The notes under the pieces were generated by a model, which saw only the letters and a program-made list of their open reading frames with translations, made no database searches and had not been told where the DNA came from. From Candidatus Poriferihabitaceae bacterium (GTDB lineage: Bacteria > Pseudomonadota > Gammaproteobacteria > Arenicellales > Poriferihabitantaceae), in the NCBI GenBank assembly GCA_965249835.1, contig CBDFMY010000003.1, positions 289,602 through 353,601 on the forward strand: 64,000 nt of DNA, written 5' to 3'. A program made the translations under genes and the position numbers. Each line of letters opens with the position of its first letter. Within the stretch, counting starts at the first letter, position 1. Below, piece by piece: positions 1 through 64,000 of the stretch.

Positions 1-1
1 G

Positions 2-715
2 GGTGTCAAGTCGCTTTACATTATGGCTCCCAACTATGCCGCCGGAAAAGATATGGTTGCAGGTCTTGAGAGTACTTTCAATGGCAAAATAAAAGGCAAG
101 GACTTTACCAAGTGGGGTGCGGATGCACAGTTGGACTTCTCCGCCGAGCTTGCAAAAGCCAAAGCATCGGGTGCAGAAGCGATTTACGTGTTTTATCCCG
201 GTAAAGCAGGCGGTCCATTCATCAAGCAGTACGAACAAGCAGGTCTGCGTAATGTGATGCCTCTTTATAGTGTCTTTACCGTCGATTCCAACACACTTCC
301 GAAACTGCAAAATGCCAATCTGGATGGTGTATTGGGCTCAAAAAATACCCAACAGTGGTCGCCCGACATGGATAATGCAGCAAACAAGAAGTTTGTTGGT
401 GACTATCTGGCAAGGCATGGCGTGTATCCCTCCTTTTACGGTGCCCAGGCTTACGACGCCATCATGCTTATTAAAAGCGCCGTGGAGGCTGTAAACGGCA
501 ATCTTGATGACAAGAACGGCATCCGCAATGCACTCAAAGCGGTAAACTACAATTCAGTACGTGGCAAATACAGCGTGGGTAACAATCACATGCCGATTCA
601 GAATTTTTATCTTCGTGAAGTAGTCGAGGATGCTGAAGGCCGTTGGACTACCAGGATTGTCAAAACAGTTTACGAGAACCATCAAGACCCCTACGCCGCT
701 ACCTGCAAGATGTAA
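2..715 (+). CDS. ABC transporter periplasmic substrate-binding protein, branched-chain amino acid (LivK / type-1 PBP) family; 5'-partial, runs off window start
   Basis: The frame is open from nt 2 (GVKSLYI precedes the listed Met at 23). It is followed co-directionally by LivH/M/G/F-like genes. Confidence 0.8.
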   Translation, partial: GVKSLYIMAPNYAAGKDMVAGLESTFNGKIKGKDFTKWGADAQLDFSAELAKAKASGAEAIYVFYPGKAGGPFIKQYEQAGLRNVMPLYSVFTVDSNTLPKLQNANLDGVLGSKNTQQWSPDMDNAANKKFVGDYLARHGVYPSFYGAQAYDAIMLIKSAVEAVNGNLDDKNGIRNALKAVNYNSVRGKYSVGNNHMPIQNFYLREVVEDAEGRWTTRIVKTVYENHQDPYAATCKM

Positions 716-812
716 TCGAGTTGGTTTATCTCCCCTACCAAATGTTGTCAGTCGCGCAACTTCTGGCAGGGTGAGCGACAAACTCTAATATTCTACCCGG
801 AGTAATTCAATA

Positions 813-1739
813 ATGGACTGGAATCTTTTAATTACTCAGTTGATGAATGGGCTACAGCTTGGCCTCCTGTTGTTTTTACTGGCCTCTGGCCTGACGCTAA
901 TCTTTGGGATAATGGATTTTATTAACTTGTCCCACGGTTCCTTCTACATGATTGGCGCCTACTTTTGCGGTGCTATTGTTGCCAGGACAGGGTCGTTTAC
1001 TTTGGGCATTGTGATAGCTCTGGTTGGCGTATTTATTGTTGGTGCTGCGGTTGAATGGTTCATCGCTCGCAAGCTCTATCGAAAGAGTCACCTTGATCAT
1101 ATTTTGGTGACCTTTGGCCTCATTCTAATCTTCGACACACTCGTCCATTTGATTTGGGGGGCATCCGGCATGTCAATCCCGCTGCCGGAAGTATTAAACG
1201 GACAAATCACCATGGGTTCATTAGTGCTTCCCACTTATCGGTTGGTTATTATTATTGCCGGATTGTTAGTCGCCGCTGGCCTCTATGTCATGGTTGCCAA
1301 AACGCGGCTCGGCATGCTGATTCGCGCCGGGGCGGCTAATCGCACGATGGTAGAAGCACTTGGTATCAATATCGACCGCCTGTTTCTAATCGTCTTTGCC
1401 ATTGGTGCATCTATGGCCGGTCTCGCCGGGGTGCTAATTGCACCGATTACAGAAGCAAGTATCGGCATGGGTAATGACATCATTATCATCGCCTTTGTCG
1501 TAGTGATTGTCGGCGGCATTGGTTCCATCAAAGGTGCTTTTTATGCCGGACTAATTATTGGCTTGATGGAGACCATGAGTCGTTCCTATTTGGATGATTT
1601 GTTGAAACTCTTTATCCCCGGCGATTATGCAGAAACTGCAGCTCCTGCCATATCAGCCGTGGTGGTCTATATCCTGATGGCAGCTATACTTGCGTTTCGA
1701 CCTCAAGGTCTGTTTCCACCGGCCGGGGCGAAATCATGA
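813..1739 (+). CDS. Branched-chain amino acid ABC transporter permease (LivH family)
   Basis: 308-aa polytopic membrane ORF. It has a 4-nt ATGA overlap with the next permease gene. Confidence 0.88.
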   Translation: MDWNLLITQLMNGLQLGLLLFLLASGLTLIFGIMDFINLSHGSFYMIGAYFCGAIVARTGSFTLGIVIALVGVFIVGAAVEWFIARKLYRKSHLDHILVTFGLILIFDTLVHLIWGASGMSIPLPEVLNGQITMGSLVLPTYRLVIIIAGLLVAAGLYVMVAKTRLGMLIRAGAANRTMVEALGINIDRLFLIVFAIGASMAGLAGVLIAPITEASIGMGNDIIIIAFVVVIVGGIGSIKGAFYAGLIIGLMETMSRSYLDDLLKLFIPGDYAETAAPAISAVVVYILMAAILAFRPQGLFPPAGAKS

Positions 1740-2698
1740 TTAGACTGCCACAAGAGTTTTCTTCCAAGGTGTATCTTGTGATAATCGCTTTTCTGGCAGT
1801 CGCGCCTTGGATTTTCCAATGGATTAATCAACCATTTTATCTTGACCTACTCAGTCGTGCCCTGATTCTTGCTATTGCGGCGATTAGTCTCAACCTGATA
1901 CTTGGGTATGGGGGGATGGTTAGTTTGGGACACGCTGCGTACCTGGGCATTGGTGCCTACTGTGTAGGAATTCCGGCTTACTATGAGTATTACAACGGTT
2001 GGCTACATATTGGTTTGGCAATAGGAGTCAGTGCCACCTTTGCTCTGATTACCGGCTTAATCAGCCTGCGCACTAAGGGTGTCTACTTCATTATGATCAC
2101 CTTGGCGTTTAGTCAGGTGGTCTATTTCACGTTTTTGAGTTTGGAGGAGTATGGCGCAGATGATGGCTTGGTGATTTATCTGCGTAGCGAATTTCCCTTC
2201 TGGTTGTCCATGGAATCCAGCACGGCGCTCTATTACTGGATATTTGCTCTGCTGATTATCACTCTGCTACTAATTCACAAATTAATTCACGCGCAATTTG
2301 GGCGTGTAATTGTGGGTTCAAAGTTCAATGAGCAACGTATGCAGTCACTGGGTTTTAATACCTATCGCTATCGACTGACCTGTTATGTTTTGTCTGCAAT
2401 TATCTGTAGTCTTGCCGGTGTTCTACTTGGCAATTTCACCGGCTTTATCAGTCCTGAAATGATGGGATGGACACGCTCTGGGGAACTCATATTCATGGTC
2501 ATTATTGGTGGTGTCGGTACCGCGATTGGACCGCTTATTGGCACCATCACATTTATGCTTCTGGAAGAAATTCTGTCCGCAATGACCGTCTACTGGCATC
2601 TCATATTAGGTGTCATTCTGATTGCTTTGGTGCTGTTTGGCAAAGGCGGGCTCCATGGCATCCTCTCCGGTTTCGATCAATCGAAGGCGGGAAAATGA
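1736..2698 (+). CDS. Branched-chain amino acid ABC transporter permease (LivM family)
   Basis: 320-aa polytopic membrane ORF. Its stop overlaps the ATG of the ATPase gene (ATGA at 2695-2698). Confidence 0.88.
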   Translation: MIRLPQEFSSKVYLVIIAFLAVAPWIFQWINQPFYLDLLSRALILAIAAISLNLILGYGGMVSLGHAAYLGIGAYCVGIPAYYEYYNGWLHIGLAIGVSATFALITGLISLRTKGVYFIMITLAFSQVVYFTFLSLEEYGADDGLVIYLRSEFPFWLSMESSTALYYWIFALLIITLLLIHKLIHAQFGRVIVGSKFNEQRMQSLGFNTYRYRLTCYVLSAIICSLAGVLLGNFTGFISPEMMGWTRSGELIFMVIIGGVGTAIGPLIGTITFMLLEEILSAMTVYWHLILGVILIALVLFGKGGLHGILSGFDQSKAGK

Positions 2699-3447
2699 GC
2701 CGCCCACTGCTTGAAATTTCTAATCTGAATAAAAGTTTTGGTGGCATTATCGCCACCAAAGATGTGAACCTGAATGTCATGCAAGGTGAAATACATGCGG
2801 TCATCGGACCCAATGGTGCCGGGAAAACTACGCTCATCTCCCAGCTTTCAGGCCAGTTGAAACCGAACAGTGGGAGTATTCGTTTCGACAATCATGACAT
2901 TACCCGTTACAGCATTGCGAAACGAGCCCGTGCAGGACTGGCGCGATCGTTCCAGATTACCAGTGTCATCATGCCGATGACCCTTCTCGAAAATGTGATG
3001 TTGGCAGTACAAGGCACCACCGGTCACTCATTCCGTTTCTGGCAACCGGTTAAGGAAGATAAATCTATGGTAGATGTCGCGATGCAAAGCCTCTCTCAGG
3101 TTGGTTTGGATAATCGTGCAGATCGCTTGGCGGCCAACGTCTCGCATGGAGAACAACGGCAGTTGGAGATTGCGATGGCGTTGGCCATGAATCCTAAAAT
3201 GCTCCTGCTGGATGAGTCCATGGCAGGTATGGGCAAAGATGAATCTAACAACATAATCACAATACTTAATAAGTTGAAAGGCAATAAGACTATTTTACTG
3301 ATCGAACATGATATGGATGCGGTTTTTAATTTGGCCGATAAATTGTCGGTGATGGTTAATGGCCATGTCATTGTTACTGATACTGTCATTAACGTTCGTA
3401 ACAACCCGGAAGTACAAAAAGCTTATCTCGGGGATGGTCATGCTTGA
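2695..3447 (+). CDS. Branched-chain amino acid ABC transporter ATP-binding protein (LivG family)
   Basis: The track ORF 2467-3447 starts inside livM. The homologous start is MSRPLLEISNLNKSFGG at 2695. Walker A GPNGAGKTT, signature SHGEQRQLEIA and Walker B LLLDE are present. Confidence 0.9.
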   Translation: MSRPLLEISNLNKSFGGIIATKDVNLNVMQGEIHAVIGPNGAGKTTLISQLSGQLKPNSGSIRFDNHDITRYSIAKRARAGLARSFQITSVIMPMTLLENVMLAVQGTTGHSFRFWQPVKEDKSMVDVAMQSLSQVGLDNRADRLAANVSHGEQRQLEIAMALAMNPKMLLLDESMAGMGKDESNNIITILNKLKGNKTILLIEHDMDAVFNLADKLSVMVNGHVIVTDTVINVRNNPEVQKAYLGDGHA

Positions 3448-4141
3448 GATCGATAATATAGAAACGTATTACGGCTCTATCCAAGCGCTGTTCGGCATGT
3501 CACTGCAGTGTGAGAAATATAAAGTTACCACGTTGATTGGAAGAAATGGGATGGGCAAAACTACTACTGTGGAATCTGTCATGGGCATCAATCCTGTTAA
3601 AAGAGGGAAAATTACATTCAATGGACGGTGTATTAGTCGACTCCGGTCATTCAAAATCGCGCAACTCGGGATTGGACTGGTACCGGAAGAAAGACAGATA
3701 TTTCCAAACCTGAGCGTTCGCGAAAATCTGATTGCTACAGCGGTGAATGACAGCAACAACAAACATTCCTGGACACTGGGACGTGTTGTCGATCTCTTTC
3801 CCTGCTTGGCTGAACGTCTTGACAATATGGGAAATCAGCTCTCTGGTGGTGAGCAGCAAATGCTTGCAATCGGCAGAGCATTGATGCTGAATCCAAAGCT
3901 ACTGATTTTGGACGAAGCCACTGAAGGTCTTGCTCCGCTCATTCGGCAAGAAATTTGGGCAAGACTCACCGAACTCAAGGAAACAGGACTAACGATACTA
4001 CTGATTGACAAGAATATTAATGAGTTGGCAAATATTACTGACCGTCATTACATCATCGAGAAAGGTCGGGTTGTTTGGAACGGTGATTCATCTGCGTTAT
4101 TCGCTGATGCTGATCTTAAATCTCGCTATCTTGGCGTCTAA
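3440..4141 (+). CDS. Branched-chain amino acid ABC transporter ATP-binding protein (LivF family)
   Basis: The homologous start is MLEIDNIETYYG at 3440 (alternative ATG at 3434). The track start 3359 lies inside livG. Walker A GRNGMGKTT, signature LSGGEQQMLAI and Walker B LILDEATEGL are present. Confidence 0.9.
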   Translation: MLEIDNIETYYGSIQALFGMSLQCEKYKVTTLIGRNGMGKTTTVESVMGINPVKRGKITFNGRCISRLRSFKIAQLGIGLVPEERQIFPNLSVRENLIATAVNDSNNKHSWTLGRVVDLFPCLAERLDNMGNQLSGGEQQMLAIGRALMLNPKLLILDEATEGLAPLIRQEIWARLTELKETGLTILLIDKNINELANITDRHYIIEKGRVVWNGDSSALFADADLKSRYLGV

Positions 4142-4244
4142 TTGCTGTTGTCTGGAAATGAATCGACAGTTGCGTGACACAATTCTCTATATGCTCAATT
4201 TCTGCAGGGGAAGGTTATGAGCGGAACAGCATTACCGTAAACGC

Positions 4245-4535
4245 ATGAAACCAGATTTTTTATTTGTTTTGTTCACGGTGCCGTTAAGTTTGCAGATCGG
4301 GTCCGGTCAACATTCTGTTGGCCGGTTTGGGGCAAATCATGGGATTCGTAAAAATCCGCCATTTGTCGGTGGTTTGATTTGTTCGGTAACGCTGATTTCG
4401 ATTGCCTGCTTGCTAGGGCTGCAAGTTTTTCTACAAAACAAGATTGTTTATCGAGGTTTGATTATTGTCGGATCGTTTTACATCATGCATCTGACTGTTA
4501 AGTTGTATCGTCTGCAGTCGCAAAATATTGAAAAA
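4245..4535 (+). pseudogene. N-terminal ~95-aa stub of an RhtB/LysE-family amino-acid exporter
   Basis: The translation ...LSLQIGSGQHSV...GLIIVGSFYIMHLTVKLYR parallels the first two TM helices of RhtB (LSLSPGSGAIN...LKWAGAAYLIWLGIQQWR). The rest of the family's ~200 aa is absent. The frame simply reads on into rRNA sequence. Confidence 0.6.
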
Positions 4536-4538
4536 AGC

Positions 4539-4758
<220 letters not shown>

Positions 4759-4834
4759 CACCAAAAGAGACTTCATCGTTTCGGAGCGTCCACACAATTT
4801 TCTTGGATGGTTGAACAAGAAGGTCCATAACGCA

Positions 4835-4868
4835 ACGCGCGGGATTTTAAATTCCCGTGCGTTTTTTT
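4835..4868 (+). terminator. Rho-independent terminator downstream of the 16S fragment
   Basis: 10-bp stem ACGCGCGGGA / TCCCGTGCGT (one G-U pair), 8-nt loop, then a run of 7 T (4862-4868). Confidence 0.7.
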
Positions 4869-4886
4869 CGCACCCGTTCACTCCAA

Positions 4887-5579
4887 TTAGTGATAATCGC
4901 TCCCAATAGAACCGAAACGACTTTCCGTCCATTTCGAGAAACGTAAAACGGGATAGCAATATACGAAATAAAAGACGGCAATCAAAAGGTAGATAAACAT
5001 GATATCTCCTGGCATCCGCATAATGGCAACTTCGCCCTGACGCGTTAGTTCGGAAATTCCAATGACAGACAAAATCGCCGTGCTCTTGATTACAATCACA
5101 TAGACGCTTGCCATTGGTGGCACGGTCAATTTGAGGGCTTGTGGAATAACCACATTGTATAGCGCCTGCGACTTGGACATACCCACCGAACGTGCGGCTT
5201 CTTCCTGCCCTGAAGGCACTGCAAAAATTGCAGACGCAATAATCTCAGTAACATACCCCGATGTGTATAGTGACAACGATACAATCGCAGCGGTAAAACT
5301 ATCGAAACTCAACCATTCAACCCCAGTTGATGGCAAAACAAAATAAATAATGTAGAGTTGAACTAAATAGGGTGAGCCACGCAGAATGTGTAAGTAAAAA
5401 TTTATGCCACGGGTAAACCAGGAAAAGTGCAGCGTCTTCAGCACGCCTAGGGCGAAGCCCAAAAACGAACCTAGCAAAATCGCGATGATAGAGATTTTAA
5501 ATGTGACGAACAGCCCTTGCATTAGAAACGGCGACAGGCTATCAATGATTTCCCATTTGTTATAAAGCCATTCCATCAT
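4887..5579 (-). CDS. Polar amino acid ABC transporter permease (HisM/HisQ-type)
   Basis: Multi-TM ORF. The start is refined to MMEWLYNKW (ATG at 5579), 10 nt after the upstream permease stop. The track start 5633 overlaps that gene. Confidence 0.85.
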   Translation of the reverse strand: MMEWLYNKWEIIDSLSPFLMQGLFVTFKISIIAILLGSFLGFALGVLKTLHFSWFTRGINFYLHILRGSPYLVQLYIIYFVLPSTGVEWLSFDSFTAAIVSLSLYTSGYVTEIIASAIFAVPSGQEEAARSVGMSKSQALYNVVIPQALKLTVPPMASVYVIVIKSTAILSVIGISELTRQGEVAIMRMPGDIMFIYLLIAVFYFVYCYPVLRFSKWTESRFGSIGSDYH

Positions 5580-5589
5580 TTTAATCCCA

Positions 5590-6282
5590 TCAGTTGCTTC
5601 GCCAGGCTGAACCGCCCAGCTTCGTTTGCACAAACCCGGAAAAAATCAACATCAAGATATAAATGGCGAGATAGCAAATTGCCGTTGTGACATAGCTTTC
5701 CGTGGCAACCACAGTTTCGGAGAACATCAAAAGCCCGGCCCCCATCAACTCAAACACTGCAATGATGCTAAGCAATGACGTATCCTTGATTAATATCGCT
5801 GTTTGGCCGAGCAAAGGTGGGATCACATTAGAAATTCCTTGAGGCAAGGTGACGTAAATCATGACTTGGCGCTGGTTCATACCTACGGATCTGGCACCTT
5901 CGATCTGCCCCTTGGCGACGGATTCGATGCCAGCGCGTATGATTTCACCCATATGGGGTGCGGTATGTATAGTCAGCGCGATAATGCCAGTTTGTCTTTC
6001 ATCAAAGAAATTACCGAAAGGCAACAACGCTGGAAGACCATAATAGACGAGATAAATCTGAATCAGTAGCGGCGTTGAACGGATGAACTGGATATAGCCA
6101 GCGGCAGTACGCCAGATAACACCGATGCGTGACATGCGCGCTAATGCAACACCTGTTCCCAGCGTGAAAGAAAGTATCAGGCAAAGCCCCGACATCCATA
6201 TTGTCGTGAATACGCCTTGTGCAAAGACTTCCCAATACTGTCCGACTATGCGGTAATTATAGTAATCAAGAAGCCAATCCAT
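5590..6282 (-). CDS. Polar amino acid ABC transporter permease (HisM/HisQ-type)
   Basis: 230-aa multi-TM ORF with an EAA-like loop (IEGARSVGMNQRQVMIYVTLPQ). Confidence 0.85.
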   Translation of the reverse strand: MDWLLDYYNYRIVGQYWEVFAQGVFTTIWMSGLCLILSFTLGTGVALARMSRIGVIWRTAAGYIQFIRSTPLLIQIYLVYYGLPALLPFGNFFDERQTGIIALTIHTAPHMGEIIRAGIESVAKGQIEGARSVGMNQRQVMIYVTLPQGISNVIPPLLGQTAILIKDTSLLSIIAVFELMGAGLLMFSETVVATESYVTTAICYLAIYILMLIFSGFVQTKLGGSAWRSN

Positions 6283-6327
6283 ACTTGTCCAAACCTGCTA
6301 CTTACCACTTATATTAGTTCGTTATCT

Positions 6328-6357
6328 GCTACGGCAACCCTAAACGGTTGCCGTAGC
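6328..6357 (-). promoter_or_regulatory. Intercistronic stem-loop between the binding-protein and permease genes
   Basis: Perfect 12-bp stem GCTACGGCAACC / GGTTGCCGTAGC with a 6-nt loop and no U-tract. Its position matches the mRNA-stabilising hairpins known between binding-protein and permease genes of ABC operons. Confidence 0.45.
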
Positions 6358-6378
6358 GTCGCATATTGCTAGTGGAGG

Positions 6379-7050
6379 TTATTTATGAGCTGCTTCCCAT
6401 TCTGTGGAATGCCACCAATACTGGAGCTTTGCATCGAGACGGCCGTCAAGTTTAATCGTGCGCATGTAATTATCCAGTGCCAATAGCAGATGAAGTGAGT
6501 TTGGCCGCACCGCAAAACCCAATGGTTCTTTCGACAACTGGCCATCCAGCACAACCAGACTTGGATCTGAATTAACAAACGAAGCGATGGTTGCTCGGTC
6601 AGTAATACCGCCATCTATTCGTCCGGCAGTAACCGCTTGAACTGTCTGCGCTGTGCCACCGGCATACTCTTTTAGTTCTGCATTGGAAAGTAATTTGCGT
6701 GCAATTTCAGACCAAGATGAAGCCTGGGTTGCGCCAACAGAAAGACCTTTTTTGTTCAAATCTTCCCAAGAACTAAATCCCTTGTCGGCTTTGGCGAATG
6801 CAACAATTTCTGAATAGAAAACAGGTTCGGTGAACACAATTTGCATGTGACGTTTCGCGGTTGGCGTCATATCAGCGGCGATCAAATCTGCCTTGCCGGA
6901 ACTTAACGCCGGAATCAGGCCTTTCCAATCGTAATCTTGAATCACCAATTCGACTTCCATATCGTCAGCCATCATTTGTGCAATCTCGATGGCAAGGCCA
7001 GTACGCTTTCCATTCTTATTGATAAAGCTTACCGGCGTGTATAAGCTCAC
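6379..7050 (-). pseudogene. Family-3 (polar amino acid) solute-binding protein gene, 5'-truncated
   Basis: The frame begins at YTPVSFINKNGKRTGLAIEIA, the family's first ligand-binding strand region. It has no signal peptide or N-terminal ~35 aa. The listed Met codon overlaps the stop of the IS remnant. Confidence 0.7.
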
Positions 7051-7325
7051 TGTTTCGCTGACAGATTCTTCCTCATTTCCAGTGGTGTTTTAGCACCGAT
7101 TCCCTGATGCGGCCAATGCTCGTTGTAGTAGAAAAGGTAGAGTTCCAGCTGCTGCTTGAACTCATCCAAACTCTCAAACACCGTATCGTCTATCAGGTCA
7201 TCATTCAACGTCCGCCAAAACCGCTCCACCTTGCCATTGGTCTGCGGTCGATAGGGGCGCGTGTAGCGATGACGAATGCCTTTCGCATACCACCGTCATT
7301 TGCGGCAAAGCCGCCGGTTTTGTGC
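7047..7325 (-). mobile_element. IS remnant: C-terminal third of an rve/DDE (IS481/IS3-type) transposase
   Basis: The reverse translation is ...GIRHRYTRPYRPQTNGKVERFWRTLNDDLIDD...YNEHWPHQGIGAKTPLEM. The frame is closed by TGA at 7296-7298. A DNG-like string further upstream is out of frame. The 5' part is missing beyond ~7317. Confidence 0.8.
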
Positions 7326-8505
7326 GCAACAGAACTTAGATTCAACTCTTAAGTGCAACTTCACCGTGAATAATGCCAGAAACATTCTGGATTCTTGGCA
7401 TGACGAAAAAAGGAAGCCGACATGCAGATAAAGCACATCGGCTTCCGGGTGCGTGGGTTCTATACTGTGGCTTCTTTTGCCTTAAAGGAGCACCACATGA
7501 GCACTTCTGCCCAACAGAAACGTCACGCCCTGATATTCTGGGAAAATCACGGCCTCAAAGCAACCATGGATTATGCCAATGTCAGCCGCTCAACCCTCTA
7601 CGCCTGGCGGAAAACCGCACGCGAACGTGGTGTGGCAGGGCTTGCTGATCGTAGCAAAGTGCCGCGTCACCGGCGCTGCCGTCAGTGGCCACGGATAGTG
7701 CGCGATCGTATCCGCCACCTGCGCCGGCGCCATCCCAACCTCGGACCGCACAAGGTCCGGGTGCTACTGGCACCCTAGTGTAAACAACACCGCCTGGCTT
7801 GCCCCAGCGCACGCACCATCGCCAGACTAATCGCCGATGCGGATGACAAAATGCGCATGGTGGCATTGCGCCTCGACCGCAAGGGGCGCACCAACCCCAT
7901 CAAAAAAGCCCACCGAGAGCGCCTCGGGCGCAACCTGCACACCCAATTCCCCGGCCAATGCGTCGCCTTTGATACCGTAGTGCGCTTCATCGGCACCACC
8001 CGCCGTTATATCTTCACCGCCACCGACCACGCCAGCCGCTTCGCACAACTGGTGCAGACCCTGTTTCCGGCACCCATCCGCCAAGTGCTGACCGACAACG
8101 GCAGCGAGTTCCTCGGCGCCTTTGACCAATACGCCCAACAGCAGGGCTGGCGACATTGCCATACCTATCCCCGATGTCCGAAAATGAATGCGTATAATGA
8201 ACGATTCAATCGCACCATTCAGGAGGAGTTTGTGGACTACCGAGAAGACCTGTTGCTCGACGACCTGCCGGGCTTCAACGACCATCTACTGGGATATTTA
8301 CAACGCTATAACGGCGAACGTCCGCACTACGGACTGAACTACCTGACCCCCTGTCAATCCATCGCCAAACTTTTGCCCGATTTGTCCAGATCATGGTGGC
8401 ATCATACAACCGATGAAGGAAAGGTGAGATGCAGTTATAATCCGCTCGAAATCAATAAAACTTCCCGGTAGCAATCATCCCCGATTTTTGCCAACCGCAC
8501 ACAAC
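7317..8505 (+). mobile_element. IS481-family-like insertion sequence with its transposase gene (7497-8471) inactivated by one in-frame TAG
   Basis: An RBS AAAGGAG lies 6 nt before ATG 7497. The N-terminal HTH part (MSTSAQQKRHALIFWENHGL...STLYAWRK) and the rve core (...LTDNGSEF...PRCPKMNAYNERFNRTIQEEF...YNGERPHYGL) share a frame, split by TAG at 7776-7778. Candidate terminal inverted repeats are GTTTTGTGCGC (7317-7327) and CCGCACACAAC (8495-8505), complementary at 9 of 11 positions. No target duplication was seen, so the ends are tentative. Confidence 0.7.
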
Positions 8506-8519
8506 CAATAAGGACTCCC

Positions 8520-9620
8520 ATGCTAACGGAATGGCTCCAACTCATCCACATAAAAGGGCTGCCGGTTGCCGCCAAGCGCAGACTGGTGACCGCGCTGGGC
8601 TCGCCGGCGGCGGTGTTGCGGGCTGATACCGCCACCCTCACCGGATTGCTCGGCACGACACGCCGAGCACCGCCACAGATGACCTATCCGAATGTGGATG
8701 CCGATCTCGCGGTTTTGCAACGCATCGGCGGCCGCTTCATCGACTTCAACAGCCCCGACTTCCCGCCTTTGCTCAACCAAATCAATGCCGCGCCCCTTGG
8801 CCTGTTCGTGCTGGGCAATCTCTCGTTGCTGTGCAGTCCGCAACTGGCCATGGTCGGTAGCCGCAAGCCCACTCCTTCGGGCCGGCGCACCACCGAGCAA
8901 TTGGCCGCCGAACTGAGCACGCTGGGCCTGACCATCACCAGCGGCATGGCACTTGGCATCGACCACTGCGCCCATCGCGGTTGCCTCGATGCCGGCGGGA
9001 AAACCATCGCGGTAATCGCCACCGGCATTGACATCGCCTATCCCCGGGGCAATCAATCGCTACACCGGGAAATCGCGGAAAACGGGTTGATTGTCTCCGA
9101 ATACCCGCCGGGCGTGCCGCCCAGACGCGAGCATTTTCCTCAGCGAAACCGGCTGATTAGCGGCCTTTCCCTAGGCACGCTGGTGGTGGAGGCGGGCATC
9201 CGCAGCGGTAGTTTGATTACCGCAAGGCTGGCCGGCGAACAGGGTCGGGAGGTGTTCGCCGTGCCCGGCTCCATACACATTCCGGTCAGCCGCGGCTGCC
9301 ATCACTTGTTGCGGCAGGGGGCGAAACTGGTGGAAACCAGCGATGACATCCTTGAGGAAATCGGGCAATTCTTCGCTGCGCAGCCCGGGCCGCAGCCCAA
9401 ACTCGGCGGCGAGCCGCTCGCTATGGCGGGCGGGCCCGGCGATTTGTCCGATGAAGTGGCGCACGTATACGACTTCATCGACTATACTCCCGCCGCCATA
9501 GACCAACTAATCTGGCAAAGTGGATTGACGGCGGACAAAGTTTCATACATCCTAACGGAACTGGAACTCAAAGGGCTGATCGCCACCACCACCGGCGGCT
9601 ATCAGCGTCTGCCTCAATGA
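8520..9620 (+). CDS. dprA: DNA-processing protein DprA (Smf)
   Basis: 366 aa, with the Rossmann-like core ITSGMALGIDHCAHRG...VFAVPGS. It lies in the conserved dprA-smg-topA order. Confidence 0.92.
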   Translation: MLTEWLQLIHIKGLPVAAKRRLVTALGSPAAVLRADTATLTGLLGTTRRAPPQMTYPNVDADLAVLQRIGGRFIDFNSPDFPPLLNQINAAPLGLFVLGNLSLLCSPQLAMVGSRKPTPSGRRTTEQLAAELSTLGLTITSGMALGIDHCAHRGCLDAGGKTIAVIATGIDIAYPRGNQSLHREIAENGLIVSEYPPGVPPRREHFPQRNRLISGLSLGTLVVEAGIRSGSLITARLAGEQGREVFAVPGSIHIPVSRGCHHLLRQGAKLVETSDDILEEIGQFFAAQPGPQPKLGGEPLAMAGGPGDLSDEVAHVYDFIDYTPAAIDQLIWQSGLTADKVSYILTELELKGLIATTTGGYQRLPQ

Positions 9621-9696
9621 CCGCCGGCGGCTTTTTGTTGCCGTGCCTTGACCTATCAACCCGATTCGTTGCCCTGAATTTACCGACCTGACTTCA

Positions 9697-10179
9697 ATGA
9701 AAGAAAACGTGCTTGATGTTCTCATCTACCTGTTTGAGAACTATATGTTTGACGAAGAAGAATACGAACCCGATCAGGAAACCCTGGCGCTGGAACTCAG
9801 CCAGGCCGGGTTTGAACACAGCATGATCGACCGTGCCTTCGACTGGCTGGAGAACCTTGCGCAACTGTGTGAGCAGAACGCCGCCGCGCCGTCCGCCGCC
9901 AATCAGGACGCGTTGCGCCACTACACATCGGCCGAGGCCGAACGTCTGGGCATTGAAGCCCAGGGCCTGTTGCTCAACCTTGAACAATGCGGTGTACTCG
10001 ACCCGGCTTCGCGCGAGATGGTTATCAACCAGCTCATGGCACTGGAAGTAGACAGCATCGACATCGATCACCTCAAGTGGGTGATTCTCATGGTGCTGAG
10101 TAACTACGCCGAAGGCAAAGGGATTTCCGAGTTGACCGAGTCGCTGGTCCTTAACGGACTGCATACCTGCATTCACTAA
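9697..10179 (+). CDS. smg: Smg protein (DUF494)
   Basis: 160 aa, MKENVLDVLIYLFENYMFDEE..., immediately after dprA as in many gammaproteobacteria. Confidence 0.88.
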   Translation: MKENVLDVLIYLFENYMFDEEEYEPDQETLALELSQAGFEHSMIDRAFDWLENLAQLCEQNAAAPSAANQDALRHYTSAEAERLGIEAQGLLLNLEQCGVLDPASREMVINQLMALEVDSIDIDHLKWVILMVLSNYAEGKGISELTESLVLNGLHTCIH

Positions 10180-10206
10180 ATAACCTTGATAAAGAATTCC
10201 GGTGGT

Positions 10207-12642
10207 ATGGGAAAACCGCTGATCATCGTCGAATCGCCGGCCAAGGCGCGCTCCATGTCGAAATACCTTGGCGACGATTTCACCGCGCTGGCCTCCTACG
10301 GCCACGTCCGCGACCTGTTGCCGAAGCAGGGCGCGGTGTTGCCCGATGAAGATTTCGCGATGCACTATGAGATTATCGAGCGTAGCAAAAAACACGTGGA
10401 TGCCATCGTGCGAGCCATGAAGAAAGCCGATTCGTTGTATCTTGCCACCGACCCGGACCGCGAAGGGGAAGCGATTTCCTGGCATCTGCACGAACTGCTG
10501 AAAGAGCGCAATGCCATCGGCGACAAGCCGGTCTATCGGGTGGAGTTTCACGAAATTACCGCCACCGCCATCCGTCGGGCGGTGGAAAACCCCAGAGAGT
10601 TGTCTACCAATTTGATCGACGCCCAGCAGGCGCGGCGTGCGCTTGACTATCTGGTGGGCTTCAACCTGTCGCCGCTGTTGTGGAAAAAGGTGCGTCGGGG
10701 TTTGTCTGCCGGACGCGTGCAAAGCCCGGCGTTGCGCTTGATTTGCGAGCGCGAAGCGGAGGTCGAAAAATTCATCGCACGGGAATACTGGAGCGTGGAA
10801 GCGGATCTCAGCACCAAAAGCGATGGCAAAGAAGAAGCATTCACCGCCCGCCTGACCCATTTTGAAAACGAAAAACTCGGGCAGTTTTCGATTACCGAAG
10901 AAAAGCGTGCGCAACATGTGGAAACGACGCTGACACAAGCCGCCGACGGCAAACTGGTGGTCGCATCGGTCGAGAAAAAACAGCGCAAGCGCAACCCGGC
11001 GCCGCCGTTCACCACATCCACGCTGCAGCAGGAGGCATCGCGCAAACTGGGATTCAGCGCCCGGCGCACCATGCAAACCGCCCAGCAGTTATACGAAGGC
11101 ATCGACGTGGAAGGCGGCGCCACCGGATTGATTACCTACATGCGCACCGACTCGGTGGCGCTGTCCGGGGAAGCGGTCTCAGAGATTCGCGCGCTCATCA
11201 CCGAGCGTTACGGCGCCGATGCGGTTGCCACTGAGGCGCGAGTTTTCAAAAACAAAACCAAAAACGCTCAGGAAGCGCACGAAGCGGTGCGCCCGACTCT
11301 GGCTACGCGTATTCCGGAGAAACTAAAAAATCATCTGTCCAACGACCAGTTGCGACTGTATGAATTGATCTGGAAGCGCACGGTTGCCTGCCAGATGATT
11401 CACGCCACCATCGACACGGTGTCGGTGGATTTGCACGCCGGCGCATCCACTCCGCCAACCGGTGTGTTTCGCGCCAGCGGCTCCACCATCCGCATTGCCG
11501 GATTTATGGCGGTGTATATTGAGGGGCAGGATGACAAAAAAACCCAGCCGGAAAAGGAGATGATTTTGCCGGCCATGGAGCAAGGCGATGCCGTCGACTT
11601 GAATGAGATTCGTCCGCAGCAGCATTTCACCGAACCGCCGCCGCGCTACAACGAGGCGACTCTGGTGAAAACGCTGGAAGCCTACGGCATCGGACGCCCC
11701 TCCACCTACGCTTCGATTATCAGCACGCTACTCAATCGGGAATATGTGACGCTGGAAAAGCGGCGCTTTGGACCCACCGAAATTGGCAAAATTGTCAGCC
11801 GCTTTCTGTCCGAACATTTCACCGACTACATTGATTACGAATTCACCGCGCGCATGGAAGATTCGCTGGATGAAATTTCGCGCGGCGAAAAAAAGTGGGT
11901 TCCCCTCTTGCGAGAATTCTGGGAGCCGTTCTCGAAACAACTGGAGAAAAAAGAAGAAGGCGTCAGCCGCGAAGAAGTGATTCAGTCACGGCAACTGGGC
12001 GTTGACCCGAAAAGCGGCAAGCCGGTGTCGGTGCGCATGGGGCGCTATGGACCATTTGCGCAAATCGGCACCCGCGAGGATGAGGAAAAACCAACTTTCG
12101 CCAGTTTGTTGTCCGGTCAGAAACTCGACAGCATCAACCTTGAGCAGGCTCTTGAACTTTTCAAACTGCCACGCACGCTGGGCCAGACTGAAGAGGGCGA
12201 GAAGGTGACCGTGGCCATCGGGCGATTCGGGCCATATATAAAATACGACGACAAATACGTCTCCCTCGGAAAAGACAACGACCCCTATACCGTTGACTTG
12301 GCAACCGCGCTCGTGCTGGTCGCCGAGAAAAAGAAACTCGAAGCCAACCGCATCATCCTTGACTTCACCGATGCCGGCATCCGGGTGCTAAACGGTCGCT
12401 ACGGCCCTTACATCACCGATGGCCAAAAGAATATAACGGTGCCCAAAGACATCGAAGATTTGAAAACCCTGACGCTGGAAGATTGCGAGAAATTATTGAA
12501 AGAAGCCAAACCCGGGCGTGGTCGGAAAAAATTCGGTAAGAAACCCGGAGGCAGCAAGAAGAAAGCCGGTAAGAAGAAAACTGACAAGAAAAAAGCCAGT
12601 AAGAATAAAACTGGTAGGAAGAAAACGACGAAATCAAAATAA
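10207..12642 (+). CDS. topA: DNA topoisomerase I
   Basis: It has the Toprim start MGKPLIIVESPAKA and the active-site Tyr region GLITYMRTDS. Cys-less C-terminal repeats (GRYGPF/GRFGPY/GRYGPY) and a Lys-rich tail follow. ATG 10207 is preferred over the TTG at 10186, which has no SD. Confidence 0.93.
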   Translation: MGKPLIIVESPAKARSMSKYLGDDFTALASYGHVRDLLPKQGAVLPDEDFAMHYEIIERSKKHVDAIVRAMKKADSLYLATDPDREGEAISWHLHELLKERNAIGDKPVYRVEFHEITATAIRRAVENPRELSTNLIDAQQARRALDYLVGFNLSPLLWKKVRRGLSAGRVQSPALRLICEREAEVEKFIAREYWSVEADLSTKSDGKEEAFTARLTHFENEKLGQFSITEEKRAQHVETTLTQAADGKLVVASVEKKQRKRNPAPPFTTSTLQQEASRKLGFSARRTMQTAQQLYEGIDVEGGATGLITYMRTDSVALSGEAVSEIRALITERYGADAVATEARVFKNKTKNAQEAHEAVRPTLATRIPEKLKNHLSNDQLRLYELIWKRTVACQMIHATIDTVSVDLHAGASTPPTGVFRASGSTIRIAGFMAVYIEGQDDKKTQPEKEMILPAMEQGDAVDLNEIRPQQHFTEPPPRYNEATLVKTLEAYGIGRPSTYASIISTLLNREYVTLEKRRFGPTEIGKIVSRFLSEHFTDYIDYEFTARMEDSLDEISRGEKKWVPLLREFWEPFSKQLEKKEEGVSREEVIQSRQLGVDPKSGKPVSVRMGRYGPFAQIGTREDEEKPTFASLLSGQKLDSINLEQALELFKLPRTLGQTEEGEKVTVAIGRFGPYIKYDDKYVSLGKDNDPYTVDLATALVLVAEKKKLEANRIILDFTDAGIRVLNGRYGPYITDGQKNITVPKDIEDLKTLTLEDCEKLLKEAKPGRGRKKFGKKPGGSKKKAGKKKTDKKKASKNKTGRKKTTKSK

Positions 12643-12650
12643 CTTTGTCG

Positions 12651-12758
12651 TTCCCGTATATGCGGGAATCCAGTTATCGCCAAGGACGGTTCGGCGGATT
12701 AGGACGCGAGGGCCGAACAACATGCTTCCTGTCTCGTCATTCGTGCATAGAACGAATG
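12651..12758. repeat. Two REP-like palindromes in the topA 3' flank
   Basis: TTCCCG-tatatg-CGGGAA (12651-12668) and CATTCGT-gcataga-ACGAATG (12738-12758). Neither is followed by a U-tract. Confidence 0.5.
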
Positions 12759-12803
12759 CGGAGTAGCCACAATAAATTAAATATCAGTATCGATATCACT
12801 CTA

Positions 12804-15800
12804 TTACAGTCTAATGTTTATTGGGTCGGCGTCTATCTTCCCCGCTTTCCATAAACTAACGGGGTCAAAATATCTTTTTACTACCCCTTTCTTGGATCCA
12901 ACACTGCTGACCAATAGAATGCAATACGCATCACCCCTCCCTTCCGAGTGTAGCTTTTTAGCCCAATTCCATTGCGCACGAGATACTTGAAATAGTTGTG
13001 GAGTCTCACCGATTTTGCTTTTCACCTCATAATAGAGAACTTCTTCGCCATCCTTTTTTATTACAAAATCATAACCTTTACCAACATTCCCTTTTTGATT
13101 CAGCCAATTCACTTCGTGCTCTGGGTGTTTGCATAACAAATATTTGTTTGCAACACGTTCCCCATACATGCCTATCTCTTCACTATCTTTAGAGTTGTCA
13201 GGTTTACTGGTATTTTCCCGCTCTTTTCCACTATCGTTAACTGCATCATTTGTCTCAGAATTTATGTCCTGACCCGATAAATCTTCCTGCCCGTATTCTG
13301 AAAATCCTGTTGTATCTTCAACTATGACTACCTCATCAGGTTCAACTTCCGGCTTCCATTTTGTTTCACCCTTACCCTTTTCAGTGTCCCGCATTTGTTT
13401 CCATTGTTTAAACTCTGCGTAACTCTCTTCGTCCACTACCTTTAGTTCTGGGTGATTTTTCTCGAATTCAGCAATTTCATCCAACTTTAACTCTAATGAT
13501 TTAACTAATTCTAAAACTTTTCCATCTTCTTTTTGATAGTCATCGTGCAAATCATCAAGTGCTATTCCATTCATTGGAGAATCTATTAATTTGCTGTCCT
13601 TGCCATACAGCCACCGCCTTGCCTGTAACGCATTCATTGCCTTTGATGTCTGTCTATTCCCTTTGTTGTATTGGTAGTTTTGGTTTGTTTTCGTCTCTAC
13701 ATAGCCCTTCAACTTGTTGGGGTAATCAAGCAACTCTGACCACAATATTATAGATTTCTTGGCTGTTATGTTTTCCAAACAAAACCCCATGCCATATATG
13801 TAAAACTCTGGATTAAACCCATTAACACTTCTTTTATGCCAACCATGGCCATCGACTTTAATGTCGCTAATGCCAAACTTTTTTAACTTAGATCGAATGC
13901 CCAAACGCTCCAGAAACTCTCTACTGTTTTTTATTGACCCGACATCATCATCTATGAAATAAATCCCATCATCTATATTGTTTCCTTCATACCATGCTAA
14001 CAATCTGTCTGTACGAAAATACACATTGTTTGGTTGCTGAAAACAAATTTCTTGATTTTTATTTGCGCATTTTATAAATCCCACAGCTTTCAATAAATCA
14101 ATAATTTGCGCTTTTTTATACTCATCACCTTGCAACCAAATTTTCAATGCCTTGCTGAAGTCGTGCATGTAATCATCGTTGCCAACTTGAATGACATCGT
14201 TTTGATATTTGGGAACAATAAACTCTTTAATCTCGGCAATATCATCTGGCTCACCAAGCCCAAGTCTCGTTAGAAATAATCGTGCATTCTCGTTTTCGGA
14301 AATGGATCTCTTTACCGTTTTGAAATCTGATGCTCTTTCTGATGGAATATAAACTTGCGGTTCATCAGAATCATTGTATGGACATACATGTAAGTCATCT
14401 TCCAACCGAATGATTGGGCGTCTTCGTAAAACCCCGCTTTCTTGATAATAGGATTTAGCTCTATATAACGCTTCATTATTGATTATGCGTGAATAAAATT
14501 TGACTATCCATTCGTCATTCTTGGAATCCATAAAATTCTTTGTTATTTGATGGCAGAAATGCTCCACAGTAATTTCAGGAATGCCCAATACTGATATTAA
14601 ATAATTTTTTAATTCTTGTTGCGTATCGGATGTTATCGCTGTATTTAACCAATCTTTTTTTTGAAATAAATTTTTACAATCAGAACTATCCAACAACCCC
14701 GGTAGCGATTTATCTCTCGCCAGCAAAACATCTTTAGCGCACACATACTGATTATCCGAAGCTGGCAATAGACAATTGGTTTCCAATTCCTCCTTAACTT
14801 TTTCGAATGTTGCACGATATAATGGATGTTCATATTCCGAATCAATTGGTAACAAAGATAAAAAATCAACAGTTAGCAAATTTTTTTCTTTAATTAGTCG
14901 AATGCTTTCCGTAATCAGCGTTGATAGTTCATTCGTAATGATTTCGTTTTGATGGCCCTCCAAGGGAATCATTTCGCGGTTTGGTGTGGTCTTGTACGGT
15001 GCGTGAGCCAAAAACTTTAATCTTGGTTGTTCTTTTGTTGGAAAAAATACAAATAATTTTGGATCATGCGCTGCAACAACCGCACCACCATCAGCATTTA
15101 ATTGATACGCAACTGCTATGTTGTATTTGGTGTTGTCTATTTCTATGGGTTTTTTAAATACAAAATAATATTTCTCGTTAGTCCGCTCATTGACTCGTGA
15201 GAATATGCACGATTTATCTCCATTAATTTCCGCACGATAGATGCCTTTTTCAGTTTCCGTATTCCATTGAACATCGCGGATGTTTTTTAAAAATAATAGT
15301 GATTCTGATTCTAATTCTTGCAGACGTTTAGATGTTTCTTTGTAGGTCTCTTTCGGTGATAAGCCAGACCGATTAAATGGAATGTCTATGACCGTGCAAT
15401 TTTCTTTAGCATTTTTAGGATCAACTTCCTCTGGAACAATAAAGTCAACAATACGAAAATTATATCTTCCAGAATAAATGTGTGGCGCTTTCGTTATTGC
15501 AAAAACAGATTTAAACCCTGCTCCAAAAGTACCAATTGCATTAACATCATCCTTTTTTGTTGATGCATTTATGCCTGTTATTGAATCAACGTCATCAAAA
15601 TCAAATAATTTTTTACCGTTGTGCTGAAACTCTAATGATTTGTAGCGCAAGTTAAATGTAACCTTTGATGCCCCCGCATCATCCGCATTTTGCAAAAGTT
15701 CATAGACAAAATGCGATGGGTCAGAATACATCCCCGCAATTATGGCGAGAGAATTGTCGTTATTCGCTCTACACGACTCAACATGAGCCTGTCTTTTTTT

Positions 15801-15833
15801 TGTTAATTCTTTCAACTTTTTCATGTTTCTCAC
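12804..15833 (-). CDS. 1,009-aa GHKL-type ATPase (sacsin / NO VEIN-like N-terminus) with a C-terminal PD-(D/E)xK, DUF3883-like module
   Basis: N-terminal motifs are FVYELLQNADDAGA (Bergerat N box), FQHNGKKLFDFDDV and IGTFGAGFKSVF. The last ~125 aa carry GKGYDFVIKKDGEEVLYYEVKSK (D...ExK). The gene is strongly AT-rich relative to both flanks. Confidence 0.8.
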   Translation of the reverse strand: MRNMKKLKELTKKRQAHVESCRANNDNSLAIIAGMYSDPSHFVYELLQNADDAGASKVTFNLRYKSLEFQHNGKKLFDFDDVDSITGINASTKKDDVNAIGTFGAGFKSVFAITKAPHIYSGRYNFRIVDFIVPEEVDPKNAKENCTVIDIPFNRSGLSPKETYKETSKRLQELESESLLFLKNIRDVQWNTETEKGIYRAEINGDKSCIFSRVNERTNEKYYFVFKKPIEIDNTKYNIAVAYQLNADGGAVVAAHDPKLFVFFPTKEQPRLKFLAHAPYKTTPNREMIPLEGHQNEIITNELSTLITESIRLIKEKNLLTVDFLSLLPIDSEYEHPLYRATFEKVKEELETNCLLPASDNQYVCAKDVLLARDKSLPGLLDSSDCKNLFQKKDWLNTAITSDTQQELKNYLISVLGIPEITVEHFCHQITKNFMDSKNDEWIVKFYSRIINNEALYRAKSYYQESGVLRRRPIIRLEDDLHVCPYNDSDEPQVYIPSERASDFKTVKRSISENENARLFLTRLGLGEPDDIAEIKEFIVPKYQNDVIQVGNDDYMHDFSKALKIWLQGDEYKKAQIIDLLKAVGFIKCANKNQEICFQQPNNVYFRTDRLLAWYEGNNIDDGIYFIDDDVGSIKNSREFLERLGIRSKLKKFGISDIKVDGHGWHKRSVNGFNPEFYIYGMGFCLENITAKKSIILWSELLDYPNKLKGYVETKTNQNYQYNKGNRQTSKAMNALQARRWLYGKDSKLIDSPMNGIALDDLHDDYQKEDGKVLELVKSLELKLDEIAEFEKNHPELKVVDEESYAEFKQWKQMRDTEKGKGETKWKPEVEPDEVVIVEDTTGFSEYGQEDLSGQDINSETNDAVNDSGKERENTSKPDNSKDSEEIGMYGERVANKYLLCKHPEHEVNWLNQKGNVGKGYDFVIKKDGEEVLYYEVKSKIGETPQLFQVSRAQWNWAKKLHSEGRGDAYCILLVSSVGSKKGVVKRYFDPVSLWKAGKIDADPINIRL

Positions 15834-15900
15834 TATCTTTGTTTATTGCCAATGGCGAATCGGACGGGGATGATTTCTTTTGAGACGCCAAAAGCAAATG

Positions 15901-15982
15901 AGAAGAAAAAGTCCGGCATAGCCGGACTCTTAGTATCGTCACGCGAAGCGTGATACTAAAACGGCGTTGCCGCGGCAACGCC
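15901..15982 (-). terminator. rpoC terminator region: three consecutive hairpins, the last with a U-tract
   Basis: Read on the minus strand, the first is the 20-bp perfect palindrome GGCGTTGCCGCGGCAACGCC (15963-15982). The second is GTATCACGC-TTC-GCGTGACGATAC (15933-15956). The third is AGTCCGGC-TAT-GCCGGACT followed by TTTTTCTTCT (15901-15928). Confidence 0.65.
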
Positions 15983-16035
15983 ACCATCGCTTACACCGCA
16001 TCAATCCTTACACACCGGGCCTTACACACCAATCC

Positions 16036-19000
16036 TTACTCCGCAGTCACCACGCTTTGGGATTCATCGGGAGATTTAATCTCCGCGGGGATTGTGGCGG
16101 CGGTGTCAGCGGAGTTGTCGTCGGGCGTTTCCGGGTCGGCGGATTCATCGTCCGCGGCGTTCAACAACCCTTCCAGTTCCTGATCTTTTTGTAAACTCTC
16201 GAGGCGGTTGCGTTTTCGCTCATCGTGAAACGCCAGTCCGGTGCCGGCCGGAATGAGACGCCCAACGATGACATTTTCCTTGAGACCGCGCAAGGTGTCG
16301 ATCTTGCCGTTGACCGAAGCATCGGTCAGCACTCGCGTGGTTTCCTGAAAAGACGCGGCGGAGATGAATGACTCGGTGGTCAACGAGGCTTTGGTGATGC
16401 CGAGCAACACCGGATCAAACTTCGCCGGATTTTTGCCCTGCGCGATCAGTTGGTCGTTTTCATCCAACAACCGCGACTTCTCCGCTTGCTCGCCGAGCAG
16501 GTAGTTGCTGTCACCCACTTCGGTCACTTTCACCTTGCGCAACATTTGTCGCACGATGACCTCGATGTGTTTGTCGTTAATCTTGACGCCTTGCAGTTGA
16601 TAGACGTCCTGAACTTCGTTGACGATGTAGTCGGCCAGTTCTTCGACTCCGCGATATTCGAGAATGTCGGAAGCCAGCGGCGAACCGTCCGCAACCACTT
16701 CGCCGCGCTTCACGGTCTGCCCTTCAAAAACGATAATCTGGCGGGTTTTGGGAATCAGCACGCTGGTGTTGGTGCCGTCCTCGCCGGTAATCATGAAGCG
16801 ATGCTTGCTCTTGGTTTCCTTGCCGAACGAAACCACGCCGGAGGCCTGCGCGAGAATTTCCGGTTCTTTTGGTTTGCGCGCTTCGAACAACTCGATCACG
16901 CGCGGCATACCGCCGGTGATGTCGCGGGCTTTTGACGACTCCTGGTGAACGCGTGCAAGGATGTCGCCACTTTGTACGTTCTGACCGTTGCGCAATTCAA
17001 TAATCGATTCCGGTGGCAGCGGGTAGCGGTCCAAATCGGTGCCGGGGATTTTCACCGGATTGCCCTCTTCGTCTTCAATCACGACCGCCGGCTTCATCAT
17101 CTGCGCACTACCGCGCAAACTCTGCGCATCGAGCACCTTAAAAGTTCTGCGGCCAGTCAGTTCGTCGGTCTGGGTTATTACATTCGCGCGCTCGCGGGTG
17201 TCGGCGAACACGAATTGATCGGCGACTTCGGTTACGCTGCCGTCGCGTTCTTTTGCCGGCTTGTTCATCTCTTTGGTTATTCTTTCATTCTCGTCATCGT
17301 CCACGCCGGTGAACACGATGTCGGTGAGCACGACCTTGCCGGACACCTCGGCGATGATTGGATTGGTATGCGGATCCCATCTGGCAACGATGTCGCCAAT
17401 CTCCACTTTGTCGCCATCTTTCACTAGCAGCATCGCGCCGCGTTGTAGCGAATGGCGTTCGCGGTCGCGACCGTTTGCATCGCGCACGATGAGTTCGTCG
17501 TTGCTGCTCAGCACCACATCCTGACTGTCGCTGTTTTTCACCAACTTGCCGACCTTGAGATGCACGGTGCCTTCGTTCTTGACCTCAATCTGCCCGACCC
17601 GCGCTTCGGAAGCGGCGCCGCCGATGTGAAAGGTGCGCAAGGTCAATTGCGTTCCCGGCTCGCCGATGGATTGCGCCGCGATGACGCCCACCGCCTCGCC
17701 GATGTTGATGACATGCCCGCGCCCGAGGTCGCGCCCGTAGCACTTGGCGCACACCCCGAAGCGGGTCTCGCAGGTAACCGCCGAGCGCACGGTTACTTCG
17801 TGGATATTGGCTTCCTCGACCACTTCCACCAACTGCTCGTCGAGCATTTGATCGCGAGAAATCAGCATCTTGCCGGTTGCCGGGTCGTGAATGTCCTCGG
17901 TGCTGAAACGACCGAGCAAGCGATCCTTCAAGGGAACCACCACCACGCCACCTTGCATCTGGGCTTCGCGTCGAAGTCCCTGGTTGGTGCCGCAATCTTC
18001 TTCGGTCGCCACCAGATTCTGGCAGACATCCACCAGACGGCGCGTCATGTAACCGGAGTTGGCGGTTTTCAGCGCGGTGTCGGTCAGCCCTTTGCGCGCA
18101 CCGTGGGTGGAGATGAAGTATTGCAATACATTCAGCCCTTCGCGGAAGTTCGCGGTAATCGGCGTTTCGATAATTGAGCCATCGGGTTTCGCCATCAAGC
18201 CGCGCATGCCCGCCAACTGCCGCAGTTGGGCGTGCGAGCCGCGCGCGCCGGAATCCGCCATCATGTAAATGGAGTTAAACGATTCCTGCTGGCCGAGTTT
18301 CCCGTCGCCGGTTACCACCGGCTCGGTGCCGAGTTCGCCCAGCATGGACTGCGCCACTTGCTCGCTGGTGCGCGACCAGATGTCGATTACTTTGTTATAC
18401 CGCTCGCCGTCAGTCAGCAAGCCGTTTTTATACTGGTCGAGAATTTCCTTCTCTTCTTTTTTTGCAGATTCGAGAATTTGCGCTTTGTCTCGCGGAATCA
18501 CCATGTCGTCCACGCCGATGGAAATGCCGGACATCGCCGCTACGCGAAAGCCGGTATACATCAACTGGTCTGCAAAAATCACGGTCTCCTTAAGCCCTTG
18601 CTGGCGATAGGATGTGTTGATGAGATCGGAGATGGTTTTCTTTTTCATTGTCCGGTCGATCAGCGAGAAGTCCAATCGTGGCGGCAGAATTTCCGACAGC
18701 AATGCACGCCCGACCGTGGTCTTCACCAATCGCGTCTCGCCGGTGGGATTACCGTGTTCATCTTTAATCGGCATTCGCACTTTGATTCTTGCGTGCAGGT
18801 GCGCTTCACCATTTTCATGGGCGCGTCGTACTTCATTGATATCGGCAAAATATTTCCGAACTTCATCAGCATCAACACCGCTGTGATGTTTTTCATGTTT
18901 AATGTTGCCTGCAATATCGATGCTGTTGCTCTCGCGCGTCATGTAATACAACCCAAGCACGATATCCTGAGACGGCACGATGATGGGCTCGCCGTTGGCC

Positions 19001-20474
19001 GGCGACAGAATGTTGTTGGTGGACATCATCAGCGAGCGCGCTTCGAGTTGCGCTTCGATGGACATCGGCACATGCACCGCCATCTGGTCACCGTCAAAGT
19101 CGGCGTTGTAGGGCGTGCACACCAGCGGATGCAATTGAATCGCCTTGCCCTCAATCAGCACCGGCTCGAATGCCTGAATGCCGAGGCGGTGCAGGGTCGG
19201 CGCGCGGTTCAGCATAACCGGATGCTCGCGAATCACATCTTCGAGAATGTCCCACACTTCCGGGCTTTCCATCTCCACCATTTTTTTGGATTGCTTGATG
19301 GTGGTGGAAAGACCTTGCAGTTCAAGCCTGCTGAAAATAAACGGCTTGAATAATTCCAGTGCCATCTTCTTGGGCAAGCCGCACTGATGCAACCGCAGGG
19401 TTGGCCCTACGACGATTACCGAGCGACCGGAATAATCCACGCGCTTGCCCAGCAGGTTTTGCCGGAAGCGCCCCTGCTTGCCCTTGATCATGTCGGAAAT
19501 GGATTTCAACTGACGCTTGTTGGCGCCGGTGATTGCCTTGCCGCGCCGACCATTGTCGAGCAGCGCGTCCACCGATTCCTGCAACATGCGTTTTTCGTTG
19601 CGCACGATGAGGTCCGGGGCATTCAAATCCAGCAGCCGCTTCAGGCGATTGTTGCGGTTGATGACCCGACGATACAAATCGTTCAAATCCGAGGTGGCGA
19701 AACGCCCGCCGTCCAGCGGCACCAGCGGCCGCAAATCCGGCGGCAACACCGGTAGCACGGTCATAATCATCCAACTCGGTTTGTTGCCGGAGTCGATGAA
19801 CGCCTGAATCAGTTTCAGTCGGCTGGTGAATTTTTTGAGTTTGGTTTCGGACTTGGTGTTTTTCATTTCCTCACGCAAATTCATCGCCTCTTCCTTCAGG
19901 TCGACCTCGCCCATCAATGCGGAGATGGCTTCGGCGCCCATGCGTGCTTTGAATTCATCGCCGTAGGTTTCAATAGCTTCGAGATAGGCTTCTTCGGTCA
20001 GCAACTTGCCGCGTTCAAAGTCGGTAAGGCCCGGATCGATGACTACATATGCCTCAAAATATAACACCCGCTCCAGCTCGCGCACGGTCATGTCGAGTAG
20101 CAATCCGAGCCGCGATGGCAGCGACTTCAAGAACCAGATGTGAGCGCACGGCGCCGCCAGATCAATATGCCCCATGCGGTCGCGGCGCACACTGGACTGC
20201 GTGACTTCGACGCCGCATTTTTCGCAGATTACGCCGCGATGCTTGAGCCGTTTGTATTTTCCGCACAAACATTCGTAATCGCTCACCGGGCCAAACAGTT
20301 TGGCGCAGAACAATCCATCGCGCTCCGGTTTGAAGGTGCGGTAGTTGATGGTTTCCGGTTTCTTGACTTCGCCGTAGGACCAGGAACGAATTTTTTCCGG
20401 CGCGGCAATGCTAACGCGAATGAAGTCGAAATCCTCAACCGTATCGCTTTGCTTGAACAGATTGAAAATGTCTC

Positions 20475-20478
<4 letters not shown>
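16036..20478 (-). CDS. rpoC: DNA-directed RNA polymerase subunit beta'
   Basis: 1,480 aa, with the zinc motif [25 protein letters not shown] and catalytic [12 protein letters not shown]. It carries an acidic C-terminal tail. Confidence 0.98.
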
Positions 20479-24605
<4,127 letters not shown>

Positions 24606-24683
24606 TTAAGTTGCCCTCATTTAATCGGACCGCAGCACCGCACTTATCCCCACACCGAGCCGTTGGGCACCGCATGGGGCGTA

Positions 24684-24826
24684 ATTTGTCATGGCTCCGA
24701 GAACACCGAAGCCATGACAAATCAGCCGGTCACTTTCAGTTGTGTCCCAGTTATGTCGGCGACCATCAGTTCGGTCGACGACCCCGTCCGGCGGGTGAAT
24801 TGGCAGCGCAGCCGACCCGGCTGCGC
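24684..24826 (-). promoter_or_regulatory. rplL-rpoB intergenic hairpins (candidate attenuator / RNase III processing structures)
   Basis: There is a perfect 13-bp stem ATTTGTCATGGCT / AGCCATGACAAAT (24684-24722, 13-nt loop). There is also a 9-bp stem GCGCAGCCG / CGGCTGCGC (24806-26, 3-nt loop). Neither has a U-tract. Confidence 0.4.
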
Positions 24827-24850
24827 CGCAATATTCAAACCGCAAACTCA

Positions 24851-25240
24851 TTACTTGAGTTCGGCTGTGCCGCCGGCTTCCTCAATTTGCTTTTTGAAGC
24901 CTTCGGCTTCCTCTTTATTGATGCCTTCTTTGACTGGCGGACCGCCCGGTGCGGCTTCCACCAGATCCTTTGCCTCCCTGAGGCCAAGGGCGGTGATAGC
25001 ACGCACCGCTTTGATTACGCCGACTTTTTTGTCGCCGAAACCGGTCAGCAGCAGATTGAACTCGGTTTGCTCATCGACTACTTCGGCGGCACCGGATGCG
25101 ACTCCGGGAGCTGCGGCTACCGCGACTGCCGCAGACGCGGAGACACCGAATTTCTCTTCCATGTCCTTGATTAACTCGGACAGGTCAAGCACCGACATCT
25201 CGGCGATGCCATCGAGGATTTCTTGTTTGCTTAAAGCCAT
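24851..25240 (-). CDS. rplL: 50S ribosomal protein L7/L12
   Basis: 129 aa, [33 protein letters not shown]... Confidence 0.97.
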
Positions 25241-25330
25241 GGTTTGTTTCTCCTGATAACTATAAAACGAAAAAAAAAATTAAATTTCAGTGAATGAATG
25301 TGCGTACGATGAGCCAATAACACCGCGTGA

Positions 25331-25855
25331 CTAAGCCGCCTCTTTTGACTGCGCAAGCGCGGCGGTGGTGCGAACGAAACGGGCCGGAATCTCGCCCAGA
25401 GTCGCCGCCAACTTTCGTATCGGCGCCGCCATAGTGCCAACCAGTTGCGCAATGAGTTGGTCGCGCCCCGGCAGTTTTGCCAAACCGCTGATGGTACCGA
25501 CATCAATCAGCGCACCGTTCATGACGCCCACGGTAATCTTAAAGTCATCGTTGTCTTTGGCGAACCGCGCCATTACCCGCGCCACCGCGACCGGATCTTC
25601 ACCTGCCGAAAAAATCACCGGACCGGTGAAATGTTCGCTCAAACACGCGAAGTCGGAACCTTCAATAACGCGCTTGGCAAGGCTGTTTTTGACTACCCTT
25701 ACCCACACGCCCTGATTGTGCGCTTCGCCGCGTAAAGCGGTCAGTTGCGCAACGGTTAATCCGCGATACTCGGCAAGCACACCAGCCTGTGCCGAAGCAA
25801 TCGCCTCGGACACATCGCTAACCACTGTCTTTTTCTGCTCAAGACTCAGACTCAT
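25331..25855 (-). CDS. rplJ: 50S ribosomal protein L10
   Basis: The start is refined to ATG 25855 (MSLSLEQKKTVV), with GAGGAG 8 nt upstream. The track start at 25864 is a GTG three codons earlier. Confidence 0.95.
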   Translation of the reverse strand: MSLSLEQKKTVVSDVSEAIASAQAGVLAEYRGLTVAQLTALRGEAHNQGVWVRVVKNSLAKRVIEGSDFACLSEHFTGPVIFSAGEDPVAVARVMARFAKDNDDFKITVGVMNGALIDVGTISGLAKLPGRDQLIAQLVGTMAAPIRKLAATLGEIPARFVRTTAALAQSKEAA

Positions 25856-26071
25856 AACGAGCACTCCTCACTGAAAAATGGCGCGCCGCCGCGGGCTGAT
25901 GCCCGAACCAGAACCGCCGTCTGCGCCGGCCCCTTGCCCACTAAACTTTCGTGGGCGGGGATTTAAGAACCTTGCGGCTCACCTGCGGTCTTTGACAATT
26001 CCCCATTCACTACGACCAGTAATTCAGGAGAATCACAAAACTAAAGCGCAAAATTAAAAGATAACTTCACC
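25856..26071 (-). promoter_or_regulatory. Long rplJ 5' leader (position of the L10(L12)4 autoregulatory leader in gammaproteobacteria)
   Basis: A 216-nt non-coding, G+C-rich, hairpin-prone spacer lies between rplA and rplJ. The assignment rests on position only. Confidence 0.3.
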
Positions 26072-26833
26072 CTATCGAATCGCGGCGATGCTGCCACGCT
26101 CCACCGATATGCCGGGGCCCATGGTGCTGGACAACGCCACCCGATAAATGTATTGCCCCTTGCTGGAAGCGGGCTTTGATTTAATCAATGCGGCAACCAA
26201 CGCATTCAGGTTTTCCGCCAGATCTTCCGGCGCAAAAGAAACCTTGCCGATCGGGCAGTGAATCAGCCCGGCTTTGTCGATGCGATACTGCACCTGACCG
26301 GCCTTGGCATCCCGTACCGCCTTGCTGACATCGGTGGTCACGGTGCCGACCTTGGGATTCGGCATCAAGCCGCGCGGCCCAAGCACCTGCCCCAGTTGCC
26401 CGACGATGCGCATGGCATCCGGAGTGGCGATGCACAGGTCAAATTCTATGCGCCCTTGTTTGACGGCATCCGCCAGATCATCCAACCCGACCAAATCGGC
26501 ACCGGCAGCGCGCGCCGCTTCGGCGTTTTCGCCATCGGCAAACACCGCCACCCGCACCGTTTTACCGGTGCCTTTGGGCAACACCGTGGCACCACGAACG
26601 TTCTGGTCGGATTTGCGCGCATTGACCCCAAGGTTGACCGCCGCGTCCACCGATTCATCAAACTTCGCCGAGGCCAATTCTTTGACCAGCGACAGCGCTT
26701 GGTTCAGCGGATATAGTTTTTCGCGGTCGATTTTCTCAACCGCCGCACGAATTCTTTTACCGCCGCCGCCAATGGGTTTAGTGCCGGATTTGATGCCGGT
26801 TTGGGTTTCGGTTTTGATTGGTTCTTTTGCCAT
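26072..26833 (-). CDS. rplA: 50S ribosomal protein L1 (with an N-terminal ~20-aa insertion)
   Basis: 253 aa, with ...[29 protein letters not shown]...[17 protein letters not shown]. Its ATG lies 2 nt after the rplK stop. Confidence 0.96.
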
Positions 26834-26835
26834 GA

Positions 26836-27267
26836 CTACACGCCCTCGGTTTCAATGCCCATGCTGCGGGCACTGCCGGCGATAATGCGCACTGCGCGCT
26901 CAAGGTCATATGAGTTCAAATCGGGCTCTTTGGTTTTGGCGATTTCCTCAAGTTGCGTGCGGGTCACGGTGCCGACTTTGTCGCGGTTGGGGGTGCCACT
27001 GCCTTTGTCCACGCCCGCGGCTTTTTTAAGCAACACCGAGGCCGGCGGAGTTTTTTTGATGTAATCAAAACTCTTATCGGTATACACCGTAATCACCACC
27101 GGAATCGGCAATCCCTTTTCCATATCCGCGGTCTCGGCGTTGAACGCTTTGCAAAAATCCATGATGTTGACGCCGTGCTGCCCCAGCGCCGGACCCACCG
27201 GTGGGCTCGGTTTGGCCTCCCCTGCGGGCACCTGCAATTTAACAAATGCGTCTATTTTCTTTGCCAT
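26836..27267 (-). CDS. rplK: 50S ribosomal protein L11
   Basis: The start is refined to [34 protein letters not shown] (ATG 27267). Confidence 0.96.
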
Positions 27268-27365
27268 GATTGACTCCTTCGGGTGCAAACGCCCGGGCTT
27301 TCGCGCCAGACTGCCCGGTTATGGTGTATCGTGATTAATTTCATCGGGTTCATCGGGTGAATGTT

Positions 27366-27983
27366 TCAGCCTTTGGCAACGTGAATGAAATCCAGTTCCA
27401 CCGGCGTCGAACGCCCGAGGATCGTGACCGAAACGCGCAGTTTCGCTTTTTCAAAATTGACATCTTCCACGGTTCCGTTGAACTCCGCGAACGGCCCATC
27501 AATAATCCGCACCAACTCCCCGGGCGCGAAAGTGAACTTCATCTTCGGCTTGTCCACGCTGTCCGAGACCTGCTGAATAATTTCCTCGGCTTCGCGGTCG
27601 GTAATCGGCATCGGACGGTTTTCGGTGCCGCCGATGAACCCGGCCACCCGCGGCACGCTCTTGACCAGATGCCAACTTTCATCGGTCATGTGCATGTGCA
27701 CCAGCACATAACCGGGGAAAAATTTTCGCTCGCTGGTGCGCTTCTGGCCGCCTTTCATTTCTACCACTTCTTCGGTGGGCACCAGAATTTCACCGAAATA
27801 TTCCCGCATATCACTGCGATCAATATACTCGCGCAGGGATTTCTGCACGTGCTTCTCATAGCCGGAAAACGCCTGGATTACATACCAGCGTTTGTCCTGC
27901 TTGCCATCGGCATGGTCTTTGGCGTCGGAATCGTTCTGCGCCGTCGCTTGTTCGGTTGTTGGTTCGGTTGCTTGTTCAGTCAT
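27366..27983 (-). CDS. nusG: Transcription termination/antitermination factor NusG
   Basis: 205 aa, with [19 protein letters not shown] and [27 protein letters not shown]. It carries an acidic/Thr-rich N-terminal extension. Confidence 0.95.
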
Positions 27984-28019
27984 AATGTTCGGTCATGGCT
28001 TTTGGTTTTCTGCGATTGC

Positions 28020-28322
28020 CTAACTGCCTTTCAGCCCAAGAATCAGGTCGTAAATGCCATAAAACGACAACGAATCCAGTAGCCACAAATACAACCCAAA
28101 CAAAATCACCATGACGATCACCAGTCCGGTAACCTGCATGGCTTCGCGTCGCCCCGGCCACACCATTTTCTGGCGTTCGACATTCGCGCCTTTGGCGAAC
28201 ACCACCACCGCTCTGCCCGCATCGGTGGTCAAGGTGAGCGCGCAAGCGGCTACCACGCCGGCCAGCACCGCACCGACCCGGGCAATCTGCAACCAATCGC
28301 TAAACTGGTAATAGACCGCCAC
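28020..28322 (-). CDS. secE: Preprotein translocase subunit SecE (start codon unresolved)
   Basis: It has the conserved C-terminal TM and hinge ...VERQKMVWPGRREAMQVTGLVIVMVILFGLYLW. The only canonical start is GTG 28322. A TM1-like sequence continues in frame upstream to a TGA at 28383-28385, with no ATG/GTG/TTG in between. Confidence 0.8.
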   Translation of the reverse strand: MAVYYQFSDWLQIARVGAVLAGVVAACALTLTTDAGRAVVVFAKGANVERQKMVWPGRREAMQVTGLVIVMVILFGLYLWLLDSLSFYGIYDLILGLKGS

Positions 28323-28405
28323 CGCGGCGGCGATAATCAGTCCGGCGAGAATGAGTTTAATCTTGTCTATGGCTGCAAAACCTCAGGTTCAGATGCTCCA
28401 CGGTT

Positions 28406-28481
28406 TGGCAGGCCAGGAGGGAATCGAACCCCCAACCTGCGGTTTTGGAGACCGCCGCTCTGCCAATTGAGCTACTGGCCT
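28406..28481 (-). tRNA. trnW: tRNA-Trp (anticodon CCA), 76 nt with encoded CCA end
   Basis: The reverse complement is AGGCCAGTAGCTCAATTGGCAGAGCGGCGGTCTCCAAAACCGCAGGTTGGGGGTTCGATTCCCTCCTGGCCTGCCA. It folds as a cloverleaf with a 7-bp acceptor stem, anticodon loop CTCCAAA and T-loop TTCGATT. Confidence 0.95.
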
Positions 28482-28518
28482 TCTACACAAAACTTCCAGA
28501 CAACTTTTCCTCTGCCAC

Positions 28519-29709
28519 TCACGCAATAATTTTGGTGACCACGCCGGCACCAACGGTGCGTCCGCCTTCGCGTATCGCAAAGCGCAAACTTTCCTCCATC
28601 GCAATCGGCGCAATCAACTCGGCCGAGAGTTTTACATTGTCACCCGGCATGACCATCTCCACCTCCGCCGGCAACTCCACCGCTCCGGTTACATCCGTGG
28701 TGCGAAAGTAAAACTGCGGACGATAGCCCTTGAAAAATGGCGTATGACGACCGCCTTCTTCTTTCGACAGAACATAAACCTCGGCCTCAAACTTGGTGTG
28801 CGGCGTGATCGATTTGGGCTTCGCCAATACCTGCCCGCGTTCTACTTCTTCGCGCTTGGTGCCACGAAGCAAAATGCCAACATTGTCGCCGGCGCGACCT
28901 TCGTCCAATAATTTGCGGAACATCTCCACGCCGGTGCAGGTGCTGCTGGCGGTCTCTCGTATGCCAACGATGGCGAGTTCCTCGCCCACCTTGATCACAC
29001 CCCGTTCTATGCGTCCGGTCACCACCGTGCCGCGACCGGAAATAGAAAATACATCCTCCACCGGCATCAGGAAATCACCATCCACCGCCCGCTCCGGCTG
29101 TGGAATGTAACTGTCCAGTGCTTCGGCCAGTTTGATGATGGAGCCGGCACCCATGTCCGACTCATCGCCTTCCAGTGCTTTCAGAGCGCTGCCGGTGATA
29201 ATCGGCGTCTGCTCGCCGGGGAAGTCATAACTATCCAATAACTCGCGCACTTCCATCTCCACCAACTCCAGCAACTCGGCATCGTCCACCATGTCGGCTT
29301 TGTTCAAATACACCACGATATACGGCACTCCCACCTGACGCGCCAGCAGAATGTGCTCGCGGGTCTGCGGCATGGGACCATCGGCGGCGCTGACCACTAC
29401 AATCGCGCCGTCCATCTGCGCCGCGCCGGTGATCATGTTCTTGACATAATCGGCGTGCCCCGGACAGTCCACATGGGCATAGTGGCGGGCTTCGGTCTCG
29501 TATTCGACATGCGCGGTGGCGATGGTGATGCCGCGCTCGCGCTCCTCCGGCGCATTGTCAATATCGGCAAACGCCTTGCTCTCACCGCCATACTTACTCG
29601 ACAGCACCCGCGTCATGGCCGCCGTCAAAGTCGTCTTGCCATGATCTACATGGCCAATCGTGCCGACATTTACATGCGGCTTGGTTCTTTCAAATTTCGC
29701 TTTAGCCAT
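28519..29709 (-). CDS. tuf: Elongation factor Tu
   Basis: 396 aa, with [18 protein letters not shown] and NKADM. Confidence 0.98.
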
Positions 29710-29754
29710 TGTCGTCTCCTAAGTTTGCTCTAAAGATTTAATTCAACATTTCGA

Positions 29755-31854
29755 TTAAGCAGCCTTGATGGCTTCGGCCACACTGACCGGAACCGGCGCG
29801 TATTTCTGAAATTCCATGGTGTAGGTGGCGCGCCCTTGCGTCGCCGAACGCAACGCCGTGGCGTAGCCGAACATCTCCGACAGCGGCACCTCGGCTTTGA
29901 CCACCTTGCCGCCGGGCGAGTCATCCATCTCCTGAATCATGCCGCGCCGCGAACTCAAATCACCGGTGACGCTACCCATGTATTCTTCCGGCGTGACCAC
30001 TTCCACCGCCATCAGCGGCTCAAGAATCTGCGGCTTCGCCTGACGCACACCTTCCTTGAAAGCCTGAATGCCGGCCGCCTTGAACGCGTGTTCGGACGAA
30101 TCCACTTCGTGATAGGAGCCGTAATACAAGGTTGCCTTGATATCAATCACCGGATAACCGGCGATTACCCCGGACTGCATCGCCTCCTGAACGCCCTTGT
30201 CCACCGACGGGATGTATTCCCGCGGAATTACGCCACCCTTAATTGCATCGACAAACTCGTAGCCGCTGCCTAACTCACGCGGCTCGAGACGAAGGAACAC
30301 ATGCCCATATTGTCCGCGTCCGCCAGTTTGCTTGACGTATTTATGTTCCCGCTCCACCGTCTCGGTGATGGTTTCGCGATACGCCACCTGCGGCCTGCCG
30401 ATATTGGCGGCGACATTGAACTCGCGCTTGAGGCGATCAATGATGATCTCCAAGTGCAACTCGCCCATGCCGGAGATGATGGTCTGACCCGATTCTTCGT
30501 CTGAACTGACGCGGAACGACGGATCTTCTTTTGCCAACTTGCCGAGCGCAATGCCGAGTTTCTCCTGATCGCTTTTGGTTTTTGGCTCCACCGCCTGGGA
30601 AATGACCGGCTGCGGGAACTCCATGCGCTCCAACACCACTTCGGCGCTCTGGTCGCACAGGGTGTCGCCGGTGGTCACATACTTAAGCCCGACCGCGGCG
30701 GCGATGTCACCGGCACGAACTTCTTTGATGTCCTCGCGGTTATTGGAATGCATCTGCAAGATGCGGCCGACGCGCTCTTTTTTTCTTTTGACCGAGTTAT
30801 ACACGGTCTGCCCGGAGCCGAGCACACCGGAATAAACCCGGAAGAAAACCAACTGCCCGAAAAACGGATCGGACATGATTTTGAAACCGAGCGCGGCGAA
30901 CGGCTCGTCGTCATCGGGTTTGCGCACGACTTCGGTTTTGCCGTCTCCATCAACGCTGGAATGTCCGATGATAGGCGGCACATCGAGCGGGCTCGGCAGG
31001 TAATCCACCACGCCGTCCAGCATCGCTTGTACGCCTTTGTTTTTGAACGCCGACCCGCAAAACACCGGGATGACTTCGTTACTCAAAGTACGGATGCGGA
31101 TGCCTTTTCTGATGTCATCTTGGTCGAGGCTTCCCTTGTCGAAATATTTTTCCATCAATCCCTCGTCGGACTCCACCGCGGCCTCGACCAGTTTTTCATG
31201 ATACTCCTCGCACAATTTCAGCAAATGCTGCGGAATGTCGCACTCCTCAAACTTGGTACCCATGGCATCCTGATCCCAGTGCAACGCCTTCATCTTTGCC
31301 AGATCCACCACACCCTTGAAGCCTTCTTCGACACCGATGGGAACCTGCATGACCACCGGGTTGGCGCCCAGACGGGTGCGAATCTGCCCGACCACGCGGA
31401 AGAAATCCGCACCGATGCGGTCCATTTTATTGACGAAGGCCATGCGTGGGACATGGTATTTGTTGGCTTGACGCCATACCGTCTCGGACTGCGGCTCGCA
31501 TCCGCCGACCGCGCAAAACACCGCCACCGCGCCATCCAACACGCGCAACGAGCGTTCCACTTCAATGGTGAAGTCAACATGGCCGGGGGTGTCGATGATG
31601 TTGATGCGGTGCTGCGGATATTGCCGCCCCATGCCCGACCAAAAGCAAGTGGTGGCGGCCGAGGTGATGGTGATGCCGCGTTCCTGCTCTTGCTCCATCC
31701 AGTCCATCACCGCGTTGCCGTCGTGCACCTCGCCCATCTTGTGCGACAGGCCGGTGTAGAACAATACGCGCTCGGTGGTCGTGGTCTTGCCGGCATCAAT
31801 GTGCGCCATGATGCCGATGTTGCGGTAACGTTCAAGCGGAGTTTGTCTTGCCAC
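29755..31854 (-). CDS. fusA: Elongation factor G
   Basis: 699 aa, [28 protein letters not shown], with DTPGHVDF. It has a GTG start at 31854-31852. Confidence 0.98.
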
Positions 31855-31880
31855 TTTATTGACTCGGGTAATTCGCGTTA

Positions 31881-31926
31881 ATCAAAATCAATCAAAATTG
31901 AAATCAAAATTGAAATCAAAATTCAA
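31881..31926. repeat. 12-bp AT-rich tandem repeat in the rpsG-fusA spacer
   Basis: ATCAAAATCA (partial) is followed by ATCAAAATTGAA, ATCAAAATTGAA and ATCAAAATTCAA. Confidence 0.85.
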
Positions 31927-31945
31927 AGGCCATTCAAAGCACCAA

Positions 31946-32416
31946 CTAAAAACGATAGTGCGAAAACGCCTTGTTGGCTTCCGCCATCTTCAGTGTGTCT
32001 TCGCGTTTTTTCACCGCGCTGCCGCGCTCTTCGGACGCATCCATCAACTCGCCGGCCAGCCGTGCGGTCATGGATTTCTCGTTGCGCTTGCGCGCCGCGA
32101 TAACCAGCCAGCGCATGGCAAGCGCCAACTGCCGATTGGGGCGAACCTCCACCGGAATCTGGTAGGTCGCGCCCCCGACTCGACGGCTTTTCACTTCAAC
32201 GCCGGGGCTCACTTTTTCAATGGCCGTATTGAACACCTCGACCGGGTCCTCCTTGCCGCGCTCCTTGATGATTTCAAGCGCGTCATACAGAATCTTCTCG
32301 GCAATGGATTTTTTGCCGCACCGCATCATGATGTTGATGAACTTCGCAATCGTCCGATCCTTGTATTTCGGATCGGGCAGAATGTCCCGTTTCGGTACTT
32401 CTCTTCGTCTTGGCAT
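31946..32416 (-). CDS. rpsG: 30S ribosomal protein S7
   Basis: 156 aa, [18 protein letters not shown]... Confidence 0.97.
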
Positions 32417-32592
32417 CGTTCAACTCGCTACTAAAAAAATCACATCACTGGACCGGATACGGGCGAACATCGGCACAGACAACAAACCCGCCTTTGCCTT
32501 GTCGAGCAAGGTCGGGAGTTCACCATTTGTCGGTAGCCGGACGCCCGTCACGCATGGGACCGTCCGCGGACCGCTCGCATCATCTGCGCGGT

Positions 32593-32967
32593 CTATGACT
32601 TGGGACGCTTTGCCCCGTATTTGGATCGCCCCTGACGGCGGTCGGACACGCCCGAAGTATCCAGCGCGCCACGCACGGTGTGATACCGCACCCCGGGCAA
32701 ATCTTTGACACGACCCCCGCGCAACAGCACCACCGAGTGCTCCTGAAGGTTATGCCCTTCGCCACCGATATAAGTGGTGACCTCAAATCCATTGGTCAAT
32801 CGGACGCGCGCTACCTTGCGCAACGCTGAATTCGGCTTTTTCGGCGTAGTCGTATAGACCCGCGTACATACGCCCCGCTTCTGCGGACACGCCTGCAACG
32901 CAGGGACGTTGGACTTCTTCACCTGCCGCGCACGCGGATTTCTAACCAGTTGGTTTAATGTCGGCAT
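32593..32967 (-). CDS. rpsL: 30S ribosomal protein S12
   Basis: The start is refined to [24 protein letters not shown] (ATG 32967), giving 124 aa. Confidence 0.97.
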
Positions 32968-33088
32968 GTGCCAGATTCGCTCAGTTTCAGTTCGTTTTCG
33001 TGCAAGTTGTCTTGTCAATCGGGGCTTCGTGTGCCGCCCAACATTCTAAAAGAACCCTAAAACCCGACACAATTTCAAAGGGCGCGGG

Positions 33089-33118
33089 ATTTTATGCCGT
33101 GTCAGGGGCGGCTGTCAA
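33089..33118 (-). promoter_or_regulatory. Sigma70-type promoter for the rpsL-led operon
   Basis: The minus strand reads TTGACA (33118-33113), an 18-nt spacer, then TAAAAT (33094-33089). It lies ~120 nt upstream of the rpsL ATG. Confidence 0.6.
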
Positions 33119-33178
33119 GCGTGATTTGGGTGTCCGGAGATAATATTTGCCCCCGGGCGGGGGATTGAGCGGAAGTGT

Positions 33179-33204
33179 CAAAAAGTGGCGAAAATGGTAG
33201 CCAC
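33179..33204 (-). terminator. Candidate intrinsic terminator after the DegT-type aminotransferase gene
   Basis: The minus strand reads GTGGC, a 10-nt loop, GCCAC, then TTTTTG. The stem is only 5 bp. Confidence 0.35.
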
Positions 33205-33224
33205 ACTGATTTTCCGGGCTGACT

Positions 33225-34355
33225 CTACGGTTTTCCCACCGCTTCTTTCACCGCCCGGATGATTTTCATCTGCTCGTCCTCTTCCAGATACGGATGAACC
33301 GGCAGGCTGAACACCTGCTCCGAGAGCATTTCCGAGACCGGCAGGCTGAGGTCGGCACCGTCGGTGTCGCTGAAAACCGGTTGGCGATGCAGCGGATGCG
33401 GATAGTAAATCGCGGTGGGGATATCCCGGGATTGCAGGTGGGCGCAGATCGCATCGCGCTGGTCGCTTTGGCCGCAACGCACCGTGTATTGCGCCCAGGC
33501 ACTTTCGCAACCGCCGGGGATTCGGGGCGGGATGACCACGCCATCCAACTCGCTGGTGTAAATCTCTGCGACCCGGCGGCGGGCCGCGAGTTCGCGGTCG
33601 AAGATTTTGAGTTTGCACTGCAACACCGCCGCCTGGATGGTGTCCATGCGGCCGGTGATGCCGATGCGAACATTGTCGTATTGGTTGGTGCCCATGCCGT
33701 GCACACGGATGGAGCGCGCCAGTTCCGCGAGTTCATCGTCATCGGTGAAAAGCGCGCCGCCGTCGCCGTAACCGCCCAGAGGTTTTGTCGGGAAAAAACT
33801 GGTGGCGGCCATATCACCGAAGGCACCCGCCTTCTTGCCATTGCGCACGCCGCCAAAACTTTGTGCGGCATCGGCCAGCACAAACAAATCGTTGGCTTCG
33901 GCGATTGCTTCAATGGCGTCGTAATCTGCCGGCAACCCGAACAGGTCCACCGGAATAATGCCGCGCAAGCGCAACTTGCCCTGAGCGCGGATGCGCGCCA
34001 CGGTCTCGGCAAGACGCACCGGGTCGATGAGGTAAGTGTCTTCCTCGACATCGACAAACACCGTGGTGGCACCCAGCAACTGAATCACTTCGGCGGTGGC
34101 CACGAAAGTGAACGGCGGGGCCATGACCGCATCTCCGGGCCCGACCCGATACGCCAGCAACGCCATCAACAACGCGTCGGTGCCGCTGGCGGCGGTGATG
34201 GCGTGTTTCACTCCGCAATAATCGGCAAGTTCCTGCTCCAGCGCGCGCACTTCGGGCCCCATAATGAACTGACCGTGCGCCAGCACTCGCTCGATTGCCT
34301 CGCGAATTTCATTTTCGATTGCCCGGAACTGGGCATTCAGGTCAACGAATTTCAT
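33225..34355 (-). CDS. DegT/DnrJ/EryC1/StrS-family PLP-dependent (sugar) aminotransferase
   Basis: 376 aa, MKFVDLNAQFRAIENEIREAIERVLAHGQFIMGPEV..., with PLP-Lys region SFFPTKPLGGYGDGG. It has a 4-nt overlap with the upstream gene. Confidence 0.9.
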   Translation of the reverse strand: MKFVDLNAQFRAIENEIREAIERVLAHGQFIMGPEVRALEQELADYCGVKHAITAASGTDALLMALLAYRVGPGDAVMAPPFTFVATAEVIQLLGATTVFVDVEEDTYLIDPVRLAETVARIRAQGKLRLRGIIPVDLFGLPADYDAIEAIAEANDLFVLADAAQSFGGVRNGKKAGAFGDMAATSFFPTKPLGGYGDGGALFTDDDELAELARSIRVHGMGTNQYDNVRIGITGRMDTIQAAVLQCKLKIFDRELAARRRVAEIYTSELDGVVIPPRIPGGCESAWAQYTVRCGQSDQRDAICAHLQSRDIPTAIYYPHPLHRQPVFSDTDGADLSLPVSEMLSEQVFSLPVHPYLEEDEQMKIIRAVKEAVGKP

Positions 34356-35323
34356 GCGTGGTTACCGAACGCGGCGATGCGCCACTGCCAGGCCCGCAAC
34401 GCCCCCCCGGCGGCGGGCGACAGGGCATTGCCGTCATGCACCAGCGCGGCGATGCCGGGGAATGGCAACGCCAGTTGAATACCGTGGAGTATTTGTTTGT
34501 CTGGTTTTTTATCCGGCTGCGCGTCCTGATGTTGTGAATCGAACAAACCGGTGACTGCGCACTGCCAAGTGGGCGAGTCCATGTCGGCGCATAGCGGCAC
34601 CTGATTGAGGTGATAGCGAATGCCCGCGCCGAGGGCTTTTCCGTAGGCTTCCTTGCGGGTCCAGCAAGCGAGCATCGCCCGTTCGCGCCACTGCACGGGA
34701 AAAGCGCGCCACGCACTTTGCTCCACCGGTGCCAGTTTGCGTTGCGCCAGCCGCGCCGCGTTAATAGTCCGTGGCCAGGTTTCCATATCGATGCCCACCT
34801 GCCGGTTCCAGGCGAAGGCATACAACGCCTTGCCACCCGATAAAGTGTAGTTGAAGCACAATTCGCCGCCGCGCAGTTGGTTCGCCAGCGATGGTTTGCC
34901 GCGCACGCCACAGGCGAAGCGCAGGTCGTCATTGGCGATGCCGGTGTAGGCACCGAGCAACCGCCGCAGAGCAATTCTGCCACCGAGATACATCGCCCGA
35001 TGGGTGCGGTCACGGTAACGCTCGGCGCGAGCCAGTTCCGGCGCAGTTAATAATGCGTGGCCCAATGCGTGGCGCAATGCGCCCTGGGGTTGCGCGTGCC
35101 GGGACGCAAGATTAACCACCTCACTCACGCCAAAATCAACCGCCCACAAATCAATGTGTCCCGACTGAAGTTCCGGCGACTTCCCATCGCTATCGTCGCC
35201 ATCGTCGCTATCGTCGTTATGGTCAGGAACGCGATGCGCCCAGTGCGGCCGGATTGCGCCGACTCCCCCATCGGCATCCGGCGGCTGGGGAGGTCGTGTT
35301 TCCGCCGCGGCGGCGTTCACCAT
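34352..35323 (-). CDS. Sfp-type 4'-phosphopantetheinyl transferase with an Asp/Ser-rich N-terminal extension
   Basis: Motifs GKPSL, FNYTLSGG, VGIDMET and WTRKEAYGKA are present. The N-terminal ~60 aa are low complexity (HNDDSDDGDDSDG). Confidence 0.85.
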   Translation of the reverse strand: MVNAAAAETRPPQPPDADGGVGAIRPHWAHRVPDHNDDSDDGDDSDGKSPELQSGHIDLWAVDFGVSEVVNLASRHAQPQGALRHALGHALLTAPELARAERYRDRTHRAMYLGGRIALRRLLGAYTGIANDDLRFACGVRGKPSLANQLRGGELCFNYTLSGGKALYAFAWNRQVGIDMETWPRTINAARLAQRKLAPVEQSAWRAFPVQWRERAMLACWTRKEAYGKALGAGIRYHLNQVPLCADMDSPTWQCAVTGLFDSQHQDAQPDKKPDKQILHGIQLALPFPGIAALVHDGNALSPAAGGALRAWQWRIAAFGNHA

Positions 35324-35568
35324 GCCTCGGACGGTACGAAATTATTGATTCGCAACAACGCGGTTTCCTCCACGCCGGCATCCAGACCGAGACGCTTCTT
35401 GTCCAAAATGCGATGCTGCAAACCCTGTTTGTCGAACAGATAGGTGGTGCTTCCCTGATGCAATTCCACCACGAAACCTTCGCCGGGCAGGTTGTAGATG
35501 TCGCCGAGTTCGGTTTTCTCGCCGAGGTCCACGGTGGTGGGTTCATTTCGATTTGGCATGGGTGGCAT
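35317..35568 (-). CDS. Hypothetical 83-aa protein
   Basis: The start is refined to MPPMPNRNEPTTVDLGEK (ATG 35568), 20 nt after the ilvA stop. The track start 35706 lies inside ilvA. It overlaps the PPTase start by 7 nt. Confidence 0.55.
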   Translation of the reverse strand: MPPMPNRNEPTTVDLGEKTELGDIYNLPGEGFVVELHQGSTTYLFDKQGLQHRILDKKRLGLDAGVEETALLRINNFVPSEAW

Positions 35569-35588
35569 GGTTGATTCCCGGTGTCCGC

Positions 35589-37139
35589 TCACAGCAGAAA
35601 CAACCGATACACCGGATTGTCGGTCTGCTCGCTGTAACGATAGCCCAACTCCTTCAACGAGCGGCTGAACCTGGCACGATCCGAATTCGGCACGCGGATG
35701 CCGCACAGCACCCGGCCGAAGTCCGAGCCGTGATTGCGATAGTGAAACAGCGTAATGCTCCAGGTCACTCCGATTTTATCAAGAAAATTGCGTAGTGCGC
35801 CGGGGCGTTCGGGAAATTCAAAACTGAACACCCGCTCGTCGGTGAGTTGCGGGGCGCGACCACCAACCATGTGCCGAGCGTGAATCTTGGCGGTTTCGTT
35901 GTCGGTCAAATCCATCGAATCAAAACCCTTGCGTTTGAGTTGTCGCATCAACACGCCGACCTCCGCGGGTTGGCTGATTTGCACGCCGACGAAGACCTGG
36001 GCTTCGGCACCGCCGGCGTAGCGGTAGTTGAATTCGGATACATTGCGGTTGCCGATGGCGTGACAGAAACGGCGGAAACTGCCGGCCTTCTCGGGAATGG
36101 TCACCGCCAGAATAGCTTCGCGGCGCTCGCCGATTTCGGCGCGCTCGGCGATGTGCCGCAAGCGGTCGAAACTCAGGTTGGCACCGGATACCACCGCCAC
36201 CAGATTTTTGTTTTTGAGCGGGCGGCCATTGGCTCCCGCATCCGGCAACCAGCGTTTGATGCCGGCCACGGCCAAAGCACCGGAGGGCTCGACGATGGTG
36301 CGGGTGTCTTCGCAGATGTCCTTCACCGCCGCGCAGATCTCGTCGGTGGAAACTCGTACTATCTGATCGACAAAACGCCGGCACAGTTGGAAGTTTTCCC
36401 GACCGACCTGCTCGATGGCGACGCCGTCGGCGAATATGCCCACCTGTTTCAGTCGCACCCGCCGCCCGGCTTGCAGCGAGCGATACATGGCATCGGACTC
36501 AAACGGCTCGACCCCGATGATGCGGATGCCCGGGCGCACCTGCTTGACGAATGCGCCGACGCCGGCGATTAACCCGCCGCCGCCCACCGGCAGGAAGATG
36601 GCTTCCAGCGATTGCGAATGTTGTTTGAGGATTTCCTGGCCCACGGTTGCCTGCCCGGCGATGACCGCGGGGTCGTCAAACGGGTGAATAAACAGCAGGT
36701 TGTGCTTGCGGCACAGTGCGCGGGCGTGCTGGTATGCGTCTTCGTAGTTGTCGCCCACCAGTTCGACGCGCACCCCCCAGCGGCGCACCGCTTCGAGTTT
36801 GATGCTGGATGCGGTCACCGGCATGACGATTATGGCTTTGCAGCGCAGGTGGCTGGCGCACATGGCCACGCCCTGCGCATGGTTGCCGGCCGACGCGGCT
36901 ACCACTCCGCGCTTCAACTGCTGGCGGGTGAGCGAGCGCATCTTGTTATACGCGCCGCGAATTTTGTAGCAGAATATCGGTTGCTGGTCTTCGCGCTTCA
37001 GATAAACATCATTGCCGAGACGCTCCGACAGCAACCGCGCCCGGTGCAGCGATGTCTCGCGCGCGATGTCATACACCCGCGCGTTCAGCGTTGCGCTGAG
37101 ATAATTTTCCGGTGTGTTCGGGCGGCGAGTGGCAGGCAT
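35589..37139 (-). CDS. ilvA: Threonine dehydratase, biosynthetic
   Basis: 516 aa, with the PLP-Lys motif FCYKIRGAYN and a C-terminal duplicated regulatory domain. Confidence 0.95.
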   Translation of the reverse strand: MPATRRPNTPENYLSATLNARVYDIARETSLHRARLLSERLGNDVYLKREDQQPIFCYKIRGAYNKMRSLTRQQLKRGVVAASAGNHAQGVAMCASHLRCKAIIVMPVTASSIKLEAVRRWGVRVELVGDNYEDAYQHARALCRKHNLLFIHPFDDPAVIAGQATVGQEILKQHSQSLEAIFLPVGGGGLIAGVGAFVKQVRPGIRIIGVEPFESDAMYRSLQAGRRVRLKQVGIFADGVAIEQVGRENFQLCRRFVDQIVRVSTDEICAAVKDICEDTRTIVEPSGALAVAGIKRWLPDAGANGRPLKNKNLVAVVSGANLSFDRLRHIAERAEIGERREAILAVTIPEKAGSFRRFCHAIGNRNVSEFNYRYAGGAEAQVFVGVQISQPAEVGVLMRQLKRKGFDSMDLTDNETAKIHARHMVGGRAPQLTDERVFSFEFPERPGALRNFLDKIGVTWSITLFHYRNHGSDFGRVLCGIRVPNSDRARFSRSLKELGYRYSEQTDNPVYRLFLL

Positions 37140-37248
37140 GAGAATTGCAAATTATAGTATAGTAAAATCGCCACCGCCGTCTCTTTCTTTATAATCAAAC
37201 CAAATAACCGCAACCAAAACAAAAATGGAAAATGCCCGGTGAAAATGT

Positions 37249-37932
37249 ATGGTGAAGAAAATGGATAGTGAAACGGCGCGCGCGCACATGGTCGAGCAGC
37301 AAATCCGCCCGTGGAATGTGCTGGCGATGCAAACTTTGAATGTGCTAAAGCAGATTCGCCGCGAGGATTTCGTGCCGGCCGAACACCGCCAGTTGGCGTT
37401 TGCCGATGTGCAAATTCCGCTCGGTGGCGGCGAAATCATGTTTGAGCCCAAGGTAAGCGCGCGCATGGTGGAGGCGCTGGGTCTCGGTGCCGATGACCGG
37501 GTGCTGGAGGTCGGCAGCGGTAGCGGCTGGGTGACGGCGTTGCTGGCATCGCTGTGCGCACAAGTGACCAGCGTGGAAATTGACGAAAAGTTGCTGGCCG
37601 GTGCGCGGCGCAATCTGGCCAAAGCGGCCATTGAAAATGTCACGCTGGAGAACGGCGACGCTCACGCCGGCTGGGGCGCGGCGGAGCAATTCGACGCCAT
37701 CCTGATTAACGGGTCGTTGCCGAGAATTATCGATATTCCAGACAACGCGACCAACCCATGGGCCACCGCTCTTGCCGACGGCGGGCGTTTGGTCGGCATT
37801 GAGGGACACCTGCCGGCAATGGAAGTCGTGCGGCTGACCAAAAACGACGGCTCGGTTACGCGGGAATCCTTGTTCGAAACCGTGGCACCGAGACTACGCA
37901 ATATTTCGGAGCCAACACAATTCGTATTTTAA
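37249..37932 (+). CDS. Protein-L-isoaspartate O-methyltransferase-like SAM methyltransferase
   Basis: 227 aa, with SAM motif VLEVGSGSGWVTALLA. Its stop overlaps the tolC ATG. Confidence 0.8.
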   Translation: MVKKMDSETARAHMVEQQIRPWNVLAMQTLNVLKQIRREDFVPAEHRQLAFADVQIPLGGGEIMFEPKVSARMVEALGLGADDRVLEVGSGSGWVTALLASLCAQVTSVEIDEKLLAGARRNLAKAAIENVTLENGDAHAGWGAAEQFDAILINGSLPRIIDIPDNATNPWATALADGGRLVGIEGHLPAMEVVRLTKNDGSVTRESLFETVAPRLRNISEPTQFVF

Positions 37933-39242
37933 TGAACCTAACAGTGAAGACAAAAACACAGCGTGCGCTTCGCTCCACACTCGCCACCGTCGTGGTGTTG
38001 TTGGGATTGCCAGGCATCGCGCACGGCGCGGGTTTGTGGGATGTGTATCAAATCGCGCTGGCACGTGATGCCGCATACAGTGTCGCCAGCTTCGAATACG
38101 AAAGTGCCCGGCTCAACCTCCCCCTGGCAAAGACTGCGTTTCTACCATTGATAAGCGTCCAGGGAAGCGTCAAGCGGGAGCAAGATAGCGACGACAACGA
38201 ACACCGCGGCAGTTTGAATGTCGACTGGAAACTGCTTGACTTCCAATCGTTGCGCGCCTACCGCCAGACAGAACTGCAAGTGCTCGGTGCCGGCATCCGT
38301 TTTGAAGATGCCCGCGCCGACCTCATCCTGCGCGTCGCCGAACGCTACTTCGGGTTGCTGGCGGCGATCGACAACCGCGAAGTGGCGCGCCGCCAAAAAG
38401 CATCGATCCGGCGGCAGATGGATCTTGCCTCAGAGCGTCTGGAAGTGGGTCTCGGCACTCAGACCGATTTGTTTGATGCGCAGGCGCGCCTGCAACAGGC
38501 GGTGGCCGATGTAATCGCCGCGGACAACCAGATCGACAACGCGGTGCAGGCACTCCGGCAAATTACCGCATCCGACTTTGATGCGCTGGCGTCGCTGGGC
38601 GAGGACGCGCCGCTTGCGCCGCCGGTGCCGCAATCACCGGATGCCTGGGTCGACAAAGCGTTGGCGAATAATCGCGCACTCGCGGTGGAAGACCTGAACC
38701 TCAAAGTCGCGGCCGAGGAAATTAACAAACAACGGGCTGCGCGATTGCCCAGCCTTGACATTCGCCTGCGGCGCGATTGGGTGGATAGCGTTAGCACCGA
38801 TCAGTCGGACGATGATTCCAGTTCGGCGGTGGCAACCCTCAACTGGACGTTGTTTCGCGGCGGTGCCATCCACCTGCTAACCAAACAAGCGGGGTTTCGT
38901 TTCAACGCCGCCGAACGCGCACGGGAACAACTGAAACGGCAGATTGAATCCGACACCATCTCGGCCTACCTTGCGGTGGTCAGCGGTGTCAGTCAGGTCA
39001 AAGCCCTGTCCGAAGCCATCCGCGCCGGAGTAAGCGCGTTGCGCGCCAAAGAAGAAGGCTTCCGCGCCGGCCTCACCACCAACATTGATGTCCTCGACGC
39101 CCAGCGCGATTTATCCAGTTCACGCACCGACTACCTCAGCGCACGATATGATTTTATCCTGGCGGCGTTGCGCCTCGAACGAGCGGTGGGCGACCTCGAT
39201 GAAGAGGATGTGAAGCGGTTTGATGCCTGGCTTGTGAAATAA
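37932..39242 (+). CDS. tolC: TolC-family outer membrane efflux protein
   Basis: 436 aa, with signal peptide ...VVLLGLPGIAHG and two repeated OEP halves. Confidence 0.9.
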   Translation: MNLTVKTKTQRALRSTLATVVVLLGLPGIAHGAGLWDVYQIALARDAAYSVASFEYESARLNLPLAKTAFLPLISVQGSVKREQDSDDNEHRGSLNVDWKLLDFQSLRAYRQTELQVLGAGIRFEDARADLILRVAERYFGLLAAIDNREVARRQKASIRRQMDLASERLEVGLGTQTDLFDAQARLQQAVADVIAADNQIDNAVQALRQITASDFDALASLGEDAPLAPPVPQSPDAWVDKALANNRALAVEDLNLKVAAEEINKQRAARLPSLDIRLRRDWVDSVSTDQSDDDSSSAVATLNWTLFRGGAIHLLTKQAGFRFNAAERAREQLKRQIESDTISAYLAVVSGVSQVKALSEAIRAGVSALRAKEEGFRAGLTTNIDVLDAQRDLSSSRTDYLSARYDFILAALRLERAVGDLDEEDVKRFDAWLVK

Positions 39243-39311
39243 CAATTCGTTTCGCTTGCCTTTTCGTCGCCATAATAAAATGGGCAAGCACAAAATTGTG
39301 CGCAGTATTTT

Positions 39312-39335
39312 GCGCGTATCATCCCTGATACGCGC
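39312..39335. other. Perfect 10-bp hairpin in the tolC/trkH convergent spacer
   Basis: GCGCGTATCA-tccc-TGATACGCGC, with no U-tract on either strand. Confidence 0.5.
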
Positions 39336-39515
39336 CCTTCGGGCTTGCTTCGCTCGCGCCAATCAATTCATGGCGCTCCCGGCGATTTTTTCGTTGTCAG
39401 GCAAGGCGCGCGAGGAGCGAGGGAGTGAGCAATACATTAAGTATGTGAGCGACCGAGCGACGACGCGCAACACTATACGGCGTAATAAACCATGGCGGAA
39501 AATAGGCAAGCACTA

Positions 39516-40967
39516 TCACCCTTTCCAAAAAACCGGCGTAAACAACACTAACAAAGTGAACAATTCCAGACGCCCAAGGAGCATCGCAAAGGTCAGCACC
39601 GCCTTGCCGGTGTCGCTCACCGATGCGTAGTTTTGCGCCACTTCGCCGAGGCCCGGGCCGAGGTTGTTAAGGCAGGCGGTGACCGCCGAGAACGCGGTGA
39701 CCGGGTCGGCGCCGCTCGCCAGCATCAGCAACAGCAACACCACATAACTCAACATATACAGGGATAAAAATCCCCACACCGCGTTGATGACGTTGTCCGG
39801 CACCGCCTTGCCGCCGAGTTTGACCGGTATCAGCGCGTTGGGGTGCACCAGTTTGGCTATCTCGCGCGCGCCTTGCTTGTAGAGCAACACCATGCGAACG
39901 ATTTTCATGCCACCGGCGGTGGAGCCGGCGCAACCGCCGGCGGTGCTGACCAGAATTAACATGATGGGTAAAAACACTGGCCACACGGAGAAGTCGGTGG
40001 TGGTGAAACCGGTGGTGGTGGCGATGGACACAACTTGCACCGCGCCCTGGATGACGTTGTCGCCGAATTGCCGGAATACGTCGTAGTGCAGAAGCACCGC
40101 GATGGTTACCACCAGCACCGCCAGCAGCAAGCCGAAATACACGCGCGCTTCGGGGTCGCGCACATACACCGCTACGCTACGCGAGCGAAACGCGGTGAAG
40201 TGCAGGGCGAAGTTGAGCCCGGACAACAGCATGAAGACCATGGCGATGAAGTTGATCGGGTTGCTTTGGAAGTGCCCCAGATTGCCGTCGTGGGTGGAGA
40301 AGCCGCCGATGGCGATGGTGGAAAACGCGTGGCCAACGGCGTCGAACACGCTCATGCCGGCGAGGTGATAACAAAGCGCGCAAACTACGGTGAGGCCAAG
40401 ATAGATATACCACAGCCCCTTGGCGGTTTCGGTGATGCGCGGGGTCAGTTTGTTGTGCTTGACCGGGCCCGGGGTTTCGGCGCGATACAGTTGCATGCCG
40501 CCGACCCCGAGCATGGGCATGACCGCCACCGCCAGCACCACGATGCCCATGCCGCCGAGCCATTGCAGTTGCTGGCGGTAATACAAAATGGACGGCGGCA
40601 GGTCGTCTATGGCGGTGAGGATGGTGGCGCCGGTGGTAGTCAAGCCCGACATCGATTCGAATAACGCATCGACCACGCCGAGTGCCGGCTCGCGCAACAG
40701 CAAAAGCGGCACCGCGCCCATGCTCGATAACACCGTCCAGAACAGCACCACCACCAGAAAACCATCACGCACCCGCAACTCGCTTTTGTTTCGCCGTGAC
40801 GGCAACCAGCACGCCGCACCGAGCGCGAGGTTGAGAGCCAGTGCCGCCACGAACGGCATCATCACGCCATCGTCCGCCACCCAGGACAGCACGATGGGCG
40901 GCACCAAAGTGGCACTGAACAACACCAGCAAAATGCCGAGTATCTTAAGAACGGGTTTGGTGATCAT
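39516..40967 (-). CDS. trkH: Trk-system potassium uptake protein TrkH
   Basis: 483-aa polytopic membrane protein, adjacent to trkA. Confidence 0.93.
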   Translation of the reverse strand: MITKPVLKILGILLVLFSATLVPPIVLSWVADDGVMMPFVAALALNLALGAACWLPSRRNKSELRVRDGFLVVVLFWTVLSSMGAVPLLLLREPALGVVDALFESMSGLTTTGATILTAIDDLPPSILYYRQQLQWLGGMGIVVLAVAVMPMLGVGGMQLYRAETPGPVKHNKLTPRITETAKGLWYIYLGLTVVCALCYHLAGMSVFDAVGHAFSTIAIGGFSTHDGNLGHFQSNPINFIAMVFMLLSGLNFALHFTAFRSRSVAVYVRDPEARVYFGLLLAVLVVTIAVLLHYDVFRQFGDNVIQGAVQVVSIATTTGFTTTDFSVWPVFLPIMLILVSTAGGCAGSTAGGMKIVRMVLLYKQGAREIAKLVHPNALIPVKLGGKAVPDNVINAVWGFLSLYMLSYVVLLLLMLASGADPVTAFSAVTACLNNLGPGLGEVAQNYASVSDTGKAVLTFAMLLGRLELFTLLVLFTPVFWKG

Positions 40968-41104
40968 GAATTGGATGCGCGACGCGGAGTTTGGTATGCG
41001 ATCACAAGGGGATTATCAATCAAAGTTGATAAGGGATGATATACCGAAAGCGATGTGGTTGCGGGAATGACGAGACCGGGAGCGTGTCGCGTGCCGGCGG
41101 CGGT

Positions 41105-42478
41105 CTAAAAAAAAGTCGCGGATACCTGAAAGAGTTTTTCCACATCGGGGATGCGGCGTTTGTCGATGACAAAAATAATGACATGGTCGCCTTCGGCGAT
41201 GACGGTTTGGTCGTTGAGGCGCAATAGTTTGTCATCGCGCATGACGGCGCCGATGGTGGCGTCTTCGGGCAGTTTGATTTGCGGCAACGGGCGACCGACG
41301 ATTTTGGATGTCTTGGCATCGCCGTGGGCGACCGCTTCGATGACTTCGGCGACGCCGCGTCGCAGGGAGTGCGCGGCTTTGACATCGCCGCGTCGCACAT
41401 GGGATAGCAATGCGCTGACCGTGGCGAGGCGCGGGGAGATGGCGATGTCGATCTCGTTTTCGATGAGGTCGATGTAGGCGGTGCGGTTGACGATGGCCAT
41501 GGCGCGTCGCGCACCGAGTCGTTTGGCGAGCATCGCCGACAGGATGTTGGCTTCGTCCTCGTTGGTCAGGGAGCAAAATAATTCCATGGTGTCGATGTTT
41601 TCCTGACGCAACAATTCTTCATCGGCGGCATCGCCTTGCAACACCACCGTATTTTCCAATCGCTCCGAGACCATCTGCGCACGCGCCGGGTCGCGCTCGA
41701 TCAACTTCACCTGAAAGCCGGTTTGCTCAAGCGACTGCGCGAGGCGAAAACCGATGTTGCCGGCGCCGGCGATGATGACCCGCGTGCCCACTTCTTCGGT
41801 GCGGCGCAATTCCTGCATGACGGTGCGGATGTCGTCTTTGGTGGCGATGAAAAACACTTCGTCATCGGGTTCGATGATGGTGTCGCCGGTGGGGATGATG
41901 GCGCGGTCGCGGCGGTAGATGGCCGCCACCCGGGTGCTGACCGAGGGCAGATGATTGCCGAGTTCGCGCAACGCCTGGCCCACCAGCGCGCCGCCGTAAT
42001 ACGCGCGCAAGCCCACCAGACGAATTTTGCCGCCGGCGAAATCAATGACCTGCAACGCGCCCGGGTATTCGATTAGCCGCTGGATTTGTTCGGTAACCAC
42101 TTGTTCGGGACTGATGATGACATCGATGGGAATGCTGCCGCTGCAAAACAAATCGGGATACGCGAGGTATGCCGGCGAGCGCACGCGTGCGATTTTGGTC
42201 GGCGTGTTGAATAATGAATGAGCGATCTGGCAGGCGATCATGTTGATCTCGTCGCTGTCGGTTACCGCCAGCACCATGTCCACATCTTCCACGCCGGCGC
42301 GCAACAACACCTCCGGCGAAGACGCTTCGCCGGCGATGGTGCGAATGTCCAGACGGCCCTGCAACCCTTCCAGCACTTTGGGATTGCAGTCCACCAGCGT
42401 GATGTCGTTTTCCTCGCGCGAGAGAATTTCCGCGGTGGAAGTGCCGACCTGGCCGGCCCCCAGTATGATGATTTTCAT
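41105..42478 (-). CDS. trkA: Trk-system potassium uptake protein TrkA
   Basis: The start is refined to MKIIILGAGQVG (ATG 42478). There is a second Rossmann motif, IIAGAGNIG. Confidence 0.94.
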   Translation of the reverse strand: MKIIILGAGQVGTSTAEILSREENDITLVDCNPKVLEGLQGRLDIRTIAGEASSPEVLLRAGVEDVDMVLAVTDSDEINMIACQIAHSLFNTPTKIARVRSPAYLAYPDLFCSGSIPIDVIISPEQVVTEQIQRLIEYPGALQVIDFAGGKIRLVGLRAYYGGALVGQALRELGNHLPSVSTRVAAIYRRDRAIIPTGDTIIEPDDEVFFIATKDDIRTVMQELRRTEEVGTRVIIAGAGNIGFRLAQSLEQTGFQVKLIERDPARAQMVSERLENTVVLQGDAADEELLRQENIDTMELFCSLTNEDEANILSAMLAKRLGARRAMAIVNRTAYIDLIENEIDIAISPRLATVSALLSHVRRGDVKAAHSLRRGVAEVIEAVAHGDAKTSKIVGRPLPQIKLPEDATIGAVMRDDKLLRLNDQTVIAEGDHVIIFVIDKRRIPDVEKLFQVSATFF

Positions 42479-42494
42479 TTTCGGTTTGTGTGCG

Positions 42495-43877
42495 TTAATA
42501 TTTGTTTCCAATTTTCTTCAGGCGACAAAAATAAAACCCGTCGCCGGGGTGAACACCGGGCAATCGTTGGCGACCGAAATCGGTGGCGATGCCGAGCACG
42601 GCGTTGAGCGATTGCGCTTTCGCGTGCCCTTTTACCTGATTGGGCGCGGCTAACCATTTTTTTATCACCGCATCATTCTCCGCCGGCAGAATCGAACAAG
42701 TTACATATAGAAGTGTACCGCCTTGCTCAAGCAATGACCACACCGCCGACAACAGATCAAACTGCCGGCCGGCGAATTTTGCGACATCATCGGCGCGGCG
42801 GCGATGCTTGATGTCGGGGTGGCGGCGGATAATCCCGCTGCCGCTACACGGCACATCCAGCAAAATGCGCGCAAACAACCGGCCATCCCACCACGTTTTG
42901 GGCTGGGTCAAATCCGCCGCAACCACTTCCACTTCGCCCTCGCTACCCTCGTTGACAAGGCCGAGGCGGGCGAGATTTTGCGCCAGCCGATTAATCCGCG
43001 GCGGTAAATCCACCGCCACCATCGCCAGTTTCGGTTGACATTCGAGCAACAAGCAGGTCTTGCCGCCGGGGGCGGCGCAACCGTCCAGCACCCGCTCGCC
43101 GGGGGGTAGCGATAGTGCCCGCGCTACCAGTTGCGCTGACTCATCCTGTACCGACACCAGACCATCGGCGAATCCCGGGATTTTTTCCACCGGCATCGCG
43201 CTTGCCAGAGTCACGCCCAGTTCGCTGTCGGCGGTGGGTGTCGCTTCCATCCCGCTTGCGGCAAGCCGTTCGAGATAGGCATCGCGGCTGATTTTGCGTT
43301 GATTTACGCGCACCGTCAGCGGCGGTTTGCGATTGCTCGCTTGCATAATTTGGCGGAAGTGGTCGGGCCAATGGGTGCGGATTTCCCGGTATAACCACGG
43401 TGGAAACGAAAACCACGCCGCTGTATTTTTTTCATGCCTTTTTTCATCTGATTGTTCACTCGGTGCCAGTTCCCGCTTCAGGCGTTCGTGTTGCGCCAGA
43501 AAATTGCGCAACACACCGTTAATCATGTTGCCGGACCATTCAAACCGACCGCCGGCAACCGCCGCCACGCTCTCGCTGACAACCGCGTAGTGCGGCGTTC
43601 GCATGTGTTCCAGTTGATAGCAGCCGTTAATCAAAATGAAATGCAACACGCGATCGCGGGACTTTAGCGGCTTGCTTAACAACTGTGCGAGGATGCGGTC
43701 GAAATAATGATAATGACGACATGCGCCGTTTGCGATTTCCTGCAACCACGCACGCCGCCGTTGCGGCACCTTCGCCCGGTGAGTCGCCAGCGCAACGTCC
43801 AGCGAGCGGCCGCCATCCACCACATCCATCACCGCACGGGCGGCGACCATGTGTATTGATAATGCGTTCGAAGACAA
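42495..43877 (-). CDS. rsmB: 16S rRNA (cytosine967-C5)-methyltransferase RsmB
   Basis: 460 aa, with a NusB-like N-terminus and SAM motif LDGCAAPGGKT. Confidence 0.93.
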   Translation of the reverse strand: MSSNALSIHMVAARAVMDVVDGGRSLDVALATHRAKVPQRRRAWLQEIANGACRHYHYFDRILAQLLSKPLKSRDRVLHFILINGCYQLEHMRTPHYAVVSESVAAVAGGRFEWSGNMINGVLRNFLAQHERLKRELAPSEQSDEKRHEKNTAAWFSFPPWLYREIRTHWPDHFRQIMQASNRKPPLTVRVNQRKISRDAYLERLAASGMEATPTADSELGVTLASAMPVEKIPGFADGLVSVQDESAQLVARALSLPPGERVLDGCAAPGGKTCLLLECQPKLAMVAVDLPPRINRLAQNLARLGLVNEGSEGEVEVVAADLTQPKTWWDGRLFARILLDVPCSGSGIIRRHPDIKHRRRADDVAKFAGRQFDLLSAVWSLLEQGGTLLYVTCSILPAENDAVIKKWLAAPNQVKGHAKAQSLNAVLGIATDFGRQRLPGVHPGDGFYFCRLKKIGNKY

Positions 43878-43878
43878 G

Positions 43879-44832
43879 TCAGGTAGCGGCGGCGAAAGTC
43901 ATGCCGGGTTTAATATTCATTCCGTTCAGCAACGCCGCCACCGACATCGGCCTGCCGCCGGATTTTTGCACCTCGGTCAGCACCAGTGCACCATCGCCGG
44001 TGGCAATCGCAATACCGGTTTTATCCGCCCGGATAATTTCGCCGCGGCCGGCTTTGCCTTCGACGCGCTCGACATGCGCCGCCAACACCTTCAACTCAAT
44101 GCCGTTCAGTTCAACCAGCGTGGCCGGCCACGGATGGAAAGCGCGCACCTTGCGCGCAAGAGTCGCCGCGTCCAGCCGCCAGTCCATGGTTGCTTCGGCC
44201 TTGGTCAGTTTGGGCGCATAACCAGCCAGGCTTCGGTCTTGAACTGTCGCCGTCAATTCGCGATTAGCCAGCGCCGGCAGACTGGCAGCCAGCAACTCGC
44301 CGGCGAGGTGCGCGAGTTTTTCCTGCAACCCGCCGCCGGTGTCATCCGCGTTGATGGGAATGCGTGAGTGCGCCAGCACCGCGCCGGTGTCGAGACCATC
44401 GTCCATCTGCATCAAACTGACACCGGTGAGGTCGTCGCCGGCTTCGATGGCGCGCTGGATGGGCGCGGCGCCACGCCAGCGCGGCAAAAGCGAGGCGTGG
44501 AGATTGACGCATCCGAGCGCGGGAACGGCGAGCAACGCGGGCGGCAACAACAAACCGTAGGCCACCACCACCATCAAATCGGGTTTCAATTGTCGCAACT
44601 GCGTGGTCGCGGATTGGCCGCGCAATGATTCGGGTTGGAAAACCGGCAAGTTATGTTGCAACGCAACTTCTTTCACCGCGCTCCGGCGACGCTTTTGCCC
44701 GCGACCCGCCGGGCGCTCCGGCGCGGTGTAGACCGCCGCGACTTCCACCGAATCCGAGGCCAGCAATGCATGCAGACCGGGAACGGAAAAAGCCGGCGTG
44801 CCGGCAAACACAACGCGCATCGGGCGACTCAA
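43879..44832 (-). CDS. fmt: Methionyl-tRNA formyltransferase
   Basis: 317 aa, with HASLLPRWRGAAPIQRAI. Confidence 0.96.
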   Translation of the reverse strand: MSRPMRVVFAGTPAFSVPGLHALLASDSVEVAAVYTAPERPAGRGQKRRRSAVKEVALQHNLPVFQPESLRGQSATTQLRQLKPDLMVVVAYGLLLPPALLAVPALGCVNLHASLLPRWRGAAPIQRAIEAGDDLTGVSLMQMDDGLDTGAVLAHSRIPINADDTGGGLQEKLAHLAGELLAASLPALANRELTATVQDRSLAGYAPKLTKAEATMDWRLDAATLARKVRAFHPWPATLVELNGIELKVLAAHVERVEGKAGRGEIIRADKTGIAIATGDGALVLTEVQKSGGRPMSVAALLNGMNIKPGMTFAAAT

Positions 44833-44844
44833 TGGTCCGAGCGG

Positions 44845-45369
44845 TCAGGCGACCTGGGAGACGCCCTGAGAAGCAGCCTGGATTTCTTTTTTGATTTGCT
44901 TGCGAATCCGGCTCTGTTTGATGCGCGACAGATAATCGACGAATACCTTGCCGTTCAAGTGGTCGATTTCGTGCTGAATGCAAACCGACAACGTTTCATC
45001 GGCGGCCATCTCAAACGACTGCCCTTTCGCATCGCACGCTTTGATGGTAACCGTCTTCGCGCGCTCCACCGTGACGAACACGCCGGGCACCGACAGGCAG
45101 CCCTCTTCGGATTCGGTTTTGCCCGCGAGGTCAGAGATTTCGGGGTTGATGAACACGCGCAAGTCGTTCTTCTGTTCGGACAAATCCATCACCACCACGC
45201 GCTTCGGCACGTTGACCTGCACCGCCGCCAACCCGATGCCGGGCGCCGCATACATGGTCTGCGCCATGTCCGCCACCAGTTGCGCAAGTTCGTCGTCGAA
45301 CTCGGTCACCGGCTGCGCGACCTGCCGCAAACGCGGGTCGGGGTATGTCAGAATGTTGAGCGTGGTCAT
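44845..45369 (-). CDS. def: Peptide deformylase
   Basis: The start is refined to [15 protein letters not shown] (ATG 45369). Motifs [13 protein letters not shown] and HEIDH are present. Confidence 0.96.
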
Positions 45370-45497
45370 GAATATCCCAGGCATTCACACCGGGTGGGTG
45401 ATTATATTCCCCATCAAGAATAAACTGATACAACAGTTGTTGACCGTCGGCCAACTCCGATATGTTCAACCACTACACATATGGTGTCAAGTGAAGT

Positions 45498-46151
45498 ATG
45501 TCACACAAGAGGCGCATTAAATCTCCTGACGGCGCGTTGCAAATCATCACTCGTCGCACGTTGGCGCATTATAACCAACACGCTCGTGAGTTTCGTGTCG
45601 GCACGGATGATCACGATGTTTCGCAAAACATAGACGCGTTGCTCGCGGCGATGACGCGACCGCCGCCGTGTCGCATTCTCGATTTCGGATGCGGGCCGGG
45701 GCGGGATTTGATGCGTTTCAGCGAACTGGGGCATCAGCCGGTCGGGTTGGACGGGTCGGCGGAATTCGTCGCCATGGCGCGACAGCGCGTCGCTTGCGAA
45801 GTGTGGTTGCAGGATTTTCTCGACCTCGATTTGCCACCGTCTCGTTTTGATGGCGTGTTCGCCAACGCTTCGCTTTTTCATGTGCCGCAGCAGGCATTGC
45901 CCGATGTGTTGTGTGCGTTGTGGAAAACCCTCGACTCCGATGGCGTGTTGTTCGCATCCAATCCGCGCGGCGACAACCGGGAGGGTTGGAACGGAAGCCG
46001 CTACGGGTGTTACCACGACCGGCGTCAATGGCGCGGCTATGTCGAAGCGGCCGGCTTCGTTGAGTTGCATCACTACTACCGGCCGGCCGGCAAACCGCGC
46101 GACCAGCAACCGTGGCTGGCAACGCTGTGGCGAAAAACAAACGCGGATTGA
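45498..46151 (+). CDS. Class I SAM-dependent methyltransferase (substrate unknown)
   Basis: 217 aa, with motif I ILDFGCGPGRD. Confidence 0.8.
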   Translation: MSHKRRIKSPDGALQIITRRTLAHYNQHAREFRVGTDDHDVSQNIDALLAAMTRPPPCRILDFGCGPGRDLMRFSELGHQPVGLDGSAEFVAMARQRVACEVWLQDFLDLDLPPSRFDGVFANASLFHVPQQALPDVLCALWKTLDSDGVLFASNPRGDNREGWNGSRYGCYHDRRQWRGYVEAAGFVELHHYYRPAGKPRDQQPWLATLWRKTNAD

Positions 46152-46156
46152 TGCGG

Positions 46157-47713
46157 TTATTTATGTTCGGGTGTGTTCGCGCATTCCGCGCCGTATCGCT
46201 CGCGCAATTCGCGCTTGAGGATTTTCCCGGCGGCATTGCGCGGGAATTGTTCCAGCACCAACGCATCAGCGAGGCGTTGGAACTTGGCATCGACACGCTG
46301 GTTGACCCAGGCGATGAGGTCGGCGGGCCTTAATTCGCCAACTTCGCCGATGCAAGTGACGGCGGCGACCGGTGCTTCGCCCCACTTCGGATGGGGCGCG
46401 CCGAACACCGCCACCTCGCTCACCGCCGGGTGGCGGATGACCACTTCCTCGATGTCCCTGGGATACACATTGGCACCGCCGCTGATGATCATGTCTTTTT
46501 TGCGGTCGACCAAAAATACAAAGCCGTCTTCGTCCATGTAGCCGAGGTCGCCGGAATGTAGCCAGCCGTTGCGGATGGCTTGCCGGGTCATTTCCGGCTG
46601 GTTGTAATAGCCCGGCATGAGTAACGGCCCGCGTCCGCAGATTTCGCCGATGACCTGGGGCGGACACGGCTGATCGTTTTCATCGAGGATGCAGGCTTCG
46701 GTGAAGGCGGCCGGGCAACCCACGGAACCGGCTTTGGCGAGCGCGTCGTTCTTGTCGAGGATGGTCATGAAACCTTCGGTGATGCCGTACAGTTCGTAGA
46801 ATCTACCGGGTAGCACTTCGTGTATCTGCTGCTTGCAGGCAAGATGCAACGGCGCGCCAACGCTACCGAGCATTTCCAGCGAAGCGAGTTTTGCCGGATC
46901 AAACCTCGCACTATTGAGGATGGCGATAATCTGCGCCGGCACCAGGATGACGTGGGTGACGCGCTGCGCGGCGATGGTCTCGATGAAACGCTCGGCGTCG
47001 AAACTCTCGTGCAGGAGGTAACGGCAACCGAGATACATCCACGGCATAAAAGTAAGCATGGCGCCGTTGAACACCAGCGCGCCGGCATGAAGCACCACGC
47101 TTTCCGGGGTCATGCGCCAGGCGTTGGCGAACAGCGTGCAATACATGGCGCGAACGCGGTGGCTGTGAACGATGCCCTTGGGCGCGCCGGTGGTGCCGCT
47201 GGAATACATAATGTTGTAGGGGTCATCGCCTGTGATATCAACGGCCGGGTCAGCGGTGGAGGCGGCGGCGGTGAATCGGGCGTAGGTCTGGAAGCCGTCA
47301 GGGGCAGCCTCGTCGCCGCTCAGGATATAGCGGTCGCGGGCAATGCCCGCGAGGTGCGGACGAATGGAATCCAGTGTCTCGGCGTGGTCGGGGTCGGCAA
47401 GCACCAGTTTGCTGTGGGAATCCCGCAACAGTTTCTGCAAACCACCGGGGCGCAACAAGGTGCTGCACGGGACGATAACGATGCCGCTTACCGCGGCGGC
47501 CCAGTAGGCGGCAAGCAACTCAAACCCGTTGGGCAGCACGGTGGCGACCTTGTCGCCCTTCACCAACCCGCAGTCCAACCATGCGTTGGCGAGGCGGTTG
47601 ACCTCGCGATTCAATTCGGCAAATGAATACTCACGGCCGGCGAACGCCAGCGCCACCTGCTCGGGGCGGCAACGGGCGTGATGAGCGAGTAGCCGGGAAA
47701 TCGTCGGCATCAT
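46157..47713 (-). CDS. AMP-dependent acyl-CoA synthetase/ligase
   Basis: AMP-binding signature YSSGTTGAPKGI is present. The start is refined to MMPTISRLLAHH (ATG 47713). The track start 47827 lies inside the MTase gene. Confidence 0.9.
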   Translation of the reverse strand: MMPTISRLLAHHARCRPEQVALAFAGREYSFAELNREVNRLANAWLDCGLVKGDKVATVLPNGFELLAAYWAAAVSGIVIVPCSTLLRPGGLQKLLRDSHSKLVLADPDHAETLDSIRPHLAGIARDRYILSGDEAAPDGFQTYARFTAAASTADPAVDITGDDPYNIMYSSGTTGAPKGIVHSHRVRAMYCTLFANAWRMTPESVVLHAGALVFNGAMLTFMPWMYLGCRYLLHESFDAERFIETIAAQRVTHVILVPAQIIAILNSARFDPAKLASLEMLGSVGAPLHLACKQQIHEVLPGRFYELYGITEGFMTILDKNDALAKAGSVGCPAAFTEACILDENDQPCPPQVIGEICGRGPLLMPGYYNQPEMTRQAIRNGWLHSGDLGYMDEDGFVFLVDRKKDMIISGGANVYPRDIEEVVIRHPAVSEVAVFGAPHPKWGEAPVAAVTCIGEVGELRPADLIAWVNQRVDAKFQRLADALVLEQFPRNAAGKILKRELRERYGAECANTPEHK

Positions 47714-47723
47714 GGTCGGGGCA

Positions 47724-49250
47724 TTATTTCCGCGTGAGCAAATCTTCCTGCAAAGGGTTTCCGGTAATCGGATGCGCGAGCGGCGGCAGGTTTGGCATTT
47801 TTTTGTCGCTGGCGAAGTATTCTTCAATTGACCACATCACCAGTCGGTTATATGAAGTTACCCCTTGCTGTAGTTTGCCGGCATCGGCGATACATTGTTT
47901 TACCGTTTTCGTGTTCCATTTTTGCATGGTGATGAATAGGCCGATGGACGCATAGCCGCTGGTGATTTGCGACAACAGCGCCTTCAGGTCGCTTACATTC
48001 GGTGCGCCGCCTTTTACCTGGGCATAGCACATCCCCTCTTCACCCTCCGGCGGTTGCAGCAAACCGGCTCTGCCATCCACACCACCATCGCCGGTTTGTT
48101 TGGTGTTAGACAGAAAGCCGGGGATGAGATGCACCGCCCATTTCTCGAAAACGAACGGATGCTTTGTCGCCATATCTTTTGCCGCATCCAAATCAAAAGG
48201 CACGCCTTTTACAACAAATTTCGCGTTTTTCATGCGTTCCTTTTGAATTACTTCCAACGCATAAAACGAAATATCAACGCCGATAAATTTTCGTTTTAAT
48301 TTCATCGCCGCTTCAATGGTAGTCCCGCAACCGCAAAACGGATCGAGAACCACATCACCTTCATTACTTGATGCTTTGATTATTCGATCAAGTAACGCAA
48401 GCGGCTTTTGTGTGGGATAACCAAGGCGCTCCTTGCTTGAATTGTTGATTTTGTCAATTGCCCAAACACTGGAAACAGGCGAACCATATTTCATGGCTTC
48501 GTCCAAATAGCGTTTAATCCGTTTTCCACCACCAGCATCTGATAACACATATTTGCGCCCGTCCTTGTCTTCGCACACCTTTTGTCTTCTGGTCTTAATG
48601 TATTCTTCTTCACTTTTCCACGGACGGCTGTAGCCATTAAAATGGCCGGCTTTCTTTTTGGCGTAAAAGAAAATGCAATCATGTCTGCTCTCAAACTTAT
48701 CTTTCAGCCGTTTGTTCCATCCACTGTAACTCCAAATTATTTCATTTTTATAATTTTTCACTCCAAACACATCATCCATAATTATTTTCAAGTAATGCGA
48801 AGCGGTCGGGTCGCAGTGCAGATAAATACTGCCATCATTTTTCAGTATGCGGTGCATTTCATTGATGCGGTCAGCCATATAAATCAGATACGCCAACATT
48901 CCGTTGCCGTCTTTGAAGAACATATCCAACGCCATCACCGAATTGCGTGCTTTGTGACCCACCGATCTTTTAATTTGAGCGATGCGCTCGGCGGTTTTTT
49001 CGCTCCATTCCCAGGTGTCGCTAAATGCGGTCATTTGCGCGAGGTCTTTGCGCTTCGTGGCTTGGCTATCTTTGCTCTTTTTTCTGCCAAACAAAATGTT
49101 GTAGTTGGCATCGGAGTTAAACGGCGGGTCCAGATAAATCAAATCCACGCAAGCATCGGGCCATAGTTTCATCACATCCCAGCAATCACCGTAATACAAC
49201 GTGTTGGGTTGCATGGAGAGGTCTAGTTGATTTTTCCCGGCCATGTTCAA
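47724..49250 (-). CDS. Beta-class N6-adenine/N4-cytosine DNA methyltransferase fused to a C-terminal Mrr-like PD-(D/E)xK domain
   Basis: Motif IV DLIYLDPPFNS (aa 36-46) precedes motif I VLDPFCGCGTT, which is the beta permutation. The last ~160 aa carry TGDGGVDGRA...CYAQVKGG (D...QxK), as in Mrr-type nuclease cores. G+C is lower than in the flanks. Confidence 0.85.
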   Translation of the reverse strand: MNMAGKNQLDLSMQPNTLYYGDCWDVMKLWPDACVDLIYLDPPFNSDANYNILFGRKKSKDSQATKRKDLAQMTAFSDTWEWSEKTAERIAQIKRSVGHKARNSVMALDMFFKDGNGMLAYLIYMADRINEMHRILKNDGSIYLHCDPTASHYLKIIMDDVFGVKNYKNEIIWSYSGWNKRLKDKFESRHDCIFFYAKKKAGHFNGYSRPWKSEEEYIKTRRQKVCEDKDGRKYVLSDAGGGKRIKRYLDEAMKYGSPVSSVWAIDKINNSSKERLGYPTQKPLALLDRIIKASSNEGDVVLDPFCGCGTTIEAAMKLKRKFIGVDISFYALEVIQKERMKNAKFVVKGVPFDLDAAKDMATKHPFVFEKWAVHLIPGFLSNTKQTGDGGVDGRAGLLQPPEGEEGMCYAQVKGGAPNVSDLKALLSQITSGYASIGLFITMQKWNTKTVKQCIADAGKLQQGVTSYNRLVMWSIEEYFASDKKMPNLPPLAHPITGNPLQEDLLTRK

Positions 49251-49313
49251 AAAGTAAGGAGAATTAAAGGTTGGATTATAGCCACTTTACCCGCCATTCG
49301 CTGACAAAACAAA

Positions 49314-49411
49314 CTATCGCAGACAACCAAGCGTGGCTTCCAGACCGGCCATGATAAGCGGAATCTGTTCGCGGCGACACGCAACCACCGACAAGCGAAA
49401 CCAGTTGCCGC
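49314..49411 (-). pseudogene. Displaced duplicate of the 3' end of the aminotransferase gene at 50773-52044
   Basis: It translates as ...NWFRLSVVACRREQIPLIMAGLEATLGCLR*. The live C-terminus is ...NWFRLSVGACRRQQIPLIMASLEAALAKVEG*. A hand-made ungapped alignment gives 65/77 identical nt. Confidence 0.8.
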
Positions 49412-49425
49412 GCCGGCGGACATAA

Positions 49426-50589
49426 TCACAACGGCTCGGTGCCTTCGGCGAGGATGCTGAGATATTGGCTATACGCGAACACTTGCCTGCGTTGCCGCCC
49501 GCTGATTTCTTTTACGATGTTCAAGTCGATGAGATGACCGACCGCGGTTCGCACGGTCGGCGCCGACAAGCCCAGCGCTTTGGCGGTGGCCGGTATGACG
49601 ATGAGTGGATTGCTCTGCAAGTGCTCGTGCACGCGCAAGGTTGATGCGGATGCATGACGCAATCGCTCGCGGTCATTGTCGAACAATTTCAAAATTCGTT
49701 GCACGCTCTCGGCCGCTTGCTCGGAGGTTTCCTTGATGCCGGTCAGGAAAAATTCAATCCATCCTTCCCAATCGCCGTGCTCGCGGACGCGCTGCAACCA
49801 ATCATAGTATTCGTCGCGTCTGTTCTTCAGGAACAAACTCAAATACAAAATCGGTTGTTGCAACGCGCCCTCGGCGTGTAGCAAAAAAGTAATCAACAAA
49901 CGCCCGAGCCGACCGTTGCCGTCGAGGAACGGGTGAATGGTTTCGAATTGCACATGCGCAAGCGCGGCTTTAGTCAGCAGCGGCATCGCCGGGCTACGCT
50001 GGTGAATGAATTTTTCCAAATCGCTCATGCATTGCATAACTTCGTTCGCCGGTGGCGGCACATAGCGAGCGGTGCCCGGACGCGTGCCGCCGACCCAGTT
50101 CTGGGTGCGGCGAAACTCGCCGGGTTGTTTGTCGCTACCGCGACCTTTGGCGAGCAATTTGGCGTGGACTTCCCGCAACAATCGATTGGACAACGGCATG
50201 CCTTGTTCCAGTTGCGTCATGCCGTGCTCCATCGCGTTGACATAAAGCGATGTTTCCAACACATCATCCGGCGACGCGTCCGATGCATCGTCAACACCCA
50301 CGCGCAACAAGTCGGCGAGCGATGATTGGGTGCCCTCAATCTGTGCCGACAGCACCGCCTCCTTGCGCACATACATGTAAACAAACAATTTCGGGTTGGG
50401 CAAAGTCGCGCTCATGCCGTCCAGTCGCCCCAGTGCGCGATTGGCTTGCTCCAACAACGCGAGATGCGGCTCCAGACGCAACGGTGGACCGGGCGGAAGC
50501 GGTGTCGGGATGAACGCACGCACCTGCTCGCCCGGCGTGGTGCTGATGGCGTATCGCCCAGTTTGGCGGGATCGGACGAGGTTGGGCAT
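49426..50589 (-). CDS. fic: Fic-family protein (class II, SoFic-like: Fic_N + Fic core + C-terminal wHTH)
   Basis: It has the Fic motif HPFLDGNGRLGRLL and the N-terminal inhibitory-helix motif SAQIEG ((S/T)xxxE(G/N)). 387 aa. Confidence 0.9.
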   Translation of the reverse strand: MPNLVRSRQTGRYAISTTPGEQVRAFIPTPLPPGPPLRLEPHLALLEQANRALGRLDGMSATLPNPKLFVYMYVRKEAVLSAQIEGTQSSLADLLRVGVDDASDASPDDVLETSLYVNAMEHGMTQLEQGMPLSNRLLREVHAKLLAKGRGSDKQPGEFRRTQNWVGGTRPGTARYVPPPANEVMQCMSDLEKFIHQRSPAMPLLTKAALAHVQFETIHPFLDGNGRLGRLLITFLLHAEGALQQPILYLSLFLKNRRDEYYDWLQRVREHGDWEGWIEFFLTGIKETSEQAAESVQRILKLFDNDRERLRHASASTLRVHEHLQSNPLIVIPATAKALGLSAPTVRTAVGHLIDLNIVKEISGRQRRQVFAYSQYLSILAEGTEPL

Positions 50590-50625
50590 AGCGAAAGAAA
50601 AGTTTCTTTACGGATTAGTAAAGAA

Positions 50626-50654
50626 AGTATATGGTCTGTTTTTTTCTTTGTCAA
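50626..50654 (-). promoter_or_regulatory. Sigma70-type promoter of fic embedded in TTTCTTT/AAAGAAA heptamer repeats
   Basis: The minus strand reads TTGACA (50654-50649), a 17-nt spacer, then TATACT (50631-50626). Confidence 0.6.
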
Positions 50655-50689
50655 CGCATAAAGAAAATTTTTCGCCGTTTTATTTCCTT

Positions 50690-50779
50690 ATTCACGAGGA
50701 CGAAAACCGCTCGTCTTGCCTCAATTTTTCCCCCATTCACGAGGACGAAAACCGCTCGTCTTGCCTCAATTTTTACCCC
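50690..50779. repeat. 2 x 45-bp tandem direct repeat spanning the aminotransferase stop codon
   Basis: The unit is ATTCACGAGGACGAAAACCGCTCGTCTTGCCTCAATTTTT(C/A)CCCC. The two copies are identical at 44/45 positions. Confidence 0.95.
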
Positions 50780-52044
50780 TCAACCTTTGCCAACGCGGCT
50801 TCCAAACTCGCCATGATGAGCGGAATCTGTTGGCGACGACACGCGCCGACCGACAGGCGGAACCAGTTGGCGCAGTTGTTTGCACCAAACCACGAGAATG
50901 GCAGGATGCCGATTTTGGCTTCGTTCAATAAATATTCCTGCGCCGCCGCATCGTCATCCAGTGGCTTGTCGCCGGCGCGTTTGCCGAGCAGGTCGATTTG
51001 GACGCTGAGATAAATCGCCGCTTGCGGCGCAATCACGTCCACCGCGTAGCCTTTGTTTTTGAGCGTCATAAATCCGGCGTGGAATGTCTCAAGGCGCGCC
51101 GCCAGCCGCGCGCGAAATTGGCTCAAGTGCGCATCCACTGCACGCTCGTCCGCGAGAAAAATACCGGTGGCGATTTGTTCGGGTTTCGGTGCCCACGCGC
51201 CCATGTGGGCAATCAGCGATGACATTTTCATAATGACTTGACGCGGACCGGTACCCCAGCCGACGCGAACGCCGGTGGCCGCGAATGCCTTGGACATGCC
51301 GTCGACAAAAATTGCGTAATCGCGAATTTCGGGACATACCGACAGCGGATGCCGGAAGGCGTTGTGGTTGCTGTCGGCGTCGGCGAAAGTAAGCGCCCAA
51401 TACACCTGATCGAACATGACATAAAGCGGTTTTTGGTTCCGATTGCGCCGGTAATTCTCCGCCACAACCAATTCGCAGATGTCTGTCAGGTTTTGCTCGT
51501 TGAACAAAGTGCCGGTGGGATTTTGCGGCGAACACAACGCCAGCAGGACCGCGTCTTTGATATGCGGCGCAATGGCTTCGGCGGTGGGCATGAAATGATT
51601 TTTCGCAGTGGTTTCAACGCACGCGGTTTGCGCCCCGACCAGGGCGGCGTAACTTTCGTTATTCCACGACGGCACCGGATACACCACGAGTTCGCCGGGG
51701 TCGACGATGGCGCGGTAGATGGCGTAGATAATCGGGCGCGAACCGCAAGCGATGATGACATCATCGGCCTCATAGTCGAGATGGCAGACGCGGTTCAACC
51801 AGTTGGCCACGCCACTTCGAATCTCCGGCATCCCGACCGCCCCCGGATAGTTGGTTTGATGATCGCGGTAGGCGGCGATGATGGCTTCGGTCAAACCATC
51901 GGGAATCGAAAAGAGGGTTGGATCAAAATCCCCGACGGTGAGGTTGTGCAAGGTCTCGCCGCGTGCCTGTCGGGCGTTAATCTCCGCGGCGATGGTCAGA
52001 ATCGGCGAAGTCGTGATTTGTTCGGCGAGGCGGGAGAGTTTCAT
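50773..52044 (-). CDS. Class I/II PLP-dependent aminotransferase (aspartate/aromatic-like)
   Basis: The start is refined to MKLSRLAEQITTSPIL (ATG 52044). The PLP-Lys region is DGMSKAFAATGVRVGW. Confidence 0.88.
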   Translation of the reverse strand: MKLSRLAEQITTSPILTIAAEINARQARGETLHNLTVGDFDPTLFSIPDGLTEAIIAAYRDHQTNYPGAVGMPEIRSGVANWLNRVCHLDYEADDVIIACGSRPIIYAIYRAIVDPGELVVYPVPSWNNESYAALVGAQTACVETTAKNHFMPTAEAIAPHIKDAVLLALCSPQNPTGTLFNEQNLTDICELVVAENYRRNRNQKPLYVMFDQVYWALTFADADSNHNAFRHPLSVCPEIRDYAIFVDGMSKAFAATGVRVGWGTGPRQVIMKMSSLIAHMGAWAPKPEQIATGIFLADERAVDAHLSQFRARLAARLETFHAGFMTLKNKGYAVDVIAPQAAIYLSVQIDLLGKRAGDKPLDDDAAAQEYLLNEAKIGILPFSWFGANNCANWFRLSVGACRRQQIPLIMASLEAALAKVEG

Positions 52045-52189
52045 GGCGGATGTGGCGGGAATTATATCTTTAATTATTGCGCGGTTACGGTGATGCCATC
52101 GCTGACATCCGGCTGCCGACATTAATTAAAGGCAAATTAAAAGATATACTCCGCACAATTCTCCCCGCAGTTCACGCAAGACGGTAACC

Positions 52190-53284
52190 ATGCTCGCTTA
52201 TATCATTCGCCGATTGTTGCTGGTGATTCCGACATTGTTCGGGATTATGGTAATCAATTTCGCCATCGTGCAATTCGCGCCGGGGGGTCCGGTGGAGCAA
52301 GCCATTGCCACCTTTCAGGGACTCAGCGTGGATGCCACCAGCCGTTTTTCCGGAACCGGTTCGGATGTGCAGGGCATTCAGAGCGGCGGTCACGGGGTCA
52401 GCAAATACCGCGGCGCGCAGGGACTGCGGCCGGAAATTATCGCCCGAATCGAAAAGCAGTTCGGTTTTGACCAGCCGCCGCACCGGCGTTTTTTGAAGAT
52501 GATATGGGATTACGCGAGGTTTGATTTCGGCGAGAGTTATTTCAGCAACAAGCGCGTGGTTGATTTGGTCGTGGAAAAAATGCCGGTGTCGATCTCGCTG
52601 GGGTTATGGACCACGCTGATCGTGTATCTGGTTTCCATTCCCCTGGGAGTGCACAAAGCGGTGCGCGACGATTCGCGCTTTGACGCATGGAGTAGCGGCG
52701 TGATTGTCGCCGGTTATGCAATTCCGAGTTTTTTGTTTGCAGTTTTGCTGATCGTGCTGTTTTCCGGCGGGCGCTATTTAGATTGGTTTCCACTGCGCGG
52801 GCTGACCAGCAACGGTTGGGAATTGCTGCCGTGGTGGCGACAGATTCTGGATTACTTCTGGCACATCACGTTGCCGGTTTTGTCCATGGTGATCGGCGGA
52901 TTTGCCGGGCTCACCATGCTCACCAAAAATTCGTTTCTCGACCAAATAAAATTGCAGTATGTGCAAACCGCGCGCGCCAAAGGGCTGTCGGAAAATCAGG
53001 TGCTGTATGGCCATGTATTCAGGAATGCAATGTTGATCGTGATCGCCGGTTTCCCCGCCATGTTCATCGGCATCCTGTTCACCGGCGCGCTACTGATCGA
53101 AGTAATTTTTTCTCTTGATGGCCTCGGTTTGCTCGGTTACGAAGCGGCAATCAACCGCGATTACCCGGTGATGTTCGCCATCCTCTACCTGTTCACGCTA
53201 ATCGGAATGTTGATGCAGATTATCCGCGATGTGATGTATACGATCATCGACCCGCGCATTGATTTTGAATCACGAGAAGTGTGA
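52190..53284 (+). CDS. yejB: Microcin C / peptide ABC transporter permease YejB
   Basis: 364 aa, [37 protein letters not shown]. It has a 4-nt overlap with the next gene. Confidence 0.85.
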
Positions 53285-54372
53285 TGGAGGAGACGCGCAT
53301 CACCGACCAACCCTTGCAACAAGGCGCGAGCCAAACCCTGCTCGGCGTGAAACTGTCGCCGCTGGATGCACGACGCTGGCAGAACTTTCGCGGCAACGCG
53401 CGCGGCTACTGGTCGCTGTGGATTTTTCTCGCACTATTCACCGTCACCCTGTTTTCGGAACTCGTTGCCAACGACAAACCGATGCTGGTGCGTTATGACG
53501 GTGCTTTTTACACGCCGGTTCTTTTTGATTATTTTGAAACCGACTTCGGCGGCGAGTTTGAATTGGAAGCGGATTATCACGAACCGTATATTCAGAATTT
53601 GATCGCCGCACGCGGCTGGATTGTATGGCCGGCGATTCCCTGGGCCTACGACACCATCGACTACGACCTCAGCACACCGGCACCGGCACCGCCTTCGGCG
53701 CGCCACTGGCTTGGCACCGATGACCAGGCGCGGGATGTGCTGGCGCGAGTCTTGTATGGCTTTCGCATTTCCGTATTGTTCGGGTTGGCACTGACTTTGC
53801 TGAGTTCGGTCATCGGCATCGCGGCCGGCGCGGTGCAGGGATATTTCGGCGGGCTTACCGATCTTTTGATGCAACGCTTCATCGAAATCTGGGAAGGGCT
53901 GCCGGTTTTGTATCTGCTGATTATCATGGCCGCGGTGATTCAGCCGGGCTTCACCAGTTTATTGATTCTGATGCTGTTGTTTTCCTGGCCCGGGCTGGTG
54001 GCGGTGGTGCGCGCGGAATTTTTGCGTGCGCGCAACTTCGAATACATCCGCGCCGCACGCGCCCTCGGCGTGTCGGATGCGACCATCATGTATCGACACA
54101 TTCTGCCCAATGCCATGGTGGCGACCCTGACCTTCATGCCATTCATATTGAGCGGCTCGGTGACCACCCTCACCGGCCTCGACTTTCTCGGCTTCGGCTT
54201 GCCGGCCGGTTCGCCCTCCCTCGGCGAAATGCTCAATCAAGGCAAAAACAATTTGCAGGCGCCGTGGCTCGGCATCACCGGCTTCGTGGTCATCGGCCTC
54301 ATGCTTTCGCTGCTGGTGTTCATCGGCGAAGCGGTGCGCGATGCGTTTGACCCGAGGAAGTTATTTCAATGA
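53281..54372 (+). CDS. yejE: Microcin C / peptide ABC transporter permease YejE
   Basis: 363-aa BPD-type permease, overlapping yejB and yejF by 4 nt each. Confidence 0.85.
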
Positions 54373-56114
54373 ACGACACCAGCAACGCGCCGCTGGTGGT
54401 GGAAGATCTGTCGGTCAGTTTCCGCCGGCACACAGGCTCCGGCAAGCACCGGCGAGAACTCATCACCGATGTGGTCAAGGGCGTGTCGTTCGAATTGCAC
54501 GCCGGCGAGACTCTGGCACTGGTGGGCGAGTCGGGCTCCGGCAAATCGCTAACCGCGCTGTCGATATTGCAATTACTGCCCTATCCCCAGGCGTTCCACC
54601 CCGGCGGCTCGGTTCGCCATCACGGCAACGAACTGGTCAACGCCGACCCGCAGACGTTGCAGCGCATTCGCGGCAACGAAATTTCGATGATCTTTCAGGA
54701 ACCGATGACCGCGCTCAATCCCCTGCACACCATCGAAAAACAAATCGGCGAGTCGCTGGCTTTGCACCAGAGCATCAGCGGCGATGCCGCGCGCGCACGA
54801 ACGCTTGAATTGCTCGACGAGGTCGGCATAGACGCGCCGCACACTCGACTCGGTGCCTGGCCGCATCAATTATCCGGCGGACAACGCCAACGCGTGATGA
54901 TCGCCATGGCGCTCGCCAACCGACCCGAAATATTGCTCGCCGACGAGCCCACCACCGCGCTGGATATGACCGTGCAGGCGCGCATTCTGGCGTTGCTGAA
55001 GGATCTGCAACGTACCGAAAATCTGGGGCTACTGCTGATTACCCACGACCTCAACATGGTGCGCAAAATCGCATCGCGGGTGCTGGTAATGAAGGACGGG
55101 CGGATGGTGGAGCGCGGCCCGACCGAGCGCATATTCGTCTCCGCCCGGCAACCGTATACGCAAAAACTGCTGTCGGCCGAACCGCCGCCAAGGACACCGC
55201 CGGTGGGCAAGGGCACGGAAATCCTCGCGGTGGAGAATCTCAAGGTGTGGTTCCCGCTGCGGCGCGGTTTATTGAAGCGCACCGTGGGCCACATCAAGGC
55301 GGTCAGGCACGCTTCGGTGAAACTGTATTCGGGACACAGCCTCGGCGTGGTGGGTGAATCCGGCTCCGGCAAAACCACGCTGGCACTGGCGGTGTTGCGG
55401 CTGCTGAAATCATCCGGGCGCATTACCTTTGACGGTCGCGCTATTGACACCCTGCCACGCCGCGCTTTGAGCCCGTTGCGTCGACAAATGCAAATCGTCT
55501 TTCAAGACCCCTTCGGCTCGTTGTCGCCGCGCATGTCGGTGGGCGAAATCGTCAGCGAAGGACTGGATGCCCATGGCCTCATCCACGACCCGGCCGAGCG
55601 CGACCGGCGCGTGGTGGAGATTCTCCGCGAAGTGGACATAGACCCCGAAGTTCGCTTTCGCTATCCCCACGAATTCTCCGGCGGCCAGCGTCAGCGCATC
55701 GCCATCGCCCGCGCCCTGATTCTGCAACCGAAAATTTTATTCCTTGACGAACCCACCTCCGCTCTTGACCGCACCGTACAGGTGCAGGTGCTGGCGTTGT
55801 TGAACCGCATCCAGCAACAACACGGGCTCGCATTTGTGTTTATCTCCCACGACTTGAGCGTGGTGAAATCGCTCGCCGATGAACTCATGGTGATGCGCGA
55901 TGGCGAGGTGGTGGAGCAAGGGGACGCCCAATCCATTTTCGCCCACCCGCAACATCCCTACACTCGCGAATTGCTGCACGCGGCGTTTGACCTTGCGCCG
56001 GGGCAATCATCGCCGCCGTCGGGAATGCCCGACAACGGGAATGCCCACAATGGGAATGATCCTCGCCGAAGCGAAATCAACCAAGCGAGCCGGCCCGCAG
56101 ACGGTTCAGAATGA
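54369..56114 (+). CDS. yejF: Peptide ABC transporter ATP-binding protein YejF (two fused ABC cassettes)
   Basis: Two Walker A motifs ([20 protein letters not shown]) and two LSGGQRQR signatures are present. Confidence 0.9.
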
Positions 56115-59100
56115 AATCGGCTTGCTGGGTTTCGGCAGTTTCCAGCGCCGCACGATGCCATCGATCGATCTCGGCGGCATCGGCCAATCCGCCTTTGGCC
56201 GCGGCTTGCGCTTTGATTTCGAGTAGGCATGGCAACCACCATCTTTCGCCGAACCGCCGCACCATAGCGAGTGCGCCCTCGGCCGCCTGCATGGCACCGC
56301 GATAATCCACTACGGCAAGACGCGCTTCCGCCAGCAGTCCATGAAAATAGGGCAGAAACAACTTGCCGTAGTTGTCCTCGTAGCATCGCAGGTTACTTTC
56401 CATGCGGCGAACTTCGCGGCACTTGTCTCTCGCCTCGCTGGTGTCGGATGAATCATCGCGCTGCATCACGTGGCAGAACGCGCGAAACAAATTGCCCGCC
56501 GCCAGCAGCCCTTCAAAGCCGTAGGTTTGCGCGAGCGTCACCGTCTCTTCGGCCAACGCGCCGAGTGGTTTGAGGTCGCCGGCAATCTGTTGATACATGG
56601 CCGCCACCCGCAACGTCTCGGCCACGGTGTAGGGATGGCCGATGGCGCGCGCCGCTTCCACCGACTTGTCGATCTCCGCGACCGATTGCGGAACTTTATT
56701 GAGCAGTAACTTATTGACCGCTCCGAGCCCGCGGATGGTTATATATGGATCCTGCCCGAAACGCACCCTGAGACTTTTGTTCGAACTCTGGTCGTAGAGA
56801 TTCACCGCCTTGTCGTAAAAATATTCCGCCGCGGCGAACTTTCCGGTGACCATGCGCGTCATGCCCTGCAACCCGAACGCGGTCATCATCAACTCCGGGT
56901 CGCGGGATTTTTCGCTCAGGGATTTCAGTTTCACCGACACGCGCACCGATTGGGAAAACGCCGCTTGAGACACCAGGCAACGCCACAGTCCGTATAACGC
57001 AGTCCACGCCTGTCGGTCATCGCCGTCGGCGTTGGCAAGCACCAACGCCTGCTCGTAGGTGTGCGTAACCTGCTCGCCGTGGTAGCCGGAACGGGCGGTC
57101 AGCGCGACCCCGAGATTTAACAGCAACGCCAGTTCGCGCTTCCTTCGCGGTTCCCCGTCGGGCAGGTCGGCGGCCAGTCGCAAACCCTGGGAAAGATGTT
57201 GCAACGACTCGTTGGTTGCCGATTGCGCAATCGCTTGCTCGCCGGCCCTCAGCCACAAATCCACCGCACGGTCGGTGCACTCGGTGTGGCTGTAATGATG
57301 GGCGATCAACTCCGGATGCTGTTGCCCGATGTCGGGGTTGTCCTGCTGCAGAAGTTCGGCGATTTGCAGATGGTATCGCTGCCGGGTTTTCTTCAACAAC
57401 GAATGATAGGCGGCATCCTGAAACAGGGCATGACGAAATTCATAACGATCCTCCGCGGCCTCGGGAATCACCGAGAGTAGGTCGGCCGCCAGCAGGGCAT
57501 CCATACCGGCATCAGCACTGATATGGTTTTGGGATGCCACTTTGCTGATGAGCGAGTAGCGAAAATCGCCGCCAAATGTAGCCGCCAACTGGGCGAATGA
57601 CTTGGCTTCGCCGAGGCGGTCAAGACGCGCATTCAAAGAATCCTGAAGCGTGTCGGGAATGGTGAACAGACCATAATGCTCGCCGGCACCGATGTTTTCG
57701 CGGATTTGATTGGCTTCCATTTTTTTGGCGCGCGGCTGCGAGCGCATTTGGTCGAGCAAGTGGCGGCTGGTTTCTTCCAGAAATAACGGCACGCCGCCGC
57801 TTTTGCCGATGATTCTTTGCGTAACCGCCGCCGGCAACGCATGCGCACCGGACACCGCCGCGATCAGGCGCGCCGACGAGTCGGCATCCAGCCCGCCGAG
57901 TTTCATCTCCACCAGCGTTGCCGCATCCGGCCACGGCATAACGAAGCCGCTACGCGAAGTGAACACGGCGAATAGTTTTTCCGCGCCGGCGCCCGAGACG
58001 ATACCGCTGAGTACTTCCAACGTGGATGGGTCGGCCCAATGCAAATCTTCCACCACCAACAGCAGCGGACGCAATCGCGACAGCCGAATGACAAAACTGA
58101 TCAGAGCGTCCACCGTGCGATAGTGTTTTTCTTCGGCGCTGATGTCGCCAATCGCTCCGATGGGTGCTTGCGCCGATGCCGGTGGTATGCCCAACAACTC
58201 GTTGAACAATGCGTGTTCATCTTTGCCGTCCAGTTCAATGGCGATCATCGCCCGCCGAATGTTCTCCCGCCGCGTCTCGAAATCGTCGTGCTCGCCGATT
58301 TGCAACCAACGGTGGGTTTCGTCGACGATCGGCTTGAACGGGCTACCCTGAAAATAGGGCGAACAAGTTACCCGCAGTCGATACAGTTCGGGCTTGTGAA
58401 TGGTTTTTTCAAAAGCCCGCAACAGCCGCGACTTGCCGATGCCGGGGTCGCCGCAAAGATGAATGATGCGACAACGACCATCGAGGGCATGCAGGTAGTT
58501 TTCCCGCAGACACCGCAGTTCCCGCTGGCGGCTGACAAAGCGCGTGGTGACTCGCTTCAACGAAGTGGTGGAACGATTTTGGAAAGTGCTCTCGTGGAGA
58601 ATTTGCCAGACACCTATCGGCTCGGTAAAACCTTTGACCCGGTGCTCGCCGAGATCGCGAAACTTGAATGCGCTACCCACCAGCCGACGAGTTCGCAACG
58701 CGGTTACCACGCTGTTCGGTTCGGCGAGGCTTTGCAAACGTGCGGCGAGATTGGGTGCTTCGCCGAAAATCAGTTCATCCTGATCGCGCCGATTGCCGGC
58801 ACGCTCGCCGACCACCACCAGACCGGTGGCGATGCCGATGCGAATGCCGATTGCCTCGCGCCCGCGCCACTTCTCGGAGGCATTGTTGCGCTTGATTCGT
58901 TCGACCATTTCCATGCCGGCACGCACCGCGTGTTCGGGATCGAATTCGCTGGCAAGCGGATGACCGAACAACACCAAAATGCCATCGCCGAGATAATTGG
59001 AAATGTGCCCGTGATATTTCTCGGCGACTTCGGCGCACAACGTTTGGAACACGCGGATTTCATCCGCCAGATCTTCCGGGTCCAACGCCACCGAGCGCGA

Positions 59101-59235
59101 GGTGTAATCCGCCACATCGCAAAACAACACCGTTACCTGTTTGCGAACCGGCTGCGGGAAATCTCCTTCCCCACGAAAGTCAGAACGATTCGGGGCCAAT
59201 TGGTGCGCCATCAGAGTGAGCCAAACACACGACAA
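56077..59235 (-). CDS. Class III adenylate/guanylate cyclase fused to a STAND-type P-loop NTPase and a TPR-like C-terminal region
   Basis: Cyclase motifs VTVLFCDVADYT, YLGDGILVLFG, IGIATGLVVVG and FGEAPNLAARLQ are present. The P-loop is CGDPGIGKSRLL, followed by a ~650-aa helical repeat tail. An alternative start is Met9 at 59211. Confidence 0.88.
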   Translation of the reverse strand: MSCVWLTLMAHQLAPNRSDFRGEGDFPQPVRKQVTVLFCDVADYTSRSVALDPEDLADEIRVFQTLCAEVAEKYHGHISNYLGDGILVLFGHPLASEFDPEHAVRAGMEMVERIKRNNASEKWRGREAIGIRIGIATGLVVVGERAGNRRDQDELIFGEAPNLAARLQSLAEPNSVVTALRTRRLVGSAFKFRDLGEHRVKGFTEPIGVWQILHESTFQNRSTTSLKRVTTRFVSRQRELRCLRENYLHALDGRCRIIHLCGDPGIGKSRLLRAFEKTIHKPELYRLRVTCSPYFQGSPFKPIVDETHRWLQIGEHDDFETRRENIRRAMIAIELDGKDEHALFNELLGIPPASAQAPIGAIGDISAEEKHYRTVDALISFVIRLSRLRPLLLVVEDLHWADPSTLEVLSGIVSGAGAEKLFAVFTSRSGFVMPWPDAATLVEMKLGGLDADSSARLIAAVSGAHALPAAVTQRIIGKSGGVPLFLEETSRHLLDQMRSQPRAKKMEANQIRENIGAGEHYGLFTIPDTLQDSLNARLDRLGEAKSFAQLAATFGGDFRYSLISKVASQNHISADAGMDALLAADLLSVIPEAAEDRYEFRHALFQDAAYHSLLKKTRQRYHLQIAELLQQDNPDIGQQHPELIAHHYSHTECTDRAVDLWLRAGEQAIAQSATNESLQHLSQGLRLAADLPDGEPRRKRELALLLNLGVALTARSGYHGEQVTHTYEQALVLANADGDDRQAWTALYGLWRCLVSQAAFSQSVRVSVKLKSLSEKSRDPELMMTAFGLQGMTRMVTGKFAAAEYFYDKAVNLYDQSSNKSLRVRFGQDPYITIRGLGAVNKLLLNKVPQSVAEIDKSVEAARAIGHPYTVAETLRVAAMYQQIAGDLKPLGALAEETVTLAQTYGFEGLLAAGNLFRAFCHVMQRDDSSDTSEARDKCREVRRMESNLRCYEDNYGKLFLPYFHGLLAEARLAVVDYRGAMQAAEGALAMVRRFGERWWLPCLLEIKAQAAAKGGLADAAEIDRWHRAALETAETQQADFILNRLRAGSLG

Positions 59236-59427
59236 GACTTAACATCGGCAGAACCGGCGAGACCAACCAGACCGATGCGCACCGCAGCGCAGATGAGACA
59301 ACGCATTTCCCTTGCTCCTTTCCCTTTCTTCAGGATATTAATTGTTATGCTTGTTACGGGTTATATGGATTGTATATGCGCAAAGGATAGCCACACCGTC
59401 CGCCACATGCAAGTTTGTTTTTCCTAC

Positions 59428-61269
59428 TTACTTTTTCACCCACCAACTCGACGGAAAACCGATGCTGTAGATCGGGCGTCGTTGGGGATGGTCGAAGCGG
59501 TTCCAGTAGGCGATCCAGGCGGTGTCGTTGTAATAGGTGGGTATGGCGTAGTGATTCCACAGCAATACGCGGTCGAGGGCTTTGGTGGTGGTTTGCAGGG
59601 TTTCGAGATCTTTTGCGGCGATAATCTGTTCGATTAACGCATCCACCACCGGGTTTTTGATGCCGCCGGAATTGCCGCCGCGAATGTCGGCCGATTCGGA
59701 GCCGAAAAAACTTTTGAGTTCGGTGCCCGGCGGCGGGAAAAAGTTAAGCCCGCCGACCCACAGGTCAAAGTCGGAATCGTGGATTCGCACGCGCCACTGG
59801 GAGGTGTCCACCAGGCGAATGGACGCATCAATTCCCGATTTTTTGAGCATCTCGATATACGGCAGGGCGAGGCGTTGGGATTCGGGGTAGGCGGTCATCA
59901 ATTCCAACTGGAATTGTTTTCCGGTTTTGGCGGAGACCAGTTTGCCGCCTTCAAGATGCCATCCGGCTGACTGAAACAGGCTCAGGGCGCGCCGTCTGCC
60001 GGCCCGGTCGTGCCCGCTACCGTCGGTTTTCGGCGGCACGAAGGCGCGCTCCAGCGCACCCGCGGGCAATTGCACGGCAAAGGGCGCCAGCACGGCTTTC
60101 TCGGCCTCGCCGGGCTGGCCGGTTGCGCCGTAATCAGAATTGGGAAAATAACTTGCAATGCGTTTGTATTGACCATACAACAAGGTTCGCTGGATGGCTT
60201 CAAAGTCATACAGGGTCATGAGTGCCTCGCGCACCCGCGGGTCGGCAAACTTGTCGCGCTTGAGATTGAAAAAATACCCGCCCATGCCGCGCGGGCGCTT
60301 GCTCGGTACCGCTTTTTTCACCACTTCGCCGGAGTCGATTTCGGCGAAATCGTATTCCGTCACCCATCTTTTGGCACTGGATTCCTGGCGAAAGTCGATC
60401 TCGCCGGCCTTGAAGGCTTCGAGTTCGACGGTGAGATCGCGGTAGTATTCGTAGCGGATTTCATCGATGTTGTGCAAACCGCGTTTGATCGGCAAGTGCG
60501 CGGCCCAGTAGTCCTTGACGCGCTCGTAGGTGATGGCGCGGCCCGGGTCGATTTCCTTCACTCGGTATGGCCCGCTGGTAAGCGGCGGCACCAGCGTGGA
60601 GGCGGTGATGTCTTTGTCTTTCCAGTAGTGAACCGGCAGCGGCGACAGGCCGGCGGCGATGGTAATCGGCTTCATGCTGTGGCGAGTGGCGAAAGTGAAT
60701 TTCAGGTGCCGCTCGGAAAGCGCCTCGGCACCGAGCACATCGTCGTAGAAGGATTGAAAGAACGGACGGCCGTGTTGTTTGATGGTGTCAAGCGCGTGGA
60801 CGAAATCGGCGGCGATGATCGGCATGCCGTCGTGATACACCGCTTCCTCGCGCAAAGTGAAGATCGCCCAACTTTTATCTTCGGGATATTCAACGGACTC
60901 GGCGATTAGCCCGTAGAGGCCATCGATTTCATCGTCGGAGCCAGTCATCAAATCGTCATAAACCGTGCCGATGCTGCTCGGCCATTCGCCTTTTTGCACA
61001 TAAAAATTGAGCGTGTCGAAAGAACCAAAGTCGCTTAACACAATCCTGCCGCCTTTGGGTGCATTGGGGTTGGCGTAGGGAAAGTGTTCGAGGCCGGCCG
61101 CATACAACGGCTCGCCGAATTCGGCGATGGCCCATTTTTTGGTGATACCGTCTTCGGCACGCAACGGGTTCGGTGACACCAATGCGAGACCGAGCAAAGC
61201 GGCCAGCATTACGCCACGCGAGATGCCACGCCAGATAATAAAGTTATTGTGCATCGTGCGATTATACAA
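59428..61269 (-). CDS. yejA: Family-5 extracellular solute-binding protein (YejA-like)
   Basis: 613 aa, with signal peptide ...LLGLALVSPNPLRA. The YejA-like N-terminus is KWAIAEFGEPLYAAGLEHFPYANPNAPKGG. Confidence 0.85.
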   Translation of the reverse strand: MYNRTMHNNFIIWRGISRGVMLAALLGLALVSPNPLRAEDGITKKWAIAEFGEPLYAAGLEHFPYANPNAPKGGRIVLSDFGSFDTLNFYVQKGEWPSSIGTVYDDLMTGSDDEIDGLYGLIAESVEYPEDKSWAIFTLREEAVYHDGMPIIAADFVHALDTIKQHGRPFFQSFYDDVLGAEALSERHLKFTFATRHSMKPITIAAGLSPLPVHYWKDKDITASTLVPPLTSGPYRVKEIDPGRAITYERVKDYWAAHLPIKRGLHNIDEIRYEYYRDLTVELEAFKAGEIDFRQESSAKRWVTEYDFAEIDSGEVVKKAVPSKRPRGMGGYFFNLKRDKFADPRVREALMTLYDFEAIQRTLLYGQYKRIASYFPNSDYGATGQPGEAEKAVLAPFAVQLPAGALERAFVPPKTDGSGHDRAGRRRALSLFQSAGWHLEGGKLVSAKTGKQFQLELMTAYPESQRLALPYIEMLKKSGIDASIRLVDTSQWRVRIHDSDFDLWVGGLNFFPPPGTELKSFFGSESADIRGGNSGGIKNPVVDALIEQIIAAKDLETLQTTTKALDRVLLWNHYAIPTYYNDTAWIAYWNRFDHPQRRPIYSIGFPSSWWVKK

Positions 61270-61324
61270 TTATAAGCACGCGAACCCGCTGGTTTTTAGC
61301 AACGCGTTGATTGAGTGCGCTATT

Positions 61325-62500
61325 ATGCCCGTTATGACCTCCACAGATTTGCCGCCACTCGCCGGACACGCCGGGCACGCCGAGCGGGTGCTGCACTGGT
61401 TTGACCGCCACGGGCGCAAATCGTTGCCATGGCAGAAGAGTTACGACCCATATCAAATCTGGGTTGCAGAAATTATGCTGCAGCAAACCCGGGTCAGTAC
61501 GGTGATTCCCTATTACCGGAAGTTCATGGCGCGATTTCCCGACATCGCCGCGCTGGCGCGTTGCCAGCCGGATGCGTTGTTGCATTGCTGGTCGGGCCTC
61601 GGTTACTACGCACGGGCGCGCAACCTGCAATCTGCGGCGCAAAAAATCGTTGCCCGACATGGCGGCAAATTCCCCGATAGATTCGATGATGTGCTGGCAC
61701 TTCCCGGCATCGGCCGCTCCACCGCCGGGGCGATTCTGGCGTTTTGCTTTGGTCAACGCCATCCGATTCTGGACGGCAATGTAAAGCGGGTGCTGATGCG
61801 CTGTTACGCCATCGCCGGCCATACCAGCGGCGTCGGTGGTGGAAAAGTGCAGGCGCGGCTGTGGAAAATCGCCGAGCAACTCATGCCAAAGGCGCGAGTC
61901 GGCGACTACAATCAGGCGCTCATGGATCTCGGCGCGACCATTTGCCTGCGCACCAAACCGTTGTGCGTACGCTGTCCGTTGGTGGAGAAATGCGTGGCAT
62001 GGAAACGAGGCAACCCGACCGCGTTTCCGCAAACAAAACCGAAAGCCACGCGACCATGCAAGGCGGTGACCATGTTGCTGGTGAAAAATCAGCAAGCGGA
62101 ATTGCTGCTGGTGAAACGGCCACCGAGCGGAATCTGGGGCGGGTTGTGGTCGCTACCCGAATACGCGAATGAATCTTGCCAGGGATTCAACGGCGAGCGC
62201 GGGCAACTACAAACGGGGCAAACGGGGCAAGTGGAGCAAGTGGAGCAAGTGAAACAATGGTTTGAACAACAATTCGGATTCGCCGTGGAAACCGATGCGC
62301 CGTTGCCGCCAATCAGACATTCGTTCACCCATTTCGACCTGGACATTTTGCCGTTGCCGGCGACGGTAACGCGAACCGACACGCGAGTCATGGACACCGA
62401 CCAATATCTTTGGTACAACCCGTCATTCCCCGCGCAGGTCGGGTTGCCGACCGCGGTCAAACGCATTTTGGGCAAATTTCATGCCCGGCAAAGTGAGTGA
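61325..62500 (+). CDS. mutY: A/G-specific adenine DNA glycosylase MutY
   Basis: The start is refined to MPVMTSTDL (ATG 61325). It has Hh[17 protein letters not shown] and an Fe-S cluster Cys pattern [17 protein letters not shown], plus a C-terminal NUDIX-like domain. Confidence 0.93.
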
Positions 62501-62504
62501 TAAA

Positions 62505-62771
62505 ATGAGTCATAAAGTAATGTGCGTCAAATTGGGCAAGCAAGCCGAAGGGCTGGATTTTCCCCCGTGGCCGGGCGAACTCGGCAAGCGGTTGGTTGAA
62601 AATGTCTCCAAGGAAGCCTGGCAGGAATGGCTGCGTCAACAGACCATCCTCATCAATGAATACAAATTGAATCCGTTGGACGCCGAGCACAAACGCTATC
62701 TCGCCGAGCAGATGGAAGCGTGGTTTTTCGGCGACGGAATTGTTCTGCCGGATGAATGGAAACCGAAGTAG
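62505..62771 (+). CDS. yggX: Fe(2+)-trafficking protein YggX
   Basis: The start is refined to [29 protein letters not shown], giving 88 aa. It follows the conserved mutY-yggX order. Confidence 0.9.
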
Positions 62772-62906
62772 ATACACGTGACCCTGACAAAAGTGTGCGA
62801 AAGTGAATAGAATAGGAGTGTTACTTAACAACCAATTTGGTAACTCCTCTGTGCGTCCCTGCCAGCCGTCATATAGCGTACCAAGATTTAAAATTGAGGA
62901 AGAATC

Positions 62907-63419
62907 ATGACCATAGCTGATTTTATTGCTATAGCAGCAATTTTCTTTGGCCCAATTGTGGCAGTGCGCGTCTCTCGCTATCTTGACGATCAAAAAGAAA
63001 AAAGGGAACGCAAAGTAAATATATTCAAAACGCTTATGGCAACACGAGCATATACTGTATCTTGGGCACACGTGGAAGCATTGAACAAAATCGATCTTGA
63101 GTTCAATGAGAGCAGTGAAAAGGAAGTGTTTGAAGCTTGGAAGGCGTATCTTGACCTGCTCAACACTACTAATATTCCCGAAGACCAATGGACTACGAAG
63201 CGTGTTGATCTGTTAGTAGATCTTCTGTACAAAATGGCATGCGTGCTTGATTATGATTTCGGCAAAATCGACATTAAAAATTCATTCTATGCGCCAAGGG
63301 CGCATGGGGAAACAGAGGAAGAACAAGATAGGTTGCGAAAGGGTATAATTGAAGTGCTTTCTGGAAAGCGTTCTATAAACATGTCAATCACCAATTGGCC
63401 ACAAGAAAATGAGCAGTAG
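62907..63419 (+). CDS. Hypothetical 170-aa protein with a single N-terminal TM helix
   Basis: An SD GAGGAAG precedes the ATG. The TM helix is IADFIAIAAIFFGPIVAV, followed by a charged helical body. The gene is AT-rich. No motif I can name. Confidence 0.6.
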   Translation: MTIADFIAIAAIFFGPIVAVRVSRYLDDQKEKRERKVNIFKTLMATRAYTVSWAHVEALNKIDLEFNESSEKEVFEAWKAYLDLLNTTNIPEDQWTTKRVDLLVDLLYKMACVLDYDFGKIDIKNSFYAPRAHGETEEEQDRLRKGIIEVLSGKRSINMSITNWPQENEQ

Positions 63420-63428
63420 CACAGCATT

Positions 63429-63458
63429 ACAATTGCTCAATTGTCACGAAGTTTCGTG
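63429..63458. promoter_or_regulatory. Two abutting perfect palindromes upstream of the C5-MTase gene (operator-like)
   Basis: ACAATTG-ct-CAATTGT (63429-63444) is directly followed by CACGAA-gt-TTCGTG (63445-63458). The 2-nt centres are too short for RNA hairpin loops. Confidence 0.4.
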
Positions 63459-63527
63459 GCGAAAATACTGCGTGGCATTCTTCATTGGTTTGTTGCAAGA
63501 TAAACGAAACTTAACAGGAGTGACCTT

Positions 63528-64000
63528 TTGAAAAGAGAAAAACGAAATACGATAAGTCTGTTTTCCGGTGCCGGTGGCATGGATGTCGGTATTCGGGATT
63601 CTGGTTTTGATGTTCTTGCCGAGATTGAAGTTGACGAGCATTGTTGTGCCACGCTCATAGCCAACGCTGAACACCAAAACACCAACACAAAAATTATGCA
63701 TGCCGATATTAAAAAGGTAGACCCACATGAACTAGCGAAAGAATTTTCTATGAAGAAAGGTGACTTAGATTTACTTTTCGGTGGACCACCGTGTCAGTCA
63801 TTTTCTTTGGCTGGAAAACAACTCGGATTGCGAGATGAACGGGGGCTCCTTCTATTTGAAATGATAAGGTTTGCGAAAGCTTTGCAGCCCAAAGTTATTC
63901 TTCTTGAACAGGTGAAAGGCCTATTATCTTCTAAAGGAATCAATAATCAGCACGGAGAAGTATTTAAGAAATTTTTAGATGAGTTAAAGGAAATCAATTA
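63528..64000 (+). CDS. DNA (cytosine-5) methyltransferase, 3'-partial (runs off window end)
   Basis: A TTG start has AGGAG 7 nt upstream. Motif I LFSGAGGMDVG, motif IV GGPPCQSFS and an ENV-like LLEQVKGL are present. Confidence 0.88.
   Translation, partial: MKREKRNTISLFSGAGGMDVGIRDSGFDVLAEIEVDEHCCATLIANAEHQNTNTKIMHADIKKVDPHELAKEFSMKKGDLDLLFGGPPCQSFSLAGKQLGLRDERGLLLFEMIRFAKALQPKVILLEQVKGLLSSKGINNQHGEVFKKFLDELKEIN

Follow-up and report, generated by a model that had tools for sequence, protein, structure and literature searches.

A repeated aminotransferase gene end beside a SoFic gene: a probable recombination scar at an integrase-free defence hotspot in sponge symbionts

A 64-kb stretch of DNA (referred to below as the window) carried an 80-nt direct repeat of the 3' end of an aminotransferase (AT) gene on the two sides of a fic gene. 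The two copies are probably two different AT 3'-end alleles, one of them stranded by recombination at an integrase-free defence hotspot, and not an att pair. All features of the site are given in window coordinates, and all of them lie on the minus strand.

The repeat search reported one family, consisting of direct repeats at 49332–49411 and 50794–50873 that aligned over 80 nt without gaps at an offset of 1462 (84% identity). Self-BLASTN of positions 50700–51100 against the whole 64-kb window gave the repeat as the sole significant second match (85 nt, 83.5%, E 8.8e-20); the remaining matches had E values of at least 0.02. The original prediction of an ungapped repeat of about 77 nt at an offset of 1,462 nt was thus borne out, and its similarity was significant (E 9e-20). 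The predicted translations of both copies were correct (upper ...NWFRLSVGACRRQQIPLIMASLEAALAKVEG, lower ...NWFRLSVVACRREQIPLIMAGLEATLGCLR), and the boundary of homology had rightly been placed 14 nt below the fic stop (the stop codon lies at 49426–49428 and the repeat ends at 49411). Between the copies lay what had been listed there, namely fic (49426–50589), a sigma70 promoter, two 45-bp units (50680–50769), and nothing else. The lower copy was, as had been proposed, an AT 3' end lacking a gene body, with its stop at 49314–49316 and with an in-frame stop and about 12% divergence in the sister strain (L081). The longest identical run between the copies was 13 nt and fell within a codon-conserved stretch, and the identity of the copies (64/78) was not above that of AT-end orthologues from other genomes (up to 68/78). 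The two copies ended in different tails, AKVEG* in the functional copy and G[C/R]LR* in the remnant, and each tail had orthologues in other genomes.

The AT gene (50773–52044) encoded a class I/II PLP-dependent aminotransferase of 423 aa (PF00155, E 1e-39) and was the core gene bounding the variable site on the left. Orthologues were found in Ca. Poriferihabitaceae/Arenicellales MAGs; the gene was intact and colinear with them through to the stop codon, and its protein had 100% aa identity to P0121 of L081. The functional repeat copy was the 3' end of this gene (50794–50873, tail ...ALAKVEG*; repeat search and self-BLASTN). This end was identical in L081 (78/78), and in L167, which has no fic, 70/78 positions were identical, with 89% identity over the whole AT gene. 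The AKVEG* tail occurred in L167 even though fic is missing from that genome. Tails of the AKVEG*/AKLEGG* type were atypical, occurring in L167 and otherwise only in fic-bearing genomes, L082 among them. A metagenome scan with the AT protein yielded only two moderately close loci, one being an empty site and the other having no ligase beside AT.

The lower copy was an orphaned AT 3' end, a pseudogene fragment of 98 nt (49314–49411, tail ...ATLGCLR*) that was detected by repeat search and self-BLASTN and had no upstream ORF. Its decay was observed directly in the comparison of the window with L081: 10/78 positions of the remnant differed (about 12%) against 0/78 in the functional copy, and the in-frame stop of L081 arose from TGG -> TGA. 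This divergence sat inside a patch where the constrained fic gene differed by about 4%. Eight of the 10 differences fell at AT-frame third codon positions, which is odd for pure neutral decay, in a small sample. The remnant tail, together with the letters that follow it (CGATAGTTTG), matched the RLR-type AT ends of L003, L169, and L087. The remnant was present only where fic and the methyltransferase gene (MT) abut, in the window and L081, and no second AT-end copy was found in L003, L167, L168, L169, L001, L002, or L082. The fic stop and the remnant were separated by a 14-nt joint (49412–49425), a candidate illegitimate junction that was homologous neither to AT nor to what follows fic in L082. 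The joint was short and GC-rich, had no clear assignable microhomology, and differed between the window and L081 at about 3/14 positions.

The fic gene (49426–50589) encoded a SoFic-family Fic/AMPylase of 387 aa with the architecture Fic_N + Fic + wHTH according to Pfam (Fic_N 9e-27, Fic 1e-19, HTH_24 8e-5). Its translation carried HPFLDGNGRLGR, corresponding to the HxFx(D/E)GNGRxxR motif, and SAQIEG, corresponding to the N-terminal inhibitory (S/T)xxxE(G/N) motif. The PADLOC SoFic model was matched over its full length (E 5e-120, model positions 5–359 of 361), but the score with NCBIfam ProtAdlyltaseSoFic was below the cut-off (151 bits, cut-off 550 bits); Fic was therefore assigned as a member of the SoFic family and not as an equivalog. 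The predicted fic product belongs, by its sequence, to the SoFic anti-phage family. An exact-sequence look-up of this Fic returned no record.

A fic promoter (50603–50654) was identified by promoter scan and sequence reading as TTGACA-17-TATACT with the overlapping palindrome TTTCTTTAC-N6-GTAAAGAAA; in the scan it was near-consensus for sigma70 (50654->50626, 11/12 matches). The palindrome was conserved in L082 and is a candidate operator that may be bound by the C-terminal wHTH of Fic. Two tandem 45-bp units (50680–50769, copies 91% identical) represented a duplication of the hairpin region behind AT that is specific to this strain: the unit was single in L081, a homologous lone hairpin was present in L082, and no further copies were found in the window. 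The folding of the 45-bp unit and of the remnant was not above the shuffled-sequence level, and neither Rfam matches nor terminators were found for them. The AT-fic spacer was homologous to that of L082 along its full length (z ~30), and AT end, spacer, and fic were colinear with L082. From this block homology, AT end and fic were taken as one block common by descent. Downstream of fic, no homology was found between the window and L082. More distant SoFic genes adjoined type I R-M and DarTG clusters, not AT, and no bracketing repeats were found at the other SoFic loci (L083–L086).

On the other side of the remnant lay the MT promoter and leader (49251–49303), with homology to the fic-less L167 resuming about 11 nt past the remnant stop. 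The MT gene (47724–49250) encoded a type II-like N6/N4 DNA methyltransferase with a weak C-terminal Mrr_cat match (PF01555, E 3e-49; PADLOC MTase_II) and lay in a GC trough of 0.41–0.49, with surroundings of about 0.55–0.63. It was present in L003, L167, and L081 and absent from L001, L002, L005, L082, L168, and L169. A central MTase block (48235–48909) was swapped, showing more than 110 mismatches and about 150 gap columns between the window and L081 with flanks 0–3% divergent; the window shared 49–75% identity with L167 and 75–91% with L003 in this block, which is probably the target-recognition region. On the right, the variable site was bounded by the core gene of an AMP-forming acyl-CoA ligase (46157–47710; Pfam AMP-binding, E 4e-76), which came straight after AT in the empty-site genomes. 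Import of MTase and ligase from an L003-like donor after the split of the window and L167 had been suggested by aa identities and was ruled out, since nt identity between the window and L167 was 91–95% throughout MT and ligase outside the swapped central block. A strict link of the RLR* tail to the MTase was also ruled out, as L169 and L087 carry RLR* at an empty site.

Five site states were observed among the sponge-symbiont relatives compared: AT-ligase, which is the empty site (L001, L002, L005, L087, L168, and L169), AT-MT-ligase (L003), AT-fic-ligase (L082), AT-spacer-MT-ligase (L167), and AT-fic-remnant-MT-ligase (the window and its sister strain L081). These states agree with the prediction that fic is a discrete accessory insert with empty sites in relatives, and with the assignment of the MTase, outside the repeat pair, to a separate layer of acquisition, since fic is missing beside the MT of L003 and L167, and MT is missing beside the fic of L082.

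A clean replacement was observed between L003 and L168, whose flanks were 94–95% identical and in which a 1,717-nt MT block stood in place of 36 nt. The left break determined by BLAST was in the last four AT codons, with differences clustering over the last ~14 codons and the tail changing from DKLS* to DRLR*; the right break was at the ligase ATG, and there was no duplication. This comparison shows that homologous recombination at the AT end and the ligase start suffices to move a cargo gene here. Divergence between the window and L081 was patchy along 19.5 kb, which together with the swapped central MTase block points to frequent recombination.

In L167, the closest fic-less genome, fic and the remnant were replaced by about 260–285 nt containing that genome's own REP-like repeats, and the junction was not a precise excision. 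Under a scar model, L167 needs an extra step, the replacement of fic plus remnant. Quartet site patterns were 16:6:10 in the AT 3' part (16 for window+L082) and 9:11:11 in the ligase, with saturation at about 20% divergence; sites grouping the window with L082 were only weakly overrepresented in the former. The flank identities of L082 were discordant (PERM1 87% and AT 5' part 82%, both about as for L003; ligase 76% vs 85%).

No tyrosine or serine recombinase was found in the 64-kb window or in the 21-kb homologous locus. The neighbours in the window were transporters, AT, Fic, MTase, ligase, Def, Fmt, RsmB, and Trk, and among 20 further large ORFs screened with Pfam there was only a truncated rve_3 (DDE) ORF at 7851–8471, 41 kb away. 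An integron cassette with attC found no support, as folding was not above that of shuffled sequence, no Rfam match was obtained, and no IntI-like gene was present.

In the explanation proposed here, the AT/ligase intergenic site would be an integrase-free hotspot where single defence genes (SoFic, MTase) are gained, lost, and swapped, and exchange would usually proceed by homologous recombination whose arms are the AT end and the ligase start. Because the AT end would serve as a recombination arm, cargo would travel with an attached piece of foreign AT end. In the ancestor of the window lineage, a second cargo would have been added beside the first through one homologous crossover and one illegitimate joint, so that one AT end would have been stranded between fic and MTase and not replaced; it would later have decayed as a pseudogene. 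We infer the one-sided illegitimate joint and place it 14 nt after the fic stop. For the order of arrival there are two options: an AT-MT genome may have received fic together with a new AT end, or an AT-fic genome may have received MT together with a foreign one. The site has several marks of a scar of homology-facilitated illegitimate recombination (HFIR), with a continuous homology anchor on one side, a displaced gene-less 3' fragment just downstream, and, in relatives, alternative occupants and clean homologous replacement with a swap of the AT tail (L003/L168).

It is unlikely that fic is a present or former site-specific integrative cassette at the AT 3' end, with attL/attR-like copies and a recombinase acting in trans or lost (CIME-like). 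The geometry fits such a cassette, since the repeat begins near one point and extends to the gene end, but L082 has the same block of AT end, hairpin, promoter, and fic without a distal repeat. The functional tail is atypical and the remnant keeps a common tail of the xRLR*/xKLS* type, yet L167 carries AKVEG* without fic. The copies share an identical run of 13 nt, and erosion could have brought an old att pair down to the present level of identity; this level equals that of orthologues between genomes. Empty sites also exist, but plain homologous recombination is how the MTase moves at this site, other SoFic loci are neither beside AT nor bracketed by repeats, and 64 kb hold no tyrosine or serine recombinase. 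The att-like, integrase-type mechanism of the original prediction was accordingly not supported, on account of the L082 block, the orthologue-level copy identity, and the recombinase search in the 64 kb and the 21-kb homologous locus, and a cassette "aimed at" the AT gene did not agree with the type I R-M and DarTG neighbours of the more distant SoFic genes. We consider it quite unlikely that the extreme 3' end of AT serves specifically as an insertion target for single-gene defence cassettes that lack a recombinase of their own, are mobilised in trans by some recombinase, and each bring a surrogate tail (AKVEG* with SoFic, RLR* with MTase). In that case two cassettes would have accreted much as CIMEs do, and the internal copy of the AT end would mark their attI-like junction.

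Duplication in situ, by which the resident AT 3' end would have been copied by slippage or tandem duplication, fic would have inserted between the two ends, and the distal end would have decayed, is very improbable. The reconstructed ancestral remnant was marginally nearest to the functional copy of the window (11 differences, against 14–20 to other genomes; their 5/1/5 split by codon position favoured neither duplication nor two alleles), both copies have in common a Leu codon (IPLIMA) unseen in other genomes, and the nearby 45-bp tandem duplication shows that local duplication happens. The tails, however, are not a few substitutions apart, with AKVEG*/AKLEGG* in L167 and L082 and RLR* followed by TAGTTTG in L003, L169, and L087, and at the positions where the resident copy reads RQQ and AS, the remnant shows REQ and AG, as other genomes typically do. 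Barely credible is a remnant region kept for a function, either as a SoFic antitoxin-like small ORF (49429->49247, GTGA overlap with the fic stop) or as a regulatory RNA or leader. E. coli SoFic was reported with a 47-aa downstream antitoxin, AS1 (PMC12249575), and in the window and L081 a 60-codon ORF starts exactly at the fic stop; but this ORF differed at 13/61 residues between strains with ~99% identical flanks, 8/10 remnant differences hit its second codon positions, and a conserved small ORF after fic was absent in L082–L086. An AS1-like antitoxin ORF over the remnant was set aside because it was not conserved, and the folding and Rfam results given above speak against an RNA.

Read as a recombination scar, the locus would be a small, clean example of defence-gene turnover in uncultured sponge symbionts at a hotspot free of integrases, and the orphaned gene end a physical record of cargo moving with pieces of a core gene. 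It also warns of a common annotation trap: accessory DNA bracketed by a direct repeat of a gene 3' end is not enough to call an att site or an integrative element. Apart from this turnover record and annotation warning, the locus adds no new mechanism.

Genomic islands, CIMEs, and phages that integrate at the 3' end of a gene carry a surrogate end (cf. Williams 2002). As in these elements, a direct repeat of a gene 3' end brackets accessory DNA here and the gene is intact. The site differs from them in having no recombinase in 64 kb and no conserved identical core; moreover, the same fic block also occurs without the distal repeat, and the cargo family is elsewhere untied to AT.

SoFic is a single-gene anti-phage (abortive infection) system with a Fic AMPylase (PMC12249575). 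The Fic of the window resembles it in the full-length model match, the Fic_N, Fic, and C-terminal domains, the catalytic and inhibitory-helix motifs, and the adjoining R-M genes. It differs in its score below the NCBIfam equivalog cut-off (151 vs 550 bits) and in that a search for an AS1-like antitoxin ORF found none; its role in phage defence is a prediction.

The cDHS1 and cDHS2 loci of P. aeruginosa are integrase-free core defence hotspots for which homologous recombination through the flanks was proposed (PMC10250203). Like them, the AT/ligase site has fixed core-gene flanks, variable defence content including empty sites, and deviant GC, and is not obviously any class of MGE. It holds 0–2 genes compared with a median of 26 kb there, lies in uncultured sponge symbionts in a different phylum-level context, and shows a visible recombination scar.

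At T6SS/Rhs loci, an incoming module is anchored by upstream homology, the displaced 3' end is kept downstream, and HFIR was proposed (PMC5361080). Displacement of 3' ends with orphan fragments was described for Rhs, CDI, and T6SS effector-immunity loci (PMC5361080; Jackson 2009, de Vries & Wackernagel 2002, and Prudhomme 2002, cited therein). In contrast to those loci, the anchor at the present site is a housekeeping aminotransferase and not a polymorphic toxin, the cargo consists of defence genes (SoFic, MTase), and there is one orphan and not an array, by a mechanism that we infer from comparative genomics alone. The likeness lies in the module whose homology to a conserved upstream gene anchors it, in the former 3' end pushed downstream as a gene-less fragment, and in clean homologous replacement as the commoner outcome at the same locus.

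All genes of the stretch from the aminotransferase (AT) to the AMP-forming acyl-CoA ligase were on the minus strand. The AT gene (50773–52044) came first in gene order and was followed by two 45-bp units (50680–50769), the fic promoter (50654 to 50626) and fic (49426–50589). After a gap of 14 nt came a gene-less AT 3'-end fragment (49314–49411; the remnant), and then the promoter of a DNA methyltransferase (MTase), the MTase gene (47724–49250) and, last, the ligase gene (46157–47710). GC content showed a trough (0.41–0.49) at the MTase; that of fic was near-native. A repeat search showed that the remnant and the functional AT end shared an ungapped direct repeat of 80 nt (49332–49411 and 50794–50873; 84% identical, offset 1462, longest run of identity 13 nt), the sole significant self-match of this region within the window (E 8.8e-20). 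The repeat of the original prediction was thus confirmed, and its translations, 14-nt gap and inventory between the copies were all right on re-check.

The nearest genomes to the window were sponge-associated Ca. Poriferihabitaceae/Arenicellales MAGs. Among the homologous loci, the site was empty in L001, L002, L005, L087, L168 and L169, with the ligase following AT within 25–95 nt; L003 had AT-MTase-ligase without fic; and L082 (Fic 83% identical) had AT-fic-ligase with neither MTase nor remnant. The sister strain L081 (Fic 98%, AT 100% identical) had the architecture of the window, with one 45-bp unit and a stop codon in the remnant, and a second AT-end copy was present in none of the compared genomes except the window and L081. 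In L167, the closest fic-less relative (AT 89% identical), the order was AT with the tail AKVEG-stop, an unrelated spacer of about 285 nt, MTase promoter, MTase and ligase, and neither fic nor remnant was found at the site. The empty sites bore out that fic is accessory, and the MTase proved to be a separate layer, as predicted: L003 and L167 had the MTase without fic, and L082 had fic without the MTase.

The AT-fic spacer of the window was homologous to that of L082 over its full length (hairpin, promoter, palindrome, fic); downstream of fic, no homology was found between the two. Homology between the window and L167 reached the AT stop or slightly beyond, at most some 20 nt into the hairpin, and restarted about 11 nt past the remnant stop. 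Because the window and the distant L082 shared the full hairpin-fic arrangement, the most plausible reading of L167 is that it lost fic and remnant secondarily. The L167 spacer held a REP-like element dispersed in that genome. Two copies of its motif (about 37 nt, CGCYTGCCRGCGARRATKACGGGYTGGGAKGTTTT) lay in the spacer that takes the place of fic and remnant (L167:9297–9636), and three more lay within 17 kb (roughly L167:7137, 7796 and 14093), apparently intergenic by approximate coordinates; no copy was found in the window or the other loci.

The two copies in the window agreed at 64 of 78 nt, and orthologous AT ends of different genomes agreed at up to 68 of 78. The functional tail, AKVEG-stop, was also found in L167 (AKLEGG-stop in L082), and the remnant tail, G(C/R)LR-stop followed by TAGTTTG, was also found in L003, L169 and L087. 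Identity was at the level of orthologues and the tails differed; therefore, the copies are two alleles of one gene end, and judged by sequence they would be neither a recent duplication nor an att site recently divided by recombination. Window and L081 had the same sequence in the functional copy, but 10 of 78 positions differed in the remnant, which appears to be unconstrained. The remnant sits in a diverged patch (50109 to 48235) that extends on one side over the 3' half of fic (about 4% diverged) and on the other over the 5' part of the MTase. In the dead AT frame, eight of the 10 differences (49332–49411 against L081:11184–11261) hit third codon positions. Such an excess is unexpected for a pseudogene; functional AT alleles might have been the source of imported patches, though the sample is small.

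The original prediction took fic to be an att-flanked integrative cassette aimed at the AT 3' end. The displaced gene end stood, whereas the att-like mechanism was not supported: L082 carried the fic block without a distal repeat, and within 64 kb there was no tyrosine or serine recombinase, just a truncated rve_3 ORF 41 kb away. Moreover, L167 had the AKVEG-stop tail without fic, the identity of the copies was not above orthologue level, and more distant SoFic genes (68–73% identical) had type I R-M and DarTG clusters as neighbours and lacked both an adjacent AT and bracketing repeats. An eroded, trans-mobilised att-type element is improbable as the source of fic. Duplication of the AT end in situ is unlikely, each tail having separate orthologues. 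As a further reading, the remnant could be covered by a small ORF with a function like that of AS1, the antitoxin of E. coli SoFic (PMC12249575), but this ORF was not conserved: 13 of 61 residues differed between the sister strains, and a counterpart was absent in L082–L086. An Rfam search gave no family matches, and folding was not special.

Comparison of L003 with L168 showed flanks of 94–95% identity and a 1,717-nt MTase block in place of 36 nt. By BLAST, the left break lay in the last 4 codons of AT, with differences already clustered over its last 14 or so codons (DKLS-stop to DRLR-stop), and the right break lay at the ligase ATG; there was no duplication. The comparison shows homologous recombination via both flanks, the foreign AT tail moving with the cargo. 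Divergence between the window and L081 was patchy over 19.5 kb (41000–60500), difference-free kilobase runs alternating with patches of 2–4%. The central block of the MTase (48235–48909, minus strand) was swapped relative to L081 (more than 110 mismatches and about 150 gap columns; flanks 0–3% divergent), and was 75–91% identical to L003 versus 49–75% to the closer relative L167. The swap probably gave the enzyme another target-recognition domain and with it another specificity. The mosaic divergence and the swapped block indicate frequent homologous recombination in the population.

Elsewhere in the window, the truncated DDE transposase ORF (rve_3, 206 aa; 7851–8471, plus strand) was directly upstream of dprA (8520–9620, plus strand), with topA further downstream (10186–12642). 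DprA is a DNA-processing protein of natural transformation. Adjoining rpoBC-sized ORFs was an ORF of 1,009 aa (12804–15833, minus strand) that has a Sacsin-type domain at its N terminus and NOV_C at its C terminus.

The Fic protein had Fic_N, Fic and C-terminal wHTH domains, the catalytic motif HPFLDGNGRLGR and the inhibitory-helix motif SAQIEG. It matched the PADLOC SoFic anti-phage family over its full length (E 5e-120), although its score was under the NCBIfam equivalog cut-off. Its neighbour was a type II-like N6/N4 MTase, so that AT and the ligase enclose a predicted defence islet of two genes. A perfect palindrome, TTTCTTTAC-N6-GTAAAGAAA (50603–50626), abutted the -10 hexamer of the fic promoter (1 nt shared); it was also kept in L082 and may serve as operator for autoregulation by the wHTH. 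The 45-bp unit occurred once in L081, and L082 had a single homologous hairpin. The tandem duplication was specific to the window and started inside the last codons of AT, GGGGTAA being copied as GGGGGAA, and it folded no better than shuffled sequence. The SoFic genes of L083–L086 (68–73% identical) bordered type I R-M operons and adjoined DarT/DarG-like genes, and L084 had a second Fic (RhuM-Fic) within the R-M operon, which points to repeated association of SoFic with R-M in the genomes of sponge symbionts.

We propose that two events placed one cargo next to the other: a homologous crossover within one flank, and illegitimate joining 14 nt past the fic stop. One AT end would thereby have been stranded between the two cargo genes. 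L003 versus L168 is a direct precedent, an RLR-stop-type AT arm moving along with the MTase. On the left flank, L082 matched the window no less closely than L003 did (PERM1 5' part 87%, AT 5' part 82%), and the AT 3' part was somewhat closer to L082 (77.9% vs 72.5%; quartets 16:6:10). The L082 ligase was far more distant (76% vs 85%; 74–79% to every genome among the window, L003 and L001), and the right flank of L082 seems, from these identities, to have a different history. [quoted passage not shown] On this model, the locus is a defence hotspot that bears one more example of an already known type of recombination scar.
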